A stretch of DNA of 64,000 bases from Alphaproteobacteria bacterium (GTDB taxonomy: Bacteria > Pseudomonadota > Alphaproteobacteria > SHVV01). The stretch is from the NCBI GenBank assembly GCA_965261645.1, contig CBDHDJ010000004.1, positions 2,040,752-2,104,751 of the forward strand. Reading direction: 5' to 3'. Below are positions 1-64,000 of this stretch, piece after piece (the stretch's first letter is position 1; every line of letters begins with the position of its first letter). The notes under the pieces are model-generated. The model was not told the origin of the DNA and searched no databases. It was given only the letters and a program-made list of their open reading frames with translations. A program made the position numbers and the translations under genes.

Positions 1-2
1 CT

Positions 3-536
3 ATGGGCCCGCGCGTCGAGAGCGAGTTTGCCGTGCGCATCGGTGAGGACGTGCCCGTGGATGGCGCGCCCTATACGCGGGACAGCATCGGCGAGTTCGT
101 CGCCGAATGCTTGGCCGGTATCGAGCTGGTCGATCCGCGCATGGAGTATGCCGATTATGGCGTTCCCTTCGGCGGCCTGATGATCGCCGACTATGGCGGC
201 AACTGGGGCGCGGTCTTCGGCCATGGCCGGACCGACTGGAAACATCTCGATCTCGCCGCGCTGCGCACGCGCATCATCATCGACGGCAAGGAGGCCGATA
301 CCGGCACCGGCGCCGATCTCGCGGTGCACCCGCCGGGCCATCCCTTCGAGATTCTCGCCTGGCTGACCAACCATCTCATCAGGTTCGGCGGCCGCAGGGC
401 GTTGCCGGCCAGCCTGCGCGAGGGCGATCTCCTACTGCTCGGCTCGGCGGTCGTCAGCCAGTACGGCTTCAAAGCGCCGGCCGAGATGATCTGCGAGTGG
501 GACGAGCTCGGCGCGGCCCGGGTGCGCTGGGAATAA
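3..536 (+). CDS. FAH-fold 2-keto-4-pentenoate hydratase / 2-oxohepta-3-ene-1,7-dioate hydratase family protein (MhpD/HpcG-like), C-terminal part; 5' end lies outside the window
   Basis: The ORF aligns position for position with the C-terminal ~177 aa of the three downstream paralogs (GPRVESEFAVRIGED..., ADLAVHPPGHPFEILAW...). The acidic VESEF / IELVD pattern is typical of this hydratase/decarboxylase family. Confidence 0.7.
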   Translation: MGPRVESEFAVRIGEDVPVDGAPYTRDSIGEFVAECLAGIELVDPRMEYADYGVPFGGLMIADYGGNWGAVFGHGRTDWKHLDLAALRTRIIIDGKEADTGTGADLAVHPPGHPFEILAWLTNHLIRFGGRRALPASLREGDLLLLGSAVVSQYGFKAPAEMICEWDELGAARVRWE

Positions 537-616
537 CACCACCACGACGATTGACCCGGTGCATCGCGCTGCCTAGGCTATCGGTCAAATCAACTGATTC
601 ACAAAGGGGGGATCAC

Positions 617-1516
617 ATGACACTCACTGCAGAACAGGCCAAGCAATCGGCCGAATATTTCGTCCGGGCGCGCCACGACCACAAGCTCATCCGCGATCTA
701 CCGGCCGATCTCGTTCCGCGCACGGAAGACGAAGGCTATGCCGTGCAGGATGCGGTGCTGACCTGGCACCAGGAAAACGAGAACGACGAGGTCGGCGGCT
801 ACAAGGCCGGGCTCGTCTCCTATCGCAACCGCGAGATTCTGGGTGGCTCGGAAGTGATCGGTTACGACAATCCGTGCTTCGCCGGTATCCGTAAGAGCAC
901 GATCTACCGCAACCTGTGCGTCATGAAGCAGGCCGAGTTCTGCGCCGCGCCCGAGCAGCCCCGGGAACCCATTCCCATCGCGCTCGGCCCCCGCGTCGAG
1001 AGCGAATTCGCCGTCCGCATCGGCGAGGACATGCCGGCCGCGAGCGCGCCCTACACGCCGGACAGCGTCCGCGAGTTCGTCGCCGAGTGCATGGCAGGCA
1101 TCGAGCTCGTCGATTGCCGCATGGAATATTTCGACTACGGCACGCCCAACGGCGCGCTGATGATCGCCGATTACGGCTCGAACTGGGGTGCGGTCTTCGG
1201 CGGCGGGCGAACCGACTGGCAGCACCTCGATCTCGCCGCGTTGCGCACCAAAATCTCCGCCAACGGCAAGGAGATCGACACCGGCACCGGCGCCGATCTC
1301 GCGGTCCACCCGCCGGGCCATCCGTTCGAGATCCTGGCGTGGATGGCCAATCACCTGGCCAAGTTCGGCGGCCGCGAGACCCTCCCCAACCATCTTCGCA
1401 AGGGCGACATGCTCATCCTCGGTTCGGCCACGGTGAGCTATTACGGCTGGGAGCCGCCGATCGACATCGTCTGCGAGTGGGAGGAGTTGGGCGAAGCCCG
1501 CGCCCGCTGGGAGTAG
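617..1516 (+). CDS. MhpD/HpcG-like FAH-fold hydratase/decarboxylase family protein, paralog 2 (299 aa)
   Basis: ATG at 617 follows AAAGGGGGG. The N-terminus MTLTAEQAKQSAEYF matches the starts of paralogs 3 and 4. The ORF-track entry 107..1516 is an upstream extension that runs through gene 1 in another frame. Confidence 0.75.
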   Translation: MTLTAEQAKQSAEYFVRARHDHKLIRDLPADLVPRTEDEGYAVQDAVLTWHQENENDEVGGYKAGLVSYRNREILGGSEVIGYDNPCFAGIRKSTIYRNLCVMKQAEFCAAPEQPREPIPIALGPRVESEFAVRIGEDMPAASAPYTPDSVREFVAECMAGIELVDCRMEYFDYGTPNGALMIADYGSNWGAVFGGGRTDWQHLDLAALRTKISANGKEIDTGTGADLAVHPPGHPFEILAWMANHLAKFGGRETLPNHLRKGDMLILGSATVSYYGWEPPIDIVCEWEELGEARARWE

Positions 1517-1592
1517 CACGACCGCATCGCGTGAGCTTATGGTTCACGCTGCGTACACGATGGTTCAGATCAACAGAATCGCAGGGGACCGC

Positions 1593-2492
1593 ATGACTTT
1601 AACGGCCGAGCAAATCAAGCAGACAGCCGAGTATTTCATTCGGGCGCGCCGCGAGCACCAGCTCATCCGCACCATGCCGGAGGAGCTTATCCCGCGCACG
1701 GAAGACGAAGGCTATGCCGTCCAGGACGCTGTCATGACCTGGCACCGGGACAATGAGAACGACGAGATCGGTGGCTTCAAGGCCGGGGTGGTGTCCTACA
1801 AAAACCGTCAGCTCATTGGTGGTAAGGAGGCCCTCGGATTCGACAGTCCCGCCTTTGGCGGCATTCGCAAGAGCACGATCTACCGCGACGAGGCCATCGT
1901 GAAACAGGCCGATTTTTGCCCGGCGCCCGAAAAGATCCGGGAACCCATTGCGATCGCGGTCGGCCCCCGGGTGGAAAGCGAATTCGCCGTTCGCATCGGT
2001 GAGGATATCCCGGCCGACGGCGTGCCTTACACGCGAGACAGCGTTCGTGAGTTTGTCGCCGAATGCATGGTGGGTATCGAGCTGGTCGATTGCCACGCCG
2101 AGTTTTTTGACTTCGGCTTACCCAATGGCGCCCTGCAAATCGCCGATTATTGCGGCAATTGGGGCGCGGTCTTCGGCCATGGGCGGACGGACTGGAACCA
2201 TCTCGATCTCGCGGCGCTGCGCACCAAGATTTCCGCCAACGGCAAGGAAATCGATACGGGCAGCGGCGCCGATCTTGCCGTTCACCCGCCGGGCCATCCG
2301 TTCGAGATTCTCGCCTGGATTGCCAATCACCTGGCCAAGTTCGGCGGCCGGGAGACGCTGCCCAACCATATCCGTAAGGGCGACTTTCTGCTCTTGGGCT
2401 CGGCGACGGTGAGCTATCACAGCTGGGAGCCGCCGGTCGACATTCTCGCCGAATGGGACGAGTTGGGCGAAGCGCGCGCCCGCTGGGAGTAG
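1593..2492 (+). CDS. MhpD/HpcG-like FAH-fold hydratase/decarboxylase family protein, paralog 3 (299 aa)
   Basis: ATG at 1593 gives MTLTAEQIKQTAEYF. It has the same length as paralogs 2 and 4 and is highly similar throughout. Confidence 0.75.
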   Translation: MTLTAEQIKQTAEYFIRARREHQLIRTMPEELIPRTEDEGYAVQDAVMTWHRDNENDEIGGFKAGVVSYKNRQLIGGKEALGFDSPAFGGIRKSTIYRDEAIVKQADFCPAPEKIREPIAIAVGPRVESEFAVRIGEDIPADGVPYTRDSVREFVAECMVGIELVDCHAEFFDFGLPNGALQIADYCGNWGAVFGHGRTDWNHLDLAALRTKISANGKEIDTGSGADLAVHPPGHPFEILAWIANHLAKFGGRETLPNHIRKGDFLLLGSATVSYHSWEPPVDILAEWDELGEARARWE

Positions 2493-2501
2493 AGCGACCG
2501 C

Positions 2502-3401
2502 ATGACGTTGACCGCCGAGCAGATCAGACAATCGTCCGAGTATTTCATCCGGGCACGGCATGACCACAAGCTCATCCGCGACCTGCCGGACCAGCTTGTC
2601 CCGCGCACGGAAGACGAGGGCTATGCCGTGCATGATGCGGTGTTGACGTGGCACAAGGAAAACGAGAACGACGAGGTCGGCGGCTACAAGGCCGGGATGG
2701 TCTCCTACCGCAACCGCGAGATTATGGGCGGCACGGAGGCCGTCGGGTTTGACAACCCGGTGCTTGCCGGCATCCGCAAGAGCACGATCTACCGCGATCA
2801 GGCCATCATGAAACAAACCGAGTATTGCGCCCCGCCGGAAAAGCTCAGCGAGCCCATTGCCATCGCGGTCGGGCCCCGGGTCGAGAGCGAATTCGCCGTG
2901 CGCATCGGCGAGGACATGCCGGCCGCAGGCGTGCCCTATACACAGGACAGCGTTCGTGAGTTTGTCGCCGAGTGCATGGCAGGCATCGAGCTCGTCGATC
3001 CGCGCATGGAGTATTTCGACTACGGCACACCCAACGGCGCGTTGATGATTGCCGACTATGGCGGCAATTGGGGTGCCGTCTTCGGCCAGGGCCGGACGGA
3101 CTGGCACAATCTCGATCTCGCAGCACTACGCACCAAGATCTCCGCTGACGGCAGGGAGATCGACACCGGAATCGGCGCCGATCTCGCGGTCCACCCGCCG
3201 GGCCATCCACTCCGAATCCTCGCCTGGATGGCCAATCACCTGGCCAAGTTCGGCGGGCGGGAGACGCTCCCTGACCATATCCGCAAGGACGATCTGATCA
3301 TCCTCGGTTCGGCCACGATTAGCTATTACGGCTGGGAGCCGCCGGTCGATATTCTGTGCGAATGGGAGGAGTTGGGCGAAGCGCGCGCCCGTTGGGAGTA
3401 A
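2502..3401 (+). CDS. MhpD/HpcG-like FAH-fold hydratase/decarboxylase family protein, paralog 4 (299 aa)
   Basis: ORF 2502..3401 begins MTLTAEQIRQSSEYF, only 9 nt after the stop of paralog 3. Confidence 0.75.
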   Translation: MTLTAEQIRQSSEYFIRARHDHKLIRDLPDQLVPRTEDEGYAVHDAVLTWHKENENDEVGGYKAGMVSYRNREIMGGTEAVGFDNPVLAGIRKSTIYRDQAIMKQTEYCAPPEKLSEPIAIAVGPRVESEFAVRIGEDMPAAGVPYTQDSVREFVAECMAGIELVDPRMEYFDYGTPNGALMIADYGGNWGAVFGQGRTDWHNLDLAALRTKISADGREIDTGIGADLAVHPPGHPLRILAWMANHLAKFGGRETLPDHIRKDDLIILGSATISYYGWEPPVDILCEWEELGEARARWE

Positions 3402-3436
3402 GCGTTAGGCAGCCGGGCGACCGGTCGAGAAAATTG

Positions 3437-3466
3437 GGGCGGCGCTTGGCGCCGCCCATTCTTTTG
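3437..3466 (+). terminator. Rho-independent terminator candidate after the hydratase array
   Basis: A perfect 9-bp GC stem (GGGCGGCGC at 3437-3445, GCGCCGCCC at 3449-3457) is followed by ATTCTTTTG. Confidence 0.6.
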
Positions 3467-3555
3467 CGGCGACCGAATAGGTGCGAGCTATCCCGGATCG
3501 GGCTATAAGCCGCCCCTCGCCCCTTAAGGGACGCTCATAAACGAAGGAATCGACC

Positions 3556-4221
3556 ATGGCCAGCCGAACGATTTCGCTGACCGCCGAATTGACGGACTAC
3601 CTGCGCACGGTTGCGGTGCGCGAGCCCGACATCCTCCGCCGCTTGCGCGCTGAGACCGAGGGTGTCAAGGGCGCGATGATGCAGATCACGCCCGAGCAGG
3701 GGGCGCTGATGGCGCTGTTGGTGCAACTGATCGGGGCGCGGCGCACCCTCGAGATCGGCGTTTACACCGGCTACAGCTCGCTCGCCGTCGCGCTGGCCCT
3801 GCCCGAGGACGGCCGCATCACCGCGTGCGATATCAACGAGGAGTGGACGTCGATCGCCCGGCGCTACTGGGACGAGGCCGGAATCGCCCACAAGATCGAT
3901 CTCAACCTGGCGCCGGCGGTGGCGACCCTGGAAAGGCTCGTCGCTGAGGGCCAGAACGGGGCTTACGATTTTGCCTTCATCGACGCGGACAAGGAGAACT
4001 ACGACACTTATTACGAGCGCGCCCTCGAGCTCGTGCGCCCGGGCGGCCTCCTTGCCATCGACAATGTGCTGTGGGACGGCAACGTCATCGACAAGAACAA
4101 GACCGATGCGATGACCGAGGCGATCCGCGCCATCAACGAAAAAGTGCGCACTGACGAGCGCGTCAGCATCTGCATGGTGCCGATCGGCGACGGGCTCACC
4201 CTAGCCGTCAAACGCCCGTAA
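3556..4221 (+). CDS. Class I SAM-dependent O-methyltransferase (caffeoyl-CoA O-methyltransferase-like, family 3)
   Basis: 221 aa containing LEIGVYTGYSSLAVALAL (SAM-binding motif), FAFIDADKENY and GGLLAIDNVLW, all typical of cation-dependent OMT family 3. Confidence 0.75.
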   Translation: MASRTISLTAELTDYLRTVAVREPDILRRLRAETEGVKGAMMQITPEQGALMALLVQLIGARRTLEIGVYTGYSSLAVALALPEDGRITACDINEEWTSIARRYWDEAGIAHKIDLNLAPAVATLERLVAEGQNGAYDFAFIDADKENYDTYYERALELVRPGGLLAIDNVLWDGNVIDKNKTDAMTEAIRAINEKVRTDERVSICMVPIGDGLTLAVKRP

Positions 4222-4301
4222 CGTCCCTTTCGCACGCGCCACTTCGTGATAGTCTTTCTCCCGCAGGGAGAACGTCCACACCAATTTCTGGAAAGATCGC
4301 G

Positions 4302-6659
4302 ATGTATATCGGCAAGGCCCTCAGGCGCCGGGAGGATGGGCGCTTCTTGCGCGGACGCGGCACCTACGTCGACGACGTGACGCTGCCCAACACAGCTTCC
4401 GCCGCTTTCGTGCGCAGCCCCCACGCCCACGCCATCATCAAGGGATTTTTGACCGACCGGGCGAAAGCCATGCCCGGCGTCCTTGCCGTGATCACGGCCG
4501 AGGACTGGCGGGCGGCGGGCCTCGGCGAAGCGCCCGTCGTGTGGGAAATCGCCTCGCGTGACGGCCAGCCGATGAACGAGATCGCCCGGCCCATCCTGAC
4601 GGAAGACTGCGCGCGTTTCGTCGGCGATACGCTCGCCATGGTGGTGGCCGAGACGCCCCATCAGGCGCGCGACGCGGCCGAGGCCGTCGAGGTCGATTAC
4701 GACCCGCAGCCGGCCATGGTCGATCTCGCCCATGCGCTCGACGATGGCGTGCCGCTGGTGCATGAGGCGTTCGGCACCAACCGCTGCTTCGACTACGAGC
4801 GCGGCGATGCCAAAGCGGTCGAGGCGGCGTTCGCCAAGGCGGCCCATGTCACCAAGCTCCAGCTCAACAGCAATCGCCTGGCGCCGAGCCCGATCGAGCC
4901 GCGCGCCGTGCTCGGTCAATTCGATTCGGTCAGCGATCACTACACGCTCTGGACCACTACACAGAACCCCCACATGGTTCGCCGCTGGCTGGCCGAGAAC
5001 TCGCTCCTGGTGCCGGAACACAAGATCCGCGTCGTCTCGCCGGATGTGGGCGGCGGCTTCGGCCAGAAGATTTATCACTATCCCGAGGAGCCGGCCGTTC
5101 TCTGGGCGTCCAAGATGACCGGGCGGCCGGTGCGTTGGACCTCGTCACGCACCGAAGCGTTTTTGGTCGATACGCACGCGCGCGATCACGTCACCATCGG
5201 TGAGATGGCGTTCGCCGAGGACGGCATCATCCTCGCCGTGCGCTGCGAGACGATCGCCAATATGGGGGCTTATTTGAGTCCGTTCGGCGCTTGCGTGCCG
5301 CCTTTCGCCGCCGTGATGCTGCCTGGCGTTTATACGACGGGGGCGGCGTTCGTGCGCGTCCGCGGCGCCTTCACCCATACCACGCCGGTCGATGCCTATC
5401 GCGGCGCTGGCCGGCCCGAGTTCCTGTTCGTCCATGAGCGCCTGCTCGAGAACGGCGCGCGCGAGATGGGGATCGATGCGGCCGAGCTACGCGAGCGGAA
5501 TTTCATCCAGCCCGAGCAATTCCCCTACACCTCGCCGCTCGAGGTGACTTACGATTCGGGCGATCTGCCCGGGCTCATGAGCAAGCTCAAGGACCTCGGT
5601 CATTACACGGAGCTGCGGGCCGAGCAGGCGCGGCTGCGCGATGAGGGCACGCTGATGGGCATCGGCTTCGCGGCCTTCATGGACAGCTCGGGATTTGGCC
5701 CGAGCAAGGCCCTCGCCGCAAGCGGCGGGCGCGTCGGCGGTTGGGACATGGCCAACGTGCGCATCCATCCCACCGGCAAGGTGACCGTATTCTGCGGTAG
5801 CCACAATCACGGCCAGGGCCACGCTACGAGCTTCGCCCAGGTCGTCGCCGACAAGCTCGGCTGCGATTTTGAGGATGTCGAGATCGTCGAGGGCGATACC
5901 GACAGGATCCCGTACGGCACTGGCACTTACGCGTCGCGGTCGATGTCGGTCACCGGCGCGGCCATGGCGGTGTCGACCGAGCGCATCATCGCCAAAGGGA
6001 GCAGGCTTGCGGCCCATTTGCTGGAAGCTGCCGAGACCGACATCGCCTTCGAGGACGGCAGCTTCGTCGTTCAGGGCACCGACCGCAAGCTCACCTTCAA
6101 GGAGGTCACCCACGCCGCCTATTACGGTGCGGACTATCCCGAGGGCTTCGAGCTCGGGCTCGAGGAGACGGTCTATTACGATCCGCCCGACTTCAACTAT
6201 CCCTCGGCGATTCACCTCTGCGTCGTGTTCGTCGATGCCGAAACCGGCAAGGTCAGCTTGCGGGACTACAGCGCCGCTGATGATGTCGGCGTGATGATCA
6301 ACCCGATGATCATCGAAGGGCAGATTCACGGCGGCCTGGTGCAGGGAATTGGCGCCGCGCTGATGGAGGATTGCCGCTACGACGGCGAGTCCGGGCAGCT
6401 CGTGGCGGGCAGCTTCATGGACTACGGCATGCCACGGGCCGTGGATATCCCGCTTTTCGGTCTCGTCGCGCAGGAGACGCCAGCGCCGGGCAATCCGCTT
6501 GGCGTCAAGGGCGCCGGCGAAAGCGGCACCATCGGCGCGCCGTCGGCGGTCGTCAATGCGGTCGTCGATGCCCTGTGGCATCTCGGCGTCCGTAACATCG
6601 AGCCGCCGGTTACTCCGGCGCGGGTCCGCGACGCGATCCAGGCCGCCGTGCGGCATTGA
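4302..6659 (+). CDS. Xanthine dehydrogenase / aerobic CO dehydrogenase family molybdopterin-binding large subunit (form-II CoxL-like), 785 aa
   Basis: N-terminus GKALRRREDGRFLRGRGTYVDDV, loop VDAYRGAGRPE (form-II type rather than the AYxCSFR of true CODH), and C-terminal NPLGVKGAGESG. It is closely similar to the gene at 53392..55749. Confidence 0.8.
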   Translation: MYIGKALRRREDGRFLRGRGTYVDDVTLPNTASAAFVRSPHAHAIIKGFLTDRAKAMPGVLAVITAEDWRAAGLGEAPVVWEIASRDGQPMNEIARPILTEDCARFVGDTLAMVVAETPHQARDAAEAVEVDYDPQPAMVDLAHALDDGVPLVHEAFGTNRCFDYERGDAKAVEAAFAKAAHVTKLQLNSNRLAPSPIEPRAVLGQFDSVSDHYTLWTTTQNPHMVRRWLAENSLLVPEHKIRVVSPDVGGGFGQKIYHYPEEPAVLWASKMTGRPVRWTSSRTEAFLVDTHARDHVTIGEMAFAEDGIILAVRCETIANMGAYLSPFGACVPPFAAVMLPGVYTTGAAFVRVRGAFTHTTPVDAYRGAGRPEFLFVHERLLENGAREMGIDAAELRERNFIQPEQFPYTSPLEVTYDSGDLPGLMSKLKDLGHYTELRAEQARLRDEGTLMGIGFAAFMDSSGFGPSKALAASGGRVGGWDMANVRIHPTGKVTVFCGSHNHGQGHATSFAQVVADKLGCDFEDVEIVEGDTDRIPYGTGTYASRSMSVTGAAMAVSTERIIAKGSRLAAHLLEAAETDIAFEDGSFVVQGTDRKLTFKEVTHAAYYGADYPEGFELGLEETVYYDPPDFNYPSAIHLCVVFVDAETGKVSLRDYSAADDVGVMINPMIIEGQIHGGLVQGIGAALMEDCRYDGESGQLVAGSFMDYGMPRAVDIPLFGLVAQETPAPGNPLGVKGAGESGTIGAPSAVVNAVVDALWHLGVRNIEPPVTPARVRDAIQAAVRH

Positions 6660-6722
6660 TGCTGCCCGCTCGTAGAGCTCCCGCGTCGTGACCGAAGACG
6701 GCGATGCCATCGTGCAGGCGTC

Positions 6723-7685
6723 GTGATGTCGAGCGCCGACGCGCGGCCGGAGGCGCCGCGAGGTGCGAGTCAAGGCTTCTTCATCCGCAACGCCTGGGCG
6801 CCCTATGCGATCGCTCTGGTCCCCATGCTGTGCTGGTCCGGCGCCACGGTCTTGGCGCGCGCCATCCGCCAAGACATTCCCCCGATGGGGTTGGTGCTTT
6901 CTCAGTCCGTGATCGCCGCGCTGATCCTGCTGCCTTTCCTGTTGCCGCGGCTACGCGCGCAGATGCCGGTCATCCTGCGGCACTGGAAGCTGATGCTGGC
7001 GCTCGGTGTAACGCAGCTCGTTACCGGTCAGGGACTACTCTACATCGCGCTTCACACGACAACGGCGATCAACGCGGGCCTGATCGTCGCGACGCAGCCC
7101 GCGGTCATCATGGCGCTCGCTTGGCTTCTGCTGCGCAACGTGATCACCCTTCGCCAAGGCGCGGGTCTGCTCATCGCCCTGATCGGCGTTTTGGCCATCA
7201 TCACGCGGGGGGAGCCTGCGGCGCTGTTCGATCTCAGCCTGGTGATCGGCGATCTGTGGATGCAACTCGTCGTCACCAGTTTTTCTCTCTATGTCGTGTT
7301 GATCACGAAGTACGCGCCTAAGGAGCTCAATCCCTTCGTTCTGTTTTTCGCCATGATTGTCGCGGCGATTTTCTTCCTCCTGCCGATCCATATCGGCGAG
7401 GCGATGATCACCGGGGAGCGTGTCATGTTCGACGGCGTGACCTTCGTCACCGTGCTTTACATGGCGGTGTTCAGTACGATTTTGGCGCTCGTCTGCCTCA
7501 ACGTCGCCATCGCCCATATCGGCCCGGGGCGGCTCGGCATCTTCTACTACCTCATACCCGTGATTACCGCGCTCTTGGCGATGGTGCTGCTGGGCGAAGC
7601 GTTTCATCTTTATCATCTGGTCGCCGTCGTCCTGGTGTTGGGCGGCGTGTATATCTCGAGCCGTTCGCGCGTGAGTCGCTCATGA
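6723..7685 (+). CDS. DMT superfamily (EamA-like) transporter
   Basis: 320 aa and about 10 hydrophobic segments in a two-EamA-repeat-like layout. The stop overlaps the next start (ATGA at 7682). Confidence 0.6.
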   Translation: MMSSADARPEAPRGASQGFFIRNAWAPYAIALVPMLCWSGATVLARAIRQDIPPMGLVLSQSVIAALILLPFLLPRLRAQMPVILRHWKLMLALGVTQLVTGQGLLYIALHTTTAINAGLIVATQPAVIMALAWLLLRNVITLRQGAGLLIALIGVLAIITRGEPAALFDLSLVIGDLWMQLVVTSFSLYVVLITKYAPKELNPFVLFFAMIVAAIFFLLPIHIGEAMITGERVMFDGVTFVTVLYMAVFSTILALVCLNVAIAHIGPGRLGIFYYLIPVITALLAMVLLGEAFHLYHLVAVVLVLGGVYISSRSRVSRS

Positions 7686-8905
7686 CCGAGGCGGCGCCTG
7701 CGGTCGCGGGTTTGCGCACGCGCTGGGACATCATTCTTTTGTGCTTCTTTGCTGGCTTGATTACGGCGATGCAGATCGGCAAGGTGCCGCCGGCCATGTC
7801 GGAGTTGCGTGTCGATCTCGGGATCGGCATGGTCGGCGTGAGCTGGGTCGCTTCGATCTTCACGCTGATCGGCGCGCTCCTCGGGGTCGGCGCCGGTGTG
7901 GCGAGCGACCGGCTCGGCCACCGCACCGTGATGGCCATCAGCCTCGCTTGTATCGGCGCGGGCAGCGTGCTCGGCGCGCTCAGCGACACCTTGATCCTGC
8001 TGCTCCTCACCCGGGCCGTGGAAGGGATCGGCTTCATCGGCATGCTGGTTTCGATTCCCTCGCTCGTCATCGAATCCTCGCGGCCCGACGAGCGCGAGTT
8101 TACCCTCGGCATCATCAGCCCGTTCTTTCCGTTGGGCTTTGCCGGCATGATGGTGCTCTCGCCATTGCTGCTCGAGGACTATGGCTGGCGCAGCCTGTGG
8201 TACTTCAACGCCGTCGTGGCCGGGGTCTTTCTCGTCATCTTCCTTTACGGAACCCGTGATCTGTCGAACTTGCCGGGGGCAAGGGGCGAGATACCTAAGA
8301 TGGGCCTGGCGGACATCTTACGCGATGTGTTCCGTCCCGGGCCGCTGGCGCTCGCCATGGCGTTCTTCATCTACGGCGTGCAGTGGTACGGCTTAAGTTT
8401 GTGGCTGCCGACCTTCCTCGTCGAGGACCAGGCCAAAACGGTCGCCGCGGCTGCTTTGCTCGGTGCCCTAGCGGTGTTTCTGAACGGCGCCGGCAACTTC
8501 ATCACCGCCTGGCTCCTGCGCTTCGGCGTTTCGCGATGGTTTCTCCTCGCCCTCGGACCGACTGCCATGGGGCTGCTCGCCTTCGGCATCTATCCGGCGG
8601 GAATCGATGGTGACGTGAAGATTTGGCTGGCGATGACCTACGCGCTGCTGAGCGGCGTGCTGGCGCCGACGATTCTGGCCTCGGTCCCGGTCCATGCGGC
8701 CTCGGCAGACCAGATCGGCTCCGTCAACGGCATCGTCATGCAGACCAACAGCATCGGGTTCCTCGTCGCGCCGCCCCTATTTGCGGCGGTGGTCACGGCA
8801 ACGGCGGGCTGGGGCGCCTCCGCCTGGGTCATGTTGATCGCCGGCACTATCGGCGTCGCCTCGGCCGTGGTCCTTCGTGGATTGGAGCGTCGCGACGCGC
8901 GTTGA
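7682..8905 (+). CDS. MFS transporter, paralog 1 (407 aa)
   Basis: Polytopic membrane protein with an MFS-like N-terminus (LLCFFAGLITAMQIGKVPP...). It is clearly homologous to 9080..10303. Confidence 0.65.
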   Translation: MTEAAPAVAGLRTRWDIILLCFFAGLITAMQIGKVPPAMSELRVDLGIGMVGVSWVASIFTLIGALLGVGAGVASDRLGHRTVMAISLACIGAGSVLGALSDTLILLLLTRAVEGIGFIGMLVSIPSLVIESSRPDEREFTLGIISPFFPLGFAGMMVLSPLLLEDYGWRSLWYFNAVVAGVFLVIFLYGTRDLSNLPGARGEIPKMGLADILRDVFRPGPLALAMAFFIYGVQWYGLSLWLPTFLVEDQAKTVAAAALLGALAVFLNGAGNFITAWLLRFGVSRWFLLALGPTAMGLLAFGIYPAGIDGDVKIWLAMTYALLSGVLAPTILASVPVHAASADQIGSVNGIVMQTNSIGFLVAPPLFAAVVTATAGWGASAWVMLIAGTIGVASAVVLRGLERRDAR

Positions 8906-9079
8906 TGCGCCGCAATCACCGGCGTATGTGTCGCCATCCGTTAAAAGAAAACCGCGTTATCTACATACTCGCCATGATTGTTTCGTCTGCGGTCCGAGTA
9001 TATGTGTGAGTGAAGACGCCGCATGATAACTGCGAAAGATTGATGCGGGCCGCGGCGTCATAAGTCGGGGGGAACGGTC

Positions 9080-10303
9080 ATGACGCATAGGGGTGAGGCT
9101 GCGGCTGTGCCGCGCACGCGCTGGGCGATCATCGGGCTGCTCTTCGCCGCGGGCCTGATCAGCGCCATGCAGATCGGTAAGGTGCCGCCGTCGCTGCCCG
9201 ATCTGCGCGTCGATCTTGCCATCGGCATGGTGGGTGCGAGTTGGATCGCGGCGATCTTCACGGTCATCGGCGCGATTGTCGGGATCGGCGCGGGCGCGTT
9301 CAGCGACTGGCTCGGCCATCGCAACATCGTCATCGGCAGCATCGTCTGCATCGCCTTGGGCAGCCTGCTCGGCGCGATGACGGACAGCCTGTCCATCCTG
9401 CTTCTGACCCGCGTGCTGGAAGGCGCGGGCTACATCGGAATTCTGGTGTCGGTGCCCTCGTTCACCGTGGAAGCCTCGCGGCGCGAGGATTACGACTTTA
9501 CCCTCGGCATCATCACACCGTTTCTGCCGGTCGGCTTCTCCGGCATGCTGGTGCTCTCGCCGCTGTTGCTCGAGGCGCATGGCTGGCGCGGCGTCTGGTA
9601 CTTCAATGCGATCGTCGCCGGCATTTTCCTCGTCATCCTCGTTCTCGGCACGCGCAACCTTTCAAGCCTGCCGAGCGCGCGCGCCACGACGACCAAGTTC
9701 AACGTGTCTGAGATCAGGCATGCGGTAGCCCGGCCCGGGCCCTTGGCGCTCGCCATGGCATTCTTCATTTACGGCGCGCAGTGGTTCGGGCTAAGCGCAT
9801 GGTTGCCCACGTTTCTCGTGGAGGATCAGGGCAAGTCCCTCGCAGTCGCCGCGAGCTTGAGCGCTCTCATCATTCTCATCAACGGCGTCGGGAACTTCCT
9901 GGCGGCCTGGCTCATGCGGATCGGCGTGCCGCGCTGGTCCATGCTTGTCGTTGGGCCGGCCGCCATGGCGTTGACCTCGCTGGGGATCTATTCCGCTGAA
10001 GTCGACGGTGACGTGAAGATCGCCTTGGCCATGGCGTTTACCTTCTTGAGCGGCGGCGTGGCGCCAGCGATCTTGGCTTCCGTGCCCGTCCACGCGCCGT
10101 CGCAGGATCAAATCGGCGCCGTCAACGGCATCGTCATGCAGGTCAACAGTCTGGCCTATCTGGTGGCCCCGCCTCTTTTCGCGACCGCCGTGGCGATGAC
10201 GGGGGGCTGGTTCGCCTCGGCGTGGATACAGGTGATCATGGGCATCGTCGGCGTCGCGACGGCGCTTTACCTCCGCCACGTGGAGCAGACCCAGCGAATG
10301 TGA
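9080..10303 (+). CDS. MFS transporter, paralog 2 (407 aa)
   Basis: It has the same length as 7682..8905 and matches it along the whole protein. Confidence 0.65.
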   Translation: MTHRGEAAAVPRTRWAIIGLLFAAGLISAMQIGKVPPSLPDLRVDLAIGMVGASWIAAIFTVIGAIVGIGAGAFSDWLGHRNIVIGSIVCIALGSLLGAMTDSLSILLLTRVLEGAGYIGILVSVPSFTVEASRREDYDFTLGIITPFLPVGFSGMLVLSPLLLEAHGWRGVWYFNAIVAGIFLVILVLGTRNLSSLPSARATTTKFNVSEIRHAVARPGPLALAMAFFIYGAQWFGLSAWLPTFLVEDQGKSLAVAASLSALIILINGVGNFLAAWLMRIGVPRWSMLVVGPAAMALTSLGIYSAEVDGDVKIALAMAFTFLSGGVAPAILASVPVHAPSQDQIGAVNGIVMQVNSLAYLVAPPLFATAVAMTGGWFASAWIQVIMGIVGVATALYLRHVEQTQRM

Positions 10304-10396
10304 GGGTGGTCGGGCGGCCTCGACCCCGGTACACTTGGCGCGACGGAATTCTCCACATTCCGTGTCGCGATGTCAGGGCAGGGGGGAGGCGCACGC

Positions 10397-11718
10397 ATGA
10401 TCAACGCCGACGATATTATCTGGCCGGCGGCCGATTTCAGCCGCGTGCCGTTCGCGGTTTACACCTCGTCCGAGGTCTATGAACGCGAGCAGGAGCGCAT
10501 CTTCCACGGCCCGGTGTGGCTCTATCTCGGCCTGCAGGCGAAAATCCCCGATCCGGGCGACTTTATGCAGACCTACGCGGGCGATACGCCCGTTGTGGTG
10601 TGCCGCGCCGAGGACCGCAGCATTCATGCGTTCATCAACCGTTGCGCCCATCGTGGCTCGCTCGTGGTGCGTGAACTCCGGGGCAACGCCAAGGACTTCA
10701 TGTGTGTCTACCACCACTGGCTCTACAACCTCAAAGGCGAGCTCCTCGGCGTGCCGTTCGAGCGCGGCGTCGGCGGCAAGGGCGGCATGCCCCGAGAATT
10801 CGACAAAGCCAATCACGGCCTCCAGATGTTCCGCGTGGAGACGCACAAGGAGGCGATCTTCGGCACCTTCAGCGATGAGGTCGATGACCTCGACGACTAT
10901 CTAGGCAAGGATATCTGCGCCGGTCTCGACCGCATCTTCTGCAAGCCGAACGTGGTTCTCGGCCATATGCGTCAGCGCTTCCCGTCCAACTGGAAAGCCT
11001 ATCTCGAGAACCTCAACGACGGCTTACACGGCGGACTGCTGCACCAGCTGCCCGTCGTCTTCGGCCTGCACCGCGCGACCCAGGAGGGCGAGTTCCTGCT
11101 CGATCCCTACGCGCGCTACAGCGCCGCCTACGTCTTGTTTAACAGCGACACCGAGCAGGACATTCACGACGGCTATGACGACGATATCCTCGGCGCCCAG
11201 GCCGAGGATCCTTTGATCTTCGCGGATCCCCAATTCCTCAACTACCGCGACGAGCTGGTGATCAGCATTCGGTCACCACGGCGACGGTGTTCCCCAACGT
11301 GCTCATCGCGCAGCTCTCCAACTTCCTCATGACGCGCCAGGTGCGACCCAAGGCGGCCAACGAGTTCGAGCTCTACTGGACCAGCCTCGGCTATGCCGAT
11401 GACGATCCCGAGTTGCGCAACATGCGCCAGCAGCAGGTCGGTTGGATGGGCCCGGGCGGCTGCATCTCATTGGAGGATTCGGAATCCGGCGTGCTGATCC
11501 AACGCGCCGTGCGCCGTCAGGGGGAGGAATATTCGGTCATCGAAATGGGCGGCAAGGGTCCGATCGGGAATCAGGACAGCATGATGACCGAAGTCGCCGT
11601 CCGCGGTTTCTGGCGTTACCACGCGTACATGATGGGCTACAAGCCCGTCGGCGGCTGGCCCAAGGGCTTTCCGCCCAAGCAGCCCAAGGCGAAGGCGAAC
11701 AGAAAAAGGGCGGCGTAG
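10397..11718 (+). pseudogene. Rieske [2Fe-2S] non-heme-iron oxygenase alpha subunit, paralog 1, interrupted by an apparent 1-nt deletion near 11268-11270
   Basis: Rieske motif CAHRG...CVYHHW and iron-site motif NDGLHGGLLH. The frame changes by -1 between ORF 10370..11332 and ORF 11287..11718. Reading att(t)cg restores ...DELVISISVTTATVFPNVLIAQL, which is colinear with paralog 2. ATG 10397 is preceded by GGGGGAGG. Confidence 0.7.
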
Positions 11719-11720
11719 TC

Positions 11721-12557
11721 TCACGCGGGATAGTCGCCGTCGAGGTCTTTCAGGTCCTCCGCCGAGAGATCAACGTTCAGAGCCGCATAGTTGCTCCGCA
11801 GGTGATCCGGGTTCGACGCCTTGGGGATCGATACGATCTCGGGGTGGCGCATGGTCCAGGCGATGGCGATGCACTCCGGCGAGACACCGTGGCGCTCGGC
11901 GACACGCTTGAGCGCCGCCCGCGTTCTCAGTTGTCCTTGATCGAGGGGTGAGTAGGCCATGATAGAGACCCTCTGGTCTCGGCACCAGGGCAACAGATCC
12001 CGCTCGAGATCGCGCCGGCTCAGGCTGTAGACGACCTGGTTCGAGGCGATCGTGCGGCCGAACGGGTGGCTCTCCGCCCGGCGCATGTCGGCGGCGGTGA
12101 AGTTGCTGACCCCGTAATGGCGAATCTTGTGCTCGCGGACAAGCTGGTCGAACGCCTCAAGGGTCTCCTCCAGCGGGTACTGGCCCTTCCAGTGCAGGAG
12201 GTAGAGATCGATGCACTCGGTGGCGAGCCGCCTGAGGCTCCGTTCGGCGGCTTCGATGGTGCCGGTTCGCGAGGCGTTGCTCGCCATCACCTTGGTGACG
12301 AGGAAAATCTCATTGCGCCGGCCCGCCATGGCCTCGGCGACGATCTCCTCGGCGCCACCACCGGCATACATTTCAGCGGTATCGATCAAGGTCATGCCAA
12401 GATCGAGGCCGAGCTTGAGCGCGGCGACCTCCTGGGCCCGCCGCGCCGAATCCTCGCCCATGCGGAAGGTACCGAGGCCAAGCACCGGCATCGCCGCCCC
12501 GCCGCGGATCTCGACGTGGCGAATCGGGGTCCGAGATGCGCCTTGATCAGTCATCAC
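11721..12557 (-). CDS. Aldo/keto reductase family oxidoreductase
   Basis: 278 aa with MPVLGLGTFRMG, LIDTAEMYAGG and LYLLHW, all classic AKR motifs. Confidence 0.8.
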   Translation of the reverse strand: MMTDQGASRTPIRHVEIRGGAAMPVLGLGTFRMGEDSARRAQEVAALKLGLDLGMTLIDTAEMYAGGGAEEIVAEAMAGRRNEIFLVTKVMASNASRTGTIEAAERSLRRLATECIDLYLLHWKGQYPLEETLEAFDQLVREHKIRHYGVSNFTAADMRRAESHPFGRTIASNQVVYSLSRRDLERDLLPWCRDQRVSIMAYSPLDQGQLRTRAALKRVAERHGVSPECIAIAWTMRHPEIVSIPKASNPDHLRSNYAALNVDLSAEDLKDLDGDYPA

Positions 12558-12713
12558 GGTGTCCTCGCGGCCTGGCTTGATCGTGCCAAGACAACTCTAC
12601 TTGGTCTGCGGGGCGGCGGCGAGGGGGCTCAATCCTTATGACTCGCCTCATGGCTGCCGGGCCGATACCATGAGCGGTCGTCAGTCGGATGACTACGCCA
12701 GAGAGGGATGGAG

Positions 12714-14068
12714 ATGATTGCAGCGGACGATCTCGTGTGGCCCAAGGCGGATTTCAGCCGTGTGCCCTTCGCCGTTTATACCTCGCAGGATATTTTCGAA
12801 CGCGAGCAGGAGCGCATCTTCCACGGTCCGGTTTGGCTCTATCTCGGCCTCCAGGCGGAAATCCCCAATCCGGGTGATTTCATCCACACCTACGCCGGCG
12901 ATACGCCCGTCGTCGTGTGCCGCGCCGAGGACGGCACGATTCACGCCTTCATCAACCGCTGCGCCCACCGCGGCTCGCTGGTGGTGCGCGAGCGCCAGGG
13001 CAACGCCAAGGAGTTCATGTGCGTCTACCACCACTGGCTTTACAACCTCAAAGGTGAGCTCCTCGGCGTACCCTTCGAGCGCGGCGTCGGCGGCAAGGGC
13101 GGCATGCCGAAGGATTTCAAGAAGGCCAACCACGGCCTCAAGATGCTCAAGGTCGACACCTACAAGGAAGCGATCTTCGGCACCTTCAGCGATGAGGTTG
13201 AGCCGCTCAAGGAGTATCTCGGGCCGAGCATCCTTGGCGGCCTCGATCGCATCTTCTGCAAGCCGATCGAGATCTTGGGTCACATGCGCCAGCGCTTTCC
13301 GTCCAACTGGAAGGCCTATATCGAAAACCTCAACGATGGCTTCCATGCCGGGCTTTTGCACCAGCTGCCGGTGATCTTCGGCCTCCACCGCAACACCCAG
13401 GACACGCACATGGACCTGGATGAGTGGAAGCGCCACGACTACTTCTACGTCCATTTCGGTAGCGATACCGAGGACATGGTCCAGGAAGGCTACTCCGGCA
13501 CCACGCGCGGCAATCAGTACGACAACCCGATGGTGTTGGCGGACCCGCAGTCCTCAACTATCGCGATGAATGGAAGGACATGGTCTCGGTCGCCGGCGCC
13601 AGCATGTTCCCCTGCTTCCTCGTGGCCCAGCTCTCCAACTTCCTGATGACCCGCCAGGTCCGCCCCAAGGCGCCCAACGAGTTCGAGCTCTACTGGACGG
13701 CGTTCGGCTATGTCGATGACGATCCGGAACTCCGCAACATCCGCCAGCAACAGGTGACCTGGATGGGCTCGGGCGGCTGCATCTCGATCGAGGATTCCGA
13801 ATCCGGCGTCCTCATTCATCGCGCCATCCGCCGCGCGGACCGGGACTACTCCGTAATCGAAATGGGCGGTGTCGGCCCGATCGAGAGCCAGGACAACCAG
13901 ATGACCGAGGTCTGCCTTCGCGGCTTCTGGCGCTATTACGCCTATTTGATGGGCTACGAGCCGGTCGGCGGCTGGCCCAAGGGCTTCCCGCCCAAGAAGG
14001 CCAAGCTCCCGAAACTGATTGGGGGCCGCGCCAAAGTCAACGGCCGCCGGGCTCGCAAGGCCGCCTAA
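12714..14068 (+). pseudogene. Rieske [2Fe-2S] non-heme-iron oxygenase alpha subunit, paralog 2, interrupted by an apparent 1-nt deletion near 13550-13552
   Basis: It carries the same motifs as paralog 1. ...VLADPQ is in frame 0, then (F)LNYRDEWKDMVSVAGASMFPCFLVAQL is in frame -1. Paralog 1 reads cag ttc ctc where this copy reads cag tcc tc. The start at 12714 (MIAADD) parallels MINADD of paralog 1. Confidence 0.7.
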
Positions 14069-14521
14069 GATACCGCCGGCGGCTGGCCGTCAGGCCCCTG
14101 GCGGAAGCTCACGGCCACTCGATTGAAGGCGTTCATCAGCGCTACGGCGTAGGTCGGATCCACGAGCTCCTTGTCGCTGAAGTAGTTCCGCGCCGTGTCA
14201 TAAACGTCGTCCGGCACACGCGAGGTCGCCACCTCGGTCACCGCCTCGGTCCAGTCCAAAGCGGTGCGTTCGCGCTCGGTGTAGAACGGCGCCTCGCCAC
14301 ACGATCACGCTATGAAGCCGGTGTTCGCTTTCGCCGGCCTCGCGCGCTTCTCTGGTGTGGAGATCGACGCAAAAGGCACATCCGTTGATCTGCGAGGCGC
14401 GCAGAAAGATGAGATCGATGAGCGACCTCTCCAGCCCGCAAGTCTGGACATAATGAAGCAAGGTTCCGAGGGTCTTGTACGCTTTCGGACCAAGGGCCTT
14501 ATAGTCGAGCCGTGCGGTCAT
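14065..14521 (-). pseudogene. Carboxymuconolactone decarboxylase (AhpD-like) family protein, frameshifted near 14290-14297
   Basis: ORF 14198..14521 carries the CMD core (INGCAFCVDLH), and ORF 14065..14259 carries the C-terminal part (DWTEAVTEVATS...). The two halves join only after a +1 shift at ...VIVWR/EAPFYTERERTAL. Confidence 0.65.
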
Positions 14522-14668
14522 AGCTGAATTCTCCCTGTTGGGGAATGTGCCTCTCCTTCAGGTTAGGTGGGCGCGACGCTTGGGGCAATCGCAGAAAAGT
14601 GCGTTGCGATTGACACCCGGGATGCGGTTAAACTCATCCCACCGGGAGGCCAGCTAGGGGGTTCGTCA

Positions 14669-15868
14669 ATGGCGCAACGTCACGCGGAGATCGCCGGTGC
14701 CGGCTTTGCCGGCCTGACTGTAGCGGCCGCACTCGCCCAGCGCGGCTGGTCGGTGCGGGTGCACGAGCGCGCGGCCGAGGCGCGCGAGTTTGGCGCCGGA
14801 ATCTGGACCTGGGAGAACGGCGTTCGCGTGCTCAACGCGATTGGCGCGGCCAACGAGGCGTTCGAAGGGGCGCTCCGCATTCCCTCATGGGAGAGCCGCA
14901 ACAAACAGGGCCAGCGCGTCAATTATTTCGAGTTCGGCACCCATGAAACCGGCGGGCGCATCTTCTGCGTGACGCGCCGCCATTTGCACGGCGCGGTGCT
15001 CAACGCTGCGCTGCGATCGGGCGTCGAGGTCGTCACCAGCTCCATGGTGGTGGGCGCCACGCCGGAGGGCAAGCTCCTCATCGAAGGCGGTAAGAACTAC
15101 AAGGCGGACCTCGTGATCGCCGCCGACGGCGTTAGCTCGGGCGTCCGCGATTCGCTGGGGCTGCTCAAGCACCGGCGGCGCCATACCAGCGGCGCCATCC
15201 GCGTCAACGTCGATCGCAGACCGGAAGAGGTGGATCACCCGAAGTGGGGCCGGATCATCGATTTTTGGAACGGCATCCGCCGCGTTGTCTTCACGCCCTG
15301 CAGCGAGGATGTGCTCTATATTGGCTTCTGCGGCCTGGCTGCCGACGAGGAAGGCTTCCGCATCCCTGTCAACAAGAAGGCATGGAGCGAATCCTTCCCC
15401 GATCTGGCCGAGTTCTTCGAGCGCATCCCGGAGAGCGGCCCGGATGCCGGGCGCTGGGATCATTTCGAGACGCTGTGGCTGCACCGCTGGTCGAAGGGGC
15501 GCTGTGCCATCATCGGCGATGCCGCCCACGCTATGTTGCCGGGTCTCGGCCAGGGCTGCGGCACCGCACTCCAGAACGCCCTGAGCCTCGCCACCTGCCT
15601 CGACGAGCACAAGACCATGGAGGAGGCCTTCGCCGCCTGGGAGCAGCGCGAACGGGCGGTGACCGAACATACCCAGCTCTGGTCCTGGACTTCGTGGCCG
15701 CCCATGCGCATCCCCGAACCCATTATCCGGTTTGCCTACGGCCTGCCCATCGTCAAGCCGTGGGCCGCGAAGAACCGCGCCAAGCCGTCGCTCTACACGC
15801 CGCACGGCACCGAAGGTGATGAACGCTGGCTGCCCAAAGAGATGCGCGCCCAGGCGGCGGCGAGCTAA
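14669..15868 (+). CDS. FAD-dependent aromatic-ring monooxygenase (UbiH/salicylate hydroxylase-like)
   Basis: ATG 14669 follows AGGGGG. It has a GAGFAGL dinucleotide-binding motif, DGVSSGVRD, and GDAAHAMLPGLGQG. Confidence 0.75.
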   Translation: MAQRHAEIAGAGFAGLTVAAALAQRGWSVRVHERAAEAREFGAGIWTWENGVRVLNAIGAANEAFEGALRIPSWESRNKQGQRVNYFEFGTHETGGRIFCVTRRHLHGAVLNAALRSGVEVVTSSMVVGATPEGKLLIEGGKNYKADLVIAADGVSSGVRDSLGLLKHRRRHTSGAIRVNVDRRPEEVDHPKWGRIIDFWNGIRRVVFTPCSEDVLYIGFCGLAADEEGFRIPVNKKAWSESFPDLAEFFERIPESGPDAGRWDHFETLWLHRWSKGRCAIIGDAAHAMLPGLGQGCGTALQNALSLATCLDEHKTMEEAFAAWEQRERAVTEHTQLWSWTSWPPMRIPEPIIRFAYGLPIVKPWAAKNRAKPSLYTPHGTEGDERWLPKEMRAQAAAS

Positions 15869-15920
15869 GCCCAAGCCCAACCCCAACCAAGCACGGCCTA
15901 CACGCGCCCGCGCGCGTGGC

Positions 15921-18143
15921 TCAAATGCCCAGGCTTTCGCTTGCCTCGGCAGGCAGGTCGCTGTTCACCGTGCCCCGCCATTCCGGCAGCTCGAAGTAGA
16001 ATGACGTCCCCTCGCCCAACGCAGTCCTGAAATCGATGCGCCCGCCCAGTTGCTCCATGATCTGCCGGCAGATCGCCAACCCAAGGCCGGTTCCGCCTTT
16101 GCGGCGCCTGTCCGACGAATCGGCTTGGGCGAACTTCTCGAATATGTGGGTGCGAAATTTTGGCGGAATGCCGAGGCCGTTGTCGGTCACGGTGACTCGG
16201 ATCTGTTCATTCCGGCGGGTGATGGTGATCGCTACCTGATCCCCCGTGGGCGAGAATTTGGCGGCGTTGGAAAGAAGTTTGGTGAGGACCTGGAGCAGGC
16301 GGTCGCTGTCCGCCCGGACGGTGGCGCCGGCTGCCCGATCCTCGACGGTGAAGAAGACATCAAACTGGCTGGCGAAGGCCTCGTTGGCTTCGATCGACTG
16401 TGTGACGAGCGTGCCAATGTCGAGGACGCCGATGTGATAGTCCATTCGTCCGGATTCGATCTTCTCGATGTCGAGGATGTCGTTGATGAGCCGGATCAAG
16501 CGATCGCAATTGCTGCGCGCGATCCCGACGAGCTCATTCGCCTTTTCAGAAGCGCCCCGGTAACGCCTTCGGCCAGCAATCCGAGAGAGCCGTTGATCGA
16601 GGTCAGCGGAGTGCGCAGCTCGTGACTCACCGTCGAAATGAACTCGTCCTTCAACTGCAAGACCTCTTTGCGCTCGGTGATGTCGTGGGCGGCGGCGTAG
16701 ATCAACTGGATCTCGGGGTTGGCAGTTGCATGCCACGTCAGCCAACGGTAGTTGCCATCCTGACACCGGTAGCGGTTTTCGAACTGCACCGTGACGTGTT
16801 CCCCTACCGCCAGCTTTTGCATCTCCAGCTCGGTTGCTTGACGATCATCGGGGTGGACGAATTCGAGGTAGGGCCGGGTAGCCAGCTCTTTCGCCGAGTA
16901 ACCGAATTTGTTCTGCCAGGCCGGGTTCAGCTTCCGGAAGTACCCGGTGAAGTCGGCGATGCAGAGCAATTCGAGCGAGACATCGAAGAATCCCTTCAGT
17001 TGCTCTGGCGGTCTTTGTCAGCTCTTTCGTTCGCTGCTCGACAAGCCGTTCGACGCTGCGGGTACGGTTCCCGCTGAGCAGCAAATAGGCCGCCAACAAA
17101 ACGGTAAACGCCATCCCGCCGGCCAGGAACCCCCAGGGTTCCCAGTTCGATAAATCGCTCAGAACCGCGCCGTTCGTCCAAGCCTCCATCGTCCAGGTTC
17201 GTCCGCCGACATCGAGCGAGCGGGTGAGAAGCGGATGGTCGAAATTGACGTCCTCGTCGGACTCAAGCTTGAAGTTTGCGGATGCCAGCGACAGGTGCGA
17301 GTGGGAGCGGTAGAGAAGCCGCCGGAGCTCCGGGTTGGTATCGTCATACACGTGGATGTCGAGCCCTTCGCTGCCGCCTGGCTGCTGGTCGAAGCGACCC
17401 ACAAAAGCCTGGTTCATCATGTCGCCGATGCGAAAGACGGCGAGGGCGAATCCCGCCAAATTCTCACGCCGTTGCTCCGTGGTCCCGTGGGGATGCCCTT
17501 TTTGGTATACCGGCGCAAAGATCAGAAGTCCCAGTTTGATCCCCTCATCCTGCACCAGTTTTATTGCGCTGCTGGCCACCATGGCGCCACTGTCGCGCTC
17601 TGTCTCCAGCGTTTCACTGCGGGCGGCGTTGGAGGCGAGGTCGAAACCCAACGCGGCTTCGTTCCCCGTGTAGGGCTCGACGTAGTAGACCGGGAAATAT
17701 TCGTCCCGCCCGCCGGCTGGGACCAACTGGTGCCCCGGCGTCCGTTCCGTGATCTAAAAGCCGGGGAACTCATCCTCGCGCGCGGCCTTTTCATAGTCGG
17801 CGCGCTCGGCCGCTGGAACGCGCGCTACCCACTCGAGGGCCTGAATGCTCGGGTAACGCTCCAACGCAGAGCGCACGAAGGTGCGGAACTCCTGCCGGTC
17901 GACAAAATTGGAGCCTTCGTAGAAGGCGACGATCGAGCGCAGGACTTCCTTGTTGCTTTCGATACGCCGTTCGACCAGATGAACGCGGCTGGACACGACT
18001 TCCTTGAGGCGGGCTTCGATACGGTCGATCTCGTGGACTTTGGCGAGGTGAAACGCCATGGCCGAGAGGGCGCAACCCATGATCACGGCCAAGATCACCG
18101 GTACATGGCGAAGAACGGGATTTTGCCTGAAGCGTGGCATCAC
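15921..18143 (-). pseudogene. CHASE-TM-PAS-HisKA-HATPase sensor histidine kinase, decayed (one in-frame TAG plus two frameshifts)
   Basis: Four consecutive ORF pieces (17754..18143, 16845..17726, 16496..16969, 15921..16766) together make up one kinase: CHASE-like N-terminus, PAS (HDITERK), H-box SHELRTPL, and an ATPase G-box (GGTGLGLAI). Lesions are a TAG at 17754..17756, a frameshift near 16996-17000, and another near 16556-16560. Confidence 0.75.
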
Positions 18144-18369
18144 GGCGCCGAGTGTGACGGCAACCGGTTAGGGTTTGATTACCCCCAATGCGGGGGTCCG
18201 TTACCGATCGGTAAACGAGGATTCGATGCGCGCGGGCGAGGCCCGATTGAAGCTCCCCGGCCAGAAGATCGGCGCCGGTTCAGGCGCCCGCCCCTGATCG
18301 CCGCGTTCTTGCTCCGGGCGGAGGGTGCTTTCCACTACGCCCTTGGTGGCCGCCCCCGCCGACGGCGGA

Positions 18370-20700
18370 TCAGGGCTTTGCGGCGCTTTGAATCGCGCGC
18401 CACACGCGTTCGGGCGTGGCCGGCATCTTGAGATGCGTGATACCGAGCTCGCCCAGCGCATCGAGGATGGCGTTGATGACCGCGGGCGGCGCTCCCACGG
18501 CGCCCGCCTCGCCCGCGCCCTTGACGCCGAGCGGGTTGGTGGTGCACGGGATCTCGTTCCACTTGATGGTCATCGCCGGCAGATCGTCGGCGCGTGGCAC
18601 GCTGTAGTCCATCAAGCTGCCGGTGAGCAACTGACCCGATTCCGCATCGTAGACTGTGTCCTCCATGACCGACTGGCCGATGCCCTGGACGACGCCGCCA
18701 TGAACCTGACCCGCGATCAGCAGTGGGTTGACCACCACGCCGAAATCATCGACGACAACGTAATCGACGAGCTCGCATGCCCCGGATTCGGGATCGATCT
18801 CGAGCTCGCAGATATGGCAGCCATTGGGATAGGTCGAGGCTTCCGGCGTGAACTCGGCCACGCCGGCAAGGGCATCGGATGGATTCCCGCCGTCCCGCCG
18901 CCGGGCTTCGCCGGCAATGTCGAAGAGGCTCAGCGAACGGTCGGTGCCGGCGACGGTGAATCGCCCCTCGGCGAACTCGAGATCTTGAGGCGCGACTTCG
19001 AGGCGCTCAGCCGCAAGGTCGCGACTCTTGGCGAGCAGATCATCGCTCGCCTGATCCACCGCCGGGCCAGCCGTCGCCATCGTGCGCGAGCCCCCGGTCA
19101 TGCTGCCGACGGTGATTTCTGCCGTGTCGCCCTGGCGCACGTTGATGCGTTCCATAGGTAGCTCGAGCCGCCCGGCGATAACCTGGGCGAGACAGGTTTC
19201 GTGGCCCTGGCCGGTCGCCTGGCCGCCGATCAACAGGGTCACCGTGTCGTCCTCCTCGGGTCGAATCACAGCCTCATCGCCGCCCATGTCGGGTCCGCCA
19301 CAGGCTTCAACATAGTAGGCCATGCCGATGCCGCGGAGCCGGTCCCGCCCCTTGGCTTCGTTACGTCGCGCCGAAAAGTCGTCCCAGCCGATCAACTCCA
19401 TGGCTCCATCCATGTTGCGTGCGAACTCGCCGCTGTCGTAGGTGACGTCGAGCGCCGTCGTATAAGGCATCGCATCGCTGGCGATGAAGTTGCGCCGGCG
19501 TAACTCGCAGGGATCAACGTCGAGCCGGCGCGCCGCCTCGTCGACCAGCCGCTCGGTGATATAGATCGCTTCGGCCGCACCGACGCCGCGATAGGCGTCC
19601 ACCGGTACGGTGTGCGTGAACACGCCTTTCACCGCGAAGTGGGCGGCCGGGATGGCATAAACGTTCGTGATGTGACCCGCAGCGACGAAGGTCGGCATCA
19701 TCCCGGCCGCGGTCGACAGATAGCCGCCCATATTGGCGTTGGTGTCTACTTTGAGGCCGAGAAAGTGCCCGTCCGCGTCGAGGGCCAGCGCCGCGTGGCT
19801 GGCATAGTCGCGACCCTGGGCATCGCCGGTGAACGATTGACTTCGGTCGCCGGTCCATTTGACTGGACGGCCGATTTTCCGGGACGCCCACATGGTGAGC
19901 GGATATTCGGGGTAGAGATAGCCCTTGGAGCCGAAGCTGCCACCGACATCCGGCGTGACGACGCGGATCTTCTCCGCCTCCACATGGAACACCTCGCCCG
20001 CGAGCATGTCGCGGAGAAAGTGGGCGCCCTGGGAGGTGGCATAGAGCGTGTAGCTCTCTTCTTTCGAATCGTAAAGGCCGATCGCCGCGCGCGGCTCGAT
20101 GGAGTTGGGCACCAGCCGGTTGTTGAAGAGATCAAGCTCCACGACATGGGCGGCACCGGCGAAAGCGTCCTCGGTGGCGGCGGCGTCTCCCAGCTCCCAA
20201 TCGAAGCTGGTGTTGTTGGGCTGGTCATCCCAAACCTGCGCGACGTCGGCCTGGGTGGCCTTGGCCGTGTCGATGACGACGGCGAGGGCCTCGTAACTCA
20301 CCTCGATCATCTCGGCGGCATCGCGAGCCTGTGCATAAGTGTCGGCCACGACAAACGCGACCGCGTCACCGACATGGCGGACGCGCTCGCGCGCCAGCAC
20401 CGAGTGGGGCGGCACGGTGTTTTCGCTGCCGTCGCGGTTGGCGACGAGACCGTAAGAGGGAAGAACGCCAACGCCGTCGGCATCCGCATCGGCTGCGGTG
20501 AGCACGCAAAGGACACCCGCGCAGGCTTGCGCGTCCTTAACGTCAATGCCGCGGAGCGCCGCATGGGCGTGGGGCGAGCGGAGGACATAGGCGTACGCTT
20601 GATCGGGCAAACTGATGTCGTCGGTATAGCGGCCCGTGCCGGTAAGAAATCGCCTATCCTCATTGCGCCTGACCGGTTGCCCGATACCGCATTTCTTCAT
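18370..20700 (-). CDS. Xanthine dehydrogenase/CoxL family molybdopterin-binding large subunit, tandem copy 3 (776 aa), with a variant active-site loop
   Basis: Hammerhead-type N-terminus GQPVRRNEDRRFLTGTGRYTDD and C-terminal NPLGVKGAGEAG. The loop reads AYRGVGAAE instead of AYRGAGRPE. A GAGGGAG RBS lies upstream. Confidence 0.8.
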   Translation of the reverse strand: MKKCGIGQPVRRNEDRRFLTGTGRYTDDISLPDQAYAYVLRSPHAHAALRGIDVKDAQACAGVLCVLTAADADADGVGVLPSYGLVANRDGSENTVPPHSVLARERVRHVGDAVAFVVADTYAQARDAAEMIEVSYEALAVVIDTAKATQADVAQVWDDQPNNTSFDWELGDAAATEDAFAGAAHVVELDLFNNRLVPNSIEPRAAIGLYDSKEESYTLYATSQGAHFLRDMLAGEVFHVEAEKIRVVTPDVGGSFGSKGYLYPEYPLTMWASRKIGRPVKWTGDRSQSFTGDAQGRDYASHAALALDADGHFLGLKVDTNANMGGYLSTAAGMMPTFVAAGHITNVYAIPAAHFAVKGVFTHTVPVDAYRGVGAAEAIYITERLVDEAARRLDVDPCELRRRNFIASDAMPYTTALDVTYDSGEFARNMDGAMELIGWDDFSARRNEAKGRDRLRGIGMAYYVEACGGPDMGGDEAVIRPEEDDTVTLLIGGQATGQGHETCLAQVIAGRLELPMERINVRQGDTAEITVGSMTGGSRTMATAGPAVDQASDDLLAKSRDLAAERLEVAPQDLEFAEGRFTVAGTDRSLSLFDIAGEARRRDGGNPSDALAGVAEFTPEASTYPNGCHICELEIDPESGACELVDYVVVDDFGVVVNPLLIAGQVHGGVVQGIGQSVMEDTVYDAESGQLLTGSLMDYSVPRADDLPAMTIKWNEIPCTTNPLGVKGAGEAGAVGAPPAVINAILDALGELGITHLKMPATPERVWRAIQSAAKP

Positions 20701-20733
20701 GCGCTCGCTCCCTCAATCGCGCCGCTCGGCGCG

Positions 20734-23058
20734 TCAGCCGCTGGTGCCGTGAATGGCCTGCCAAATGGTCTCGGGCGTGGCCGGCATGTCGATGTGGGTC
20801 ACGCCGAATTCGGACAATGCGTCCACGATCGCATTGATGATCGCCGGTGCCGCGCCCACCGTGCCGGCCTCGCCGGCGCCCTTGACGCCAAGCGGGTTGG
20901 TGGTGCACGGGATCTCGTTCCACTTGGTCGAGAGCGGCGGAAAATCCGACGCGCGCGGCATGCCGTAATCCATGAAGCTCCCGGTCAAAAGTTGGCCGGA
21001 CTCTTCGTCGTAGATGGCATCCTCCATCAGCGCCTGGCCGGCGCCTTGCGCGATGCCGCCATGGACCTGGCCGGCGATGAGCAAGGGGTTGATGACCTTG
21101 CCGAAATCATCGACCACCGTGTAGGCGACAAGCACGATCGCGCCAGTGTCCGGGTCGATCTCGACTTCAACGATGTGACAACCATTGGGGTAGGTCGGGG
21201 CCTCCGGCTGGTACTCGCCCGCACCCTTCAACCCGTTGGTTTCGCCGCTTCGTTCGCGCGCCGCGGCACCGACATCGAACAAGCTCTTCCAACGGTCGGT
21301 GCCCGCCACCGTAAACCGGCCGTCGGCGAATTCGATGTCGCTGCCCGACACCTCCAGGAGTTCGGCGGCGATAGCCCGACCGTTGTCAATGACGTCTTTC
21401 ACCGCCCTGGTGACGGCAGCGCCGCCTGCAACCATGGAGCGCGAGCCCCCTGTGCCGCCCCCCCGCGCGATTTCGGCCGTGTCACCCTGGCGCATGTTGA
21501 TCTGGTCGAACGGGACGCCGAGCCCTTCGGCCACGAGTTGAGCGAAGCAGGTCTCGTGGCCCTGTCCACTTGCCTGGGTGCCGATCAAGAGCGTCACGGT
21601 TTCGTCATCCTCGACGCGGAGGGTGGCGTTCTCCGGGCCGAGTGAGGGCGAGGCGCTGGCCTCGACGTAGTAGGCGATGCCGATGCCGCGCCGCTTGCCG
21701 CGCTGACGGGCGGCATCGCGACGCTTGTCAAACCCGCCCATGTCGGCGATGTCGCGCGCCTCGGCCATGTTGCGGCCGAACTCACCGCTGTCGTAGGTGC
21801 CGCCAAACGCCGTGGTGAAGGGCATGGCCTCGGGCGCGATGAAATTGCGCTGGCGCAGCTCGAGCGGATCGAAGCCGAGCTCCCGCGCCGCCTTGTCGAT
21901 CAGGCGCTCGATCAGATAGCTCGCCTCGGGCCGGCCGGCGCCGCGATACGCATCGACTGGAATGGTGTGGGTGAACACGCCCTTGACCACTTGATACGCC
22001 GCCGGAATCGCGTAGACCCCGCCTTGAACCCCCTTGCACGCATCCGTCGGCACGACCGTGGCGAAATTCGAGAGATACGAGCCCAGATTGGCGATCGTGC
22101 TGATGCGGTAGCCGAGAATCTTGCCCTCGGAATCAAAGGCGAGCTCAGCCGCCGTGACGTGGTCGCGGCCTTGGGCGTCGCTGATGAAGGACTGGCTTCG
22201 GTCGCCGGTCCATCTCACGGGTCGGCCAATCTTTTTTGACGCCCACAGAATCAGCGGATACTCGGCGTAAAGATAGAGCTTCATGCCGAAGCCGCCACCG
22301 ACATCAAGGGTCACGACGCGCACCTTCTCCCGCGGCACCTGCAGCACGCTCGTCGCGAGCATATTCTGAATGTAATGCACGCCCTGGGAGACGGTGTGGA
22401 TCGTGTAGCTCTCGTCGGCCGCGTCGTAGGCGCCGATCGCCGCGCGCGGCTCCATGGCGTTGGCGACAACCCGATTGTTGATGAGCTCGATCCCAACGAC
22501 ATGCGCCGCACCGGCAAACGCCTGGTCGGTCGCGTCTTTGTCGCCGGTCTCCCAGTCGAAACAGATGTTGTTCGCGGCATCGTCCCACACCAGCGGCGCG
22601 CCGGGCCCGATCGCCTTGGCGGTGTCGGTGATCGATGGCAGGGGCGCGTAATCGACCGCGATGAGCTCCGCCGCGTCGCGCGCCTGGTTAGCCGTCTCCG
22701 CGACCACCAATGCGACCTCATCACCGACGTGGCGCACCCGGTCCCGTACCAGCGGCCAATGAGGCGGCGCGTGAGACTTGCTGCCGTCGCGATTGTCGAG
22801 CTGAACAAAGGAGGGATTGCTTCCCAGGCCATCGGCTTCGGCGTCGGCGCCGGTGAGCACGCACAGCACGCCGGGCACCGCCTTCGCCGCACTGGTATCG
22901 ATGCCGCGGATCGCCGCGTGAGCGTGGGGTGAACGGAGGACAAAGGCATACGCCTGGTCCGGCAGGTTCAAGTCGTCGGTGTACTGGCCCTGCCCCGTGA
23001 GCAGGCGCTGGTCTTCCTTGCGCGTGACCGGCTGACCGGCACCGAACTTCATCACCAC
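20734..23058 (-). CDS. Xanthine dehydrogenase/CoxL family molybdopterin-binding large subunit, tandem copy 2 (774 aa)
   Basis: It shares the family motifs (AYRGAGRPE, NPLGVKGAGEAG). The gap to the next gene is 33 nt. Confidence 0.8.
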   Translation of the reverse strand: MVMKFGAGQPVTRKEDQRLLTGQGQYTDDLNLPDQAYAFVLRSPHAHAAIRGIDTSAAKAVPGVLCVLTGADAEADGLGSNPSFVQLDNRDGSKSHAPPHWPLVRDRVRHVGDEVALVVAETANQARDAAELIAVDYAPLPSITDTAKAIGPGAPLVWDDAANNICFDWETGDKDATDQAFAGAAHVVGIELINNRVVANAMEPRAAIGAYDAADESYTIHTVSQGVHYIQNMLATSVLQVPREKVRVVTLDVGGGFGMKLYLYAEYPLILWASKKIGRPVRWTGDRSQSFISDAQGRDHVTAAELAFDSEGKILGYRISTIANLGSYLSNFATVVPTDACKGVQGGVYAIPAAYQVVKGVFTHTIPVDAYRGAGRPEASYLIERLIDKAARELGFDPLELRQRNFIAPEAMPFTTAFGGTYDSGEFGRNMAEARDIADMGGFDKRRDAARQRGKRRGIGIAYYVEASASPSLGPENATLRVEDDETVTLLIGTQASGQGHETCFAQLVAEGLGVPFDQINMRQGDTAEIARGGGTGGSRSMVAGGAAVTRAVKDVIDNGRAIAAELLEVSGSDIEFADGRFTVAGTDRWKSLFDVGAAARERSGETNGLKGAGEYQPEAPTYPNGCHIVEVEIDPDTGAIVLVAYTVVDDFGKVINPLLIAGQVHGGIAQGAGQALMEDAIYDEESGQLLTGSFMDYGMPRASDFPPLSTKWNEIPCTTNPLGVKGAGEAGTVGAAPAIINAIVDALSEFGVTHIDMPATPETIWQAIHGTSG

Positions 23059-23147
23059 GTCGGATCCTCCCTGTACCTCACGGTGTCGCGCTGGGTGGCT
23101 CTTGCCCGTTCAGCCTATGATGACCGTGCGCCGTTGGCGGAACAATA

Positions 23148-25472
23148 TTAAATCCCCCTGGCGGCGTGGATGGCCGACCAGACGCGTTCGGGGGTGGCCG
23201 GCATGTCGATGTGGGTGATGCCGTACTCGGCGAGCGCGTTAACGATGGCGTTGATGACCGCCGGCGGCGCGCCGATGCTGCCGGCTTCGCCTGCGCCCTT
23301 GACGCCGAGCGGATTGGTGCGGCAGGGGATCTCGTTCCAGCTTACGTCCATCATGGGCAGATCGCTCGCCCGCGGCATGGCGTAATCCATGAAACTGCCG
23401 GTGAGGAGTTGACCCGTCTCCTCGTCGTAGACGGCGTTCTCGAGGAGCGCCTGGCCGATCCCCTGGGCGATGCCGCCATAGACCTGGCCGGCCGCCAACA
23501 GCGGGTTGATCACGGTGCCGAAGTTGTCGACGGCGGTAAAGGCAACGACTTCGAGCGCGCCTGTCTCGGGGTCGATTTCCACCTCGCAGACGTGGAAGCC
23601 GTTGGGGTAGGTCGAGGCCTCAGAGCTCGCCTGCGCCCGGCCTTCGAGGGGATCCGCACCGATCCCGCCGTGGCCCTCACGGGCGACGGCCGCGACGTCG
23701 AAGATGCCGACACCCCGGTCGGTTCCGGTGACGATGAATTGACCCTCGGCGAACTCGATGTCCGTGGCGGCGGCATCGAGCAGTTCGGCGGCGGTCGGCT
23801 TGGCCTTGTCGATCACGGTCTCGACCGCGGCGTTCACGGCGAGCCCGCCGATCACCATCGAACGCGAACCCAGGGCGCCGCCGCCGAGCGACGTTTCGCT
23901 GGTGTCGCCCTGGCGGACATGGATTTTCTCAAAGTCGATGCCGAGAGCATCCGTCAGCATCTGCGCATAGGACGTCTCATGACCCTGACCGTTGGCCTGC
24001 GTACCGATGAACAGCGTGACCGTCTCATCCTTCTCAAAGCGAATTGCGGCTTCCTCGGGTCGGAGGTAAGGACCAGCGCAGGTGTCGATATAGCCCGAGA
24101 TGCCAATGCCGCGAAGCCGGTCGCGCGTGCGCGCTTCCTCGCGCCGAGCGGGGAACTCGCTCCACCGGGCCGCGGCGAGACTATCGTCGAGGTTGCGGGC
24201 GAACTCGCCCGTGTCATAGGTCATGCCGAGCGCCGTGGTGTAGGGCATCGCCTCGGGCGAAATGAGGTTGCGCCGGCGGATTTCGGCGGGATCCAGACCG
24301 AGTTCCTGAGCCGCCAGATCGATCAACCGTTCGATGCGGTAGATCGCCTCGGGCCTTCCTGCGCCGCGGTAGGCATCGACCGGCACGGTATTGGTGAACA
24401 CGCCCTTCACCGCAACATACGCATCGGGGATCGCGTAGACGCTGGTCTGGATACCGCCATAAAAACTCTGCACCACCGTCGCCACGTTGGAGAGGTAGGC
24501 GCCCATGTTGGCGTAGGATTCCGAGCGCACGGCGAGGAAACGGCCATCATCGTCGAACGCAAGCTCGGCGTGGGTGACGTTGTCGCGGCCATGCGCATCG
24601 CTGATGAAGGACTGGCTGCGATCGGCGCACCATTTGACCGGCCGGCTTACTTTTTTGGCGGCCCACAGGGCCAGCGCCTGATCCTGATAGACATGGATCT
24701 TCGCGCCGAATCCACCGCCCACGTCGGGCGTGATCACCAGCATCTTCTCGGGCGGGACCTGAAAAATATCGTTCGCGAGAACGTCGCGGAAACGGTGGGA
24801 GGACTGGGTGCAGGTATAGATGGTGTAGCGCTCACCCGCGGCGTCGTGGAGCGCGAGCGCCGCGCGCGGCTCGATCGGGTTCGGCGCGACCCGGTTGTTG
24901 ACGAGATCGAGCTTGACGACGTGCGGCGCTGAAGCGAACACGGCATCGATCGCTTCGCGCTCGCCCTGCTCGACGAAAAAGCAGATATTGCCGGGGGCGT
25001 CGTCCCAGATTTGCGGGGTTCCCTCAGCCGCTGCCGTTGCAGTCGCCGCGGCGACTGGGAGGGGCCGGTAGTCGATGGCGATCAACTCTGCCGCATCGCG
25101 CGCCTGATCGAGCGTTTCGGCGACGACGAGCGCCACCGCATCGCCGACGTGATGAACCCGGCCCTTGGCCAGCATCGGATGCGGCGGGTAGGCGTTCTGG
25201 CTGCCGTCCACATTGTCGATGCGGTAGATGCACGGCACGTCACTGAGGCCGTCGGCCTCGACGTCGGCGCCGGTCAGAACGGCCAGCACGCCAGGCGCGG
25301 CCCCAGCCGTCCTCGTGTCAATCGCGCCGATCTCGGCATGCGCGTGCGGTGAGCGCAAGACGTAGGCGTAAACCTGACCGGGCACGTCTATGTCGTCGGT
25401 ATAGCGGCCCGCGCCAGTGAGAAAACGAGGATCTTCCGCCCGCCTCACCGGTTGGCCGATGCCGAACTTCAT
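23148..25472 (-). CDS. Xanthine dehydrogenase/CoxL family molybdopterin-binding large subunit, tandem copy 1 (774 aa)
   Basis: The start was moved to ATG 25472 (MKFGIGQPVRRAEDPRFLTG) by analogy with the two paralogs. The ORF-track start at 25757 overlaps the upstream RidA gene in another frame. Confidence 0.8.
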   Translation of the reverse strand: MKFGIGQPVRRAEDPRFLTGAGRYTDDIDVPGQVYAYVLRSPHAHAEIGAIDTRTAGAAPGVLAVLTGADVEADGLSDVPCIYRIDNVDGSQNAYPPHPMLAKGRVHHVGDAVALVVAETLDQARDAAELIAIDYRPLPVAAATATAAAEGTPQIWDDAPGNICFFVEQGEREAIDAVFASAPHVVKLDLVNNRVAPNPIEPRAALALHDAAGERYTIYTCTQSSHRFRDVLANDIFQVPPEKMLVITPDVGGGFGAKIHVYQDQALALWAAKKVSRPVKWCADRSQSFISDAHGRDNVTHAELAFDDDGRFLAVRSESYANMGAYLSNVATVVQSFYGGIQTSVYAIPDAYVAVKGVFTNTVPVDAYRGAGRPEAIYRIERLIDLAAQELGLDPAEIRRRNLISPEAMPYTTALGMTYDTGEFARNLDDSLAAARWSEFPARREEARTRDRLRGIGISGYIDTCAGPYLRPEEAAIRFEKDETVTLFIGTQANGQGHETSYAQMLTDALGIDFEKIHVRQGDTSETSLGGGALGSRSMVIGGLAVNAAVETVIDKAKPTAAELLDAAATDIEFAEGQFIVTGTDRGVGIFDVAAVAREGHGGIGADPLEGRAQASSEASTYPNGFHVCEVEIDPETGALEVVAFTAVDNFGTVINPLLAAGQVYGGIAQGIGQALLENAVYDEETGQLLTGSFMDYAMPRASDLPMMDVSWNEIPCRTNPLGVKGAGEAGSIGAPPAVINAIVNALAEYGITHIDMPATPERVWSAIHAARGI

Positions 25473-25510
25473 CGCAGCCCGTCTGTTGCCGGAGGAGAGG
25501 CGATCGCCCC

Positions 25511-26701
25511 CTAGCCTCCGCTGCCCGGCTTGTAGGCGATCGCGTCGATCTCGACGCGCATGCCCGGCAGGGCGAATTTCTGAATGCCGAGCACGTGGCT
25601 CGCCGGCTTGCCGCTGCCGAAATACTTCTGCCGCACCGGGTCGATCTTCTCCTGATCGTTGATGTCGAGGAGGTAGAAGTTGGCCTTGACGATATCGCCG
25701 AAGTCCATGTTTGCGGCTTTGAGGACCTCGCCGAGATTGCTGAGCGTCTGGTTGCACTGCGCCGCGATGTCGTCCCCGCCGACGAGCTCGAGATCACCGG
25801 TCCACGGGCCGGCGCCCGCCAGATGCAAAAAGTCACCGGCTTGCACAGCATCGGTGTAGTGGCTGATCGGCTCGTTCAGCTGGGGCAGGCGGATCTCCTT
25901 GCGCTTGGGCGCACTACCGCTCGGCTTGTAGCACGCCGCCTCGATCTCGACGTTAAGGTTTGGCACCGCGAGCTTGACCTCGAACAGCGTGCTCGCCGGC
26001 CGATGCTTGCCGAAGAACTCCTCGCGCACCGCGCTGACCTTCTGACGGTCGTCCACATTGGTGAGGTAGACGATGACCGACGAGATATCCTCGAAGTCCA
26101 TATCGATGGCGTTGAGCTTCCTCTTCATGTTGGAGAGCGTGACGCGGGTCTGCTCCGCGATGTCGTCGCCGCCGATGATGTTCCAGTCCTTGTCGTTGGC
26201 GACGGCGGCGAGCCAGGCGTAATCGCCGCATCTCACGATGTGGGTATAGTGGCTGAGCGGCGTCGCGAAGCCCGGCGGGACGATCTCCTCGCGCGCCGGC
26301 GCACCGCTCGTCGCCTTGTAGGCGAAGGCATCGACCTCGAGCTTCGCGCCCGGACGGGACAGCTCATTCACGCCGACCAGGGTGCTGGTCGAGCGCGGAT
26401 CACCGAAGAACTCCTGGCGCATCGGATTGATGGCCGGCCGGTCGTTGCAGTCGAGCAGCGAGACCTTGAAGTCGATGATGTCGCCGAAGCCCATGTCGTT
26501 GGCCTCCAGCGCCGTCTTGATGTTCTCGCAGGTTTGGCGGGCCTGGGCGGCGATGTCGCCCTCGCCGACGACATTGCCCTGGGCGTCATAGGGCCCGGCG
26601 CTCGCCAGGAAACAAAAATCACCGGCCGCGACCGCATGGGCCGAGTGGCCCGGCGGCGGGGCCAGCCCGTCAACGTTGATCTCGCGTCGTGGACCTGCCA
26701 T
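25511..26701 (-). CDS. Protein made of three fused RidA/YjgF/L-PSP (endoribonuclease L-PSP) domains, 396 aa
   Basis: It splits by eye into three ~130-aa units. Each has the RidA layout (..SHYT..GD..L.G......GDDIAAQ...L.N....L.A..M.F.DI.....YL.......R...F....PAST........G..VEI...AYKP.SG). Confidence 0.75.
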   Translation of the reverse strand: MAGPRREINVDGLAPPPGHSAHAVAAGDFCFLASAGPYDAQGNVVGEGDIAAQARQTCENIKTALEANDMGFGDIIDFKVSLLDCNDRPAINPMRQEFFGDPRSTSTLVGVNELSRPGAKLEVDAFAYKATSGAPAREEIVPPGFATPLSHYTHIVRCGDYAWLAAVANDKDWNIIGGDDIAEQTRVTLSNMKRKLNAIDMDFEDISSVIVYLTNVDDRQKVSAVREEFFGKHRPASTLFEVKLAVPNLNVEIEAACYKPSGSAPKRKEIRLPQLNEPISHYTDAVQAGDFLHLAGAGPWTGDLELVGGDDIAAQCNQTLSNLGEVLKAANMDFGDIVKANFYLLDINDQEKIDPVRQKYFGSGKPASHVLGIQKFALPGMRVEIDAIAYKPGSGG

Positions 26702-26784
26702 GGAACTTCCCCCCTTGGTGATTCAAGTGTTGAACAGGCGCACCCCCCGGTTGCCGTGCTTTGGGGTGCGTAGCGGAGTCGGTC

Positions 26785-27981
26785 TTAGCCGCCGCTGCCT
26801 GGCTTGTAGGCGACCGCGTCGATCTCGATGCGCATGCCCTCGAGGGCGAACTCATCGATTGCGATGAGGGTGCTGGCGGGTCGGCTGTTGCCGAAATATT
26901 TCTCGCGTACGGGATTGATGATGGTGCGGTCGGCCACGTCGTCGAGATAGACGGTGACTTTGACCACGTCCTCGAAGCCCATGCTGGCGGCCGCGAGAAT
27001 CTCACCCAAGTTCGACAGCGTCTTGTCGCACTGCGCCGCGATATCGTCCCCGCCGACAAGCTCGAGATCGCCGGTCCACGGGCCGGCGCCCGACAGGAAC
27101 AGGAAATCGCCGCACTGCACGCCGTCGGTGTAATGGCTGATCGGCTCGTTGAGCTGTGCAAGGCGGATCTCCTTGCGTTTGGGACCGCCGCTCTTGGGCT
27201 TATAGGCGACCGATTCGATCTCGATATTCATGCCCGGCACCGCCAGCCGGGGGATACCGATCAGCGTGCTCGCGGGCCTGTGCTCGCCGAAAAATTCCTG
27301 GCGCAACTCGTTGACCGCGTGCCGGTCATGGACGTTGGGGAGAAAGACGATGACGCGGGCCACGTCCTCGAAGCCCATGTCGACCGATGCAAGCATCTTC
27401 CGCAGGTTCTCGAGCGCGACGCGAGCCTGCGCCCGAATATCGTCACCGCCGACGATGCCGCCGTCGGCATCGAACGGGCAGGCGCCGGCGAGAAACGCGA
27501 AATCGCCGCAATCGACGACGTCGGTATAATGGCTGAGTGGCGTGGGGAAGCCGTCGAGGCGCAGCTCCTTGCGCGGCGCTCCGCCATCGCTTGGCTTGTA
27601 GGCCATGCACTCCGCCTCGACCAACAGCTCGGGAAACGCGAGCGCGCTGCACTCGACAAGCGTGCTGGCCGGCCGGAAGTCGCCAAAATTCTTCTGCCGC
27701 GCCGGGTTGATCTTGGGCCGGTCGTCGGTGTTGGGAAGGAAGGCCTCGAAGTTGACGATATTCTCGAAACCCATGCCGGCGGCATCGAGAACCGCCTTGA
27801 TGTTCTTGTGCATCTGCTCCGACTGCGCGGCCGGATCGCCGACGCCGACGACGTTGTTTTCGCCATCGACCCCGACCTGTCCCGACAGGAACAGGAGATC
27901 GCCGCACAACACGCCGTCGGTGTAGTGGCTGATCGGCTCGCCCGCCGTGGCGATGCGAATCTCTTTCTTCGGAGCACCCAT
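26785..27981 (-). CDS. Protein made of three fused RidA/YjgF/L-PSP domains, 398 aa (paralog of 25511..26701)
   Basis: It has the same three-unit architecture. Unit 3 (PKRKEIRLAQLNEPISHYTDGVQCGDFLFLSGAGPWTGDLELVGGDDIAAQC...) is nearly identical to unit 3 of the neighbouring gene. Confidence 0.75.
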   Translation of the reverse strand: MGAPKKEIRIATAGEPISHYTDGVLCGDLLFLSGQVGVDGENNVVGVGDPAAQSEQMHKNIKAVLDAAGMGFENIVNFEAFLPNTDDRPKINPARQKNFGDFRPASTLVECSALAFPELLVEAECMAYKPSDGGAPRKELRLDGFPTPLSHYTDVVDCGDFAFLAGACPFDADGGIVGGDDIRAQARVALENLRKMLASVDMGFEDVARVIVFLPNVHDRHAVNELRQEFFGEHRPASTLIGIPRLAVPGMNIEIESVAYKPKSGGPKRKEIRLAQLNEPISHYTDGVQCGDFLFLSGAGPWTGDLELVGGDDIAAQCDKTLSNLGEILAAASMGFEDVVKVTVYLDDVADRTIINPVREKYFGNSRPASTLIAIDEFALEGMRIEIDAVAYKPGSGG

Positions 27982-28212
27982 GACATCCTCCCTGATGAGC
28001 GCATGATCTCAGCGTTCTGTGATTATGCGGCCATCCTAGCCGCGCGAAGGAGGCCCTGCAATAGGACGACAGCGGCCTCGACCAACGCCGTATGGCGCTC
28101 AGTGGTTGAAACCCGGGCTTGTTGTTAAACTGCTCTCATTCGATCCGGCGGTGTCCGTCCGCAGGCGCGTTTGAGCCTGCGAATCGGGGCTGCGGTCTGA
28201 CACAAGAGCGCA

Positions 28213-29850
28213 ATGGAACGCCACATGAGTACACAGGAACCAAACGCCGCGGCCGGCGACCCGGTCGCGGGCAGGCTGCAAAAACTCATCGACATCGGAA
28301 TCGCCCTGTCGGCGGAGCGCAATCACGACCGCTTGATGGAGCGTATCCTGACGGAAGCGCAGAAGCTCTGTAACGCGGACGGCGGCACGCTTTACTTGCG
28401 CGATGAGGAGGATCACCTGGTCTTCACCATCGTGCACAAGGATTCCCTCGGCGTTGCCATGGGCGGGACCACCGGCAGCGAGATCACCTTCCCGCCGCTT
28501 GAGCTTTACGATTCGCAAACCGGCGCGCGCAACGAAAAGAACGTCGCGACTTACGCGGCGTTGGCCGAGCGCACCGTCAACATCGCCGATGCATACGAAG
28601 CTGAGGACTTCGATTTCAGCGGCACCCGGACGTTCGACGAGCGGACAGGTTACCGTTCCAAGTCTTTTCTGACGGTTCCGCTCATGAACTATGACGGCGA
28701 TATCATTGGCGTTCTCCAGCTCATCAACGCGGTGGACACAGAGACCGGCGAGGTGATCGTCTTCGGGGCGCGCCTGCAGCAGATCGTCGAGGCGCTCGCT
28801 TCGCAGGCCGCGGTAGCGCTCGACAACCAGATGCTGCTGGAGGCGCAACGGGACCTGCTCGAATCGTTCATCCGTTTGATCGCGGTCGCCATCGACGAGA
28901 AGTCGCCCTACACGAGCGGTCACTGCCAGCGCGTGCCCGTGCTCGCCGAAATGATCGCCGAGGCCGCCTGCCAGGCGCACCAGGGTCCGTTCAAGGACTT
29001 CAGCCTGACCGAAGACGAGATGTACGAGCTCCGCATCGCGGCGTGGATGCACGACTGCGGCAAGGTCACCACGCCGGAATATGTGGTCGACAAGTCGACC
29101 AAGCTAGAAACCATCTACGACCGCATCGATTTGGTCACAACCCGCACAGAGATCCTCAAGCGGGACGCCGAGATCGCTTACCTGCGCGCCGTGGCCGGCG
29201 GAAGCGGCGATGAACCCGCGCTCCGGGCCGAGCGCGATGCGACCCTGGCGCGCCTCGCCGATGAGCTCGCCTTCATCGAGAAAACCAATATCGGAGGCGA
29301 ATTCCTGTCGGACGACGATAAGGAACGGGTGACGGAGATCGCGACTCGGTCGTGGAGCGATGGCGAGGGTGAGGAGGTGCCGTTTCTCTCCGACGACGAG
29401 GTCGCCAATCTGAACATCTCGCGCGGCACGCTCACCCACGACGAGCGCGAGGTCATCAACAACCACGTGGTGGTGACGATCAAGATGCTGGAGCAGCTGC
29501 CGTTTCCCAAGAACCTGCGTCGCGTGCCCGAATACGCCGGCGGCCATCACGAGCGGATGGACGGCTCGGGCTACCCGCTGGGCTTGACGCGCGATCAGAT
29601 GTCGATCCCGGCGCGCATGATGGCGCTGGCCGACATTTTCGAGGCCCTGACTGCGGCCGACCGGCCCTACAAGAAGGCCAAACCGGTGACCGAATCAATC
29701 GGCATCATGAGTCGCATGATGAAGACAGATCACATCGACGCCGAGTTGTTCGAGCTGTTCCTCAAAGCCGGCGTCTACCGGAAATATGCCGAGAAATTCC
29801 TGCCCTCAGAGCAGGCGGACGAGATAGATATCAGAGCCTATCTGAACTGA
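28213..29850 (+). CDS. GAF domain / HD-GYP domain protein (putative c-di-GMP phosphodiesterase)
   Basis: The N-terminal GAF-like region (LCNADGGTLYL..., GVLQLINA) is followed by an HD region (HCQRV..., WMHDCGK) and HHERMDGSGYP. Confidence 0.75.
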   Translation: MERHMSTQEPNAAAGDPVAGRLQKLIDIGIALSAERNHDRLMERILTEAQKLCNADGGTLYLRDEEDHLVFTIVHKDSLGVAMGGTTGSEITFPPLELYDSQTGARNEKNVATYAALAERTVNIADAYEAEDFDFSGTRTFDERTGYRSKSFLTVPLMNYDGDIIGVLQLINAVDTETGEVIVFGARLQQIVEALASQAAVALDNQMLLEAQRDLLESFIRLIAVAIDEKSPYTSGHCQRVPVLAEMIAEAACQAHQGPFKDFSLTEDEMYELRIAAWMHDCGKVTTPEYVVDKSTKLETIYDRIDLVTTRTEILKRDAEIAYLRAVAGGSGDEPALRAERDATLARLADELAFIEKTNIGGEFLSDDDKERVTEIATRSWSDGEGEEVPFLSDDEVANLNISRGTLTHDEREVINNHVVVTIKMLEQLPFPKNLRRVPEYAGGHHERMDGSGYPLGLTRDQMSIPARMMALADIFEALTAADRPYKKAKPVTESIGIMSRMMKTDHIDAELFELFLKAGVYRKYAEKFLPSEQADEIDIRAYLN

Positions 29851-29853
29851 CGG

Positions 29854-30597
29854 TCAGCCGATCGTGGCGAGGGCCGGAAAGATCTCTAGCAGATAGTAGC
29901 TGAGCGCCGACAGCGAGCCGGTGAAGATCATCACGCCGGTGATCACCAGGAGCCCACCGGCGGCAAGCTCCACCTTGCGCACGTGGCGGCGGAAACGCTG
30001 TAGAAACGCCATGAACGGCCGCACAGCGATGGCCGCGATGAGGAACGGGACGCCGAGGCCGAACGCGTAGGTACCGAGCAGCGAAACGCCATAGCCCAGT
30101 GAATCGCTGCTTGCGGCCATCGTCAGGATGACGGCGAGGATGGGACCGACACAGGGCGTCCAGCCAAAAGCGAAGGCAAGGCCAATGAGGAAGGCGCCAA
30201 GCGCACCCGCGGGAACGCGCTCCGGGTGAAAGCGGGCCTCCCGGCCAAGCAGGGGAATGCGGAAGAGCCCCATGTAATGCAGCCCGAAGACGACGATCAC
30301 GGCGCCGGCAACCTTGCTGAGGATATCGATGTGGCGAAAGATGAGATCGTTGATCACCGAGGCCGAGGCGCCCATGATGATGAACACGACGGAAAAGCCC
30401 AACACGAACAAAACCGCCGAAAGGATGACCTGCCGTGCCAGCGCCGGGTCGGGTCCCTCATCACCGGTCAATTGATCGAGCGAGGTGCCGGCCACGAAGC
30501 AGAGATAGCCCGGCACGATCGGCAGCACACAGGGCGACAGGAAACTGATCAGACCCGCGCCCGCCGCAACGCCGTAGGAGATACCCGCTCCTTCCAT
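29854..30597 (-). CDS. ccdA: Cytochrome c biogenesis / thiol-disulfide transporter CcdA (DsbD-core family)
   Basis: The start was moved to ATG 30597 (MEGAGISYG...). It has the two signature Cys motifs FLSPCVLPIVPGY and GWTPCVGPIL and is a polytopic membrane protein. Confidence 0.7.
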   Translation of the reverse strand: MEGAGISYGVAAGAGLISFLSPCVLPIVPGYLCFVAGTSLDQLTGDEGPDPALARQVILSAVLFVLGFSVVFIIMGASASVINDLIFRHIDILSKVAGAVIVVFGLHYMGLFRIPLLGREARFHPERVPAGALGAFLIGLAFAFGWTPCVGPILAVILTMAASSDSLGYGVSLLGTYAFGLGVPFLIAAIAVRPFMAFLQRFRRHVRKVELAAGGLLVITGVMIFTGSLSALSYYLLEIFPALATIG

Positions 30598-30779
30598 GCC
30601 GTGTGTAGGTCCTCGCGCCCACGTGATCGACCGGAATGCCTTACAACATAAGACCAAGCCGCCGACACGCGAATCAAATTGTCGTGCGGGCGGAGGCACC
30701 GCACCATGAGACCCGGTCGCTGCCGCTGTGGTACTTTGATCGCCTTGATGGAAGTGCTTCGATCAGGATCGCGGCCGCG

Positions 30780-31004
30780 ATGACCCATCTTCTCGATGCT
30801 TCGGGACTGAGCTGCCCCCTCCCCGTGTTGCGCGCCCGCAAGCGCCTGAAGGAGATCGCCGGGGGCGAGGTGCTCGAGGTGATTGCGACGGATCCGGCCG
30901 CGGTGCAGGATTTTCAGTCGTTCTGTGGTGCCACGGGCCATGTCCTCGTGGCTTGGCAGGAAACCGACGGCGTGTTCTCGTTCCGGATTCGCAAGACCGG
31001 TTGA
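30780..31004 (+). CDS. TusA/SirA-like sulfurtransferase family protein (74 aa)
   Basis: ATG 30780. LDASGLSCPLPVLRARKRL contains the TusA CPxP motif. Confidence 0.7.
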   Translation: MTHLLDASGLSCPLPVLRARKRLKEIAGGEVLEVIATDPAAVQDFQSFCGATGHVLVAWQETDGVFSFRIRKTG

Positions 31005-31033
31005 GTCCTCGCGCAGAGGTGAGGCGGCGTCGG

Positions 31034-31798
31034 CTAGGTGCGGCGGAACATCGTGGCCGCGAGCCAGCCGCTGAGAACCGCGAGCAATACGGCGATCAGG
31101 CCGTAGGCGGCGGGTTGGTGGCGGGCAAAATCGAAAACCGCTCTTTCGAATCCCACCTTGCTGATGGTCAAGGGTCGGCTCTGCTGGGAGATGAGCACGC
31201 CGTCACGGAACAGGTAAAAGCTCGCCCAGTAGGTGCCGACCGGGGCATGGGCTGGGATCTCGATATCGGTGCGAAAGAGGGTGTCGCTGATGAAGACGAT
31301 CTCGCCGATGTCGTCCTGATAGAGTCGTGCCCGCCGTCGGTTACGGATGAGCGCGTCCTTGTAGCCTTGGGCTTCCGCTGTTTGGTGAGGGGCGCGGGGC
31401 TCCATGCGTAAGTTGTTGACGCCGATTTCGTAACTCGCCAGCACCGCCGGCGCGGCGATCTTGCTCAAGGACTGGCTGGCCGCAACCGCGTAAAAGCCGG
31501 GCACGTTCTCGAACGTAGCCTCCGAGCTGTTGACCCAAATGCCGCCGACCCGCGTCTTGTGCCGCACAACTTCTGCCCGGCCCGGACTGCGCACCACTAC
31601 GACGACGTCACCGGCCTCCTTGCGCGCGCCGAACAGCACGAGCTCGGCGCCGCTATAGCTCGAGGTGATGGCGATCAAGTGTGAGGAGAGGTCGACAACC
31701 AGGGGCTCCGCCCGCACGTCGCCCGGCCCCGTGGCGGTCAGGAACCCGAGCGCCATTGCCACAAAGGGCCACGTCCGCCTCTGCCGCTGTCCGCTCAT
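31034..31798 (-). CDS. Alph_Pro_TM / TIGR02186-type membrane protein (signal peptide plus C-terminal TM helix)
   Basis: The start at 31798 overlaps the TauE stop (ATGA). It is ~254 aa with an N-terminal signal-like segment and a C-terminal helix (YGLIAVLLAVLSGWLAA). This family is typically found next to TauE genes in Alphaproteobacteria. Confidence 0.55.
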   Translation of the reverse strand: MSGQRQRRTWPFVAMALGFLTATGPGDVRAEPLVVDLSSHLIAITSSYSGAELVLFGARKEAGDVVVVVRSPGRAEVVRHKTRVGGIWVNSSEATFENVPGFYAVAASQSLSKIAAPAVLASYEIGVNNLRMEPRAPHQTAEAQGYKDALIRNRRRARLYQDDIGEIVFISDTLFRTDIEIPAHAPVGTYWASFYLFRDGVLISQQSRPLTISKVGFERAVFDFARHQPAAYGLIAVLLAVLSGWLAATMFRRT

Positions 31799-32715
31799 CC
31801 GGCGATCAGAACCTCCACGGAGAAGGGATCCCCAGGCGTTGCGACAATGCCCCAGACCAGCCGCGCGCACACTCCGAGGACGATTAACGCGAGCAGCGCG
31901 CGCAACTGTTCGCCCCGCAGCTTGACACCCACCGTCGTGCCGATTTGGGCGCCGACGACGGCCCCCGCCAGAAGCACGAGCGCCAGCAGCGCATCGACGG
32001 TCTGGTTGGTGATCGAGTGAAGGAACGTCACGTTGGCCGTGATAAAAATGATGTGGAAAAGCGAAGTGCCGACAGCCACCGTGGTCGGCATGCCGAGCAG
32101 GTAAATCATCGCCGGCACCATAATGAAGCCACCACCAACGCCCATGATGGCGGCGAGAATACCGACCACGAAGCCAATGACGACCGGCGGGATGACGCTG
32201 GTGTAGAGCTTCGAGCGGTGGAAGCGCATCTTGAGCGGCAAGCCATGGACCCAAAAATGCACATGCGCTTTGCGCCGGGGCCGGGTGTCGCGCAGGTTAT
32301 GGATTATGCGCGTCACGCTCTCGGCCAGCATCAGCCAGCCAATCACGCCAAGAAAGATGATGTAGGAAAACGAGATCAGCAGATCCACCTGGCCAGCCAG
32401 GCGCACCTCGCGGAAGATCCAGGTGCCTAGCGCGGAGCCGAGGAGCCCGCCGACGACCAGCACGCCACCCATCTTCAGATCGACGTTGTTGCGCCGCCAA
32501 TGGGCCATGACACCGGAGACCGAAGCCGCGACCACCTGGTTCGCTTCGGTGGCAACAGCGACCGCCGGCGACACGCCAATGAAGATCAGCAGCGGGGTCA
32601 TCAAAAATCCGCCCCCGACGCCGAACATGCCAGCGAGAAATCCCACCCCGGCGCCCATTCCCAAAAGCAGGAAGATGTTCACCGACATTTCGGCAATGGG
32701 CAGATAAATCTGCAT
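31795..32715 (-). CDS. Sulfite exporter TauE/SafE family membrane protein
   Basis: The start was moved to ATG 32715 (MQIYLPIAEMSVNIFLLLGMGAGVGFLAGMFGVGGGFLMTP). The repeated GVGGG(F) motifs are typical of TauE/SafE. Confidence 0.7.
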   Translation of the reverse strand: MQIYLPIAEMSVNIFLLLGMGAGVGFLAGMFGVGGGFLMTPLLIFIGVSPAVAVATEANQVVAASVSGVMAHWRRNNVDLKMGGVLVVGGLLGSALGTWIFREVRLAGQVDLLISFSYIIFLGVIGWLMLAESVTRIIHNLRDTRPRRKAHVHFWVHGLPLKMRFHRSKLYTSVIPPVVIGFVVGILAAIMGVGGGFIMVPAMIYLLGMPTTVAVGTSLFHIIFITANVTFLHSITNQTVDALLALVLLAGAVVGAQIGTTVGVKLRGEQLRALLALIVLGVCARLVWGIVATPGDPFSVEVLIAG

Positions 32716-32874
32716 CGACGCGCCGATCGTGAGACGTGAAGCGTGACTCTGTTCGCCGGGCGGGATCCGAAGCGGAATCGTACGAATCGCCCGGCCCGCC
32801 GGGCTTAGCACATGCCCGGGCGGTTGGAAAGCTCCGGCGCCCGAACGCGCAGGCTAACGCGCTGGCGCGCCTAA

Positions 32875-34319
32875 CAGCCCGTTGATTAAGTCGGCGCCGT
32901 CTGATTCTCTGGTTCCCTGATTTGCAGGGGGATTTGCCGATGGCGATGGGACGGCAGAAGGATGGTCAGGGGGACCTGATGGTGAGCTGGTCGGAGATGC
33001 CGCGCTCTCCGGGTCATGTGTTTTATGACCGCTTGCAGTCGGTGCTGATCGAGGGCGGCTTCGACGCCTTTGCCGAGGCGAGCTGCCGGCCTTATTACGC
33101 GGTCCGGATGGGCGCGCCCTCGGTGCCGCCCGGGCGCTATTTCCGGATGCACCTGGTGGGCTACTTTGAGGGCATCGACAGCGAGCGCGGTCTGGAGTGG
33201 CGCTGCTCGGACTCGCTTTCGCTGCGGGCGTTCCTGCGACTGGGGAGCCGTGATCGGGTACCGGACCATTCCTGGCTGTCACGGAGCCGCACGCGCCTGC
33301 CCCATGAAGTCCACGCGGCGGTCTTCGACTGGGTTCTGGTGCTGATCGCCGAGGCGGGGCTGATCAAGGGCGAGCGCATCGGCGTCGATGCCTCGACCAT
33401 GGAGGCCAACGCGGCGCTGCGGAACATCGTGCGGCGCGACAACGGCGAAGGCTACCGGGAGATGCTGGAGCGCCTGGCCCGGGAAAGCGGGGTCGAGACA
33501 CCCACGGCCGAGGACCTGGCGCCTCTGGACCGGAAGCGCAAGGGCAAGAAGCTTTCCAACACGGATTGGGTTTCGAAGAGCGACCCCGAGGCCAAGATCA
33601 CCAAGATGAAGGACGGCACGACGCATCTGGCCTACAAGCCCGAGCACGCGGTGGATCTGGACACCGGCGCGGTGGTGGCGGCCGAGCTGCACCCGGCCGA
33701 TGAGGGCGACACCACGACGCTTTCCAAGACCCTGGCGAAGGCCGAGGCAAACCTCGAGGCGGTGGATGCGGCACCGACATCGGAGGACCCGGCCGAATGC
33801 GTCCCCGACAAAGGTTATCACTCACGGGCGGTCTTGAGGGCTCTGAACGACAGTCCCTGGAAGACCCGGATCGCGGCGCCCAAGCAGACCGGCTTTTCGC
33901 GCTGGCACGGTGATGAGGCGGCGCGGCGCGCGGTCACCAATAACCGTGCGCGGCTCAAGTCCGGGGTCGCCCGCGAGGCCTTCAAGCTGCGCGCCGAGAT
34001 CGTCGAGCGCTGCTTTGCCCACAACCTCGATCGTGGCGGCATGCGACGAACCTGGCTGCGCGGGCGAGAGAATGTGCACAAGCGATACCTGCTCCACGTC
34101 GCCGGCCACAATCTATCGTTACTGATGCGCCAGCTCATCGGCGCCGGCACCCCGCGGGAGGCCGTGGCGGGCGGATATGGCGGTATTTTCGTTCTGCTCA
34201 CGCCCACCGGGGCCATGCTGGTGGCACGGGGGGGCTCGCAAAGCGGCCAGACGGCTTTCGCCGCCGCATTCCTCATCTGGGAGTGAGAGCCGGAAAAAGC
34301 CACTTAATCAACGGGCTGC
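32875..34319 (+). mobile_element. IS5-family insertion sequence (~1.45 kb) with 17-bp perfect terminal inverted repeats and a 4-bp CTAA target duplication
   Basis: The left inverted repeat CAGCCCGTTGATTAAGT (32875-32891) equals the reverse complement of 34303-34319. CTAA lies at 32871-32874 and at 34320-34323. Confidence 0.8.
32940..34286 (+). CDS. IS5-family DDE transposase
   Basis: ATG 32940 follows AGGGGGA. It has an InsH-type N-terminal region (VFYDRL...RPYY...GRYFRMHLVGYFEGIDSERGLEW) and a DDE C-terminal region (GVDASTMEANA..., DKGYHS...). Confidence 0.75.
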   Translation: MAMGRQKDGQGDLMVSWSEMPRSPGHVFYDRLQSVLIEGGFDAFAEASCRPYYAVRMGAPSVPPGRYFRMHLVGYFEGIDSERGLEWRCSDSLSLRAFLRLGSRDRVPDHSWLSRSRTRLPHEVHAAVFDWVLVLIAEAGLIKGERIGVDASTMEANAALRNIVRRDNGEGYREMLERLARESGVETPTAEDLAPLDRKRKGKKLSNTDWVSKSDPEAKITKMKDGTTHLAYKPEHAVDLDTGAVVAAELHPADEGDTTTLSKTLAKAEANLEAVDAAPTSEDPAECVPDKGYHSRAVLRALNDSPWKTRIAAPKQTGFSRWHGDEAARRAVTNNRARLKSGVAREAFKLRAEIVERCFAHNLDRGGMRRTWLRGRENVHKRYLLHVAGHNLSLLMRQLIGAGTPREAVAGGYGGIFVLLTPTGAMLVARGGSQSGQTAFAAAFLIWE

Positions 34320-34350
34320 TAAGGCCGGCGCCGTAGCGAGGCCGCGCCGC

Positions 34351-35680
34351 TTAGAAGTTGCGCGCGACGCCGACGGAAAGGAGCCAGTTGGTGTACTTGA
34401 AGTTGGGCAGGTTGCTATCGTTGACGATGCGCTGCACGGTGCCCACCGCCGTCCATTGCGGCTTCACGGGAACGGTCTGCACCAGAGTGAGGCGCCATTC
34501 CTTGTCGTAGCGTCGGGCATTGGGGTTCACCGCCGGGTTGGGGATGTCATACTCGTTGATTATCCGTGCCGTCGAGAGGGACGTGGACCACGGCCCACTA
34601 CCGACGCCGAACAGCGAAACGGGGTGCTGGTAAAAAGTGGCCAAGCCAGCCGTGAGGCCCCATTCCCAATTGGATTCGAAGTCTTGGCGAGCCGATTCCC
34701 GGTTGGCGACGGCCAGCCCGTTGAGGGTGATGTTGGGCCACAAGGCGTATCGCCCGGTCAGCCGGAGCTGGCTCGTCGGACCTTCCTGGTCCTTGGCGTT
34801 CGCGCGCTCGACACTGCTGTCATAATACTTTTGCTTGCGCTCGATATTCGCTTCACCCGCGAAACGCTCCGAAAACTGGTGGGTGACGTTCCAACCAAGG
34901 CCGGCCTCGTGCAGATAGGGCTGATTGCCCAGCCAGATGATGCTGGCGACGACATAGGGCCGGGAGGTCGCATTGTCGAGGTAGTCGGTCAGGAACCGCA
35001 ACCGCGGGCCCGACTGCAGCGACAGATAGATGAGATTGAGCTGCTTTTCGTCCTTCTGGATCGACCAGTAACCGGTTCCGTTCGTTTCGATGAACGCGCC
35101 GCCCTGAGTCAACAGGTCGTAACCGTGGCGGAAGCTGCCGGCGGCGAAGACGTTACCATCGCTCCGCGTCACGAACTGGTCATCGAGGGTCGACGAAATG
35201 CCGCCCACCAGGACGTCGCTGCTTGTGGGGCCGGCGATCGCATTGGACTGATAACCTGCGCCGCCGAACAGCGAGCCGCTCAGCTGATGGCGCGACAGCC
35301 GCTTGTCGACTTCCACCAAATAGGTCGCCACGCGGGGCCTGACCTCATCGGGGACATCGTCGCCCTCGATCGCCCGGGTGAGATAGGACTTGGCGAGCTG
35401 GTTAGGAGCCCAAGCGGAAATACAGGACGCCGAGCTCGAGCCGGACACGAGGCAGATTGGGGTTGATCAGCAGCATGCGATCGAGCGCACTGATCGCCGC
35501 CTCGAAATTGCCGAGCTTTACGGCGAGTTCGGCGTACTGGAACGATTTATCGAGGTTGCCTGGATCCTTGAATATCTCCTGGAAGGCGGCGTCGTACTGC
35601 TTCTGCAACGCGTCGAGGTCGGCCGAATCGTCCTGGGCTGCCGCGCGGTCGGAGCCGATTGCCGAAGCCGTGACGAGCAT
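34351..35680 (-). pseudogene. TPR plus beta-barrel outer-membrane protein (DUF560/Slam-like), frameshifted near 35400-35408 and lacking a convincing start/signal peptide
   Basis: ORF 35402..35680 encodes TPR-like helices (FQYAELAVKLGNFEAAISALDRML). ORF 34351..35448 continues (AKSYLTRAIE...) into a Gly/Tyr/Asn-rich barrel that ends in ...VGVARNF. The two parts join only after a +1 shift. Confidence 0.55.
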
Positions 35681-35861
35681 CAGCGCGACCAGGAACGGCG
35701 CCGTCAGCTTGCGTACACGCAGCCACGTGCCACCGATCCCGGGAAAATCCCAACGGCGTGGTGAAACAATCTGTCCCCCAAAACGCTACCCAACCAGAAA
35801 CCTTACGCATCTCTCTCACTCAGCGCCCGCGGTACTAACCTCAGCCGAGTCCCGACGCCAG

Positions 35862-36209
35862 CTAAATTCCGGGCCTGCCCCAGGACACGCCCGCGCTTTT
35901 CAGTTCGGGGCAGAGACGACCGCTCAGCGCGAGAACGTACATCCGAAAGTCGCTGTAGAGCGACCAGAAGGGGTAATTGAAGGTCGCCGGCCGGTTACGC
36001 TCGACGAAGACATGCCCGGCCCATGCGAAGGCGTAGCCGCCGAGCACCGCGCCGAGCAAGTACCAGGGAATGCCTGTGATGACGAGCAGAACGAGGGACA
36101 CAAGCGCAATCGTTGTGCCCACGTAATGCAGGGCGCGGCAGCTGGGCGCGCTATGTTCGCGCAGATAGAACGGCCAGAAATCGCGGTAGGTGGTGGGGCG
36201 TTCGGTCAT
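35862..36209 (-). CDS. DUF962 / Mpo1-like small membrane protein
   Basis: 115 aa with [12 protein letters not shown]..., RALHYVGT, and [22 protein letters not shown], characteristic of DUF962. Confidence 0.6.
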
Positions 36210-36325
36210 GCCAGCTCGCGTCGCTTAAAACATAGCTGTCGGTCGTGGGGTAAAAAGCATCGCTGCCGCTTGCAGGGTAAGAGGAAAGCCCGCTCCGGCT
36301 CAAGCTCGCCGCGGTTCATCCGCAC

Positions 36326-36354
36326 TTGACGTTTACGTAAACGTAAACTATCTC
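36326..36354 (+). promoter_or_regulatory. Promoter-like TTGACG-17 nt-TATCTC with an embedded 8-2-8 palindrome GTTTACGT-AA-ACGTAAAC (candidate MerR/LiuR-type operator)
   Basis: TTGACG at 36326-36331, palindrome at 36331-36348, TATCTC at 36349-36354, directly abutting ATG 36355. Confidence 0.5.
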
Positions 36355-36759
36355 ATGGTCATGGCGCTGGAATCCTATTCGATCTCCGATCTCGCGGGGG
36401 AGTTCGCCATCACGCCGCGAACCCTGCGCTTTTACGAGGACAAAGACCTCATCCACCCGACTCGCAAAGGCCAAACGCGCATCTTTTCGAGGCGCGATCG
36501 GGTGCGTCTCAAGCTCATCCTGCGTGGCCGGCGACTCGGCTTCAGCCTGGCCGATATCAAAGAGATGCTCGATCTCTATGATCTTGGCGACGGCCAAGTC
36601 GAGCAGCTCAGTGTGACGCTTCACAAGGGCCGCAGCCGCCTCGCCGAGTTGCGGCAACAGCGCCATGAGATCGAAGCGGCCATCGGTGAACTCGAGGAGA
36701 GCTGCGCGGCGATCGAACAAGCGCTCAACGACAAGGGGGCGGCCGTCGATGCGCTATGA
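36355..36759 (+). CDS. MerR family transcriptional regulator (LiuR-like)
   Basis: YSISDLAGEFAITPRTLRFYEDKDLIHP is a MerR helix-turn-helix, and a C-terminal coiled coil follows. The gene heads an acyl-CoA dehydrogenase / thiolase cluster. Confidence 0.75.
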   Translation: MVMALESYSISDLAGEFAITPRTLRFYEDKDLIHPTRKGQTRIFSRRDRVRLKLILRGRRLGFSLADIKEMLDLYDLGDGQVEQLSVTLHKGRSRLAELRQQRHEIEAAIGELEESCAAIEQALNDKGAAVDAL

Positions 36760-38463
36760 GCGCGCTGCACGCGGGCAGAATTTCTTCGCCCTCGATCCCA
36801 ACCTCCAGGGACTCCTGAAGGCCGCGGCAGGTGGTGACCCCGAGACCTGGCGGGAAACACTGTCGGCCTTCGGCGCGTGGGTGGGCGATGCGGTCGATGC
36901 GGAGGCGGAGCAGACCGACCGGGTCGCCCGGCCCGTTCTCGAATCTTACGATCGCGATGGCGTCCTCGCGAACCAGGTGCGTCACGACCCGGCCTGGGAT
37001 GCGGTGTCGCGCGAGGTTTATGAACGCGGCATCGTAGGCCTCAACTACGGCGATGCCCCGGCGCCCTTTCTTTTGACCTTCGCCATGGGCTACCTGCTAT
37101 CGCAGGCCGACGTGTCGCTGCATTGCCCGGTGGCGATGACGGGTGCGATGGCGTACGTGCTCGACCGTTTCGCCCCGCGCGAGATAAAGCAGCGCTACCT
37201 GCCCGAGCTCGTGCGCCGCGACGGCCGCGCGCTCACCGGCGGGACGTGGGTCACCGAACGCCAGGGCGGAAGCGACGTCGGGGCGAACGAGACCACGGCC
37301 CGGCTGGCGGACGGCGGGCCTGGCCTCGACTGGCGGTTGAGGGGCCTCAAATGGTTCGTGAGCAATGTCGATGGCGGCCTGGCGCTGGTTACCGCCCGCC
37401 CCCAAGATGCGCCGGAGGGCACCGAAGGGCTCGGGCTCTATCTTGTGCCGCGCCGGCTCGATACAGGCGAGGCCAATCCGCTGCGCATCCGCCGCCTCAA
37501 GGACAAGCTCGGCACCTGTGGCGTCGCCACGGCGGAGGTCGACCTTACCGAGACGCACGCCGCCGAAGTGGCGCCGCCGCCCGAGGGTTTCAAACTGATG
37601 ATGGAGGCGCTCGGATTCAGCCGTCTGCATAACGCCATGGCGGCCTGCAGCGCCGCGCTTTTCTTGAGGTCATGAGCTTCGCCAGCCACCGCGTCGCCTT
37701 CGGCCGGCCGTTGCTCGATCATGCGATGGTTCGGACGGACGTTCTTCGCCTGCTTGCCGAGCTTGAAGCGGGCTGCGCGCTGGCTTTTGAAGCCGCGCGC
37801 GCCTTCGATACGGCCTTGGCCGATGACCGCCATCGTCCCTGGTTGCGGCTCGCCACCGCGCTCGCCAAATATCAGACCGCGGAGGATGCCAACGCCGCGT
37901 GCCGGACCGCGATCGAAGTGATCGGCGGCAATGGCTACACCTACGATTTCGTGACCCCACGGTTGCTCCGCGACGCCCAGGTGATGACCGTGTGGGAGGG
38001 ACCGGCGAACATCCAGGCGCTCGAGGTGCTGCGCATGCTCGGTGACCGACACCACGGCTTCGAGGCGTTCACAACGCGCATCGATACATGCTGCGCTGCT
38101 GCGCCGGCCGATCTCATTGACCTCCGGGACGGCGTGGCAGCGGCACTCACCGCGTGCCGTAACGCCGTTTCGTTCGTGCGTGGAGACGCGGGCCAGGCCG
38201 CTCGCCATGCGCGGCGTTTGATGGCGCTGCTCGCCGATACATTGTGCGCGGCGCTGCTCCTCGAGGAGGCCACGCGTGACCTTGAGCACGGCGATCGGCG
38301 CAAGGCGATCGTCGCGCGGCTGTACCTCGACCTCCGTTTGACCCCGCCCCCGCGGCGTGGGATCGTGCCAGAGGACAGCCTGGCCGAGCAGCATTTCCCG
38401 GCGCTCGTGGGGTACGAGCCCGTCGAGATGTCGCACGCGGCATCCCGCCGGGCGGCGGGCTAA
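36749..38463 (+). pseudogene. AidB-like acyl-CoA dehydrogenase family protein, frameshifted near 37638-37645
   Basis: ORF 36665..37675 (true start ATG 36749, MRYERAARGQNFF) and ORF 37672..38463 are the N- and C-terminal halves of one ACAD. ...LHNAMA(A) in one frame continues as GLQRRAFLEVMSFASHRVAFG in the -1 frame. Confidence 0.65.
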
Positions 38464-38507
38464 GGCCAACGAAAAAGAGCGAGCTTCGCTTCGCGGAGGA
38501 CTTGAAT

Positions 38508-39659
38508 ATGAAAAGCGTCGTCATAGCGGGCTATCAGCGTTCTCCGTTCACCTTGGCCAAGAAAGGGGCGCTTGCGTCGGTCCGCCCCGATGAGATGGCC
38601 GGTCAGGTGGTGAGGGCCTTGGTGAAGAAGACCAGGATCGAGCCGGACGACATCGAGGACGTCATCATGGGGTGTGCCTTCCCCGAAGCCGAACAGGGCT
38701 ACAACGTCGCCCGCATTGTCGCGTTTCTGGCGGACCTTCCGCTCAGCGTGGCGGGGGCCACCGTCAACCGTTTCTGCGGCTCGTCGATGCAGTCGATCCA
38801 TATCGCCGCCGGCTCCATCCAGCTCGATGCCGGCGAGGCGTTTGTCTGCGCCGGTCTCGAATCGATGACCCGCGTGCCGATGGGCGGCTACAACCCGGCG
38901 CCCCATCCGGGCCTCTACGAGCGCACGCCCGAGGTCTACATCTCGATGGGTGAAACCGCAGAGAACCTCGCCCGGAAATACGACATCTCGCGCGTCGAGC
39001 AGCAGGAGCTCGCGGTGGCCAGCCAGGCCAAGGCGAGCGCCGCACGCGAGGCCGGCAAGCTCGCCGACGAGATCGTCCCCATCGTCGTCGGCAATCTTCG
39101 CGTCGAGCAGGACGGCGCCATCCGGCCCGACACCACGCAGGAGGTGCTCGACGGTCTGGAGCCGGCCTTCGACAAGGACGGCACGGTGACGGCGGGCACG
39201 TCCTCGCCGCTTACCGACGGGGCCGCGGCGGTGCTCGTGTGCACCGAGGACTATGCCGACCGCCACGGGCTCGACAAGCTGGCCCGGGTGAAAAGCATCG
39301 GCGTGCATGGCTGTGCGCCCGAGACGATGGGCCTCGGCCCGGTCGGTGCGACGGCCAAGGCGCTCAAACGCGCCGGTCTCGCGCTCGAAGACATTGACAT
39401 CATCGAGCTTAACGAGGCGTTCGCCGCCCAGGCGCTCGCGGTGGTCCGCGAGTGGGAGTCGAACGGCGGCGGCTTCGATTTCGCCAAGCTCAACATCGAT
39501 GGCGGCGCCATCGCCCTCGGCCATCCGTTGGGGGCCACGGGCGCGCGGATTACCGGCAAGGCGGCCTCGCTCTTGCGCCGCGAGGGCAAGCAGTTTGCGC
39601 TGGCGGCCCAATGTATCGGCGGCGGGCAGGGTATCGCGACGGTCCTCGAGGCCGCGTAA
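38508..39659 (+). CDS. Acetyl-CoA C-acyltransferase (thiolase)
   Basis: ATG 38508 lies 8 nt after GGAGGA. NRFCGSSMQS holds the active-site Cys, and the C-terminal GGAIALGHP and CIGGGQG motifs are present. Confidence 0.85.
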   Translation: MKSVVIAGYQRSPFTLAKKGALASVRPDEMAGQVVRALVKKTRIEPDDIEDVIMGCAFPEAEQGYNVARIVAFLADLPLSVAGATVNRFCGSSMQSIHIAAGSIQLDAGEAFVCAGLESMTRVPMGGYNPAPHPGLYERTPEVYISMGETAENLARKYDISRVEQQELAVASQAKASAAREAGKLADEIVPIVVGNLRVEQDGAIRPDTTQEVLDGLEPAFDKDGTVTAGTSSPLTDGAAAVLVCTEDYADRHGLDKLARVKSIGVHGCAPETMGLGPVGATAKALKRAGLALEDIDIIELNEAFAAQALAVVREWESNGGGFDFAKLNIDGGAIALGHPLGATGARITGKAASLLRREGKQFALAAQCIGGGQGIATVLEAA

Positions 39660-41995
39660 TGACCGGTATCGGTAATATCGGCGTGCTCGGCGCGGGCGTC
39701 ATGGGCGCGGCGATCGCCGCCCATGCCGCCAACGCGGGCGTGCCGGCGATCCTGCTCGACATCGTGCCCCGAGGCGCGGACGACCGGAGCGTGTTGGCCA
39801 AGGACGCCGTCGCGCGGCTGCTCAAGACCAAACCCGCCCCCTTCATGCACCCCAAGGCGGCCGAGCTGATCACGCCCGGCAACTTGGAGGATGATCTCGA
39901 GCTCCTCGCCGAGGCCGACTGGATCTGCGAGGCCGTGATCGAGGATCTCGCCGTCAAACAGGACGTTTACCGCCGTCTGGACGCGGTGCGCCGGCCCGGC
40001 TCGATCGTCACATCCAACACCTCGACGATTCCGCTCGCCAAGCTGATCGACGGCTTGCCCGACACTTTCGCCAAGGACTTCGCGATCACCCACTTCTTCA
40101 ACCCGCCGCGCTACATGCGGCTTCTCGAAGTGGTTGCGGGCGCCAACACCGAGGCCCGGGTGATCGATGCGCTCCGCGCCTTCGCCGATGTGACCTTGGG
40201 CAAGGAGGTGGTGCTCTGCAAGGACACGCCCGGCTTCATCGCCAACCGGATCGGCATCTACTGGATGGCCGTGGCGCTAGACGAGGCGCTGGCGCTCGGT
40301 CTCACCGTGGAGGAGGCCGATGCGGTGATCGGCCGGCCGATGGGCGTTCCCAAGACGGGCATCTTCGGGCTCTTCGATCTCACCGGGATCGATCTCGCGC
40401 CTCATGTCATGTCCAGCATGGAAGCGCTGTTGCAGCCTGAGGACGCGTTTCGCAAGCTCTATTCGGCCGACAGCGAGTCCAGCCGGCTGATCGCTGGCAT
40501 GATCGAGGAGGGCTATATCGGTCGTAAGGGCAAGGGCGGCTTCTACCGTCTGGCCACGGCCGACGGCCAGCGCATCAAGGAGGCGCGCGACCTCCGGACC
40601 GGCGAATACCGGCCGGCCGAGAGGCCCGATTTCGAGAGCCTCAAGGCGGCCAGGGACGGGCTACGCGCGCTCGTCGAGCATGACGACACGGGCGGCCAGT
40701 ACGCCTGGCGAGTGCTGAGCCGGACCCTGGCCTATGTCGCCGGGCTGGTGCCCGAGATCGCCGATGACATCGCCGCCGTCGACCGAGCGATGCGCACCGG
40801 CTACGCCTGGGCCCATGGGCCGTTCGAGCAGATCGACCAGCTGGGCGTGCCCTGGTTCGTGAGCAAGCTCCGGGATGAGGGCCTGCGGGTGCCCCGGCTT
40901 CTCGAGGCTGCCGGTGAGCGCCCGCTCTACCGCGAGGAGGCGGGCCGAGCCCAATACCTCACGCTTTCCGGCGACTACGCAGATATCACGCGGCCCGAAG
41001 GCGTCTTGAAGCTCGCCGACGTGAAACGGGGCGCCGAGCCCATCAAGCGCAACCGATCGGCGAGCCTGTGGGATCTCGGCGACGGCATTGCCGGTCTCGA
41101 GTTCCACACCAAGATGAACGCCCTCGATGCGGAGAGCATCGCCATGGTGCGCGAGGCCGCAGCGATCGACAAGCAGGGCTACCGGGCGCTGGTGATCGGC
41201 CACGACGGGGACAGCTTCTCGGTCGGCGCCAACATCGGGCTCGCGCTGTTCGCCGCCAACACCGCCATGTGGCCGCTCATCGAGCAGAATGTGAAGGAGG
41301 GCCAGGAGGCGTTCTTGGCCCTCAAATACGCGCCCTTCCCGGTCGTTGGCGCGCCCGCCGGAATGGCGCTTGGCGGAGGGCTGGAGATCCTGCTGCATTG
41401 CGATTCCATCCAGGCCCATGCCGAGACCTATATGGGTCTCGTCGAGGTGGGCGTCGGCCTCATCCCGAGCTGGGGCGGCACCAAGGAAATGATCCTGCGG
41501 ACCTCGTCGCGCCCCGGTCGGCCCGGCGGACCCATGCCGCCGCTCCGCCAAACCTTCGAGACCATCGGCCTCGCCAAGGTCTCGACCTCGGCGGCCGAAG
41601 CGCGCGAACTCGGCTTCCTCAGAGACGGCGACGGCATCACCATGAACCGCGACCGGGTGCTGGCCGAAGCCAAGGCGCGCGCGCTGGAGATGGCGGCGGA
41701 CTATACGCTGCCCGATGCGCCCGAAATCGCGCTGCCCGGACCGACCGCGCGCGTGGCCTTCGAGCTCGCCGTCGGCACCCTGGTGGGGAACGGCCAGGCC
41801 ACCGAGCACGACGGCGTGGTGGCGCGCACGCTGGGCGAGGTCATCTCGGGTGGTGAAACCGATGTGACCCAAAGCGTCAGCGAAAACGGCTTGCTCGCGC
41901 TCGAGCGCAAGGCGCTCACTAGCCTGGTGCGGCTTCCGGCCACCCTCGATCGCATGGCGCACATGCTGGAGACCGGCAAGCCGTTGCGCAATTGA
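39659..41995 (+). CDS. Fused 3-hydroxyacyl-CoA dehydrogenase (N-terminal) / enoyl-CoA hydratase (C-terminal) protein (FadB-like, reversed domain order)
   Basis: The start overlaps the thiolase stop (TAATG at 39657-39661). It has a GVLGAGVMGAAIA Rossmann motif and a crotonase-like C-terminal half (GAPAGMALGGGLEILL). Confidence 0.8.
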   Translation: MTGIGNIGVLGAGVMGAAIAAHAANAGVPAILLDIVPRGADDRSVLAKDAVARLLKTKPAPFMHPKAAELITPGNLEDDLELLAEADWICEAVIEDLAVKQDVYRRLDAVRRPGSIVTSNTSTIPLAKLIDGLPDTFAKDFAITHFFNPPRYMRLLEVVAGANTEARVIDALRAFADVTLGKEVVLCKDTPGFIANRIGIYWMAVALDEALALGLTVEEADAVIGRPMGVPKTGIFGLFDLTGIDLAPHVMSSMEALLQPEDAFRKLYSADSESSRLIAGMIEEGYIGRKGKGGFYRLATADGQRIKEARDLRTGEYRPAERPDFESLKAARDGLRALVEHDDTGGQYAWRVLSRTLAYVAGLVPEIADDIAAVDRAMRTGYAWAHGPFEQIDQLGVPWFVSKLRDEGLRVPRLLEAAGERPLYREEAGRAQYLTLSGDYADITRPEGVLKLADVKRGAEPIKRNRSASLWDLGDGIAGLEFHTKMNALDAESIAMVREAAAIDKQGYRALVIGHDGDSFSVGANIGLALFAANTAMWPLIEQNVKEGQEAFLALKYAPFPVVGAPAGMALGGGLEILLHCDSIQAHAETYMGLVEVGVGLIPSWGGTKEMILRTSSRPGRPGGPMPPLRQTFETIGLAKVSTSAAEARELGFLRDGDGITMNRDRVLAEAKARALEMAADYTLPDAPEIALPGPTARVAFELAVGTLVGNGQATEHDGVVARTLGEVISGGETDVTQSVSENGLLALERKALTSLVRLPATLDRMAHMLETGKPLRN

Positions 41996-42024
41996 CGGCA
42001 AGGGCCCGCGAAAGACCGATCGCC

Positions 42025-43815
42025 ATGACACTCTACCGCGCACCGCTCCGCGAGCATCGCTTCGTTCTCAACGAGCTCCTTGAGGTCGAGCGCTACCGCA
42101 ACCTGCCGCGCTTTTCCGAGGTCACGCCCGATCTCATCGAGGCGATACTTGCCGAAGGGGCGAAGATCGCCGAGGACAAGATCCATCCCCTCAATCAGCC
42201 GGGCGATGCGGAGGGCTGTCACTTCGAGGCTGGCCGGGTCACCACGCCGGCGGGATTCAAAGAGGCCTACCGCGCCTTCGCCGACGGCGGCTGGGGTGGG
42301 CTTGCGGGTGCTCCCGGCTATGGCGGCCAGGGTCTCCCCAAGGTTCTCGCCGCCGCCGTTTCCGAGATGATGCGCTCGGCCAATCTCGCCTTCAGCACCT
42401 ACGCGGGGCTCGCCGAGGGGGCCGCCCACGCGCTGTTGCTGCATGGCACGGACGAACAGAAGAAGCGCTATCTCGCCAAGCTCACGAGCGGCGAATGGGG
42501 CGGCACGATGGAGCTGACCGAGCCCCATTGCGGCACCGACCTCGGCCTCATTCGCACCAAGGCCGAGCCCCAGCCCGATGGGACCTATGCGATCAGTGGG
42601 ACCAAGATCTTCACCACCGCCGGCGAGCACGATCTCACCGATAACATCGTCCATTTCGTGCTGGCGCGTATCGTGGGTGCGCCTGAGGGCACCAAGGGGC
42701 TCAGCCTCTTTATCGTGCCTAAATTCATGGTCAACCCCGATGGCAGCCTGGGAGAACGGAACCGGCTTTCGTGCGGCGCGCTCGAGCACAAGATGGGGAT
42801 CAGGGCCTCGGCGACCTGTGTGATGAACTACGACGGCGCCACCGGCGATCTCGCCGGCCCGCCCCACAAGGGCATGCGGGCGATGTTCACGATGATGAAT
42901 GCGGCGCGCATCAGCGTCGGCCTCCACGGTCTTGCGCTCTCCGAGATCGCCTACCAGAACGCTGCCGCCTACGCCAAGGAGCGTTTGCAGGGGCGCTCGC
43001 TGTCCGGCCCCAAGGCGCCGGATCAACCCGCCGATCCGATCATCGTGCACCCCGATGTCCGCCGCATGTTGCTCAGCATGCGGGCGTTCAACGAGGGAGC
43101 GCGTGCGTTCGCGCTGTGGATCGCGCTCAGCGCCGATCTTGCGGAGGTACACCCCGACGAGGGCGTGCGCCGCGATGCCGACGATCTCGTCTCGCTGATG
43201 ACGCCGGTGATCAAGGCCTATTTAACCGACGGGGGCTTCGAATCGGTCAATCTGGGCCTGCAGTGTTTCGGCGGTCATGGCTACATCCACGAGACGGGCA
43301 TGGAGCAGTTTGTCCGCGATGCGCGCATCACGCAGATCTACGAAGGCGCCAACGGCATTCAGGCGCTTGATCTCACGCTCCGCAAACTGCCGGCGCATTT
43401 CGGACGGGGTCTGCGCCAGTTCTTCCATCCTGTGGACCGCTTCATTCAGGAGACCGGCGCGGACCAGGCGATGGCCGAGTTCACGGGCCCGCTCGCCAAG
43501 TCCTTCGCCCGGTTGCAGCAGGCGACGGCTTGGATCGGCGAGCAGGGCTACCGGGACCCCGAGCAGGCCGGCGCCGCGGCCAGCGATTATCTACGCCTCT
43601 TCGGGCTCGTCGCGCTCGCCTACATGTGGGCGCAAGCCGCCAAGGTGGCGAGCAGGCAACTCGCCAACGGCCATGACGATCAGGCGTTCTACCGGGCCAA
43701 ACTCGAGACCGCCCGTTTCTTCATGGCGCGCATGCTGCCCGACACCTCGTCGCTCCTGTCCAAGCTGACCTCCGGCAAGCAGAATTTGATGGCGCTCGAC
43801 GCCGAGGCGTTTTAG
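42025..43815 (+). CDS. Long-form acyl-CoA dehydrogenase (with C-terminal extension domain)
   Basis: ATG 42025 (MTLYRAPLREHRF). ACAD motifs LTEPHCGTDLG, GGHGYIHE and ARITQIYEGANGIQ are present. Confidence 0.8.
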   Translation: MTLYRAPLREHRFVLNELLEVERYRNLPRFSEVTPDLIEAILAEGAKIAEDKIHPLNQPGDAEGCHFEAGRVTTPAGFKEAYRAFADGGWGGLAGAPGYGGQGLPKVLAAAVSEMMRSANLAFSTYAGLAEGAAHALLLHGTDEQKKRYLAKLTSGEWGGTMELTEPHCGTDLGLIRTKAEPQPDGTYAISGTKIFTTAGEHDLTDNIVHFVLARIVGAPEGTKGLSLFIVPKFMVNPDGSLGERNRLSCGALEHKMGIRASATCVMNYDGATGDLAGPPHKGMRAMFTMMNAARISVGLHGLALSEIAYQNAAAYAKERLQGRSLSGPKAPDQPADPIIVHPDVRRMLLSMRAFNEGARAFALWIALSADLAEVHPDEGVRRDADDLVSLMTPVIKAYLTDGGFESVNLGLQCFGGHGYIHETGMEQFVRDARITQIYEGANGIQALDLTLRKLPAHFGRGLRQFFHPVDRFIQETGADQAMAEFTGPLAKSFARLQQATAWIGEQGYRDPEQAGAAASDYLRLFGLVALAYMWAQAAKVASRQLANGHDDQAFYRAKLETARFFMARMLPDTSSLLSKLTSGKQNLMALDAEAF

Positions 43816-43872
43816 ACAGGCGTCAACGCGAACGGGGCCATGCTGGCCCCGCACACCCAGAGGGAGGACGTC

Positions 43873-45054
43873 ATGCGTGCCAAGCCATTGGCCGGAATCA
43901 CCGTGCTCGATTTGACCCGGCTGTTGCCCGGCCCCCTGTGCACCCAGCATCTGGGCGATTTGGGCGCCGACGTCATCAAGATCGAGGACACCAAGGCCGG
44001 GGACTATACGCGCTGGAGAGAGCCGGTGCGCAAGCAGAACTCAGCGTTCTTTCTCTCGGTCAATCGCAACAAGCGTTCGCTCAAACTCGATCTTCAGACG
44101 GACGCCGGGCGCGAGGTGTTCTACCGGCTGGCGCGCGAGGCCGATGTCATCGTCGAGCAGTTTCGCCCGGGCGTCATGGAACGCCTGAAAATCGACTACG
44201 AGACCATCCGCGAGCTCAATCCCCGCATCGTGTTCTGCGCCATTTCCGGCTACGGCCAGGAGGGCCCCTATCGCGACCGCGCCGGGCACGACATCAATTA
44301 CTGCTCCTATGCCGGCCTGAGTGAACAGATGGGTACGCGAGGCGGCCCGCCGGCGCCACCCAACTTCCAGATCGCCGATCTTGCGGGCGGCACGCTATCG
44401 CCGGCCATGGGCATTCTCGCCGCCCTCGTCGACGTGCAGCGCACCGGTGAGGGTCGCTATGTCGATGTCTCCATGACGGACTGCACGCTGGCCCATTGCG
44501 TTATCCTGCTGAGTGCCGAGGAGAGCTTCGGCGCGACCCGTCCCCTGGGTGAGGACTATCTGTCGGGCGGGGTCCCGTCCTACGGCATCTACGAGGCCGC
44601 GGACGGCCGCTTCATCAGCCTGGGTGCGCTCGAGCCCAAATTCTGGGACGCCTTCTGCGAAGCGGTGGAGCGCCCCGATCTCAAAGGCAAGAACATCTGC
44701 TGGGACGATGAATCGGCGCGTGTGCGGGGCGAGGTGGCCGCCATCATCAAACGCCAGCCCCAATCCTACTGGTCCGCGTTCGCGCTCCGGGTCGATTGCT
44801 GCATGGCGCCGGTGCTCACCCTCGCCGAGAGCCGCGAGGACCCGCAGCTCAAGGCGCGCGGCATGTTCGTCACCCATGATCACCCGGTCGAAGGGCCGGT
44901 CCGGCAGTTCGCCTTTCCCATCAAGTTCAGCGATTTTGCCTTCTCCATCGACCGTGCGGCTCCGCTCTACGGGGAGCACAGCGAGGAGATCCTCGAGGCG
45001 GCCGGTTACGGGCCCGATCAGATCGCCCAATTGAAGAGCGATGGCGTGATCTGA
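43873..45054 (+). CDS. Family III CoA-transferase (CaiB/BaiF; alpha-methylacyl-CoA racemase-like)
   Basis: ATG 43873 follows GGGAGG. PLAGITVLDLTRLLPGPLCTQHLGDLGADVIKIE is the family signature N-terminus. Confidence 0.8.
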   Translation: MRAKPLAGITVLDLTRLLPGPLCTQHLGDLGADVIKIEDTKAGDYTRWREPVRKQNSAFFLSVNRNKRSLKLDLQTDAGREVFYRLAREADVIVEQFRPGVMERLKIDYETIRELNPRIVFCAISGYGQEGPYRDRAGHDINYCSYAGLSEQMGTRGGPPAPPNFQIADLAGGTLSPAMGILAALVDVQRTGEGRYVDVSMTDCTLAHCVILLSAEESFGATRPLGEDYLSGGVPSYGIYEAADGRFISLGALEPKFWDAFCEAVERPDLKGKNICWDDESARVRGEVAAIIKRQPQSYWSAFALRVDCCMAPVLTLAESREDPQLKARGMFVTHDHPVEGPVRQFAFPIKFSDFAFSIDRAAPLYGEHSEEILEAAGYGPDQIAQLKSDGVI

Positions 45055-45075
45055 GCGAGCCGCAACTCGCTCGCC

Positions 45076-45708
45076 CTAACCGCCCGGGCGCCCGAGATAG
45101 GCGTCGATGAGCGCCTCCGCCCGGAAGCCGAGAACCGCGAGGCGGCCCGAATTCTCGAGCAACGAAAGGCCCAGCAGGAACGCCGCCAGCGCCAGCGTGT
45201 CGCGGTTGGATTCCTCACCTTCAAGGTTTTGAGCTCGGCCCACCGCCTCTGCCAGCGCGCCCAACGCCATGATCAACCGGCCGGTCAGATGCCCCTCGAC
45301 GGTGGGATCGAGAGCCTGCATCCGGCCGTTCGCAAACAGATGGGCCAGGAGATCGAGATCGGCCGGATGGCGGCGATAGTGGGTGCGAAACCTATCGATG
45401 CGCCGGGCGAGTAGCGCCTCGGGTTCACCGCCCAGCGCCTCCTTCAGCGTCTGTGCGAGCCGGTTCAGCGATTGCCCTGCAACCTCGGCCAGCAATTCGT
45501 CCTTGCCCGCGACGTAGCTGTAGAGCGCACCGGGGGTATAGCCGGCCTCCGCGGCGACAGCGCGCACGGTGAGGCCGGTGATGCCGCCGTGGCGAAAGAC
45601 GCGCTCGGCGGCGTCGATTACGGCGCGCCTGCGCGCTTGCCAGCGCAGGCGCGCGGGATGGCCTGACCCGGCGTGGCCCCGTGGGTTGGGTTTCTTGACG
45701 ATGACCAT
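45076..45708 (-). CDS. TetR/AcrR family transcriptional regulator
   Basis: The N-terminal helix-turn-helix AAERVFRHGGITGLTVRAVAAEAGYTPGALYSYV is present. Confidence 0.8.
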   Translation of the reverse strand: MVIVKKPNPRGHAGSGHPARLRWQARRRAVIDAAERVFRHGGITGLTVRAVAAEAGYTPGALYSYVAGKDELLAEVAGQSLNRLAQTLKEALGGEPEALLARRIDRFRTHYRRHPADLDLLAHLFANGRMQALDPTVEGHLTGRLIMALGALAEAVGRAQNLEGEESNRDTLALAAFLLGLSLLENSGRLAVLGFRAEALIDAYLGRPGG

Positions 45709-45733
45709 GGCTAATGCTAAACAATATTTGATA

Positions 45734-45748
45734 AAATGAACATCATTT
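45734..45748. promoter_or_regulatory. 6-3-6 palindrome AAATGA-ACA-TCATTT in an AT-rich divergent intergenic region (candidate TetR operator)
   Basis: The palindrome was seen directly. It lies in a ~50-bp strongly AT-rich stretch (about 45711-45765) between the tetR-like gene and the SCP2 gene. Confidence 0.4.
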
Positions 45749-45907
45749 AATATATTTATCCCCGACGCCGGTATATGGACCTGCAGCGGCCGTGACTCAG
45801 CGGCATGATTGCGCCGTCACGGGCTGGGCCCTATGCTCCGCCGGGTAGCGTTGCACCGGTCGTCAGGTGTACGGTCGAGCGGCCTGCAGGTCGTGCCGGG
45901 AGATGTC

Positions 45908-46201
45908 ATGGACCTTGAAACCGCGACCACGATGATACGCGCCAAAGTGGGCGAGGACTCCGGCCTCGGTGCCACGGTGAAGTTCGCCTTCGACGAGGGT
46001 GTGATCTTCATCGATGGCGCGGCCAGCCCGAACGAGGTGAGCAACGAAGACCGCGCGGCCGAGTGCACCATCGCCATGGCGCTCGATGATTTCGCGAGCA
46101 TGATCGAAGGCGAGCTCGACCCGACGACCGCCTTCATGATGGGCAAGCTCAAAGTCGACGGCCCGATGGCGACCGCGCTCAAGCTCTCGGGGTTGATCTA
46201 G
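45908..46201 (+). CDS. SCP2 sterol-carrier-like domain protein
   Basis: ATG 45908 follows GGGAGA. DFASMIEGELDPTTAFMMGKLKVDGPMATALKL is a typical SCP2 C-terminus. The stop TAG at 46199-46201 lies in the CTAG that flanks the IS. Confidence 0.75.
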   Translation: MDLETATTMIRAKVGEDSGLGATVKFAFDEGVIFIDGAASPNEVSNEDRAAECTIAMALDDFASMIEGELDPTTAFMMGKLKVDGPMATALKLSGLI

Positions 46202-46220
46202 CAGGCTGCTGAACAAGTCA

Positions 46221-46382
46221 TCATTGCCGGGCCTTGAACTCGGATTCATCGCCGAAATGAAATGAGATTTCGTGTCTTAGGGTGAAACCGTCTTCAATCT
46301 CGACCGATCCGATGCCCTGGGCTTCATCCAGTTCGATGATCTGCCACTTTGCGGTCAGCGGCGTGCCGGCATCGCCCGTCAT
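46221..46382 (-). CDS. IS-borne small ORF (53 aa) overlapping the transposase stop (ATGA), copy A
   Basis: MTGDAGTPLTAKWQIIELDEAQGIGSVEIEDGFTLRHEISFHFGDESEFKARQ. It was found by hand translation and is below the ORF-track length cut-off. It is identical in copy B. Confidence 0.3.
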   Translation of the reverse strand: MTGDAGTPLTAKWQIIELDEAQGIGSVEIEDGFTLRHEISFHFGDESEFKARQ

Positions 46383-47515
46383 GTTGGCGCCTCCGCCAGC
46401 AGTCTGGGTAGTCGGACGAGGTTGTAGGCGGCCAAGGCCAGGGTGAACGAAGCGTCGACCCGGTGGCGGCCCCGGAATTTGGTCTTGCTCAATCCCGCGC
46501 TCGTCTTGACCCAGCCGAAGACCTCCTCGATGCGCTTACGGCAACGTTGGCTGACGCCGTAACCGGGATGGCGCGTCGTGCGCCCGTCTATCTTGGTCTT
46601 GCGCCGCTTGCCGGTCTTGGTGACGTGGTCCTGGACGGCGATATGGGGGGTCACCTTGCGGTGCCGCAGTTCCTCGACAAAATCCGCGACGTCAAAACCC
46701 TTGTCCCCGCCCACCGTGATCCGACGCGGGCCGCCTCTACTCTCCACCGGGCGATGCCTGTCGATCAGATCAAGGGCGGCTTCGCGTTCCGCCGTGCCCG
46801 ACGCAATGGTCACGCCGCCGCCGACTGCCAGACCATGGCGGTTCTCCGTCAGCGCATGGCCCATGTAACACAGCTTGCTTTCCCGGCCATTACCCTTGCG
46901 ATAAAGCCGGGCGTCCGGATCAGTGGTGCTTGCATGGGTCGCGTTCGAGCGTTTCTCGCCATGAAAATCCCGCTCGGCGTTGCGCCCCGATCCCCCGTCG
47001 CCATCGTCCTCACCTTTGGGACGAAAGCTCTTCATCGACGCCCAGGCCTCGATCAATGTTCCGTCTACCGAAAAATGATCCCGGCTCAATAGTCCCCGTA
47101 CCTTGTGGTGCTGGATAACCCCCGCAAGCAGCTGCGCCGAAACCTCCGCCTCCAGAAGACGGTCCCGGTTGTGGCAGAACGCGCTGGCGTCCCACACGCC
47201 ATCGTCCAGCCCAAGCCCCACAAACCAGCGAAACAGCATGTTGAAGTTTAGCTGCTCCATCAGCTGACGCTCCGAGCGGATCGAATAAAACACCTGCAAC
47301 AGTAACGCTCGAAGAAGCTTCTCCGGCGGGATCGATGGGCGACCCATGTGGGAATAAAGCGTCTCGAACTCCGAAGATAGAGACCCCAATACGTCGTTCA
47401 CGATCTCACGGATCAGACGCAGCGGATGATCATCCGGAACACGCTCTTCCAAGTCTACGTAGCTGAATAAATTGCCACTGCTTTGATCTCGACCCCGCAT
47501 GCCATCCTCCATCAC
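46379..47515 (-). CDS. IS5-family DDE transposase (378 aa), copy A
   Basis: The protein is identical to 48693..49829. It has an InsH-type N-terminus (DHPLRLIREIV..., PPEKLLRALLLQVFYSIRSERQLMEQLNFNMLFRWFVGL). Confidence 0.85.
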   Translation of the reverse strand: MMEDGMRGRDQSSGNLFSYVDLEERVPDDHPLRLIREIVNDVLGSLSSEFETLYSHMGRPSIPPEKLLRALLLQVFYSIRSERQLMEQLNFNMLFRWFVGLGLDDGVWDASAFCHNRDRLLEAEVSAQLLAGVIQHHKVRGLLSRDHFSVDGTLIEAWASMKSFRPKGEDDGDGGSGRNAERDFHGEKRSNATHASTTDPDARLYRKGNGRESKLCYMGHALTENRHGLAVGGGVTIASGTAEREAALDLIDRHRPVESRGGPRRITVGGDKGFDVADFVEELRHRKVTPHIAVQDHVTKTGKRRKTKIDGRTTRHPGYGVSQRCRKRIEEVFGWVKTSAGLSKTKFRGRHRVDASFTLALAAYNLVRLPRLLAEAPT

Positions 47516-47577
47516 CCGAAGGAATCACAGAATCATGTCACAACTGCAAATGCGAGGACTTTTTCAGCAGCCTGCTA

Positions 47578-48629
47578 GAGCGTTTTCCTATCATTTGCGG
47601 TCATAGCCGGCAGCAGCGAAGTAGTTTTCGCATTCCGTTGGTGTGAAGGTGTCGATGCCTTGGGCGATGGCGTCCCAGAGGTCATCGACGGTTCGGGCGG
47701 CGGTCTTTTTGAGGAAAGCCTTGAGCTTGGAGAAGGCCATTTCAATGGGGTTAAAGTCAGGGCTGTAGGGCGGCAGGAAGCGCAACTCTGCCGCGGCGAC
47801 TTCGATGGCCGTGCGCACGGCGATGGGTTTGTGGGCGGGTAAGTTATCCATCACCACGATATCGCCGGGTTTGAGCGTCGGGACCAAGACCTGCTCCACA
47901 TAAGCGAGGAAGGCGGCACCATGCATGGCACCGTCGAGCACCATGGGCGCGGTCATGCCTTCAAGGCGGAGCGCGCCAACGAAGGTCGTCGTCTTCCAGT
48001 GTCCATGAGGCACCGGTGCTTGGCAACGCTCGCCCCGTGGCGCCCGGCCGTAACGCCGGCCATCTTGGTCGAAGCGCCGGTCTCGTCAATGAACACCAGC
48101 CGCTCGGGCTTCAGATCGGGTTGGGCGTCGAACCAGGCCTGCCGGCGGCGCAGGACGTCAGCTCGCTGTTGCTCGCAGGCGTGCGCGGTTTTTTTTGAAC
48201 GTCATGCCGTGCCGGTCGAGCAGCCGCCAGACCGTGCTTTGGGCCACCGTCAAGCCATGCCCCGCGTCCAGGTGTGCCGCGATCTCGCCCAAGGTGATGT
48301 CCGGCGTCTCGTCAACCAGCGCCAGGATTTCCTCGGCATGGGCCTCGATCCGGTGCGAGCGGTGGTCACCGCCTTGCGGCCTAGGCCCGACATCGCCCGT
48401 CCGCCGCCACCGATTCACCCATTTGATCGCCGTCGAGGCCGCAACCCCGAAGCGGCGCGCCGCCGAGCGCCGCGACAGGCCGCTGTCAACCGCCGATACA
48501 AGCCGTTCTCGAAGATCATTGGAAAGAGGTTTCGTCATGCAGGCTGGCCTCCTCCACCAGCCCACATCTTGAATCAGAAATTCGATCCCATGGGAATCCC
48601 AAAAAGAATCCGTCAGCTCAGAAAATGCT
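47578..48629 (-). mobile_element. IS630-family insertion sequence (~1.05 kb), apparently defective, flanked by TA
   Basis: The ends are GAGCGTTTTC (47578...) and GAGCATTTTC (reverse complement of ...48629). TA lies at 47576-47577 and 48630-48631, which is the TA target duplication typical of IS630/Tc1. Confidence 0.65.
47591..48538 (-). pseudogene. IS630-family transposase with two compensating frameshifts
   Basis: The N-terminal part (MTKPLSNDLRERLV...TFKK) and the C-terminal DDE part ([25 protein letters not shown]...DNLPAHK...[10 protein letters not shown]) are in the same frame. The ~130 nt between them ([45 protein letters not shown]) reads in another frame. Lesions are at the run of 8 A (48189-48196) and near 48055-48062. 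Confidence 0.65.
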
Positions 48630-48692
48630 CTAGCAGGCTGCTGAAAAAGTCCTCGCATTTGCAGTTGTGACATGATTCTGTGATTCCTTCGG

Positions 48693-49829
48693 GTGATGGA
48701 GGATGGCATGCGGGGTCGAGATCAAAGCAGTGGCAATTTATTCAGCTACGTAGACCTGGAAGAGCGTGTTCCGGATGATCATCCGCTGCGTCTGATCCGT
48801 GAGATCGTGAACGACGTATTGGGGTCTCTATCTTCGGAGTTCGAGACGCTTTATTCCCACATGGGTCGCCCATCGATCCCGCCGGAGAAGCTTCTTCGAG
48901 CGTTACTGTTGCAGGTGTTTTATTCGATCCGCTCGGAGCGTCAGCTGATGGAGCAGCTAAACTTCAACATGCTGTTTCGCTGGTTTGTGGGGCTTGGGCT
49001 GGACGATGGCGTGTGGGACGCCAGCGCGTTCTGCCACAACCGGGACCGTCTTCTGGAGGCGGAGGTTTCGGCGCAGCTGCTTGCGGGGGTTATCCAGCAC
49101 CACAAGGTACGGGGACTATTGAGCCGGGATCATTTTTCGGTAGACGGAACATTGATCGAGGCCTGGGCGTCGATGAAGAGCTTTCGTCCCAAAGGTGAGG
49201 ACGATGGCGACGGGGGATCGGGGCGCAACGCCGAGCGGGATTTTCATGGCGAGAAACGCTCGAACGCGACCCATGCAAGCACCACTGATCCGGACGCCCG
49301 GCTTTATCGCAAGGGTAATGGCCGGGAAAGCAAGCTGTGTTACATGGGCCATGCGCTGACGGAGAACCGCCATGGTCTGGCAGTCGGCGGCGGCGTGACC
49401 ATTGCGTCGGGCACGGCGGAACGCGAAGCCGCCCTTGATCTGATCGACAGGCATCGCCCGGTGGAGAGTAGAGGCGGCCCGCGTCGGATCACGGTGGGCG
49501 GGGACAAGGGTTTTGACGTCGCGGATTTTGTCGAGGAACTGCGGCACCGCAAGGTGACCCCCCATATCGCCGTCCAGGACCACGTCACCAAGACCGGCAA
49601 GCGGCGCAAGACCAAGATAGACGGGCGCACGACGCGCCATCCCGGTTACGGCGTCAGCCAACGTTGCCGTAAGCGCATCGAGGAGGTCTTCGGCTGGGTC
49701 AAGACGAGCGCGGGATTGAGCAAGACCAAATTCCGGGGCCGCCACCGGGTCGACGCTTCGTTCACCCTGGCCTTGGCCGCCTACAACCTCGTCCGACTAC
49801 CCAGACTGCTGGCGGAGGCGCCAACATGA
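48693..49829 (+). CDS. IS5-family DDE transposase (378 aa), copy B
   Basis: The translation is identical to copy A. It uses a GTG start at 48693. Confidence 0.85.
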   Translation: MMEDGMRGRDQSSGNLFSYVDLEERVPDDHPLRLIREIVNDVLGSLSSEFETLYSHMGRPSIPPEKLLRALLLQVFYSIRSERQLMEQLNFNMLFRWFVGLGLDDGVWDASAFCHNRDRLLEAEVSAQLLAGVIQHHKVRGLLSRDHFSVDGTLIEAWASMKSFRPKGEDDGDGGSGRNAERDFHGEKRSNATHASTTDPDARLYRKGNGRESKLCYMGHALTENRHGLAVGGGVTIASGTAEREAALDLIDRHRPVESRGGPRRITVGGDKGFDVADFVEELRHRKVTPHIAVQDHVTKTGKRRKTKIDGRTTRHPGYGVSQRCRKRIEEVFGWVKTSAGLSKTKFRGRHRVDASFTLALAAYNLVRLPRLLAEAPT

Positions 49830-49987
49830 CGGGCGATGCCGGCACGCCGCTGACCGCAAAGTGGCAGATCATCGAACTGGATGAAGCCCAGGGCATCGGA
49901 TCGGTCGAGATTGAAGACGGTTTCACCCTAAGACACGAAATCTCATTTCATTTCGGCGATGAATCCGAGTTCAAGGCCCGGCAATGA
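49826..49987 (+). CDS. IS-borne small ORF (53 aa) overlapping the transposase stop (ATGA), copy B
   Basis: It has the same sequence as 46221..46382. The ATG at 49826 overlaps the TGA at 49827-49829. Confidence 0.3.
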   Translation: MTGDAGTPLTAKWQIIELDEAQGIGSVEIEDGFTLRHEISFHFGDESEFKARQ

Positions 49988-50006
49988 TGACTTGTTCAGC
50001 AGCCTG

Positions 50007-51032
50007 CTAGTCTACTCTGAGCTGCCCCATATATTGCAGCCGCACCTGGTCGACCACGATGGCGAGGATCAATACGCTGCCGAGTACGATCTGTTGAACG
50101 TAGCTCTCGACCCGGATGAGGTTCATGCCGTTGGTCAACAGCGTGATGAAGAAGGCGCCCAGGATGACGTTGCCGACGCGTCCGATACCACCGAACAGCG
50201 ATACGCCGCCGATCACGCAGGCCGCGACCGACTGCAGCACGAGCGGCTGACCGAGGGTCGATTCGCCGGTGCCCGTCCGCGCCATCAGCAAGAGGCCGCA
50301 ACAGGACGCGAGAAAGCCGCAAATGATGTAGGCGAAGAAGATGTGCTTGCGCGTATTCACACCCGAGAGCCGGGCCGCCCGCCGGTTGCTGCCGATGGCG
50401 TAGAAGTAGCGCCCCACCCGCGTCCAGTTGAGGATGAAATAGAGGGCCAAGAATAGTCCCCCTGTATAGTACAGCGGCGCCGGTATGCCGACTATTCGGC
50501 CGTAGCCGAAGACCAGGCTGTAGCCATCCGGAATACCGTAGATCGGCACGCCGCCGCTAATCGTGAGCGCCACACCGAACACCACCGACAACATGCCGAG
50601 GGTCATCATGAAAGGCGGCACGTTGAGGATGGCGACACCAAATCCGTTGATGGTGCCGACGATGACGCCGACACCCAGTCCCGCGAGCATGCCGATAACG
50701 ATCGCGAACATGATCGCGTCCGGCGATCCCCCGAGGATGCTCGCCATGACCATGGCAGCGGTGACGCTGGTGAGCGCGATGCACGAGCCCAGCGAGAGGT
50801 CGAATCCCGCGGTCAGCAGCACCGTCATTTGGCCCATCGAGACGATCGCCAGATAAGTCGTCTGGCGCACCACGTTGAACAGGTTCTGCCCACCGAGGAA
50901 ACGGTGCTCCAAAGAGCCAAAAAATATTAGTGCGAAAACCAGCAGCACGGGCAGGATGCCCATGCTGATGAAGATTGCGCGGGCGGCATTGACGATCGGG
51001 TTGGCGGAGGTTTTTTCTGTAACGTCTGTCAT
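50007..51032 (-). CDS. Carbohydrate-type (RbsC/AraH-like) ABC transporter permease
   Basis: 341 aa, polytopic, with the BPD_transp_2-like pattern (TAGFDLSLGS..., RTGTGES...). The stop TAG is the reverse complement of 50007-50009, inside the flanking CTAG. Confidence 0.75.
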   Translation of the reverse strand: MTDVTEKTSANPIVNAARAIFISMGILPVLLVFALIFFGSLEHRFLGGQNLFNVVRQTTYLAIVSMGQMTVLLTAGFDLSLGSCIALTSVTAAMVMASILGGSPDAIMFAIVIGMLAGLGVGVIVGTINGFGVAILNVPPFMMTLGMLSVVFGVALTISGGVPIYGIPDGYSLVFGYGRIVGIPAPLYYTGGLFLALYFILNWTRVGRYFYAIGSNRRAARLSGVNTRKHIFFAYIICGFLASCCGLLLMARTGTGESTLGQPLVLQSVAACVIGGVSLFGGIGRVGNVILGAFFITLLTNGMNLIRVESYVQQIVLGSVLILAIVVDQVRLQYMGQLRVD

Positions 51033-51057
51033 TGTTGTATTCCGTTAGATTCCCTCT

Positions 51058-52680
51058 TTAACTGCGTTTCGCCGCAACGCTCGAACTTTCCACACCCTCG
51101 GCGAAGAAAGCGTTCAAGAGATTCTCTTCGGTGATCTCGTCGCCCTCGAAATGGGCGCGCACGGCACCGTTGTGGATGACGTACACCCGGTTCGTCAGGT
51201 TGAGTATCTCGGGCAACTCGGAGCTGATGAGAACGACCGCCACACCTTGCTTCACGAGGTCCTTGAGAAACTCATAGACCTCTGTCTTGGCGCGGACATC
51301 GACACCGATTGTCGGCTCATCGAGGAGGAAAACCTTGGTCTCGCGGGCGATGCATTTGGCGAGCAGGATCTTCTGCTGGTTGCCGCCGGAGTACGTGTTG
51401 ACGTCCTTCTCCATCGCCAGCGGCGTCACGCGCATGCGCTCGGCCAGTTTATAGGTGATGGTGCGCTCGGCGGCGCGGTGAAGCACGCCCAACGACGACA
51501 AGGTCGGAAGATCGAGGGCGGCCAGCGAAACATTCTCGCGCGTCGGTCGGTCCACCATCAGGCCCTCCGTGCGGCGATCCGGCGGCACGTAACACATGCC
51601 GCGGGCGAGATTGGCGCCAGCGCTGAGGCGGCTCAATCGCTCGCCCATGAACTCGATCGTCCCCTGTTCGATGGGCTCGATCCCGAAGCAGGCACGCCCG
51701 ATCTCCGATTTGCCACAGCCGACCAGGCCGGCCAGACCGACGATCTCGCCACCGCGCACCTCGATCGAAACGTCCGTGACGCGATGATCGCGCGTCGTAA
51801 GGTCTTTGACGGCGAGACGGACATCGCCGGGCTGATGGGTGATATCAGGGAAGAAATCGCCGACCGGGCGGCCCGTCATGAGCTCGACAAGCTGTTGCTG
51901 ACTGGCTGACTTCGCTCCGACGGTATCGATGTATTTGCCGTCGCGCAGCACGGTGACCCGGTCGCCGACCTCCTGGATTTCGGCGACGCGGTGCGTGATG
52001 TAGATGATGGCGACGCCTTCCTTCTGCAGCAACGCGATGAGTTCGAACAGCTGGTTCACCTCGCGCTCGGTGAGCGAGGAGGTCGGCTCGTCGAGAATGA
52101 GGATCTTCGGGTTGGTGAGCATCGCCTTGGCGATCTCGGTCATCTGCTGCTGGGCACGGGACAAGCTCGACACGAGCGCCCTCGAGGGAATGTCGAAGCC
52201 CAGGCGCTCGACGATTTCTTTCGCCTTGGCGCGCGCCGTGCCCTTGTCGAGGATCAGGCCGGCCATGGGCTCGGCGCCGAGGAAGATGTTCTGCTCGACG
52301 GTCAGATCCGGCGCCAGGCTGAATTCCTGGAACACCGCCGCGATCCCCTGGTTACGCGCGTCGTGAACCGATTCGAGCTGAACCTGCCGGCCGTTCAGCG
52401 TGATGCTGCCCTCGTCGGGATGGACCGCGCCGGCCAGAATGTTGATCAGCGTGGACTTGCCGGCGCCATTCTCGCCGAACAGGACATGGACTTCGCCCTG
52501 ATCCAACTCGAAGTCGACAAAGTCGAGCGCGCGTACGCCGCCGAAGTTCTTGCAGATGCCGTGCAACCGCAACAACTCATCGCTGCTGGCGCTGCCAGCT
52601 TCCACGGTCGCGGTCGGTGGCGCGCCTGCCGCAGGCGTCGCTTTAGGGCGCTGTGCGCCATGATCGGTAGTGTCTGACAT
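51058..52680 (-). CDS. Sugar-type ABC transporter ATP-binding protein with duplicated ATPase domains (RbsA-like)
   Basis: There are two Walker A motifs (GENGAGKST; GLVGCGKSE) and signature motifs LSRAQQQM / YSGGNQQK. Confidence 0.8.
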   Translation of the reverse strand: MSDTTDHGAQRPKATPAAGAPPTATVEAGSASSDELLRLHGICKNFGGVRALDFVDFELDQGEVHVLFGENGAGKSTLINILAGAVHPDEGSITLNGRQVQLESVHDARNQGIAAVFQEFSLAPDLTVEQNIFLGAEPMAGLILDKGTARAKAKEIVERLGFDIPSRALVSSLSRAQQQMTEIAKAMLTNPKILILDEPTSSLTEREVNQLFELIALLQKEGVAIIYITHRVAEIQEVGDRVTVLRDGKYIDTVGAKSASQQQLVELMTGRPVGDFFPDITHQPGDVRLAVKDLTTRDHRVTDVSIEVRGGEIVGLAGLVGCGKSEIGRACFGIEPIEQGTIEFMGERLSRLSAGANLARGMCYVPPDRRTEGLMVDRPTRENVSLAALDLPTLSSLGVLHRAAERTITYKLAERMRVTPLAMEKDVNTYSGGNQQKILLAKCIARETKVFLLDEPTIGVDVRAKTEVYEFLKDLVKQGVAVVLISSELPEILNLTNRVYVIHNGAVRAHFEGDEITEENLLNAFFAEGVESSSVAAKRS

Positions 52681-52877
52681 ATCAGTCGGATCGAACCTTC
52701 AGTTGTGTGGGAACACGAAACTTATTAGTGGAGCGCCCTCATGGAGACGGGCTCCGATCCTCCCTCTGGAACACGCGGCGCGAACGCCTACTCAATACCC
52801 CGGCGGTTGTTTTCGGCTTTGTTATCAACTCCGGCCCTGAAAATTCAATAGTGGGAGACGGAATGTTGGCGCGGTCG

Positions 52878-53279
52878 TCAACCGCCAGCGCCCTTGAATC
52901 CGATGGCGTCGATCTCGACGAGGAGCTCGGCGCGGGCGAGCGTCGTGTTGCCGAGAGCCACCGCGCAGGGGAAATCGCCAGTGAAGAACTTCTTACGGGC
53001 CTCGACCATGGCCGGGCGATAACGCATGTCTGTAAGATAGATCGTCAACTTCACAATGTCGTCCATCTTCGCCCCGATCGCTTCCACCATGTGCTGGATG
53101 TTGCGGAAGGTCTGCATCGCTTGCTCGGAGGGGTCGAAACCGCCGAGGACGGTGCCGTCCGGTTCGGTTGAGACCATGCCGGCGATGACGAACTGATCGC
53201 CGAAAACAAACGCGTTCGACCACATGCCCGGGGGCTGCTCGCGGACCTTGGGCGATTTCACGCGGACGTTCTTGGCCAT
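52878..53279 (-). CDS. Single-domain RidA/YjgF/L-PSP family protein (133 aa)
   Basis: ATG 53279 follows GGGAGG. GDQFVIAGMVS...PSEQAMQTFRNIQHMVEAIGAKMDDIVKLTIYL...LVEIDAIGFK shows the RidA fold pattern. Confidence 0.7.
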   Translation of the reverse strand: MAKNVRVKSPKVREQPPGMWSNAFVFGDQFVIAGMVSTEPDGTVLGGFDPSEQAMQTFRNIQHMVEAIGAKMDDIVKLTIYLTDMRYRPAMVEARKKFFTGDFPCAVALGNTTLARAELLVEIDAIGFKGAGG

Positions 53280-53391
53280 CCCTAACCTCCCTGTCGTACC
53301 CTGCGATGACATCAGGCCATGCTCTTCGCCACCGCCGCGACGCCAGTTTAGGGCCTAAAGATCGCGAATCATACGGGCTTATTTTGCGCGT

Positions 53392-55749
53392 TCAGCTGGC
53401 CGCCTCTCGAATGGCTTCGAGCACGCGCATCGGTGTCATCGGCATTTCGACATGGCGCACGCCGAGATGCCACAACGCGTCGACTACCGCGTTGGCCACC
53501 GCTGCCGGCGCGCCGATCGCGCCGCTTTCGCCAATCCCCTTGATGCCGAGCGGATTGTCGGGCGCCAGCGTTTCCTGCGTGGCCAGGCGGAACGACGGGA
53601 GATCGCCCGCGCGGGGCAGGGCGTAGTCCATCAAGGTGGCGCTCAGGAATTGCCCGGATTGGGAATCGTAGATGCAGTGCTCCATGAGCGCCTGAGCGAT
53701 ACCCTGCACGGCGCCGCCATGAACCTGACCCTCGACAATCAGGGGATTGACGATGCGGCCGACGTCATCGACAGAGCAAAAATCGCGCGGCCGGATTCTC
53801 CCGGTCTCCGCATCCACGATGACGACGCAAAGGTGCATCGACGATGGATAATTGTAGTCCGGCGGGTCGTAGAACACCGTCTCCTCGAGGCCGAGCTCGA
53901 AGCCGTCCGGGTAGTCGGCGCCGTAATAGGCTGCATTGGCTACCTCGGCGAAGGAGAGCTTGCGATCGGTGCCCTGCACAACGAATTGGCCTTCGCCGTA
54001 ATCGATGTCGCCCGGCGCGCACTCCAAGAGATGCGCGGCAAGCGTGCGGCCCTTCGCGATGATGCGCTCGGTGCCCACCGCCATCGCAGCGCCGTTCACC
54101 GACATGGAGCGCGATCCCCACGTTCCCAGCCCGAACGGAACCCGGTCCGTATCGCCCTCGACGATCTCGATATCGTCAATGTCCAGCCCAAGCCCATCGG
54201 CGGCGACCTGGGCGAATGTCGTGGCATGGGCCTGGCCGTGATTTTGGCTGCCGCAGAACACCGTCACCTTGCCGGTGGGGTGGACCCGCAGATTGGTGAC
54301 ATCCCAGAAGCCGATGCGCCCGCCCTCCTCGTTGATGCGTTTGCTCGGCCCGGCGCCGGCCATGTCCATGAAGCTGCTGACGCCGATTCCCATCAGGGCT
54401 CCGTTACGCCGCTGGCGCGCCTGCTCGGCGCGTAGCGCGTCGTAATCGGCCAATGTTCGCAGCTTGTCCAGCAGGCCGCCCGGGTTGCCCGAATCGTAGG
54501 TAACGCCCGTCGGACTGGTGTAGGGATACTGGTCCGGCTGGATCAGGTTGCGGTCGCGCAGCTCGCAAATATCGATACCCATCTCCCGGGCGCCGTTCTC
54601 GAGCAGGCGCTCGAGCACGTAGAGCGCTTCGGGCCGCCCGGCGCCGCGGTACGCGTCGGTCGGTACGGTGTGGGTGTAAACGCCCAATACGCGGCCGTAG
54701 ACCGCCGGCAGGGTGTACATGCCGGGCAGCATGGAGGCGGAGAACACGGTCGGGATACAGGGTCCGAAGACACTCAGATACGCGCCCATCGATGCGATCG
54801 TATCGGCGCGCAGCGCGAGAATATCGCCGTTCTCGCCGAACGCCATCCGGCATGTGGTGACATGGTCACGGGCATGGGTATCGGTGCTGAGGCTTTCGGC
54901 GCGGGTCGCGGTCCAGCGCACCGGCCGGCCAATCTTCCGGGCGGCCCACAACACGGTCGGCTCCTCCGGGTAGTGGAAGAATTTGGGGCCGAAGCCGCCG
55001 CCCACGTCGGGCGCGACGACGCGGATCTTGTGTTCGGGAACGAGGAGCGATTCCTCAGCCAGCCAGCGGCGCGCCATGTGCGGCCCTTGGGTCGTGGACC
55101 AAAGGGTGTAGTCCTCGTCGGATGAATCGTAGCGCCCGACGACGGCACGGGGCTCGATGTAGCCCGGAGACAGCCGATTGTTGATCAGTTCGAGTTCGGT
55201 GACGTGGTGCGCCGCGGCAAACCCGGCCTCGACGGCAGCTTCGTCGCCGATCTCCCAATCGAAGCATAGATTGGTGCCGAACTCCTCGTGGACGAGCGGC
55301 GCATCCGGATCGATCGCCCGGGCGGTATCGACGACGGCCGGTAATGGCTCGTAATCCACCGCCACGGCCTCGGCCGCATCCAACGCCTGATGGGGCGTCT
55401 CGGCCACCGCCATGGCCACCGTATCGCCGACAAATCGCACGCGATCCGCACTCAGCATGTTCCGCCTCGCCTCGCGCATCGGCGTGCCGTCGCGTGAGGT
55501 GATCTCCCACACCACCGGGGCCTTGCCACGGCCCTCGTCTTCCCAGTCCTGGCCGGTCAGGACTGGGAAGACGCCGGGCATGGCTTTGGCCTTGTCGGTT
55601 GCGAAACCCCTGATTCTCGCGTGCGCGTGCGGGCTCCGCACATAGGCGGCGTACGTCATATCGGGCATCGTCACGTCATCGACGAAGGTGCCCCGGCCAA
55701 CGAGAAACCGGTAGTCTTCACGGCGTTTCAGCGCTTTGCCGATATACAT
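53392..55749 (-). CDS. Xanthine dehydrogenase/CoxL family molybdopterin-binding large subunit (785 aa), closest paralog of 4302..6659
   Basis: MYIGKALKRREDYRFLVGRGTFVDDV, TDAYRGAGRPE and NPLGIKGIGESG are present. It has the same length as the 4302 copy. Confidence 0.8.
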   Translation of the reverse strand: MYIGKALKRREDYRFLVGRGTFVDDVTMPDMTYAAYVRSPHAHARIRGFATDKAKAMPGVFPVLTGQDWEDEGRGKAPVVWEITSRDGTPMREARRNMLSADRVRFVGDTVAMAVAETPHQALDAAEAVAVDYEPLPAVVDTARAIDPDAPLVHEEFGTNLCFDWEIGDEAAVEAGFAAAHHVTELELINNRLSPGYIEPRAVVGRYDSSDEDYTLWSTTQGPHMARRWLAEESLLVPEHKIRVVAPDVGGGFGPKFFHYPEEPTVLWAARKIGRPVRWTATRAESLSTDTHARDHVTTCRMAFGENGDILALRADTIASMGAYLSVFGPCIPTVFSASMLPGMYTLPAVYGRVLGVYTHTVPTDAYRGAGRPEALYVLERLLENGAREMGIDICELRDRNLIQPDQYPYTSPTGVTYDSGNPGGLLDKLRTLADYDALRAEQARQRRNGALMGIGVSSFMDMAGAGPSKRINEEGGRIGFWDVTNLRVHPTGKVTVFCGSQNHGQAHATTFAQVAADGLGLDIDDIEIVEGDTDRVPFGLGTWGSRSMSVNGAAMAVGTERIIAKGRTLAAHLLECAPGDIDYGEGQFVVQGTDRKLSFAEVANAAYYGADYPDGFELGLEETVFYDPPDYNYPSSMHLCVVIVDAETGRIRPRDFCSVDDVGRIVNPLIVEGQVHGGAVQGIAQALMEHCIYDSQSGQFLSATLMDYALPRAGDLPSFRLATQETLAPDNPLGIKGIGESGAIGAPAAVANAVVDALWHLGVRHVEMPMTPMRVLEAIREAAS

Positions 55750-55925
55750 GCAGATCCTCCCCGAACGTGCGGCGCAGCATACGCATGTCGGGACTGTGTC
55801 CGGCCGATTAGGCGTCAGGCGTCAAATTATCGGTGATGACCGCCCCCATTGTGGCACTGACTCTCCCCTGATTCTCGCGCTGGTGCAACCGCCATGACAA
55901 GTATGAAGCGAACGGCAAATCCTTG

Positions 55926-55955
55926 CCTCGGGCGCTCGTTTTTCGCTATGGTGGA
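55926..55955 (+). promoter_or_regulatory. Sigma-70-like promoter candidate for amidohydrolase unit 1 (TTGCCT-18 nt-TATGGT)
   Basis: It has the same architecture and the same relative position as the candidates upstream of units 2-5. Confidence 0.35.
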
Positions 55956-56085
55956 GAAGGTGCCCTTGCTCCGGAACACTTATCGCTGGGATAGGTTCGT
56001 TCGCGCAAGAGCGCGGAAGAAGGCCTATCACTGGGCGTCATTATATTCATCGCAACTTGCATCATCACGTAAGGGAAACGGGACT

Positions 56086-57471
56086 ATGTCTAACTATCTG
56101 ATCAGCAGCGGCTCCGTGCTCGACTGCACCGGGGCCAAACCCAAGAAGAACACCTCGGTGTTCGTCGAGGGCAACCGCATCGCCAAGATCGGCGAAGAAG
56201 CGGCGGTCAAGAAGTTCGCCGAAGGCAAAAAATACAAGACCATCGACGCGGGCGGTAAGACCATCATGCCGGGCATGATCGACACTCACGTGCACCCGTC
56301 ATATGGCGAGATCACCGCAGTCGAGGAGGTCGAGCTCTACACGCCGGTCGAATACCGCACCCTGAAGGCGGCGCTCGCCGTCAAGAAGGTGCTGCGCGCG
56401 GGCGTGACCAGCGTGTGCGCACCGGGCGGCACGTTCAACATCAACGTGGCGTTGCGGGATGCGGTGGCCTCGGGCCTGATCGAGGGGCCGCGCATCTCGG
56501 CCGGAAGCCAGTACATGACGACCTACAACGCGATCGGCTCGTTCTTCCCGAGCCACATCGAGCATCCGGTGTCGTCACTGGCGGTCCTGGTCAATACCAA
56601 GGACGAGATGGTTGCCCAGACCCGCAAGGCCATCAAGGACGGCTGCGATGTGGTCAAGGTCTCGGGCGAGGACGGCTTCGGTGACGATCTTTACGGCTCG
56701 ATTACACTCGAGGAGATGAAGGCCATCACCGAGATCACCCATCTCATGGACAAGAAGGTGGCGATCCACGCCCGTGCCGGGCGCTTGTCGGCCGATGCCG
56801 CTCGTGCCGGCTTCGACTGGATCATCCACGCTTCGACTATGACCGACGATGATCTCGCGGTGGTCGTCGAGCACGGCACGCCGATCAACCCGACGTTCGC
56901 GCTGCTCGTCAACGCCATCGAGTGGGGCCCTGATCTCGGCATCCATCCGATGCTGTGCGAGGCGTTCAAGGCCGAGGTCGAGGTCGCGGCCAAGATCCTC
57001 AGCAAGGCGTACAAGGCGGGCGTCATGATGTTGGCCGGGACCGATTCGGGCCAGCTCTCGGTGCCCTCGGGCGAGTGGCATGCGCGCGAGATCGAGCACC
57101 ATGTCAACTACCTCGGCATGAGCAACATGGACGCCATCCTGTCGGCCACGAAGAACGCCGCCTTTACGCTGCCCTTCGGCCATGAGGTCGGCACCCTCGA
57201 GGAAGGCAAGCTCGCGGACATCCTGGTGGTGAACGGCGATCCGTTGGCCGACGTCACCATCCTGCAGGATAAATCGCGCCTCGAGGTCATCATGCAGGAC
57301 GGTGAGATCATCGACACCTCGATACCGATCGACACGCCGCAGAAGTACTCCTGGGAGCTTCCCATGGTCATGTGGTCGGATCCGCGGCTGCCGGATCAGG
57401 AGTTTGTCCGCCAGTACGCCAAGCAAAAGCCGAACTGGATGAAGAAGGCGGGGAAGAAGGCGGCCGAGTAG
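56086..57471 (+). CDS. Metal-dependent amidohydrolase family protein, tandem paralog 1 (461 aa)
   Basis: ATG 56086 (MSNYLISSG). HxH motif DTHVHPS. Candidate ligand residues are VKVSGE (Lys), IHARAG, IIHAS and AGTDSG. Confidence 0.8.
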   Translation: MSNYLISSGSVLDCTGAKPKKNTSVFVEGNRIAKIGEEAAVKKFAEGKKYKTIDAGGKTIMPGMIDTHVHPSYGEITAVEEVELYTPVEYRTLKAALAVKKVLRAGVTSVCAPGGTFNINVALRDAVASGLIEGPRISAGSQYMTTYNAIGSFFPSHIEHPVSSLAVLVNTKDEMVAQTRKAIKDGCDVVKVSGEDGFGDDLYGSITLEEMKAITEITHLMDKKVAIHARAGRLSADAARAGFDWIIHASTMTDDDLAVVVEHGTPINPTFALLVNAIEWGPDLGIHPMLCEAFKAEVEVAAKILSKAYKAGVMMLAGTDSGQLSVPSGEWHAREIEHHVNYLGMSNMDAILSATKNAAFTLPFGHEVGTLEEGKLADILVVNGDPLADVTILQDKSRLEVIMQDGEIIDTSIPIDTPQKYSWELPMVMWSDPRLPDQEFVRQYAKQKPNWMKKAGKKAAE

Positions 57472-57514
57472 CCCAAATACCAATAGATTCTGCCCGTTTC
57501 GGGCAAACCTGGTC

Positions 57515-57551
57515 GACCGGTGCGGCGCCTCGCCGCACCGGTCTTTACTTT
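57515..57551 (+). terminator. Rho-independent terminator candidate after amidohydrolase 1
   Basis: A 13-bp stem (GACCGGTGCGGCG / CGCCGCACCGGTC) is followed by TTTACTTT. Confidence 0.6.
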
Positions 57552-57595
57552 GCGATTCGCTCGCATCCAAGAAATCACTTGATTCCGCTCCCTGC

Positions 57596-57624
57596 TTGCG
57601 CGCAATGGGCCGCAGCCCTATGAT
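57596..57624 (+). promoter_or_regulatory. Promoter candidate for unit 2 (TTGCGC-17 nt-TATGAT)
   Basis: Seen directly, and positionally equivalent to the other units. Confidence 0.35.
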
Positions 57625-57727
57625 GCCCCCAGGATCAGCAGTAACCATCGCTTATAGACGCGTTGTCCCGGCGCCCCAGGGCCCTCGGCGCAATGCTTTC
57701 AGTAGCAACCCACATGGGAGTTCAAAC

Positions 57728-59119
57728 ATGGCCAATTACCTCTTTTCCGGCGGCACGGTCATCGACTGCACCGGAGCCAAGCCGAAGAAGGCGGCGGTCT
57801 TCATCGAAGGCAACCGCATCGCCAAGATCGGCGAGGAAGCGGCGGTCAAGAAGTTTGCCGAGGGCAAGAAGTACAAGACCGTCGATGCCTCGGGCAAAAC
57901 CGTCATGCCCGGTATGATCGACTGTCACGTGCACCCGTCCTACGGCGACATCCTCTCGATCGAGGAGCTCGATCTCTACTCGACGGTCGAGTACCGCACG
58001 CTGAAGTCGGCCCATTTCATCAAGAAGGTACTGCGGGCCGGCATTACCGCCATGGGTTGCCCGGGCGGCACGTGGAACATCAACGTGGCGCTCAGGGATG
58101 CGGTGGCCTCGGGCCTCATCGAGGGGCCGCGCATCTCGGCCGGCGGACACTACCTGTCGACCTACAACTCGACCGGCTCGTTCTTCCCGAGCCATATCGA
58201 GCATCCGAAGTCGTCCTTCGCCGTCATGTGCAACACCAAGGAAGAGTTCGTGAAACAAGCCCGCCTCGAGATCAAGAACGGCGTCGACATCGTCAAGGTC
58301 TCGGGTGACGGTGATACCGGCACGACCGCCGGGATGGCCCTCGCCGGCAGCATCACTTTAGAGGAGCTCAAGGCGATTGCCGAGATCGTGCACCTGATGG
58401 ACAAGAAGTGCACGATCCACGCGCGTTCGGGCCGCGTGTCGGCCGATGCCGCACGGGCCGGCTTCAGCTACCTCACCCATTGCTCGTACGTGAACGACGA
58501 GGAAATCGGTGTGGTGATCGACAGCCAGATTCCGATCAACCCGACTCTGGCGTTGCTCGCCCAGGGCCTCGAGTGGGGGCCGGACGTCGGCCTGCACCCG
58601 ATGGTGATCGATAGCTTCAAGCGTGAGCTCGATGCGGCATCCAAGTCGCTCACCAAGGCCTACAAGGGTGGCAACACGTTCATGGCCGGGACCGATTCGG
58701 GTCAGCTCACCGTGCCTTATGGCGCCTGGCATGCTCGCGAGCCCGAGCATCTGATGAACTTTGTCGGCTTGAGCTCGATGGATGCGCTTTTGTCCATCAC
58801 CAAGAACGCGGCGATCGCCTTCCCGGACAATGCCGGCATCGGCACCCTGGCGGAAGGCAATCTTGCCGATGTGCTGGTGGTCGATGGCGATCCCCTGAAG
58901 GACATCACGGTGCTGCAGGATGCCAGCCGCCTCAACGTCATCATGCAGGATGGTGAAATCATCGACACCTCGGAGCCGATCGAAGATCCAATGCCGTACT
59001 CTTGGGAGTTGCCGATGATCATGTGGTCGGATCCCCGGCTGCCGGATCAGAACTTCGTGCGCGAGCACGCCAAGCAGAAGCCCAAGTGGATGCAAAAGCG
59101 GGCGAAAGCGGCGGAGTAA
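57728..59119 (+). CDS. Metal-dependent amidohydrolase family protein, tandem paralog 2 (463 aa)
   Basis: ATG 57728 (MANYLFSGG) follows GGGAG. It has DCHVHPS and is colinear with the other paralogs. Confidence 0.8.
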   Translation: MANYLFSGGTVIDCTGAKPKKAAVFIEGNRIAKIGEEAAVKKFAEGKKYKTVDASGKTVMPGMIDCHVHPSYGDILSIEELDLYSTVEYRTLKSAHFIKKVLRAGITAMGCPGGTWNINVALRDAVASGLIEGPRISAGGHYLSTYNSTGSFFPSHIEHPKSSFAVMCNTKEEFVKQARLEIKNGVDIVKVSGDGDTGTTAGMALAGSITLEELKAIAEIVHLMDKKCTIHARSGRVSADAARAGFSYLTHCSYVNDEEIGVVIDSQIPINPTLALLAQGLEWGPDVGLHPMVIDSFKRELDAASKSLTKAYKGGNTFMAGTDSGQLTVPYGAWHAREPEHLMNFVGLSSMDALLSITKNAAIAFPDNAGIGTLAEGNLADVLVVDGDPLKDITVLQDASRLNVIMQDGEIIDTSEPIEDPMPYSWELPMIMWSDPRLPDQNFVREHAKQKPKWMQKRAKAAE

Positions 59120-59160
59120 GAGGTTAGCCGCGAGTTCCACTCGTTTAAGTCTGAATTTGG

Positions 59161-59197
59161 AGGCCGGTGCGGCGCAAGTCGCACCGGTCTTTTTCTT
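59161..59197 (+). terminator. Rho-independent terminator candidate after amidohydrolase 2
   Basis: The AGGCCGGTGCG...CGCACCGGTCT stem is followed by TTTTCTT. Confidence 0.6.
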
Positions 59198-59242
59198 GCT
59201 ATGCGCAGTTGATTATTGATGATTCAAGCCCGCGCGCCCGGC

Positions 59243-59272
59243 TTGACGCTGTTCCAGCGCGAGCCTTACGAT
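59243..59272 (+). promoter_or_regulatory. Promoter candidate for unit 3 (TTGACG-18 nt-TACGAT)
   Basis: Seen directly. Confidence 0.4.
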
Positions 59273-59382
59273 AGGGTAGGAATTGAGCGGCCTGGAGCGC
59301 CGCGGGTGGCATCGCGCCAGTGGGTCGATTAGCGCGCGGTGCCGGGAAGCAATCGATCAACTCCATTGGAGGAGCAGCGACA

Positions 59383-60774
59383 ATGGCTAATTATCTGATT
59401 ACCGGCGGGACGGTCATCGACTGCACCGGGGCCAAGCCGAAGAAAGCGGCTGTCTTCATCGAAGGCAATCGTATCGCCAAGATCGGCGAGGATGCGGCGC
59501 TGAAGAAGTACGCCGCAGGCAAGACGTACAAGGCGATAAACGCGTCGGGCAAAACCGTCATGCCCGGCATGATCGACTGCCATGTGCATCCGTCCTTTGG
59601 CGATATCATCTCGATCGAGGAGCTCGATCTCTATTCGACGGTCGAATACCGCACCCTGAAATCGGCCCACTATATCAAGAAGGTGTTGCGGGCCGGCATC
59701 ACCAGCATGGGTTGCCCGGGCGGTGTGTGGAACATCAACGTGGCGCTCCGGGATGCGGTCGCCTCGGGTCTCATCGAGGGGCCGCGCATTTCGGCAGCCG
59801 GTCACCTGCTCTCGACGTGGAATTCCACGGGCTCGTTCTTCCCGACCCATTTGGAGCACCCCAAATCGTCGGGCGGGGTCATTTGCAACACGACGGACGA
59901 GTTCGTGAAGCAGGCACGTCTCGAGATCAAGAACGGCGTCGACATCGTCAAGGTGGGCGGCGATGGCGACACGGGAACCACGGCCGGGCAGGACCTGACG
60001 GGAAGCATCACGCTCGAGGACTTGAAGGCGATCGCCGAGATCACGCACCTGATGGACAAGAAGTGCACCATCCACTGCCGTTCGGGCCGCGTCTCGGCCG
60101 ATGCCTCACGGGCCGGTTTCGATTACCTCCTCCATTGCTCGTACATGAACGACGAGCACGTGGGCGTGGTGATCGACAACCAGACGCCGATCAACCCGAC
60201 GCTCGCGTTGCTGGTACAGGGCCTCGAATGGGGGCCGGATGTCGGCCTGCACCCGATGGTCATCGACAGCTTCAAGCGTGAAATCGACGCGGCGACCAAG
60301 TCTCTGAGCAAGGCCTACAAAGGCGGCATCATGTTCATGGCGGGCACCGATTCGGGTCAGCTCACGGTGCCCTACGGCGCCTGGCACGCCCGCGAGCCCG
60401 AGCATCTCATGAACATCGTCGGCTTGAGCTCGATGGATGCGCTGTTGTCCATCACCAAGAATGCGGCGTTCTGCTTTCCCGCCAATGCCGGAGTCGGCAC
60501 CCTGGAAGTGGGCAATTATGCGGATGTTCTGGTGGTCGATGGCGATCCCCTGAAGGACATCACCGTGCTTCAGGATCCCAGCCGTCTCAACGTCATCATG
60601 CAGGATGGCGAGATTGTAGATACCTCGGAGCCGATCGAGGATCCGGTGCCGTACTCGTGGGAGCTACCGATGATCATGTGGTCGGATCCCCGTCTGCCGA
60701 CGCAGGAGTTCGTGCGCGAGCACGCCAAGCGGAAGCCCAAGTGGATGCAAAAGCGGGCGAAGGCAGCGGAGTAA
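59383..60774 (+). CDS. Metal-dependent amidohydrolase family protein, tandem paralog 3 (463 aa)
   Basis: ATG 59383 (MANYLITGG) follows GGAGGAG. It has DCHVHPS. Confidence 0.8.
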   Translation: MANYLITGGTVIDCTGAKPKKAAVFIEGNRIAKIGEDAALKKYAAGKTYKAINASGKTVMPGMIDCHVHPSFGDIISIEELDLYSTVEYRTLKSAHYIKKVLRAGITSMGCPGGVWNINVALRDAVASGLIEGPRISAAGHLLSTWNSTGSFFPTHLEHPKSSGGVICNTTDEFVKQARLEIKNGVDIVKVGGDGDTGTTAGQDLTGSITLEDLKAIAEITHLMDKKCTIHCRSGRVSADASRAGFDYLLHCSYMNDEHVGVVIDNQTPINPTLALLVQGLEWGPDVGLHPMVIDSFKREIDAATKSLSKAYKGGIMFMAGTDSGQLTVPYGAWHAREPEHLMNIVGLSSMDALLSITKNAAFCFPANAGVGTLEVGNYADVLVVDGDPLKDITVLQDPSRLNVIMQDGEIVDTSEPIEDPVPYSWELPMIMWSDPRLPTQEFVREHAKRKPKWMQKRAKAAE

Positions 60775-60833
60775 GCGGTTACCCGCGATTTCCGCTCGCT
60801 TGAGCGCAACATCTCGCTTGAGCGCACATAATG

Positions 60834-60870
60834 AGGCCGGTGCGGCGCCTGTCGCACCGGCCTTTTTATT
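60834..60870 (+). terminator. Rho-independent terminator candidate after amidohydrolase 3
   Basis: The AGGCCGGTGCG / CGCACCGGCCT stem is followed by TTTTATT. Confidence 0.6.
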
Positions 60871-60915
60871 GGCCGCAGGGGATCGACGACGGATATCTCA
60901 TCTCATCGACCGAGC

Positions 60916-60945
60916 TTGACGTTCATTGGGTCCAAGTCCTACGAT
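60916..60945 (+). promoter_or_regulatory. Promoter candidate for unit 4 (TTGACG-18 nt-TACGAT)
   Basis: Seen directly. Confidence 0.4.
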
Positions 60946-61054
60946 GACGCCAAGATTTGACGCAGCGCGTGCCGGATCTGCATGGCTCTTGCGCGGTCCA
61001 TTGCGGAGAGCGCAGAACGGCCCTTCACGAACTCCATTGGGGGAGTAAAAGAGA

Positions 61055-62443
61055 ATGGCTAACTACCTCTTTACTGGCGGAACGGTCATCGACTGTACCG
61101 GGGCCAAGCCGAAGAAGGCGGCGGTCTTCACCGAAGGCGACCGCATCGCCAAGATCGGCGAGGAAGCGGCGGTCAAGAAGTTTGCCGAGGGCAAGAAATA
61201 CAAGACGATCGATGCCTCGGGCAAAACCGTCATGCCCGGCATGATCGACTGCCACGTGCATCCGTCCTACGGCGAGGCCGGCTCGATCGAGGCGCTCGAT
61301 CTCTATTCGACGGTCGAGTACCGCACGCTGATAGCGGCCCACTCCATCAAGAAAGTGCTCCGGGCCGGCATCACCAGCATGGGTTGCCCGGGCGGTGTGT
61401 GGAACATCAACGTGGCGCTCAGGGATGCGGTGGCCTCGGGCCTCATCGAGGGGCCGCGCATCTCGGCCGGCGGGCACTACTTGTCGACATGGAACTCCAC
61501 CGGTTCGTTTTTCCCGAGCCATATGGAGCATCCGGTCTCGTCGGTTGGCAGGATCTGCAACACCAAGGACGAGTTCATCGCGGCGGCACGCCTCGAGATC
61601 AAAGACGGTGTCGATATCGTCAAGATCTCGGGCGACGGCGATACCGCGACCGGCACCATGGATGTCCTCGGTAGCATCACCTTCGAGGAAATGAAGGCGG
61701 TCGCAGATATCACCCACCTGATGGACAAGAAGATCACCGGACACTGCCGCGGAGGCCGGGCCACCGTCGATGCGGTGCGTGCCGGCTTCGACTGGGTCTG
61801 CCACGCCTCGTTCATGAGTGATGACGACATCGGTGTCGTGATCGATCATCAGACGCCGTTGAACCCGTCGCTGACGATCTATGCGCAGCTCATCGAATGG
61901 GGACCTGATCTCGGCGTCCACCCGGCGCTTATCGACAGCTTCAAGCGCGAGCTCGATGCGGCCTCGAAGGCGCTCAGCAAGGCCTATAAGGGCGGCATCA
62001 CGATTATGGCCGGGACCGACTCCGGTCAGTTCACCGCGCCGTCCGGCGAGTGGCATGCGCGCGAGCCCGAGCATCTCATGAACATCGTGGGCTTGAGCCC
62101 GATGGATGCGATTTTGTCCATCACTAAGAATGCCGCGATCGTCTTTCCGGATAACTCCGGTATCGGGACCCTGGAGGAAGGCAAATTCGCCGATGTGCTC
62201 GTGGTGAACGGCGATCCCTTGAAGGACATCACGGTCATTCAGGATAAGTCCCGCATCGAGGTGATCATGCAGGGTGGTGAGATCATCGATACATCGGAGC
62301 CGATCGAGGATCCGATTCGGTACCCGTGGGAATTGCCGATGGTCATGTGGTCGGACCCCCGCCTGCCGGATCAGAACTTCGTGCGTGAGCACGCCAAGGT
62401 CAAGCCCAAGTGGATGGAGAAGCGGGCGAAAGCAGCGGAGTAA
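61055..62443 (+). CDS. Metal-dependent amidohydrolase family protein, tandem paralog 4 (462 aa)
   Basis: ORF 61055..62443 (MANYLFTGG). It has DCHVHPS. Confidence 0.8.
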   Translation: MANYLFTGGTVIDCTGAKPKKAAVFTEGDRIAKIGEEAAVKKFAEGKKYKTIDASGKTVMPGMIDCHVHPSYGEAGSIEALDLYSTVEYRTLIAAHSIKKVLRAGITSMGCPGGVWNINVALRDAVASGLIEGPRISAGGHYLSTWNSTGSFFPSHMEHPVSSVGRICNTKDEFIAAARLEIKDGVDIVKISGDGDTATGTMDVLGSITFEEMKAVADITHLMDKKITGHCRGGRATVDAVRAGFDWVCHASFMSDDDIGVVIDHQTPLNPSLTIYAQLIEWGPDLGVHPALIDSFKRELDAASKALSKAYKGGITIMAGTDSGQFTAPSGEWHAREPEHLMNIVGLSPMDAILSITKNAAIVFPDNSGIGTLEEGKFADVLVVNGDPLKDITVIQDKSRIEVIMQGGEIIDTSEPIEDPIRYPWELPMVMWSDPRLPDQNFVREHAKVKPKWMEKRAKAAE

Positions 62444-62482
62444 GCCGCTAGCCACGATATCCGCTCATTTGAGCCCAACGAT

Positions 62483-62520
62483 AAGGCCGGTGCGGTCAAC
62501 GCCGCACTGGCCTTCTTTTT
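62483..62520 (+). terminator. Rho-independent terminator candidate after amidohydrolase 4
   Basis: The AAGGCCGGTGCGG / CCGCACTGGCCTT stem (one mismatch or wobble) is followed by CTTTTT. Confidence 0.55.
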
Positions 62521-62568
62521 CAGCTAAAACGGGCGAAAATGCAGGGGTTCGGGCCCCGCTGACTCAGC

Positions 62569-62598
62569 TTGACGGCCTTCCGGCGCGAACCGTATGAT
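62569..62598 (+). promoter_or_regulatory. Promoter candidate for unit 5 (TTGACG-18 nt-TATGAT)
   Basis: Seen directly. Confidence 0.4.
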
Positions 62599-62704
62599 GG
62601 CGTCAATGTTAGCTGCATAGGTGACTGGGAATCATTGCGCCGGCCAGATCGAGGGCGGGCGGAGTATTTCCCGCAAACTTCAACTCCATTCGGGGAGCCT
62701 CAGG

Positions 62705-64000
62705 AATGGCCAATTATCTCATTAACAACGGGACCGTCTTGGATTGCACCGGGGCCAAGCCCAAGAAGAACACTTCGGTGTTCGTCGAGGGCAACCGTAT
62801 CGCCAAGATCGGCGAGTCCGCGAAGGTCAAGAAGTACGCCGAGGGCAAGAAGTACAAGACGATCGACGCCGGCGGAAAGACCATCATGCCGGGCATGATC
62901 GACTGCCACGTGCATCCCTCCTACGGCGACATCATCGCGATCGAGGAGCTCGAGCTTTACAGCAACGTCGAGTACCGCACGCTCAAGTCTGCGCTGGCTT
63001 GCAAGAAAGTGCTCCGCGCCGGCGTGACCAGCATGGGCTGCCCGGGCGGCGTGTGGAACATCAACGTGGCGCTCAGGGATGCCATCAACTCCGGTCTCAT
63101 CGAGGGCCCCCGGATGACGGCCGGCGGCCACTATCTCTCGACGTGGAACTCCACCGGCTCGTTCTTTCCGACCCATATGGAGCACCCCAAATCGTCGGTC
63201 GGCGTGCTGTGCAACACGACGGAAGAGTTCGTGAAGCAGGTCCGCCTCGAGATCAAGAACGGCGTCGACATCGTCAAGATTTCGGGCGACGGCGACACCA
63301 CCTCGACAGCCGGCATGGATCTCCTGGGCTCGATCACCCTCGACGACCTGAAGGCGATCTCGGAGATCGTCCACCTCATGGACAAGATGGTGACGATCCA
63401 TGCCCGCTCGGGCCGCGCCTCGCGGGATGCCGCGTTGGCCGGCTTCACCTGGCTCACCCACGGCTCCTACATGTCGGACGAGGACCTCGCGGTGGTCATC
63501 GATTGCGGCACCCCGATCAATCCGACCTTCGCCCTGCTCGCCAACACCATCGATTGGGGCCCGGACCTCGGCATGCACCCGGCGATCATCGACAGCTACA
63601 AGCGTGAAGTGGACGCCGCCTCCAACATCCTCAGCAAAGCCCACAAACAGGGCGTGATGATCATGGCCGGGACCGACTCGGGCCAGACCGCGGTGCCCTA
63701 TGGTGATTGGCATGCGCGCGAGATGGAGCATTTGATGACCTATCTCGGCATGAGCGCTATGGATGCGTTGCGGGCCGGTACCATCAATGCTGCGTTCGTG
63801 CTGCGCATGCAGGATCAGATCGGCACACTGGAGGAGGGCAAGCTTGCTGACATTCTCGTAGTGAAGGGCGATCCGCTGGCCGACATCGCGGTGTTGCAGG
63901 ACAAGTCCCGCCTCGAAGTAATCATGAAAGACGGCGAGATCGTCGATACCTCGATTCCAATCGAGACGCCGGTGCCCTATCCGTGGGAGTTGCCGATGGT
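62705..64000 (+). CDS. Metal-dependent amidohydrolase family protein, tandem paralog 5; 3' end lies outside the window
   Basis: This gene is not in the ORF track because no stop falls inside the window. Hand translation from ATG 62705 gives MANYLINNGTVLDCTGAKPKKNTSVFVEGNRIAKIGE...DCHVHPS...PYPWELPMV, colinear with paralogs 1-4. Confidence 0.75.

Follow-up and report, generated by a model that had tools for sequence, protein, structure and literature searches.

In soil, marine and symbiont genomes, CoxL-like genes make up one of the enzyme families that have expanded most and are understood least, and their annotation as CO dehydrogenase is a routine error. We know of no characterised xanthine oxidase family enzyme that does without an Fe-S (S) partner. 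Expansions of COG1529 (CoxL) in sponge symbionts, with many paralogs per genome and mostly unknown substrates, have been described by Burgsdorf et al. (2021; PMC8941161); that paper reports neither a class of solitary large (L) subunits nor any RidA linkage, and the words "RidA" and "orphan" do not occur in it. Triple-RidA fusions have been named "3x-RidA" (Niehaus et al., 2015; PMC4433059) and these, for example EF_0115 of Enterococcus faecalis, likewise have three tandem Rid domains, with a covalent trimer being expected. The same paper records Ser at the Arg105 position in approximately 10% of RidA proteins and leaves linkage to CoxL unmentioned ("molybd" and "xanthine" give no matches). 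The cluster described here joins the two families, a combination for which no description was found in the searchable literature. The original prediction did not recognise it as a described system; its novelty is tempered by the 3x-RidA architecture being already named, by the frequency of solitary CoxLs in this subfamily and by the occurrence of RidA3 proteins apart from CoxL.

Gene cluster and its products

The window (the whole 64-kb stretch of DNA that was analysed), from an uncultured alphaproteobacterium rich in IS elements, carries at 18370-27981, on the minus strand, five intact genes identified from ORF calls, two for 3x-RidA proteins followed by three for CoxL-like molybdenum-binding subunits. 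These and the adjoining divergent features are as follows:

28213-29850, plus strand (divergent): GAF + HD_5 (HD-GYP-type) signalling protein, 545 aa (Pfam)
27982-28212, no strand: divergent intergenic region, 231 nt, presumed promoter region
26785-27981, minus strand: RidA3a, 3x-RidA protein, 398 aa (three PF01042 matches)
25511-26701, minus strand: RidA3b, second 3x-RidA paralog, 396 aa (three PF01042 matches)
23148-25472, minus strand: CoxL-1, molybdopterin-binding large subunit of the xanthine oxidase/CODH family, 774 aa (Pfam)
20734-23058, minus strand: CoxL-2, tandem paralog, 774 aa (Pfam)
18370-20700, minus strand: CoxL-3, tandem paralog, 776 aa (Pfam)

The co-directional arrangement and the gaps of 83, 38, 89 and 33 nt agree exactly with those first predicted. 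Terminator-like sites are absent from all of the cluster's intergenic gaps and, given the common strand and short gaps, the cluster has the look of a single transcription unit, as had been proposed. A plausible ribosome binding site had also been proposed for each gene; this stands for four of the five, which are preceded by the Shine-Dalgarno-like sequences GGGAGGA, GGGGGGA, GGGAGGA and GAGGGAG, but not for CoxL-1, whose site is weak. The codon-position GC of all five ORFs matches that of typical genes of the window. The divergent intergenic region is not conserved outside the close relatives, nor is any intergenic motif, and a riboswitch or other known RNA was rejected because Rfam, at gathering thresholds, gave no match across the whole window, leader included.

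All three CoxL proteins have full-length Ald_Xan_dh_C, MoCoBD_1 and MoCoBD_2 domains in Pfam (E-values 1e-28 to 1e-81), CoxL-2 being 61% identical to CoxL-1 and CoxL-3 57-61% identical to both. In an alignment (A2) of the eight CoxLs of RidA3 loci (CoxL-1 to -3, L001, L009, L013, L014 and L075), residues Q223, G252, G253, F255, G256, A367-G370 and E729 are invariant, these comprising the Gln of TQ, most of GGGFG, the AYRG core and the Glu of GAGE. The active-site loop reads AYRGAGR in CoxL-1 (aligned with 8uem and 1t3q) and in the consensus of the eight. The molybdenum-site motifs of the three CoxLs are therefore intact, which supports, at the level of sequence, their catalytic competence. Identity as CO dehydrogenase (form I CoxL) was rejected, the loop being without the Cu-binding Cys and TIGR02416 scoring 520-543 bits against a cutoff of 991, and the absence of coxMSDEFG genes beside the CoxLs also counts against it. 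Identity as the glyceraldehyde dehydrogenase alpha subunit was rejected too (NF041018, 580-591 bits; cutoff 790).

The three PF01042 matches of each RidA3 protein are separate from one another, and RidA3b is 55% identical to RidA3a. The AF2 model of RidA3a (pLDDT 94.7, pTM 0.93) predicts that its three tandem Rid domains form a single-chain pseudo-trimer, and its individual domains fit RidA monomers in Foldseek with TM > 0.9, so that the Pfam matches and predicted fold both agree with the 3x-RidA architecture of three fused tandem Rid domains in a covalent trimer. The best full-length Foldseek matches of RidA3a in the PDB are the chorismatases FkbO/Hyg5/XanB2 (4bps, 5ag3, 5a3k), with approximately 365 aligned columns and TM 0.54-0.66, but identity to these is 14-18% and the RidA3 domain sequences are far nearer to RidA. 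Identity as a chorismatase (FkbO/Hyg5) was rejected, TIGR04444 scoring 24 bits against a cutoff of 325, and the similarity is one of fold only. With TIGR00004, the whole RidA3 proteins score 173 and 214 bits (cutoff 106), each score being the sum of three domains.

At the Arg105 position (E. coli RidA numbering), where "FPARSC" of E. coli RidA aligns with "RPAST" of RidA3, Ser occurs in five of the six domains of RidA3a and RidA3b, including all three of RidA3a, and in all three domains of most aligned RidA3 relatives. An Arg or Lys is found two residues before this position and is nearly invariant in domain 2 only. Arg105 is essential for imine hydrolysis by RidA, its imine deaminase activity, and because this residue is absent such activity is not to be assumed for RidA3. 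The handling of imine or enamine products that had been proposed for these proteins is plausible by context but is not secured by their sequence. The RidA3 family is rare and mainly alphaproteobacterial (approximately 30 clusters among 5.8 billion proteins) and is set apart from the 3x-RidA of Niehaus et al. (2015) by a PISHYTD motif and by Ser at the Arg105 position. One homolog, P0014, is annotated by NCBI as originating from a Defluviicoccus MAG and, judging from sample and isolate names, it and related MAGs appear to be sponge-associated.

Solitary large subunits

Genes for [2Fe-2S] small (Fer2_2), FAD medium (FAD_binding_5; M) and XdhC-like proteins were not found in the 64-kb window by Pfam analysis of all high-GC3 ORFs, nor by tblastn with E. 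coli PaoA, PaoB and PaoD, the PaoA query having recovered S genes in 24 other loci. CoxS and CoxM were also not found in the window by hmmsearch --max over every stop-to-stop ORF of 45 aa or more, using profile HMMs built from 32 CoxS and 29 CoxM sequences, whose scores for the Azospirillum lipoferum operon are 268 and 391 bits. S or M genes hidden in unannotated frames were excluded by a six-frame motif scan together with these profiles. As the window extends more than 18 kb downstream and 36 kb upstream of the cluster, and these flanks are empty of S and M genes, the partner genes do not lie just beyond the window in the same operon. The original prediction of large subunits without a nearby S/M partner was thus borne out across the window by Pfam, tblastn, motif scan and HMMs. 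Solitary L genes number at least six in the host genome: five belong to the window, and P0152 is on the same 2.2-Mb contig.

It had further been supposed that L genes lie almost always beside S and M genes, and this is not so in the present subfamily, where solitary L subunits form a large radiation. Among the 80 nearest metagenomic relatives, 37 have S/M beside L, 34 of these falling in one S-L-M clade which excludes the window's RidA3-linked CoxLs, while 22 have adequate flanking sequence and no S/M beside L. Solitary CoxLs are common in the subfamily, making up about half of these 80 relatives, and large subunits that lack S/M genes nearby account for a large share of the form-II-like radiation. 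The CoxLs of the subfamily are solitary also in Azospirillum thermophilum and Desertibaculum subflavum, cultured carriers that are open to direct study. Two S-M-L operons (L163, L167) and one L with an S neighbour (L114) branch from within the solitary CoxLs, so that an L of this type can pair with S/M. Tandem arrays of L only are found in the window cluster and at L176, and these fit duplication of the specificity subunit with sharing of the electron-transfer module.

A common alternative partner gene beside solitary CoxLs was sought by neighbour clustering and rejected, as this returned only SDRs, transporters and cytochrome c, the latter at three related loci. A 13-residue loop is kept in the S-L-M clade but is absent from the window's RidA3-linked CoxLs (after CoxL-1 residue 473). 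As a sign of S/M binding it was rejected, since PaoC and two S-M-L-linked proteins, L163 and L167, are without it and the solitary CoxLs at 4302 and 53392 of the window possess it. The loop is moreover part of the C-terminal domain, and it is with the N-terminal domain that KdhL holds KdhS.

Conservation of the RidA3-CoxL module

Conservation in related genomes had been put forward as a test of the original prediction, and RidA3(-RidA3)-CoxL adjacency does recur, in seven diverged alphaproteobacterial lineages. RidA3-RidA3-CoxL, on one strand and with short gaps, is present in the window, L004-L006, L009, L013, L014 and L075, always with two different RidA3 paralogs directly upstream of CoxL, and a form with one RidA3 is present in L001 and L178. 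In trees, from which L178 was left out, the CoxLs of RidA3 loci form a single clade. RidA3a and RidA3b of the window group together in an NJ tree; they may therefore not be orthologous one to one with the a and b clades of other lineages, and paired RidA3 genes may have evolved on two occasions. In all seven lineages the 10 kb around the module are free of S, M and XdhC genes, and no other enzyme gene is common to all of them.

The surroundings of the module are more variable. At L009 the operon is extended by genes for a Rieske oxygenase and an ABC importer, and L014 has ORFs of L009-like sizes in the corresponding positions, a match of size only. At L013, L075 and L178 the module is followed by an opposite-strand SDR gene, a PAS kinase and the start of a pst operon, with the full pstSCAB-phoU-phoB run shown for L178 only. 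The window and L178 share a downstream CHASE kinase. The GAF/HD-GYP gene occupies the same divergent position in L004-L006 (96% identity) and in L013 and L014 (63%; tblastn), and is kept beside the module in three lineages. One clade of solitary CoxLs is in this way stably linked to two 3x-RidA genes and, in some lineages, also to a GAF/HD-GYP sensor.

The partly conserved neighbourhood (SDR, PAS kinase and pst start in L013, L075 and L178, and the shared CHASE kinase), together with the occurrence of both RidA3 and CoxL families in many other contexts, would agree with adjacency as inherited synteny of unrelated processes within one alphaproteobacterial group, without functional coupling. We consider this unlikely, as the module proteins are just 45-65% identical between lineages and gene order is seldom kept so far without selection. 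The genes share a strand, with gaps of 33-110 nt and no terminators between them, and the flanking genes change (L001, L009/L014, L013/L075) while the RidA3-CoxL core persists.

The three CoxL genes in a row, correctly predicted for the window, are a lineage-specific tandem duplication of which one copy has been disrupted elsewhere: the sister strains L004-L006 have a 1868-bp deletion inside CoxL-1 (window positions 23263-25130), which is intact in the window, and CoxL-2 and CoxL-3 are intact and 95-96% conserved in the three sister contigs. The window also holds at least three IS copies, and several of its genes are broken into fragments: the CHASE kinase gene downstream of the cluster, those of two Rieske oxygenases and that of an acyl-CoA dehydrogenase. 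These features and the CoxL-1 deletion could be read as signs that the array is redundant DNA decaying amid IS expansion and gene loss, with some or all copies non-functional. That is very unlikely given five full-length ORFs with gene-typical codon-position GC, the retention of invariant catalytic residues, and the state of CoxL-2 and CoxL-3 in the sister contigs.

Proposed roles and comparison with known systems

The explanation that we consider best, and which has about an even chance of being correct, is a catabolic operon, probably for an N-compound, whose L subunits work with S and M encoded elsewhere and whose RidA3 proteins handle an intermediate. CoxL-1 to -3 would be the catalytic Mo-cofactor (probably MCD) subunits of hydroxylases or dehydrogenases acting on organic compounds and not on CO, and the copies, having arisen by tandem duplication in this lineage, probably differ in substrate range. 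Most likely they assemble, like other solitary members, with S and M supplied in trans; with several L paralogs sharing these, electrons would leave from Mo through two [2Fe-2S] clusters to FAD. RidA3a and RidA3b, as putative covalently linked pseudo-trimers of the Ser-for-Arg105 Rid variant, most likely have as their ligand or substrate a reactive or tautomerising pathway intermediate, of enamine/imine or similar type, in a step that may fall before or after hydroxylation. The GAF/HD-GYP protein probably senses a pathway metabolite. The substrate is probably N-containing because amidohydrolase, Rieske oxygenase and ABC-transporter genes are neighbours in related loci. Of the options raised in the original prediction, the analysis leans to borrowed S/M subunits with a metabolic role for RidA3, the latter being supported by the neighbours of RidA3 genes at loci that have no CoxL (see below). 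Against this explanation count the missing Arg105 of RidA3, the weakness of pAO1 Kdh as a precedent (see below), the strain that at least six solitary L genes in one genome would put on a common supply of S/M, and the association of two RidA3 genes with CoxL and no other conserved enzyme, which is tighter than the usual loose pathway link.

The last of these points, along with the lack of S, M and XdhC within 10 kb in the seven lineages and throughout the window, the separate clade of RidA3-adjacent CoxLs and the constant placement of two different RidA3 paralogs directly upstream, is also in keeping with a physical complex of RidA3a, RidA3b and CoxL as a Mo enzyme without classical S/M. The RidA3 pseudo-trimers would channel substrate or product, or cap the surface that normally binds S, and electrons would exit the Mo centre otherwise, or the chemistry would be non-redox. 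Such a complex is improbable. RidA3 genes are also found without CoxL nearby, adjoining Amidohydro_1, glyoxalase, Rieske, amidase and FAA-hydrolase genes, and a b-type protein 84-85% identical to the CoxL-linked one occurs in both CoxL and amidohydrolase contexts. RidA neighbours are missing from sister CoxL lineages (L097, L098, L111) and from the wider solitary radiation, S-M-L operons branch from within that radiation, and the family offers no characterised S-less precedent. We also know of no Rid fold that carries a redox cofactor. That RidA3a/RidA3b and a solitary CoxL constitute a new type of Mo enzyme lacking [2Fe-2S] and FAD subunits, with the Rid pseudo-trimers as dedicated partners, is quite improbable; if true, solitary CoxLs would be a xanthine-oxidase-family class whose electron outlet is non-canonical or whose chemistry is non-redox.

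The favoured reading, with S/M shared in trans, would mean that the number of CoxL genes is a poor guide to how many distinct enzymes there are and that L-only duplication is a cheap route to new substrate ranges; without such sharing, the family would include an enzyme architecture not yet described. The CoxL link also provides a testable context for the function of Ser-variant 3x-RidA proteins.

Among characterised enzymes, pAO1 Kdh, the one gene arrangement examined, was considered as a precedent for distant S/M genes and rejected as weak, kdhL and kdhMS being separated by just one gene. The CO dehydrogenase of M. smegmatis, quinoline 2-oxidoreductase and ketone dehydrogenase are L2M2S2 assemblies, whereas the window CoxLs have no neighbouring S/M. 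Their large subunits, 8uem (M. smegmatis CoxL), 1t3q (QorL) and 7dqx (KdhL), are full-length matches (E-values 1e-155 to 1e-126) with conserved Mo-site motifs, although the CO-specific Cys of AYXCSFR is missing in the window CoxLs. In form II ("putative") CoxL operons such as AZO_p3 of Azospirillum lipoferum 4B the order is S-L-M-MoxR-VWA-XdhC, while the window CoxLs have no adjacent S, M, MoxR/VWA or XdhC; they carry the form II AYRGAGR loop, but neither the coxS-coxL-coxM operon location nor the clade placement of form II. Form II CoxLs nevertheless have the same three domains and the same loop, are 43-52% identical to the window proteins, and occupy a sister position to them in the tree.

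The five-gene cluster and its large subunits

Five genes on the minus strand make up the cluster, two for proteins with three fused Rid domains (RidA3a and RidA3b) and three for molybdenum-binding large subunits of the xanthine oxidase/CODH family (CoxL-1 to CoxL-3). ORF calls and Pfam domains bore out the arrangement originally predicted, with gaps of 83, 38, 89 and 33 nt from RidA3a through to CoxL-3:

26785-27981, minus strand, RidA3a, three separate PF01042 matches
25511-26701, minus strand, RidA3b, three separate PF01042 matches
23148-25472, minus strand, CoxL-1, full-length Ald_Xan_dh_C, MoCoBD_1 and MoCoBD_2
20734-23058, minus strand, CoxL-2, full-length Ald_Xan_dh_C, MoCoBD_1 and MoCoBD_2
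18370-20700, minus strand, CoxL-3, full-length Ald_Xan_dh_C, MoCoBD_1 and MoCoBD_2

The codon-position GC of all five ORFs follows the pattern typical for genes of this window, and no terminator-like hairpins were found in any intergenic gap of the cluster. A plausible ribosome binding site had been predicted for each gene; Shine-Dalgarno-like sequences are strong for four of the five, but the site before CoxL-1 is weak.

The closest solved relatives of CoxL-1 to -3 are CoxL of M. smegmatis (8uem, E 1e-155), quinoline 2-oxidoreductase (1t3q) and KdhL (7dqx). None of the curated NCBIfam models reaches its cutoff on these proteins, with scores of about 590 against 790 for glyceraldehyde dehydrogenase alpha and about 530 against 991 for CO_dehy_Mo_lg. 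True CO dehydrogenases carry the active-site loop AYXCSFR, whereas here the loop reads AYRGAGR, the signature of form II or 'putative CoxL' proteins. In an alignment of eight CoxLs from RidA3 loci (CoxL-1 to -3 and those of L001, L009, L013, L014 and L075), the glutamine of TQ and the glutamate of GAGE were invariant, as were most of GGGFG and the AYRG core of the loop. Given these motifs and the non-CO loop, the proteins look like working catalytic subunits of molybdenum hydroxylases acting on a substrate other than CO.

Large subunits with no small and medium partner genes nearby

It had been predicted that the large subunits (L) have no gene nearby for a [2Fe-2S] small subunit (S, CoxS) or an FAD medium subunit (M, CoxM), and four kinds of search of the 64-kb window agreed with this. 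Pfam analysis of essentially all credible ORFs gave no Fer2_2 small subunit, FAD_binding_5 medium subunit or XdhC-type chaperone, a six-frame scan gave no match to the CoxS cluster motif, and tblastn with E. coli PaoA, PaoB and PaoD gave no match either, with PaoA picking up S genes in 24 unrelated loci as a control. From the sister clade, 32 CoxS and 29 CoxM proteins were used to make profile HMMs. Run unfiltered on all stop-to-stop ORFs of at least 45 aa, these matched only the positive control, an Azospirillum lipoferum operon (268 and 391 bits); neither the window nor the related RidA3-CoxL loci gave a match.

The accompanying premise that S and M genes are almost always encoded beside L did not hold for this subfamily. 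S/M genes adjoin L in 37 of the 80 closest CoxL relatives from JGI metagenomes (43-57% identity), often with XdhC 3-4 kb downstream, and 34 of these 37 form one coherent S-L-M clade. Solitary L genes, those lacking S/M neighbours, were found in 22 of the 80 (16 with 3 kb or more on each flank, and 6 others with 1.2 kb or more) and constitute a broad radiation with the RidA3-linked clade inside it. They also occur in the cultured Azospirillum thermophilum CFH 70021 (WP_109334050.1, 53% identity), where the gene lies between LysR upstream and EAL-domain genes on the downstream side, and in Desertibaculum subflavum (QOZS01000024, 58% identity); A. lipoferum 4B has a canonical S-L-M-MoxR-VWA-XdhC operon. 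No alternative partner gene was found to recur beside solitary CoxLs among the neighbours examined. Nested in the radiation are two S-M-L operons (L163 and L167) and one L-S neighbour (L114), which shows that this type of L can pair with S/M.

The window holds two other CoxL genes, one of them next to a Rid gene:

4302-6659, plus strand, solitary CoxL-like gene (CoxL-4), 785 aa, no S/M nearby
53392-55749, minus strand, solitary CoxL-like gene (CoxL-5), 785 aa, no S/M nearby
52878-53312, directly after CoxL-5, single-domain Rid gene, no Arg105

CoxL-4 and CoxL-5 share 68% identity, against about 44% with CoxL-1 to -3. Both keep a 13-residue loop that is conserved in the S-L-M clade and absent from most solitary members, CoxL-1 to -3 included. 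As a marker of S/M association the loop was ruled out, since PaoC and the CoxLs of L163 and L167 lack it and CoxL-4 and CoxL-5 have it; in Kdh the S subunit is held by an N-terminal domain, outside which the loop falls. At least one further CoxL (P0152) is encoded on the same contig beyond the window, its gene lying in relative L176 within a solitary CoxL-CoxL tandem (7652-12322, 773 aa each) that has no RidA and no S/M. This genome therefore carries at least six solitary CoxL genes.

The single-domain Rid gene and CoxL-5 represent a second Rid-CoxL association within the window (region 50007-63998). The Rid gene is followed by a fused ABC ATPase and then a permease. The strand opposite to CoxL-5 carries a tandem array of four Amidohydro_1 paralogs (55894-62443) plus a fifth stretch resembling an amidohydrolase (62631-63998; 73% identity to a paralog), which comes to within 2 nt of the edge of the window. 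AT skew is strongly negative (-0.22 to -0.25) at 6001-10000, over EamA and two MFS transporter genes, probably reflecting T-rich codons for hydrophobic residues.

Two inverted, 100% identical IS copies of 1390 bp with a DUF772/DDE_Tnp_1 transposase (46198-47587 and 48621-50010) flank a 1033-bp segment that overlaps most of a 249-aa ORF without a Pfam match, and the whole looks like a composite transposon. Genes apparently split into two or three ORFs (10370-11718, 12708-14068, 15921-18143 and 36665-38463) are two Rieske oxygenase alpha subunits, a CHASE/HisKA kinase downstream of CoxL-3 and an AidB-like acyl-CoA dehydrogenase; the same kinase is broken by different IS elements in the sister contigs. 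The split genes and the IS load suggest that gene decay is ongoing in this genome.

Conservation of the RidA3-CoxL module

The triple-RidA family is rare, with about 30 full-length clusters among 5.8 billion proteins, mostly without a source name (the single named example is a Defluviicoccus MAG), and almost every full-length GTDB locus comes from an alphaproteobacterial MAG. The predicted RidA-CoxL adjacency proved to be conserved. Three sister contigs are syntenic with the window and 96% identical, with a clean 1868-bp deletion (window 23263-25130) that leaves CoxL-1 as a 161-aa stub. The order RidA3-RidA3-CoxL, closely spaced on a single strand, recurs in four GTDB MAGs (L009, L013, L014 and L075; about 45-50% identity to the window proteins for RidA3 and 55-57% for CoxL), and RidA3-CoxL in L178 and in L001, where an amidohydrolase comes next. 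No S, M or XdhC gene lies within 10 kb in any of these loci. In L014 (8064-10300) the upstream RidA3 copy looks truncated, and the copies are parted by a minus-strand ORF of foreign composition (GC3 0.80, locus GC 57%), probably an insertion.

The RidA3-linked CoxLs fall into a single clade in neighbour-joining trees, where CoxL-1 to -3 are each other's nearest relatives (57-61% identity), which makes the three-CoxL array an old duplication specific to the window lineage. A lesser rival is that the array represents decay in an IS-rich genome; the CoxL-1 stub of the sister contigs fits with this, and in the window itself all three copies are full-length with their catalytic motifs in place.

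A divergently transcribed GAF and HD_5 (HD-GYP-type) gene lies upstream of RidA3a in the window lineage, L013 and L014 (63% identity). In L009 the operon goes on with a LigXa-like Rieske oxygenase gene and an ABC importer of four genes, and L014 has ORFs in these positions, matched by size only. Downstream, L013, L075 and L178 have in common an opposite-strand SDR gene, a PAS kinase and then pst-pho genes, the full run of which is shown only for L178. Such shared surroundings are what pure inherited synteny, also a lesser rival, would produce. The window RidA3a and RidA3b pair together in the neighbour-joining tree instead of joining the a and b clades of other lineages, which means that the RidA3 pair may have originated on two occasions. 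Genes for c-di-GMP-type signalling adjoin solitary CoxLs in two unrelated settings, the GAF/HD-GYP gene beside the module (window 28213-29850) and two EAL-domain genes after the A. thermophilum CoxL (L174, 11448-15243), which may be coincidence.

RidA3 proteins, proposed pathway and known systems

Fusions of this kind have been named '3x-RidA' and are regarded as covalent trimers (Niehaus et al., 2015; PMC4433059). The AlphaFold2 model of RidA3a is confident (pLDDT 94.7, pTM 0.93) and has three Rid-fold domains; taken singly, these overlay RidA monomers at TM values over 0.9. In the PDB search the full-length model matched best to the structures of the chorismatases FkbO, Hyg5 and XanB2. Arg105 of RidA is essential for imine hydrolysis. 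When aligned with E. coli RidA, whose sequence was confirmed from the genome, five of the six window domains, and all three domains in most relatives, have Ser at this position, and an Arg/Lys two residues before it is nearly invariant in domain 2 only. Ser occurs here in about 10% of RidA proteins, and families without Arg105 probably do something else (Niehaus et al., 2015; PMC4433059), so imine deaminase activity of RidA3 is put forward as a hypothesis only.

RidA3 is also found without CoxL, between glyoxalase and Amidohydro_1 genes (L002, L007, L008), after Amidohydro_2 and Amidohydro_1 genes (L089) and among Rieske, amidase, glyoxalase and FAA-hydrolase genes (L091). The L002 protein (10001-11203, in a glyoxalase-RidA3-amidohydrolase order) is 84-85% identical to the CoxL-linked RidA3b of L009 and L014, which argues for a metabolic enzyme of several pathways and against an obligate CoxL subunit. 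An S/M-independent complex of RidA3a/b and CoxL would be a real novelty and fits with the missing partner genes, but given these CoxL-free homologs it is considered improbable.

The cluster is most economically read as a catabolic operon in which the L subunits would carry substrate specificity and draw on S/M encoded elsewhere in the genome, the S/M search having covered the 64-kb window, and both RidA3 proteins would work on an intermediate from that pathway. The amidohydrolases, Rieske oxygenase and polyamine-type ABC importer of related loci point to a nitrogen-containing substrate, and the probable signal for the GAF/HD-GYP protein is a metabolite of the pathway.

The xanthine oxidase family L subunit, the form II motif and the 3x-RidA architecture are already known, as is CoxL expansion in sponge symbionts (Burgsdorf et al., 2021; PMC8941161). 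A search of the literature gave no paper that brings RidA together with proteins of the xanthine dehydrogenase family. Apparently new are the conserved RidA3-RidA3-CoxL module with its dedicated CoxL clade, the partly conserved GAF/HD-GYP neighbour, and the large radiation of solitary L genes beside the S-L-M form II clade.

Follow-up and report, generated by a model that had tools for sequence, protein, structure and literature searches.

Tandem genes for triple-domain Rid proteins with Ser at the Arg105 position, in a predicted operon with CoxL-like molybdenum enzyme subunits

Rid proteins are ubiquitous, and defined chemistry among them is limited to the Arg105-bearing forms. Niehaus et al. 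(2015, BMC Genomics 16:382; PMC4433059) relate that RidA from plants and Salmonella cannot hydrolyse imines without Arg105 and that the Arg-less Rid7 is inactive in the imine assay, and other functions are proposed there for Arg-less Rid proteins. In the same work, the name ‘3x-RidA’ was coined for a subset of the RidA subfamily presumed to be a covalently linked trimer, with EF_0115 from Enterococcus faecalis V583 as an example, and about 10% of RidA proteins were found to have Ser in place of Arg105. Our literature search returned no functional study of any 3x-RidA or of EF_0115. To our knowledge, no Ser-type Rid has been assayed so far.

Here, we compare with these proteins two tandem genes, A and B, each coding for three fused Rid domains in an alphaproteobacterial window (i.e., the whole 64,000-nt stretch of DNA that was analysed). 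A sequence-only reading of this DNA had made its case depend on the triple architecture not being a well-characterised family of known function. The architecture has been named since 2015 (PMC4433059), though with no assigned function, and it is common in sequence databases, where at least another 124 clusters at 50% identity have three Rid domains and the Arg-bearing ‘RRR’ type makes up 26 representatives in our census. With the architecture already published, the basic picture is unchanged; what the present locus adds is a probably separate triplication, the Arg91/Arg105 exclusivity, a conserved CoxL-like operon, and an old duplication of the triple gene.

Domain architecture and predicted fold

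Both genes lie on the reverse strand, with gene A (398 aa) at positions 26785–27981 and its paralogue, gene B (396 aa), at 25511–26701. The two open reading frames had previously been cut by eye into three units apiece, joined by linkers of the type AYKPxxGG/APxRKEI, and the frames, linkers, and boundaries all agree with that description. In gene A, units 1, 2, and 3 span 27580–27981, 27184–27579, and 26788–27183, with the stop codon at 26785–26787, and the corresponding units of gene B span 26303–26701, 25913–26302, and 25514–25912, with the stop codon at 25511–25513. As had been expected of a Pfam scan, PF01042 (Ribonuc_L-PSP; cut-off 27.3 bits) matches three stretches in each protein, with 246.8 bits for gene A (E = 4e-74) and 211.3 bits for gene B (E = 4e-63), which places both in the Rid/YjgF/YER057c/UK114 superfamily. 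The NCBIfam model TIGR00004 likewise finds three stretches per protein, and A and B, having three tandem Rid domains on a single polypeptide, are 3x-RidA proteins by definition.

The Shine-Dalgarno sequence GGGAGGA lies 5 nt 5′ of the gene A start codon and a G-rich one precedes gene B, while the GC3 of gene A is 0.84 and its dN/dS against the orthologue at locus L088 is about 0.2; for these reasons, A and B look like functional genes. An artefact, be it a repeat collapsed or expanded during assembly or a pair of decaying pseudogenes, might be suspected in a window full of tandem paralogue arrays and IS copies, but we find it barely credible. The units within each protein are only 42–56% identical and so form no assembly repeat, the reading frames are intact with their Shine-Dalgarno sites and a dN/dS of this order, and the sequence clusters of A (12 members) and B (11 members) are drawn from many independent contigs.

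The AlphaFold2 (AF2) models of gene A (pLDDT 95.1, pTM 0.93) and gene B (pLDDT 94.9, pTM 0.93) are confident, single-chain, and globular. In a Foldseek search, the best full-length matches of the gene A model were the chorismatases 5ag3, 4bps, and 5a3k, and chorismatases are the sole full-length PDB matches of both models, with a target-normalised TM of 0.62–0.66 over about 365 columns. Chorismatases are single-chain pseudo-trimers of YjgF-like domains. Each gene A unit also matches single RidA chains at a target-normalised TM of about 0.9, and gene B shows the same fold matches. A PDB sequence search for a solved 3x-Rid structure gave none, its matches being single-domain chains only. Hence the earlier notion of a three-in-one Rid/YjgF fusion agrees with the models, and both chains are predicted to resemble the usual Rid homotrimer, as putative covalent pseudo-trimers with three inter-unit clefts.

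Subfamily placement and pocket residues

For every unit of A and B, the best model is TIGR00004, at 48–83 bits against a cut-off of 106.25. Two other assignments were rejected, these being RutC (TIGR03610), which reaches 110.9 and 144.1 bits with its three domains summed and stays below its cut-off of 169.1 (38–60 bits per unit), and the chorismatases FkbO/Hyg5 (TIGR04444), which score 24.4 and 24.0 bits against 325 and share a structural similarity only. No rut genes are found near A and B.

Residues were numbered according to E. coli RidA in a MAFFT alignment of the six units with that protein. At the position of the catalytic Arg105 of the RidA imine/enamine deaminases (TIGR00004; PRK11401), all six units have Ser, the motif being PAST in A1, A2, A3, and B2, STST in B1, and PASH in B3. 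The sequence-only reading had already noted the missing Arg and the prevalence of PAST and PASH, as well as the PCAV of the single-domain copy at 52878, where we find Ala at position 105. Elsewhere in the pocket, Glu120 is retained in all six units and Tyr17 in five. A likeness to the Arg-lacking Rid subfamilies was drawn at that time, but those RidA-subfamily members that have Ser for Arg appear to be the better comparison. Arg105 is replaced by Trp in Rid4 and Rid7 and is variable in Rid5 and Rid6; the residue in the units is Ser, and Ser variants are placed inside the RidA subfamily (PMC4433059).

The seven pocket residues given by Burman (2007), namely Tyr17, Gly31, Asn56, Asn88, Arg105, Pro114, and Glu120, are incomplete in every unit. 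A1–A3 each retain five of them (Tyr17, Gly31, Asn56, Asn88, and Glu120), and have Ser in place of Arg105 and Ala in place of Pro114, while B1, B2, and B3 retain three, three, and four. Moreover, the signature SHYTD...GD...R84, N88, R91...PAST...E120 recurs in all three units of gene A, and B1 has lost five residues of this family's signature, Tyr17, Asp19, Ser30, Gly31, and Pro103. The three non-equivalent clefts proposed earlier are thus a property of gene B, with its degenerate unit 1, but hardly of gene A, and the locus provides a clean natural case of trimer fusion, with equivalent pockets in one paralogue and diverged ones in the other.

An ordinary housekeeping RidA (2-aminoacrylate/iminobutanoate deaminase) that became fused by chance would agree with the whole-protein TIGR00004 scores of 173 and 214 bits, both above the cut-off of 106, and with the database names ‘RidA family protein’ and ‘2-iminobutanoate/2-iminopropanoate deaminase’. 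We nonetheless consider it most improbable, as each of these totals adds up three domains that individually stay below the cut-off, Arg105 is missing from all units, the family is rare and found in few MAG lineages, and the genes lie in a catabolic operon and not with ilvA or PLP enzymes.

Positions 91 and 105 vary together. Among 415 Rid domains from distant representatives, Arg105 occurs with Tyr or Phe at position 91 in 80 and with Arg91 in two, and Ser105 occurs with Arg91 in 90 and with Tyr or Phe in two. This near mutual exclusivity suggests a carboxylate-binding Arg that has been relocated, and is a hint, at the level of sequence, at how a Rid pocket may have been rebuilt. In TdcF, Arg105 forms a bidentate bond to Asn88. 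Residues 84, 88, and 91 fall on the same side of their helix, and it is solely from this periodicity and from the covariation that Arg91 is predicted to lie in the cleft.

A pocket with Ser105 and Arg91 could instead serve other chemistry, such as that of a tautomerase, isomerase, decarboxylase, or hydrolase/lyase acting on a ring-cleavage product or a heterocycle. Consistent with this are the loss of Arg105 from all six units, the conserved polar set of His16, Asp19, Arg84, Arg91, Ser105, and Thr106, which is unlike that of RidA, and the example of the chorismatases, the best full-length matches of A and B, which have also reused the pseudo-trimeric fold for a new reaction; other functions for Arg-less Rid proteins have, moreover, been proposed (PMC4433059). 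Yet A and B are not chorismatases by sequence (24 bits against 325 for TIGR04444), gene A retains most of the classic pocket (five residues out of seven, Glu120 included), and the near-exclusive exchange of Arg105 for Arg91 looks like a carboxylate anchor that was kept rather than lost. Overall, we rate a different chemistry as a serious but rather unlikely option.

History of the triple gene and its operon

Single-domain relatives exist that carry the exact signature SHYTD-GD-SG-R84-N88-R91-PASTL-E120 (55/80 identical), and their best tblastn segments are 50–60% identical to the query. Within the 3x family of the window, units at the same position are 50–53% identical, as opposed to 40–44% for units at different positions. 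Between A and B, protein identity is 42%, 55%, and 73% for units 1, 2, and 3, with dS values of 1.10, 0.76, and 0.82 and dN values of 0.52, 0.34, and 0.20, respectively. Because same-position identity is the higher and dS is alike in the three units, A and B stem from a duplication of the whole triple gene after the fusion, as had been proposed. Unit 3, however, is not almost identical in the two genes, as was also claimed, and its 73% protein identity reflects stronger constraint and not a recent event. We rejected a recent conversion event involving A3 and B3, as identity at third codon positions in unit 3 (about 0.5–0.67) does not exceed that in the rest of the genes, no stretch of more than 22 nt is identical, and unit 3 has a dS close to those of the other units (about 0.8 against 0.76–1.1). 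Judged from dS values of about 0.8–1.1, the A/B duplication is old.

When compared with the RRR type, the distant SSS type, and other 3x groups, the window family shows a flat identity of 25–30% at any unit position. A single ancient fusion common to all 3x-Rid proteins found no support, the best cyclic shift being random. Since there is no positional homology with the RRR-type or other 3x groups, the fusion in the window lineage is probably an independent triplication. Among the best 79 loci from 185,579 species genomes, seven have a full-length match of at least 48% identity; by this measure, the family is rare, occurring in no more than a few MAG lineages, and the relatives come from MAGs of Alphaproteobacteria, Defluviicoccus among them. 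Taken as one claim, the triple-domain architecture and this evolutionary history seem to us nearly certain.

Paralogues in tandem arrays and copies of IS elements abound in the window. On the same strand as A and B, X1 (23148–25472) starts 38 bp downstream of gene B and encodes a molybdopterin-binding large subunit of the XDH family (XDH-L), followed by its tandem paralogues X2 (20734–23058), which is 61% identical to X1, and X3 (18370–20700), which is 58–62% identical to X1 and X2. Going by the Shine-Dalgarno sites and by the short intergenic gaps (83, 38, 89, and 33 bp), A and B are the first two cistrons of a predicted operon that runs into X1–X3. All three large subunits have the Pfam domains Ald_Xan_dh_C, MoCoBD_1, and MoCoBD_2, along with the catalytic Glu motif G-x-K-G-x-G-E. 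The AYRGAGR loop, which we take to be a mark of form-II CoxL-like enzymes, is present in X1 and X2, and a regex search did not find it in X3; the loop of form-I CoxL is VAYRCSFR. By domains, loop, and Glu motif, X1–X3 classify as form-II CoxL-like, with the loop itself seen in X1 and X2, and all three score below the cut-offs of the NCBIfam equivalog models. The closest solved relatives of X1 are CoxL (8uem), quinoline 2-oxidoreductase (1t3q), and 6-hydroxypseudooxynicotine dehydrogenase (7dqx).

On the 5′ side, the operon shares an intergenic region (27982–28212, reverse strand), with the ribosome-binding site GGGAGGA at 27986–27992, with a divergent gene for a GAF and HD (HD-GYP-type, PF13487) protein at 28213–29850 on the forward strand. 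No Rfam family reaches its gathering score anywhere in the window, the matches between 27900 and 28300 being all sub-threshold and at chance level, and a Moco or other riboswitch 5′ of the operon was rejected on this ground. A search for a promoter in the upstream region gave a single consensus-like match on the forward strand, no more frequent than in shuffles. Elsewhere on the reverse strand, a single-domain Rid of 144 aa (52878–53312), with PCAV and with R84 and R91 present, is encoded 79 bp downstream of X4 (53392–55749; 785 aa), another XDH-family large subunit by Pfam and NCBIfam, so that the window holds two Rid/XDH-L pairings. X4 is 68% identical to X5 (4302–6659) and 43–47% identical to X1–X3.

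An XDH-L gene lies within 6 kb at six of the 12 non-redundant 3x loci, and it is directly downstream of the 3x-Rid gene in the window and in L088, L089, L012, L085, and L013. The XDH-L proteins so paired form one clade, and the divergent GAF-HD neighbour recurs in L089, L012, and L013. As most of these loci are syntenic alphaproteobacterial MAGs, the adjacency could in part be due to shared ancestry and not to selection. Other family members adjoin genes for amidohydrolases, an amidase, Rieske oxygenases, NicX, an FAA hydrolase, and a VOC/glyoxalase protein. In other proteins, the same Rid clade is joined to ThDP-enzyme domains, to an amidase, and to a glyoxalase domain, fusions that hint at 2-oxo-acid or amide chemistry.

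With five XDH-L genes in the 64-kb window, a six-frame regex scan found no CoxS (2Fe-2S) or CoxM (FAD) motif there. This might be accounted for if the 3x-Rid protein were a non-catalytic partner of orphan CoxL-like subunits, acting as a structural subunit, a carrier of substrate or ligand, or a maturation/holdase factor, a role that would explain large subunits without adjacent CoxS and CoxM. The tight order of 3x-Rid before XDH-L, conserved in six loci whose partners appear to co-diverge, and the second Rid/XDH-L pair are in keeping with such a role. But a Rid fold, which offers no site for a redox cofactor, cannot stand in for the electron path through Fe-S and FAD, an XDH-L gene is missing near half of the 3x loci, the strong conservation of pocket residues is what ligand chemistry would lead one to expect, and CoxS and CoxM genes may lie elsewhere in the genome. 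As such, we view a non-catalytic role as decidedly improbable.

Proposed role and comparison with known systems

Our preferred reading is that of a fused and rewired Rid, encoded in an operon with Mo subunits and working by an imine/enamine mechanism, and as a whole we hold it with slightly less than even confidence. According to this, a single-domain Rid clade with a rewired pocket (Arg105 to Ser, Tyr91 to Arg, Phe84 to Arg, and the S-H-Y-T-D loop) was triplicated to give the rare alphaproteobacterial 3x lineage, and the entire triple gene was later duplicated, with A keeping three near-equivalent pockets and B diverging, chiefly in unit 1. The pocket may bind a carboxylate or a ligand resembling a 2-oxo or 2-imino acid through Arg91 (together with Arg84) on the Asn88 helix, in replacement of Arg105. 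The 3x-Rid protein would then hydrolyse or tautomerise a reactive imine- or enamine-type intermediate in the pathway of the neighbouring Mo enzyme, for which Rid proteins that act, or are predicted to act, in aminophenol and nicotine catabolism serve as precedent. The handling of imines and enamines (or of 2-oxo acids) in a catabolic pathway, taken on its own, is to us the likeliest role but a tentative one. Against the reading stand the requirement for Arg105 in plant and Salmonella RidA and the inactivity of Rid7 (PMC4433059), the unit scores below the TIGR00004 cut-off, and the six of 12 3x loci without a nearby XDH-L gene.

A bolder version, in which the carboxylate Arg has moved to the Asn88 helix and the 3x-Rid protein and an orphan CoxL make up a dedicated two-enzyme module beside the divergent GAF-HD gene, strikes us as improbable. 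There, the Mo enzyme would oxidise a C=N or 2-oxo intermediate which the Rid generates or detoxifies, and the triple fusion would permit single clefts to specialise, as gene B may illustrate. If true, such a module would offer an experimental handle both on what form-II CoxL-like enzymes act upon and on what Arg-less Rid proteins do. In any case, the form-II CoxL-like Mo subunit, as a partner conserved in the operon, could help to find substrates for either family.

Among known systems, the published 3x-RidA proteins are like A and B in having three tandem Rid domains in about 400 aa and in being read as a covalent homotrimer. In contrast to the RRR type, A and B have Ser in all three units and the SHYTD/R84/R91 signature, and their gene context, a CoxL-like Mo-enzyme operon, also sets them apart from the published 3x-RidA. 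Members of the Ser-for-Arg105 minority share with A and B the Ser at position 105 and the retained Glu120 and Tyr17, though only their existence is reported (PMC4433059), and the present analysis adds to this the linked change of Tyr91 to Arg, the SHYTD loop, the fusion of three domains, and the genes that surround it. The chorismatases of the FkbO, Hyg5, and XanB2 types (4bps, 5ag3, and 5a3k) share the full-length fold with the A and B models, but at 12–18% identity, and the units of A and B are still recognisable Rid domains with conserved pockets. The RidA/TdcF/YjgF homotrimers (2uyn, 1qu9, and 2dyy) match A and B unit by unit (TM of about 0.9 with 28–38% identity), whereas they are built from three separate 125-aa subunits with Arg105 as carboxylate anchor, and A and B are single chains with Ser105 and Ala114. 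Lastly, AmnE (2-aminomuconate deaminase; PDB ID: 6izh), RutC, and Rid6 of Agrobacterium tumefaciens S33 are Rid-fold proteins inside catabolic clusters that remove, or are predicted to remove, an enamine or imine. We know of no experiment that ties them to form-II CoxL-like enzymes. While these three are single-domain and belong to other subfamilies than A and B, the nicotine cluster of strain S33, in which the Rid6 reading frame has this predicted role, places XDH-family Mo hydroxylases beside a Rid protein, just as XDH-L stands beside A and B.

Two genes for three-domain Rid proteins

Genes A (26785-27981, minus strand) and B (25511-26701, minus strand) lie head-to-tail and are intact ORFs encoding 398 and 396 residues, respectively. 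As the sequence-only reading had proposed, both encode three RidA/L-PSP units: PF01042 (Ribonuc_L-PSP; Pfam) matched the three stretches per protein expected by that reading, with whole-protein scores of 246.8 bits (A) and 211.3 bits (B), TIGR00004 (NCBIfam) likewise matched three in each, and the positions of the linkers (...AYKPxxGG / (A)PxRKEI...) between the ~130-residue units agree. Unit-to-unit identity is 44-56% within A (A1-A3) and 40-44% within B (B1-B3), and E. coli RidA is 25-31% identical to all six units. Because these identities are low, the units are best regarded as diverged domains, and an assembly repeat as their origin is ruled out. A ribosome-binding site (GGGAGGA) lies 5 nt 5' of the ATG of gene A, and that of gene B is G-rich; moreover, GC3 in A is 0.84, and its dN/dS against the orthologue in L088, a related locus from another genome, is ~0.2. 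Together, the ribosome-binding sites and, for A, the GC3 and dN/dS values indicate that both are probably functional genes, and that they are an artefact is scarcely conceivable.

AlphaFold2 models, predicted from a 33-sequence family alignment, gave a pLDDT of 95.1 and a pTM of 0.93 for A, and 94.9 and 0.93 for B, with the same strand/helix pattern in each third. When compared with the PDB using Foldseek, these models had full-length matches to chorismatases only (FkbO, 4bps; Hyg5, 5ag3, 5a3k), with ~360-368 aligned columns and target-normalised TM values of 0.62-0.66, and the remaining top matches were single RidA/YjgF chains, each covering one unit (~0.8-0.94). Chorismatases are single chains that form a pseudo-trimer of YjgF-like domains, and for this reason the full-length likeness of the predicted folds supports the reading of A and B as putative covalent pseudo-trimers. 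A sequence search returned no solved structure of a 3x-Rid protein (three Rid domains fused in one chain).

The fusion had thus been read correctly from the sequence, but neither it nor the Ser variant is new. In fact, the 3x fusion was described, with EF_0115 cited, as 'presumably covalently linked trimer units', and Ser replaces the Arg in ~10% of RidA proteins (Niehaus et al., 2015; PMC4433059). An exhaustive profile search over 1.84 billion representatives yielded 544 proteins at E <= 1e-30, and three Rid domains were found in 124 of the 145 new representatives listed. Among the listed 3x representatives, the residues at position 105 of the three units read RRR in 26, SSS in 11, and many mixed types in others; the source taxa are diverse, with Planctomycetota, Actinobacteria, and a euglenozoan transcriptome among them, and the annotated names are generic throughout. 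Our literature search found no paper characterising any 3x-RidA; the architecture is known and widespread in databases. Extra 3x-Rid genes that have diverged strongly from A (22-33% identity) lie near a family member in the related loci L007/L011 (3838-4983) and, as two copies, in the Chloroflexi MAG locus L016 (30-1181 and 9953-11107), and because of these extra copies, several 3x-Rid paralogues in one locus constitute a recurrent arrangement.

Pocket residues and a proposed exchange between positions 105 and 91

At the position of Arg105 (E. coli RidA numbering, used throughout), all six units have Ser; the local motif is PAST except in B1 (STST) and B3 (PASH), and Glu120 is retained in all six. 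Of the seven invariant pocket residues (Tyr17, Gly31, Asn56, Asn88, Arg105, Pro114, and Glu120) (Burman et al., 2007), A1, A2, and A3 each retain five, with Ser replacing Arg105 and Ala replacing Pro114, and B1, B2, and B3 retain three, three, and four. Across 31 family members, the signature per unit comprises S-H-Y-T-D (15-19), G-D (24-25), S-G (30-31), Arg84, Asn88, Arg91, P-A-S-T-L (103-107), Glu120, and Tyr126. Single-domain relatives bear the same signature, letter-for-letter in 55 of 80.

Here, Arg105 and Arg91 are almost mutually exclusive in 415 Rid domains from distant representatives at 50% identity (related proteins P0185-P0329): domains with Arg105 have Tyr/Phe at position 91 in 80 cases and Arg in two, and those with Ser105 have Arg91 in 90 and Tyr/Phe in two. 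No description of this covariation was found in the literature surveyed. Positions 84, 88, and 91 occupy one face of the same helix, and in TdcF, Asn88 hydrogen-bonds the Arg105 guanidinium (Burman et al., 2007). From the alignments, we infer that the carboxylate-anchoring Arg would be relocated, not lost. With Arg105 absent from every unit, ordinary RidA activity seems very unlikely, and new chemistry in the rewired pocket is a possible, if doubtful, alternative.

Origin of the lineage and duplication of the triple gene

The family to which A and B belong has about 33 clusters at 90% identity and two at 50%. Among the 79 best matches from 185,579 GTDB species genomes, at least seven loci gave a full-length match at >=48% identity (L014 being counted on its full-length match alone); all are from MAGs, of which four carry the label Alphaproteobacteria, one Defluviicoccus, and one Rhizobium sp. 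Q54. Units at the same position are 50-53% identical within the family, versus 40-44% for units at different positions, which argues that the fusion predates the family. No positional signal at all links its units to those of other 3x groups, and the best tblastn segments of single-domain SHYTD-type proteins are 50-60% identical to the query. The simplest reading of these comparisons would be an independent triplication within the Ser105/Arg91 clade, and this separate lineage is one locus-specific feature.

Between A and B, protein identity is 42%, 55%, and 73% for units 1, 2, and 3, with dS values of 1.10, 0.76, and 0.82 and dN values of 0.52, 0.34, and 0.20; dS is thus alike over the three units, and dN declines from unit 1 to unit 3. 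The longest identical tract is 22 nt. This even dS and the want of a long identical tract argue that the triple gene was duplicated as a whole, as the sequence-only reading had it, and that this took place long ago; that reading's description of unit 3 as almost identical was too strong. The likeness of unit 3 reflects constraint, and a recent event is rejected given the even dS and short tract. Copy B has lost signature residues, above all in unit 1, and this old tandem duplication, followed by asymmetric pocket decay in copy B, is a second feature of the locus. L012 and L085 likewise have tandem 3x pairs, made up of other paralogue combinations.

The adjoining molybdenum-enzyme genes and a proposed role

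Downstream of B by 38 bp are three minus-strand genes for XDH-family molybdopterin-binding large subunits, X1 (23148-25472), X2 (20734-23058; 89-bp gap), and X3 (18370-20700; 33-bp gap). All three have the catalytic Glu motif, X1 and X2 have the form-II CoxL motif AYRGAGR, and all fall below every NCBIfam equivalog cut-off, their nearest solved relatives being CoxL, quinoline 2-oxidoreductase, and 6-hydroxypseudooxynicotine dehydrogenase. With those at 4302-6659(+) and 53392-55749(-), the window holds five such form-II CoxL-like genes, three in tandem. Motif scans of the whole window detected no 2Fe-2S (CoxS) or FAD (CoxM) subunit. A part for A and B as non-catalytic partners of an orphan CoxL-like subunit is unlikely.

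The order 3x-Rid then XDH-family large subunit is repeated in L088, L089, L012, L085, and L013, often flanked upstream by a divergent GAF-HD gene and downstream by an SDR gene, and this conserved operon with form-II CoxL-like subunits is a third locus-specific feature. The GAF + HD (HD-GYP-type) gene lies upstream at 28213-29850(+) in the window, at 8163-9677 in L089, at 6565-8190 in L012, and at 6248-7915 in L013; its product could be the operon's regulator or signalling partner, or a mere syntenic neighbour. Large subunits adjoining 3x-Rid genes form one clade (51-66% mutual identity), compared with 41-47% identity to the window's other two. In the second Rid pair, the large-subunit gene at 53392-55749(-) is followed by a single-domain Rid (52878-53312, minus strand) with Ala at 105 and R84/R91 retained.

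Elsewhere in the window, five tandem amidohydrolase paralogues (PF01979; 55894-64000(+); period ~1650 bp; the fifth extending past the window end) are 66-91% identical in nucleotides to the reference copy, and their best NCBIfam match, a Caulobacter-type Xaa-Pro dipeptidase model, is far under its cut-off. A ~976-bp unit occurs four times in tandem (6-3400(+); 76-83% nucleotide identity), encoding ~300-residue proteins, two of which were scanned and had no Pfam match. A ~1.2-kb block is duplicated (10397-11568 and 12714-13885; 79-83% nucleotide identity), overlapping a 320-residue ORF (10370-11332) and a Rieske-domain ORF (12708-13646). CHASE-domain and HisKA/HATPase ORFs (15921-16766(-) and 16845-17726(-)) sit back to back in different frames and appear to be parts of a single sensor histidine kinase, interrupted by a frameshift or a sequencing error; L012 and L085 have a histidine kinase at the equivalent position. 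Two IS copies with a DUF772/DDE_Tnp_1 transposase (378 residues) form a perfect (100%) 1390-bp inverted repeat (46198-47587 and 48621-50010) enclosing 1033 bp in a composite-transposon-like layout, and a third, distinct DUF772/DDE transposase is at 32922-34286.

Other family members adjoin amidohydrolases, an amidase, Rieske oxygenases, NicX, FAA hydrolase, VOC/glyoxalase, and a ThDP enzyme. Natural fusions to other enzymes also occur in this Rid clade: 3x-Rid with glyoxalase/VOC, ThDP-enzyme domains with one Rid, and amidase with one Rid (fusions and extended forms among related proteins: P0030 (630 residues), P0042, P0044, P0045, P0061, P0073, P0094, P0095, and P0118); a large group of 224-residue proteins has one SHYTD-type Rid domain plus ~95 extra residues. 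Because Glu120, Tyr17, Asn56, and Asn88 are retained and the Arg appears to be swapped from 105 to 91, and because 2-oxo-acid (ThDP) enzymes are among the fusion partners of the clade and the gene context is catabolic, we tentatively favour, as the likeliest role, that the pockets of A and B would bind an imine/enamine or 2-oxo-acid-like intermediate, belonging to the pathway served by the adjoining Mo enzyme, and would hydrolyse or tautomerise it. Such a role would be analogous to those of AmnE and RutC and to that predicted for Rid6 of the nicotine cluster.

Follow-up and report, generated by a model that had tools for sequence, protein, structure and literature searches.

Five tandem amidohydrolase genes and their neighbourhood

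The window, the whole stretch of 64,000 nucleotides that was analysed, belongs to an uncultured marine alphaproteobacterium and ends in five amidohydrolase paralogs (PF01979, COG1228/M38-like) which lie in tandem on the plus strand, as the initial annotation had described. Copy 1 spans 56086..57471 (461 aa; PF01979 E = 1.5e-31), copy 2 57728..59119 (463 aa), copy 3 59383..60774 (463 aa) and copy 4 61055..62443 (462 aa). Copy 5 (62706..64000) runs past the window end and is complete on L004 with 464 aa. The start codons at 56086, 57728, 59383, 61055 and 62706 are separated by 1642, 1655, 1672 and 1651 nt; these distances were already known from the annotation, except that the last one had been given as 1650 nt. 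Extension of the contig beyond the window, which had been proposed as a check, revealed no sixth copy in this strain, and the array consists of exactly five.

Upstream and in divergent orientation lies a gene for a Mo-hydroxylase large subunit of the xanthine dehydrogenase/CoxL-like family (53392..55749, minus strand). It is a conserved neighbour of copy-1-type genes and adjoins the copy 1 orthologs in the genomes L087, L160, L088 and L089. Further minus-strand genes encode a sugar-type ABC permease (50007-51032), a double ABC ATPase (51058-52680) and a RidA-family protein (52878-53312). The binding protein matching the flanking ABC genes is TorT-like and located past the array; on the extended contig, copy 5 is followed by genes for an alpha/beta-hydrolase, two SnoaL-like proteins and a binding protein. 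The window also carries three tandem Mo-hydroxylase large-subunit genes and two tandem MFS genes.

All five proteins belong to the amidohydrolase superfamily (PF01979, 79-120 bits at a cut-off of 25). None of the five copies and none of the relatives checked (23-28) deviates at the metal ligands HxH (H68/H70), K191, H228, H248 and D320, and the ligand motifs align with those of the solved structure 3mtw. The same scheme of HxH, carboxylated Lys, His, His and Asp has been described for the homolog CaeD (PMC5636949). An AlphaFold2 model (pLDDT 91.3, pTM 0.90) showed the (beta/alpha)8 barrel together with the beta-sandwich formed by the N- and C-terminal parts, and its best Foldseek matches were structures of ochratoxinase, prolidase and Arg carboxypeptidase (TM 0.79-0.91). 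No inactivating ligand substitution was found in the alignment of the five copies, in agreement with the earlier claim of five isozymes, and judged from intact ligands, the lack of frameshifts and low dN/dS ratios (0.06-0.18) all copies look functional. A reading as decaying pseudogenes was rejected on the same grounds, as the frames are intact throughout.

Spacers, promoter-like sites and RNA contigs

The four intergenic spacers are 256-280 nt long and have one layout in common: a small hairpin, a GC hairpin with a U-run, -35 and -10 boxes, a leader and a Shine-Dalgarno site. The succession of terminator, -35/-10, leader and Shine-Dalgarno site is common to 13 spacers from three genomes, in which conserved letters are confined to the hairpin stem, the two promoter boxes and the Shine-Dalgarno block. 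Genes and spacers together form direct repeats with mutually homologous spacers, as expected of a tandem array, and the single architecture bears out the proposal that the regulatory signals were part of the duplicated unit.

GC stems of 13-15 bp directly followed by a U-run, the structure of an intrinsic terminator, are present at four sites, 3' of copies 1-4, and the stems are kept across the 13 spacers. After copy 1, a small hairpin (57492-57504) precedes the terminator-like hairpin (57515-57543), the U-run of which is interrupted. The corresponding pairs lie at 59139-59150 and 59159-59192 after copy 2 and at 62463-62474 and 62483-62514 after copy 4, all on the plus strand. After copy 3, the hairpins extend over 60794..60864 on the same strand, with the terminator-like one at 60833-60864; here, a tandem repeat of 17 nt has doubled the small hairpin in this strain. 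Folding of the four terminator-like hairpins resulted in dG values of -33 to -57 kcal/mol (z -3.2 to -5.5). Their core is GGCCGGTGCGG after three copies and GACCGGTGCGG after copy 1. It is enriched in the window, and within these 64 kb exact matches are restricted to the array, for which reason we rejected a genome-wide REP-like repeat. The annotation had assigned a hairpin with the same core and a T-run to every gene; this applies to copies 1-4, but the hairpin 3' of copy 5 on the extended contig is a different one.

Each gene is preceded on the plus strand by a promoter-like site with sigma-70-type hexamers at 17-18 nt spacing. The sites of copy 3 (59243..59272) and copy 4 (60916..60945) both read TTGACG-18-TACGAT and that of copy 5 (62569..62598) TTGACG-18-TATGAT, with 9-10 of 12 positions matching the consensus. 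The match is poorer for copy 1 (TTGCCT-18-TATGGT, 55923..55952) and copy 2 (TTGCGC-17-TATGAT, 57596..57624), the latter being weaker than the other sites. Hence, the pattern TTG(A/C)C(G/T)-17/18-TA(T/C)GAT suggested for all five genes describes copies 3-5 exactly, in the form TTGACG-18-TA(T/C)GAT, and copies 1 and 2 only loosely. The sequence 5' of copy 1 is conserved in the closest genomes only. The copy 1 site itself is identical in L088 and L089 despite the diverged flanks in L089. A search for CTTGAC-N19-TAYGAT returned three matches in 64 kb compared to 0.21 expected, and all three are in register inside the array.

The -10 box and the ATG lie 133, 103, 110, 109 and 107 nt apart in copies 1-5, which confirms the predicted leaders of roughly 100-130 nt and corresponds to about 105 nt in the four spacers. 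An Rfam scan of 55000-64000 gave no match at the gathering score of its family, and RNAalifold on 11 leaders (-6 kcal/mol) identified a 4-bp CUCC/GGAG stem over the Shine-Dalgarno site as the sole consistent element. With no family match and no conserved structure beyond this stem, the idea of a riboswitch or structured leader was dropped.

Transcription was assessed with assembled metatranscriptome contigs, which originate from related strains (90-97% identical) and not from this organism. Contig starts at 55979 (copy 1), 59293 (copy 3) and 60973 and 60995 (copy 4) fall in three predicted leaders, 15-45 nt past the predicted starts, and are starts of assembled contigs instead of primary 5' ends; position 59293 is the first aligned base, and the alignment begins about 7 nt after the contig's own start. 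Likewise, the contigs end at 57514 and 57541 (copy 1), 59145 (copy 2) and 62474 and 62476 (copy 4), which is 0-15 nt before the hairpins or at them and never past them, although these are ends of assembled contigs and not mapped 3' ends. No RNA contig of the related strains bridges a spacer, and none covers the gap from a terminator to the promoter that follows, which carries little weight because assemblies break at repeats and sequencing is impeded by GC hairpins. The depth of the contigs, a poor measure of expression, reached 16-27 for the copy-2 type, whereas copy 1 had 1-4 and copy 3 had 0-3. The RNA contigs fit separate transcripts but fall short of proof, and together with the conserved motifs they are indirect indications of the monocistronic units that the annotation had postulated.

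A single polycistronic operon, transcribed from the copy 1 promoter, is an unlikely alternative in which the hairpins would serve as partial terminators or as RNA-stabilising or processing elements setting the amounts of the segments. Such an operon would agree with the co-oriented, regularly spaced genes and with the conserved small hairpin ahead of each large one, and segmental mRNA decay would equally be expected to cause contig ends at or before the hairpins and unequal depth. Against it stands the CTTGAC-N19-TAYGAT motif, which is found in register before copies 3-5 and also in the corresponding spacers of L088 and L089 (in L089 with single-base variants) and is kept while identity in the spacer letters around it has dropped to about 60-70%. 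The contig starts in three predicted leaders, the uncovered gaps and the long spacers with their GC stems and U-runs speak against it as well.

IS elements are inserted between the terminator and the -35 box in three spacers of relatives, where the -35/-10 boxes and the downstream genes are intact. The intact genes downstream of the IS in L003 say little, since the insertions are recent and L003 is nearly identical to the window. None of these IS elements was found in the 64 kb of the window.

Divergence, selection and recombination among the copies

The paralogs share 66-87% of their amino acids and differ from each other with dS values of 0.49-0.76. For positional orthologs in two other genomes, dN/dS ranges from 0.06 to 0.18 for every copy, and by this measure each copy is under purifying selection. 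Old copies that are individually preserved argue against a simple amplification for dosage and in favour of diverged functions.

Bootstrap analysis recovered copies 2-4, copies 2 and 3, and the copy-1 type with 100% each, but a group of copies 1 and 5 with only 18%. In the NJ tree, copies 2-4 are sister to copy 5 (bootstrap only 49%), and the amino acid identity of copy 5 is higher with copies 2 and 3 (74-75%) than with copy 1 (71%). From the two subtypes recognised before, copies 2-4 persist as a clade, whereas the pairing of copies 1 and 5 does not: the NTS insertion and LADI...LQDKSRLEVIM, which they share, are ancestral states because outgroups and the consensus of the family have them too.

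The annotation had recommended a tree and a test for gene conversion, and the latter pointed to exchange between copies. Identity at third codon positions between copies 2 and 4 is 80-95% for codons 0-140 in contrast to 52-59% for codons 140-260, and the longest identical runs comprise 75 nt for copies 2 and 4 (p = 0.001) and 60 nt for copies 3 and 4 (p = 0.002). The 5' third of copy 4 is a mosaic with copies 2 and 3, and the history of this copy is discordant with that of the others. From these sequence patterns, gene conversion between copies 2/3 and 4 is detectable. A polarised test for conversion from copy 2 to copy 4 was equivocal: at the 136 lineage-specific sites of the window's copy 4, agreement with all other paralogs is 38-53%, which retained ancestral states or allelic exchange explain as well as conversion does.

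Copy number varies among the relatives, with seven copies in L089, five in L088 and L001-L004, two in L085 and L086 and one in L087, L160 and L005-L010. The diverged genome L088 contains the same five-copy array with positional orthologs that are 96-98% identical (copy 4: 89%), which supports the earlier idea that selection maintains the array. In L089, the extra copies are all of the copy 5 type and the order of copies 3 and 4 is swapped. The single copy in L087 keeps half of the copy-1 terminator, and an IS1595-type transposase gene lies about 330 bp beyond; due to the cut-off terminator and the nearby transposase gene it is most likely a truncated array. Further arrays were recovered only through exact-protein look-ups in ENA assemblies. 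A search of genome contigs yielded single-copy relatives with 56-57% identity at best; in the JGI metagenomes, no more than two short contigs matched, at about 70% identity, and among the PLSDB plasmids identity was at most 39%. Polymorphism in copy number and order along with recombination between copies, as observed here, is expected of an array made by unequal crossing-over.

The array had been explained by dosage or by a spectrum of substrates. Dosage, with all copies doing the same job and more copies yielding more enzyme, would match the variable copy number (1, 2, 5 or 7) and the additional copies of one type in L089. An amplification under selection for dosage should be young and unstable, with near-identical copies. 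Here, the proteins are 13-34% apart with dS values of 0.5-0.76, positional orthologs of all five types are retained in L088, and the copies are unequally expressed in related strains according to the RNA contigs, making dosage quite improbable. Moreover, 22 positions are fixed per type with at least three states between types, and they cluster at 198-203, 234-250, 327 and 339, directly following the ligand strands with K190, H231, H251 and D323 (copy 2 numbering). Of the two explanations, a spectrum of substrates is to be preferred, and the positions of these substitutions suggest that the copies may differ in substrate specificity.

We consider it very improbable that the paralogs assemble into mixed oligomers for which the array would supply the partners. 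Characterised relatives are indeed octameric or dodecameric (PMC11511702), there are PDB entries with 8 chains, and the proteins of the subfamily are extended at the C-terminus by a conserved stretch of about 50 aa, which lies outside the coverage of solved relatives. Against this stand relatives with one or two copies which keep all ligands, and the very unequal RNA depth in related strains, at odds with a fixed stoichiometry.

Proposed function and relation to known systems

Taken together, the locus is an old tandem array of diverged amidohydrolase genes under purifying selection, which likely arose by repeated unequal crossing-over and whose genes are likely transcribed separately. The duplicated unit of about 1.65 kb would comprise one gene for a binuclear-metal amidohydrolase and a spacer with intrinsic terminator, sigma-70-type promoter, leader of about 105 nt and Shine-Dalgarno site. 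Copies 1 and 5 would represent two ancient types, and copies 2-4 would have originated later from a common ancestor. In the most likely model, every gene would be transcribed from a separate promoter as far as a separate terminator, so that expression of the five can differ. Catalysis would be common to all five enzymes, with HxH, the carboxylated Lys, two His and the Asp coordinating two metal ions, and the diverged loops adjoining the ligands would allow hydrolysis of a set of related amides, probably N-acyl-amino-acid-like or peptide-like. The flanking ABC transporter may import the substrates, and their further processing may fall to the Mo-hydroxylase, the alpha/beta-hydrolase and the SnoaL-like and RidA proteins encoded nearby.

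The array is well built yet ordinary, comprising paralogs of an uncharacterised amidohydrolase subfamily; it neatly illustrates how tandem duplication enlarges a gene family and is no new system or mechanism. Adjacent bacterial paralogs are usually packed in operons or are young and unstable amplifications. Five to seven copies make this array a deep one, and it is both old and intact, with an apparent promoter and terminator for each copy. Since selection, gene conversion, gain and loss can be followed directly in orthologous arrays, it offers a natural system for the divergence of duplicated bacterial enzymes, and it points to an amidohydrolase subfamily in uncultured marine Alphaproteobacteria whose substrates are worth seeking. 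A more far-reaching and rather doubtful view is that of an adaptive, individually regulated panel of M38-like amidohydrolases with altered catalytic loop and C-terminal extension, tuned to related amides in a marine or sponge-associated habitat. Recombination would remodel its copy number from 1 to 7 and its order, and the promoter-gene-terminator modules would be exchangeable. An IS1202-family element inserts repeatedly at one fixed point between the units. In the literature searched, we found nothing relevant on described amidohydrolase arrays or on enrichment in sponge symbionts.

The comparison with characterised COG1228/MEROPS M38 enzymes, as advised by the annotation, showed agreement in fold and ligands. 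The L-Arg/Lys carboxypeptidase Cc2672 (3mtw), the prolidases Sgx9260b/c (3mkv, 3feq/3n2c) and the Xaa-Pro dipeptidase 2qs8 have a similar fold (predicted TM 0.78-0.91), equivalent positions of the binuclear-metal ligands HxH, Lys, His, His and Asp, and profile E-values of 1e-45 to 1e-60, yet their identity is just 22-29%. In contrast to these enzymes, the array proteins carry the C-terminal extension, score 185-222 bits against the NCBIfam equivalog of Xaa-Pro dipeptidases (NF051886), below its cut-off of 500, and have an altered TGGH loop. The His of this loop, which we take to be the oxyanion-hole histidine, is replaced: in profile alignments to 2qs8, 9kov, 3mtw and 8ihq it aligns with Ile/Thr of the loop T(Y/W)N(A/S)(I/T)GSFFP(S/T)H (YNAIG or WNSTG). 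In M38 aminoacylases, the oxyanion-hole histidine is said to be conserved (PMC11511702). The low NF051886 score and the missing TGGH His render even the substrate class tentative. Seven residues downstream of the position equivalent to the TGGH His, an invariant His (H157) is present.

The ochratoxin-hydrolysing amidohydrolases, namely the A. niger ochratoxinase (4c5y-4c65) and ADH3 (8ihq), were the top Foldseek matches (E = 2e-31, TM 0.79/0.84). They share the chemistry of the superfamily and release a C-terminal amino acid by cleaving its amide bond. However, they are encoded by single genes and are only 23-25% identical to the array proteins, and the likeness in fold is not a sign of ochratoxin activity here. 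As a general class, the tandem paralog arrays of bacterial catabolic islands resemble the array in their same-strand repeats of gene plus spacer, in copy-number differences among relatives and in gene conversion between neighbours. Compared to this class, the array is unusually deep with five to seven copies, it is old, and it has a full pair of terminator and promoter in each spacer instead of operon packing.

A tandem array of five amidohydrolase genes

ORF listing and translation revealed five genes on the + strand near the 3' end of the window, all encoding the N-terminus M(S/A)NYL: copy 1 (56086-57471), copy 2 (57728-59119), copy 3 (59383-60774), copy 4 (61055-62443) and copy 5, which starts at 62706 and runs past the window end. 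The start-to-start distances are 1642, 1655, 1672 and 1651 nt. All five copies match Pfam Amidohydro_1 (79-120 bits) and share 66-87% identity at the protein and 71-85% at the DNA level, confirming the paralog array recognized in the initial annotation. The residues H68/H70, K191, H228, H248 and D320 are invariant in all five copies and correspond, in alignments to relatives with solved structures, to their ligand motifs. The metal ligands are also intact in all array copies of three genomes (17 of 17) and in another 11 relatives.

Four ENA metagenome contigs of near-identical strains, which carry an exact copy 4 and show 2-6 differences per 2.9 kb to the window (61055-64000 compared), demonstrated that no further copy comes after the fifth. 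On its 3' side, the array borders on genes for an alpha/beta-hydrolase, two SnoaL-like proteins and a periplasmic binding protein. The diverged genome L088 (dS 0.12-0.19, copy 4 excepted) shares all five genes and their order, with 96-98% amino acid identity (copy 4: 89%), and the related array L089 consists of seven copies in the order 1, 2, 4-type, 3-type and three 5-types. Two copies each are present in L085 and L086, one copy-1-type gene each directly after a Mo-hydroxylase gene in L087 and L160, and the more distant relatives have a single gene each. The lone gene of L087 most likely represents a truncated array, as only half of the copy-1 terminator is left there and a gene for an IS1595-type transposase lies about 330 bp beyond. 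A homolog on a JGI contig of 1667 bp (P0002) is a mosaic with copy-2-like residues 1-40 (97%) and copy-1-like residues 40-120 and 320-460 (92-100%); it stems from either natural recombination between array members or chimeric assembly.

Spacer signals and transcription of the units

Downstream of each of copies 1-4, a consensus scan identified a GC-rich hairpin of 13-15 bp followed by a T-run, and these regions folded as RNA with a dG of -33 to -57 kcal/mol (z -3.2 to -5.5). Within the window, the exact hairpin core GGCCGGTGCGG is confined to the array. The motif CTTGAC-N19-TAYGAT had three matches in the 64 kb (0.21 expected), all of them in register before copies 3, 4 and 5; the promoter-like sites of copies 2 and 1 are TTGCGC-17-TATGAT and TTGCCT-18-TATGGT. 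From the -10 box to the ATG the distance is 103-110 nt (copy 1: 133 nt). The leaders showed no Rfam match above threshold and no conserved fold apart from a short stem (CUCC/GGAG) that consistently covers the Shine-Dalgarno site. The 13 spacers of three genomes have only about 60-70% identity left, yet retain the hairpin stem, -35, -10 and Shine-Dalgarno block in conserved form, and their promoter-leader half follows the type of the downstream gene even where the gene order differs. The unit architecture of terminator-like hairpin, promoter-like site and leader was correctly described at the outset. The longer spacing between copies 3 and 4 (1672 nt) is due to a 17-nt tandem duplication (CTCGCTTGAGCGCA..) at 60794-60830 in this strain, with the small hairpin after copy 3 doubled; L088 has one copy of this repeat.

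Sequences 90-97% identical to the array occur in marine, seawater and sponge metatranscriptomes, and RNA runs with near-identical sequence to the query region 57450-59400 carry the same habitat labels, indicating that the organism or close relatives live, and are transcriptionally active, in marine or sponge habitats. In the assembled contigs of related strains, depth was 16-27 for the copy-2-type, 1-4 for copy 1 and 0-3 for copy 3, with contig ends at 57514, 57541, 59145, 62474 and 62476 and starts at 55979, 59293 (first aligned base), 60973 and 60995; depth and ends of contigs are weak evidence on transcript units. None of these contigs covers a terminator-to-promoter gap. Furthermore, three array spacers of relatives carry an insertion sequence (IS) of about 1.4 kb (L003:5225-6908, L003:8301-10000 and L089:5006-6691), in each case 3' of the terminator and 5' of the -35 box; the genes downstream of the insertions are intact. 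Signal conservation, the RNA contigs of related strains and the IS positions therefore argue indirectly for separate, monocistronic transcription of the units, as the initial annotation had proposed, and make it likely rather than proven. One polycistronic mRNA that is processed at the hairpins would be the alternative source of these RNA contigs, and we regard it as rather improbable.

The transposase gene of the spacer IS lies on the strand opposite to the array and encodes a protein of 391-446 aa, which passed the NCBIfam ISNCY model NF033594 (338.7 bits, cut-off 250). With its ends TGTCG...CGACA and a target duplication of about 17 bp, the element matches the IS1202-family subgroup with 16-17 bp duplications (PMC10132070). 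The three insertion points coincide relative to the spacer signals: each lies about 36 nt past the terminator hairpin, and the duplication ends with ..GCT just 5' of the -35 TGAC. This shared point, and the known targeting of dif sites by the ISAjo2 subgroup of the family (PMC10132070), suggest that the spacer IS subgroup also inserts at specific targets. This IS is absent from the window. Two inverted transposase genes in the window (DUF772 + DDE_Tnp_1, identical Pfam scores; 46379-47515 on the - strand and 48693-49829 on the + strand) enclose a 249-aa ORF (47921-48670) that had no family match, and may form a composite transposon with it. A third, different transposase of the same type is located at 32922-34286.

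Exchange and divergence among the copies

In a bootstrapped NJ tree with outgroups, the copy-1 type, copies 2+3 and copies 2+3+4 each received 100% support, and copy 5 found no well-supported place (49% with copies 2-4, 18% with copy 1). The motifs common to copies 1 and 5 are also present in the outgroups and the family consensus and are therefore ancestral states, with copies 2-4 as the derived group. Of the two subtypes distinguished by eye, the group of copies 2-4 was recovered, whereas the pairing of copies 1 and 5 was not.

At third codon positions, copies 2 and 4 are 80-95% identical in codons 0-140 and 52-59% identical in codons 140-260. The longest identical run measures 75 nt for copies 2 and 4 (permutation p = 0.001) and 60 nt for copies 3 and 4 (p = 0.002), indicating that gene conversion or recombination acted on the 5' third. 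Window copy 4 (61055-62443) has a history discordant from its neighbours: it contains 136 lineage-specific sites compared to 27-36 in the other copies, and its dS to the L088 ortholog is 0.37 compared to 0.12-0.19 for the others. L088 copy 4 and the third L089 gene are very close (dS 0.15). We suspect allelic exchange or conversion behind this discordance.

Positional orthologs of every copy have a dN/dS of 0.06-0.18, and the dS between paralogs is 0.49-0.76. At 22 positions, residues are fixed within a type but show three or more states between types. These positions cluster at 198-203, 234-250, 327 and 339 and directly follow the strands bearing K190, H231, H251 and D323 (copy 2 numbering). 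In the amidohydrolase superfamily fold, loops after ligand-bearing strands form the substrate pocket. Since the type-specific residues sit in these predicted pocket loops, we favour diverged specificities over dosage; of the two explanations first offered for the array, dosage or a spectrum of substrates, dosage appears to be the weaker.

Genomic setting and relation to known enzymes

On the - strand upstream of the array, genes for a sugar-type ABC transporter (ATPase and permease) are accompanied by those for a RidA-family protein and the large subunit of a Mo-hydroxylase. The transporter is completed by the periplasmic binding protein just beyond the window (L004:15121-16203), which passed the curated model of the TMAO-sensing periplasmic protein TorT (223.7 bits, cut-off 200), a match that hints at a small amine-type ligand. 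In six loci, an L085 fragment included, a copy-1-type gene adjoins a Mo-hydroxylase gene, and Rieske oxygenases, SnoaL-like proteins and gamma-glutamyltranspeptidase recur near array genes in relatives. The gene content around the array suggests an island for the catabolism of nitrogen-containing compounds.

Tandem expansion of catabolic genes is a general tendency of this part of the genome. The window harbours five paralogs of a Mo-hydroxylase large-subunit gene (xanthine dehydrogenase / CoxL-like; 4302-6659 on the + strand, 18370-20700, 20734-23058, 23148-25757 and 53392-55749 on the - strand), three of them in tandem, and a tandem pair of 407-aa MFS transporter genes (7682-8905 and 9080-10303, + strand). 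L088 contains two Mo-hydroxylase large-subunit genes in tandem beside its array.

The AlphaFold2 model of copy 2 (pLDDT 91.3) matches ochratoxinase, prolidases, Arg carboxypeptidases and ADH3 with TM scores of 0.78-0.91, and profile searches retrieved the same enzymes with E-values of 1e-45 to 1e-60. Characterised relatives cleave the amide bond to a C-terminal amino acid, with N-acyl-amino acids, Xaa-Pro, ochratoxin A and a leucinyl group (CaeD) as known substrates (PMC11511702, PMC5636949). The array proteins lie outside the characterised equivalog NF051886: they score 185-222 bits against a cut-off of 500, and the His of the TGGH loop aligns with Ile/Thr in the array subfamily. The subfamily, whose known members come nearly all from uncultured Alphaproteobacteria, also shares a conserved extension of about 50 aa at the C-terminus. 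The array belongs to the already known kind of tandem paralog arrays, built here from an uncharacterised amidohydrolase subfamily.
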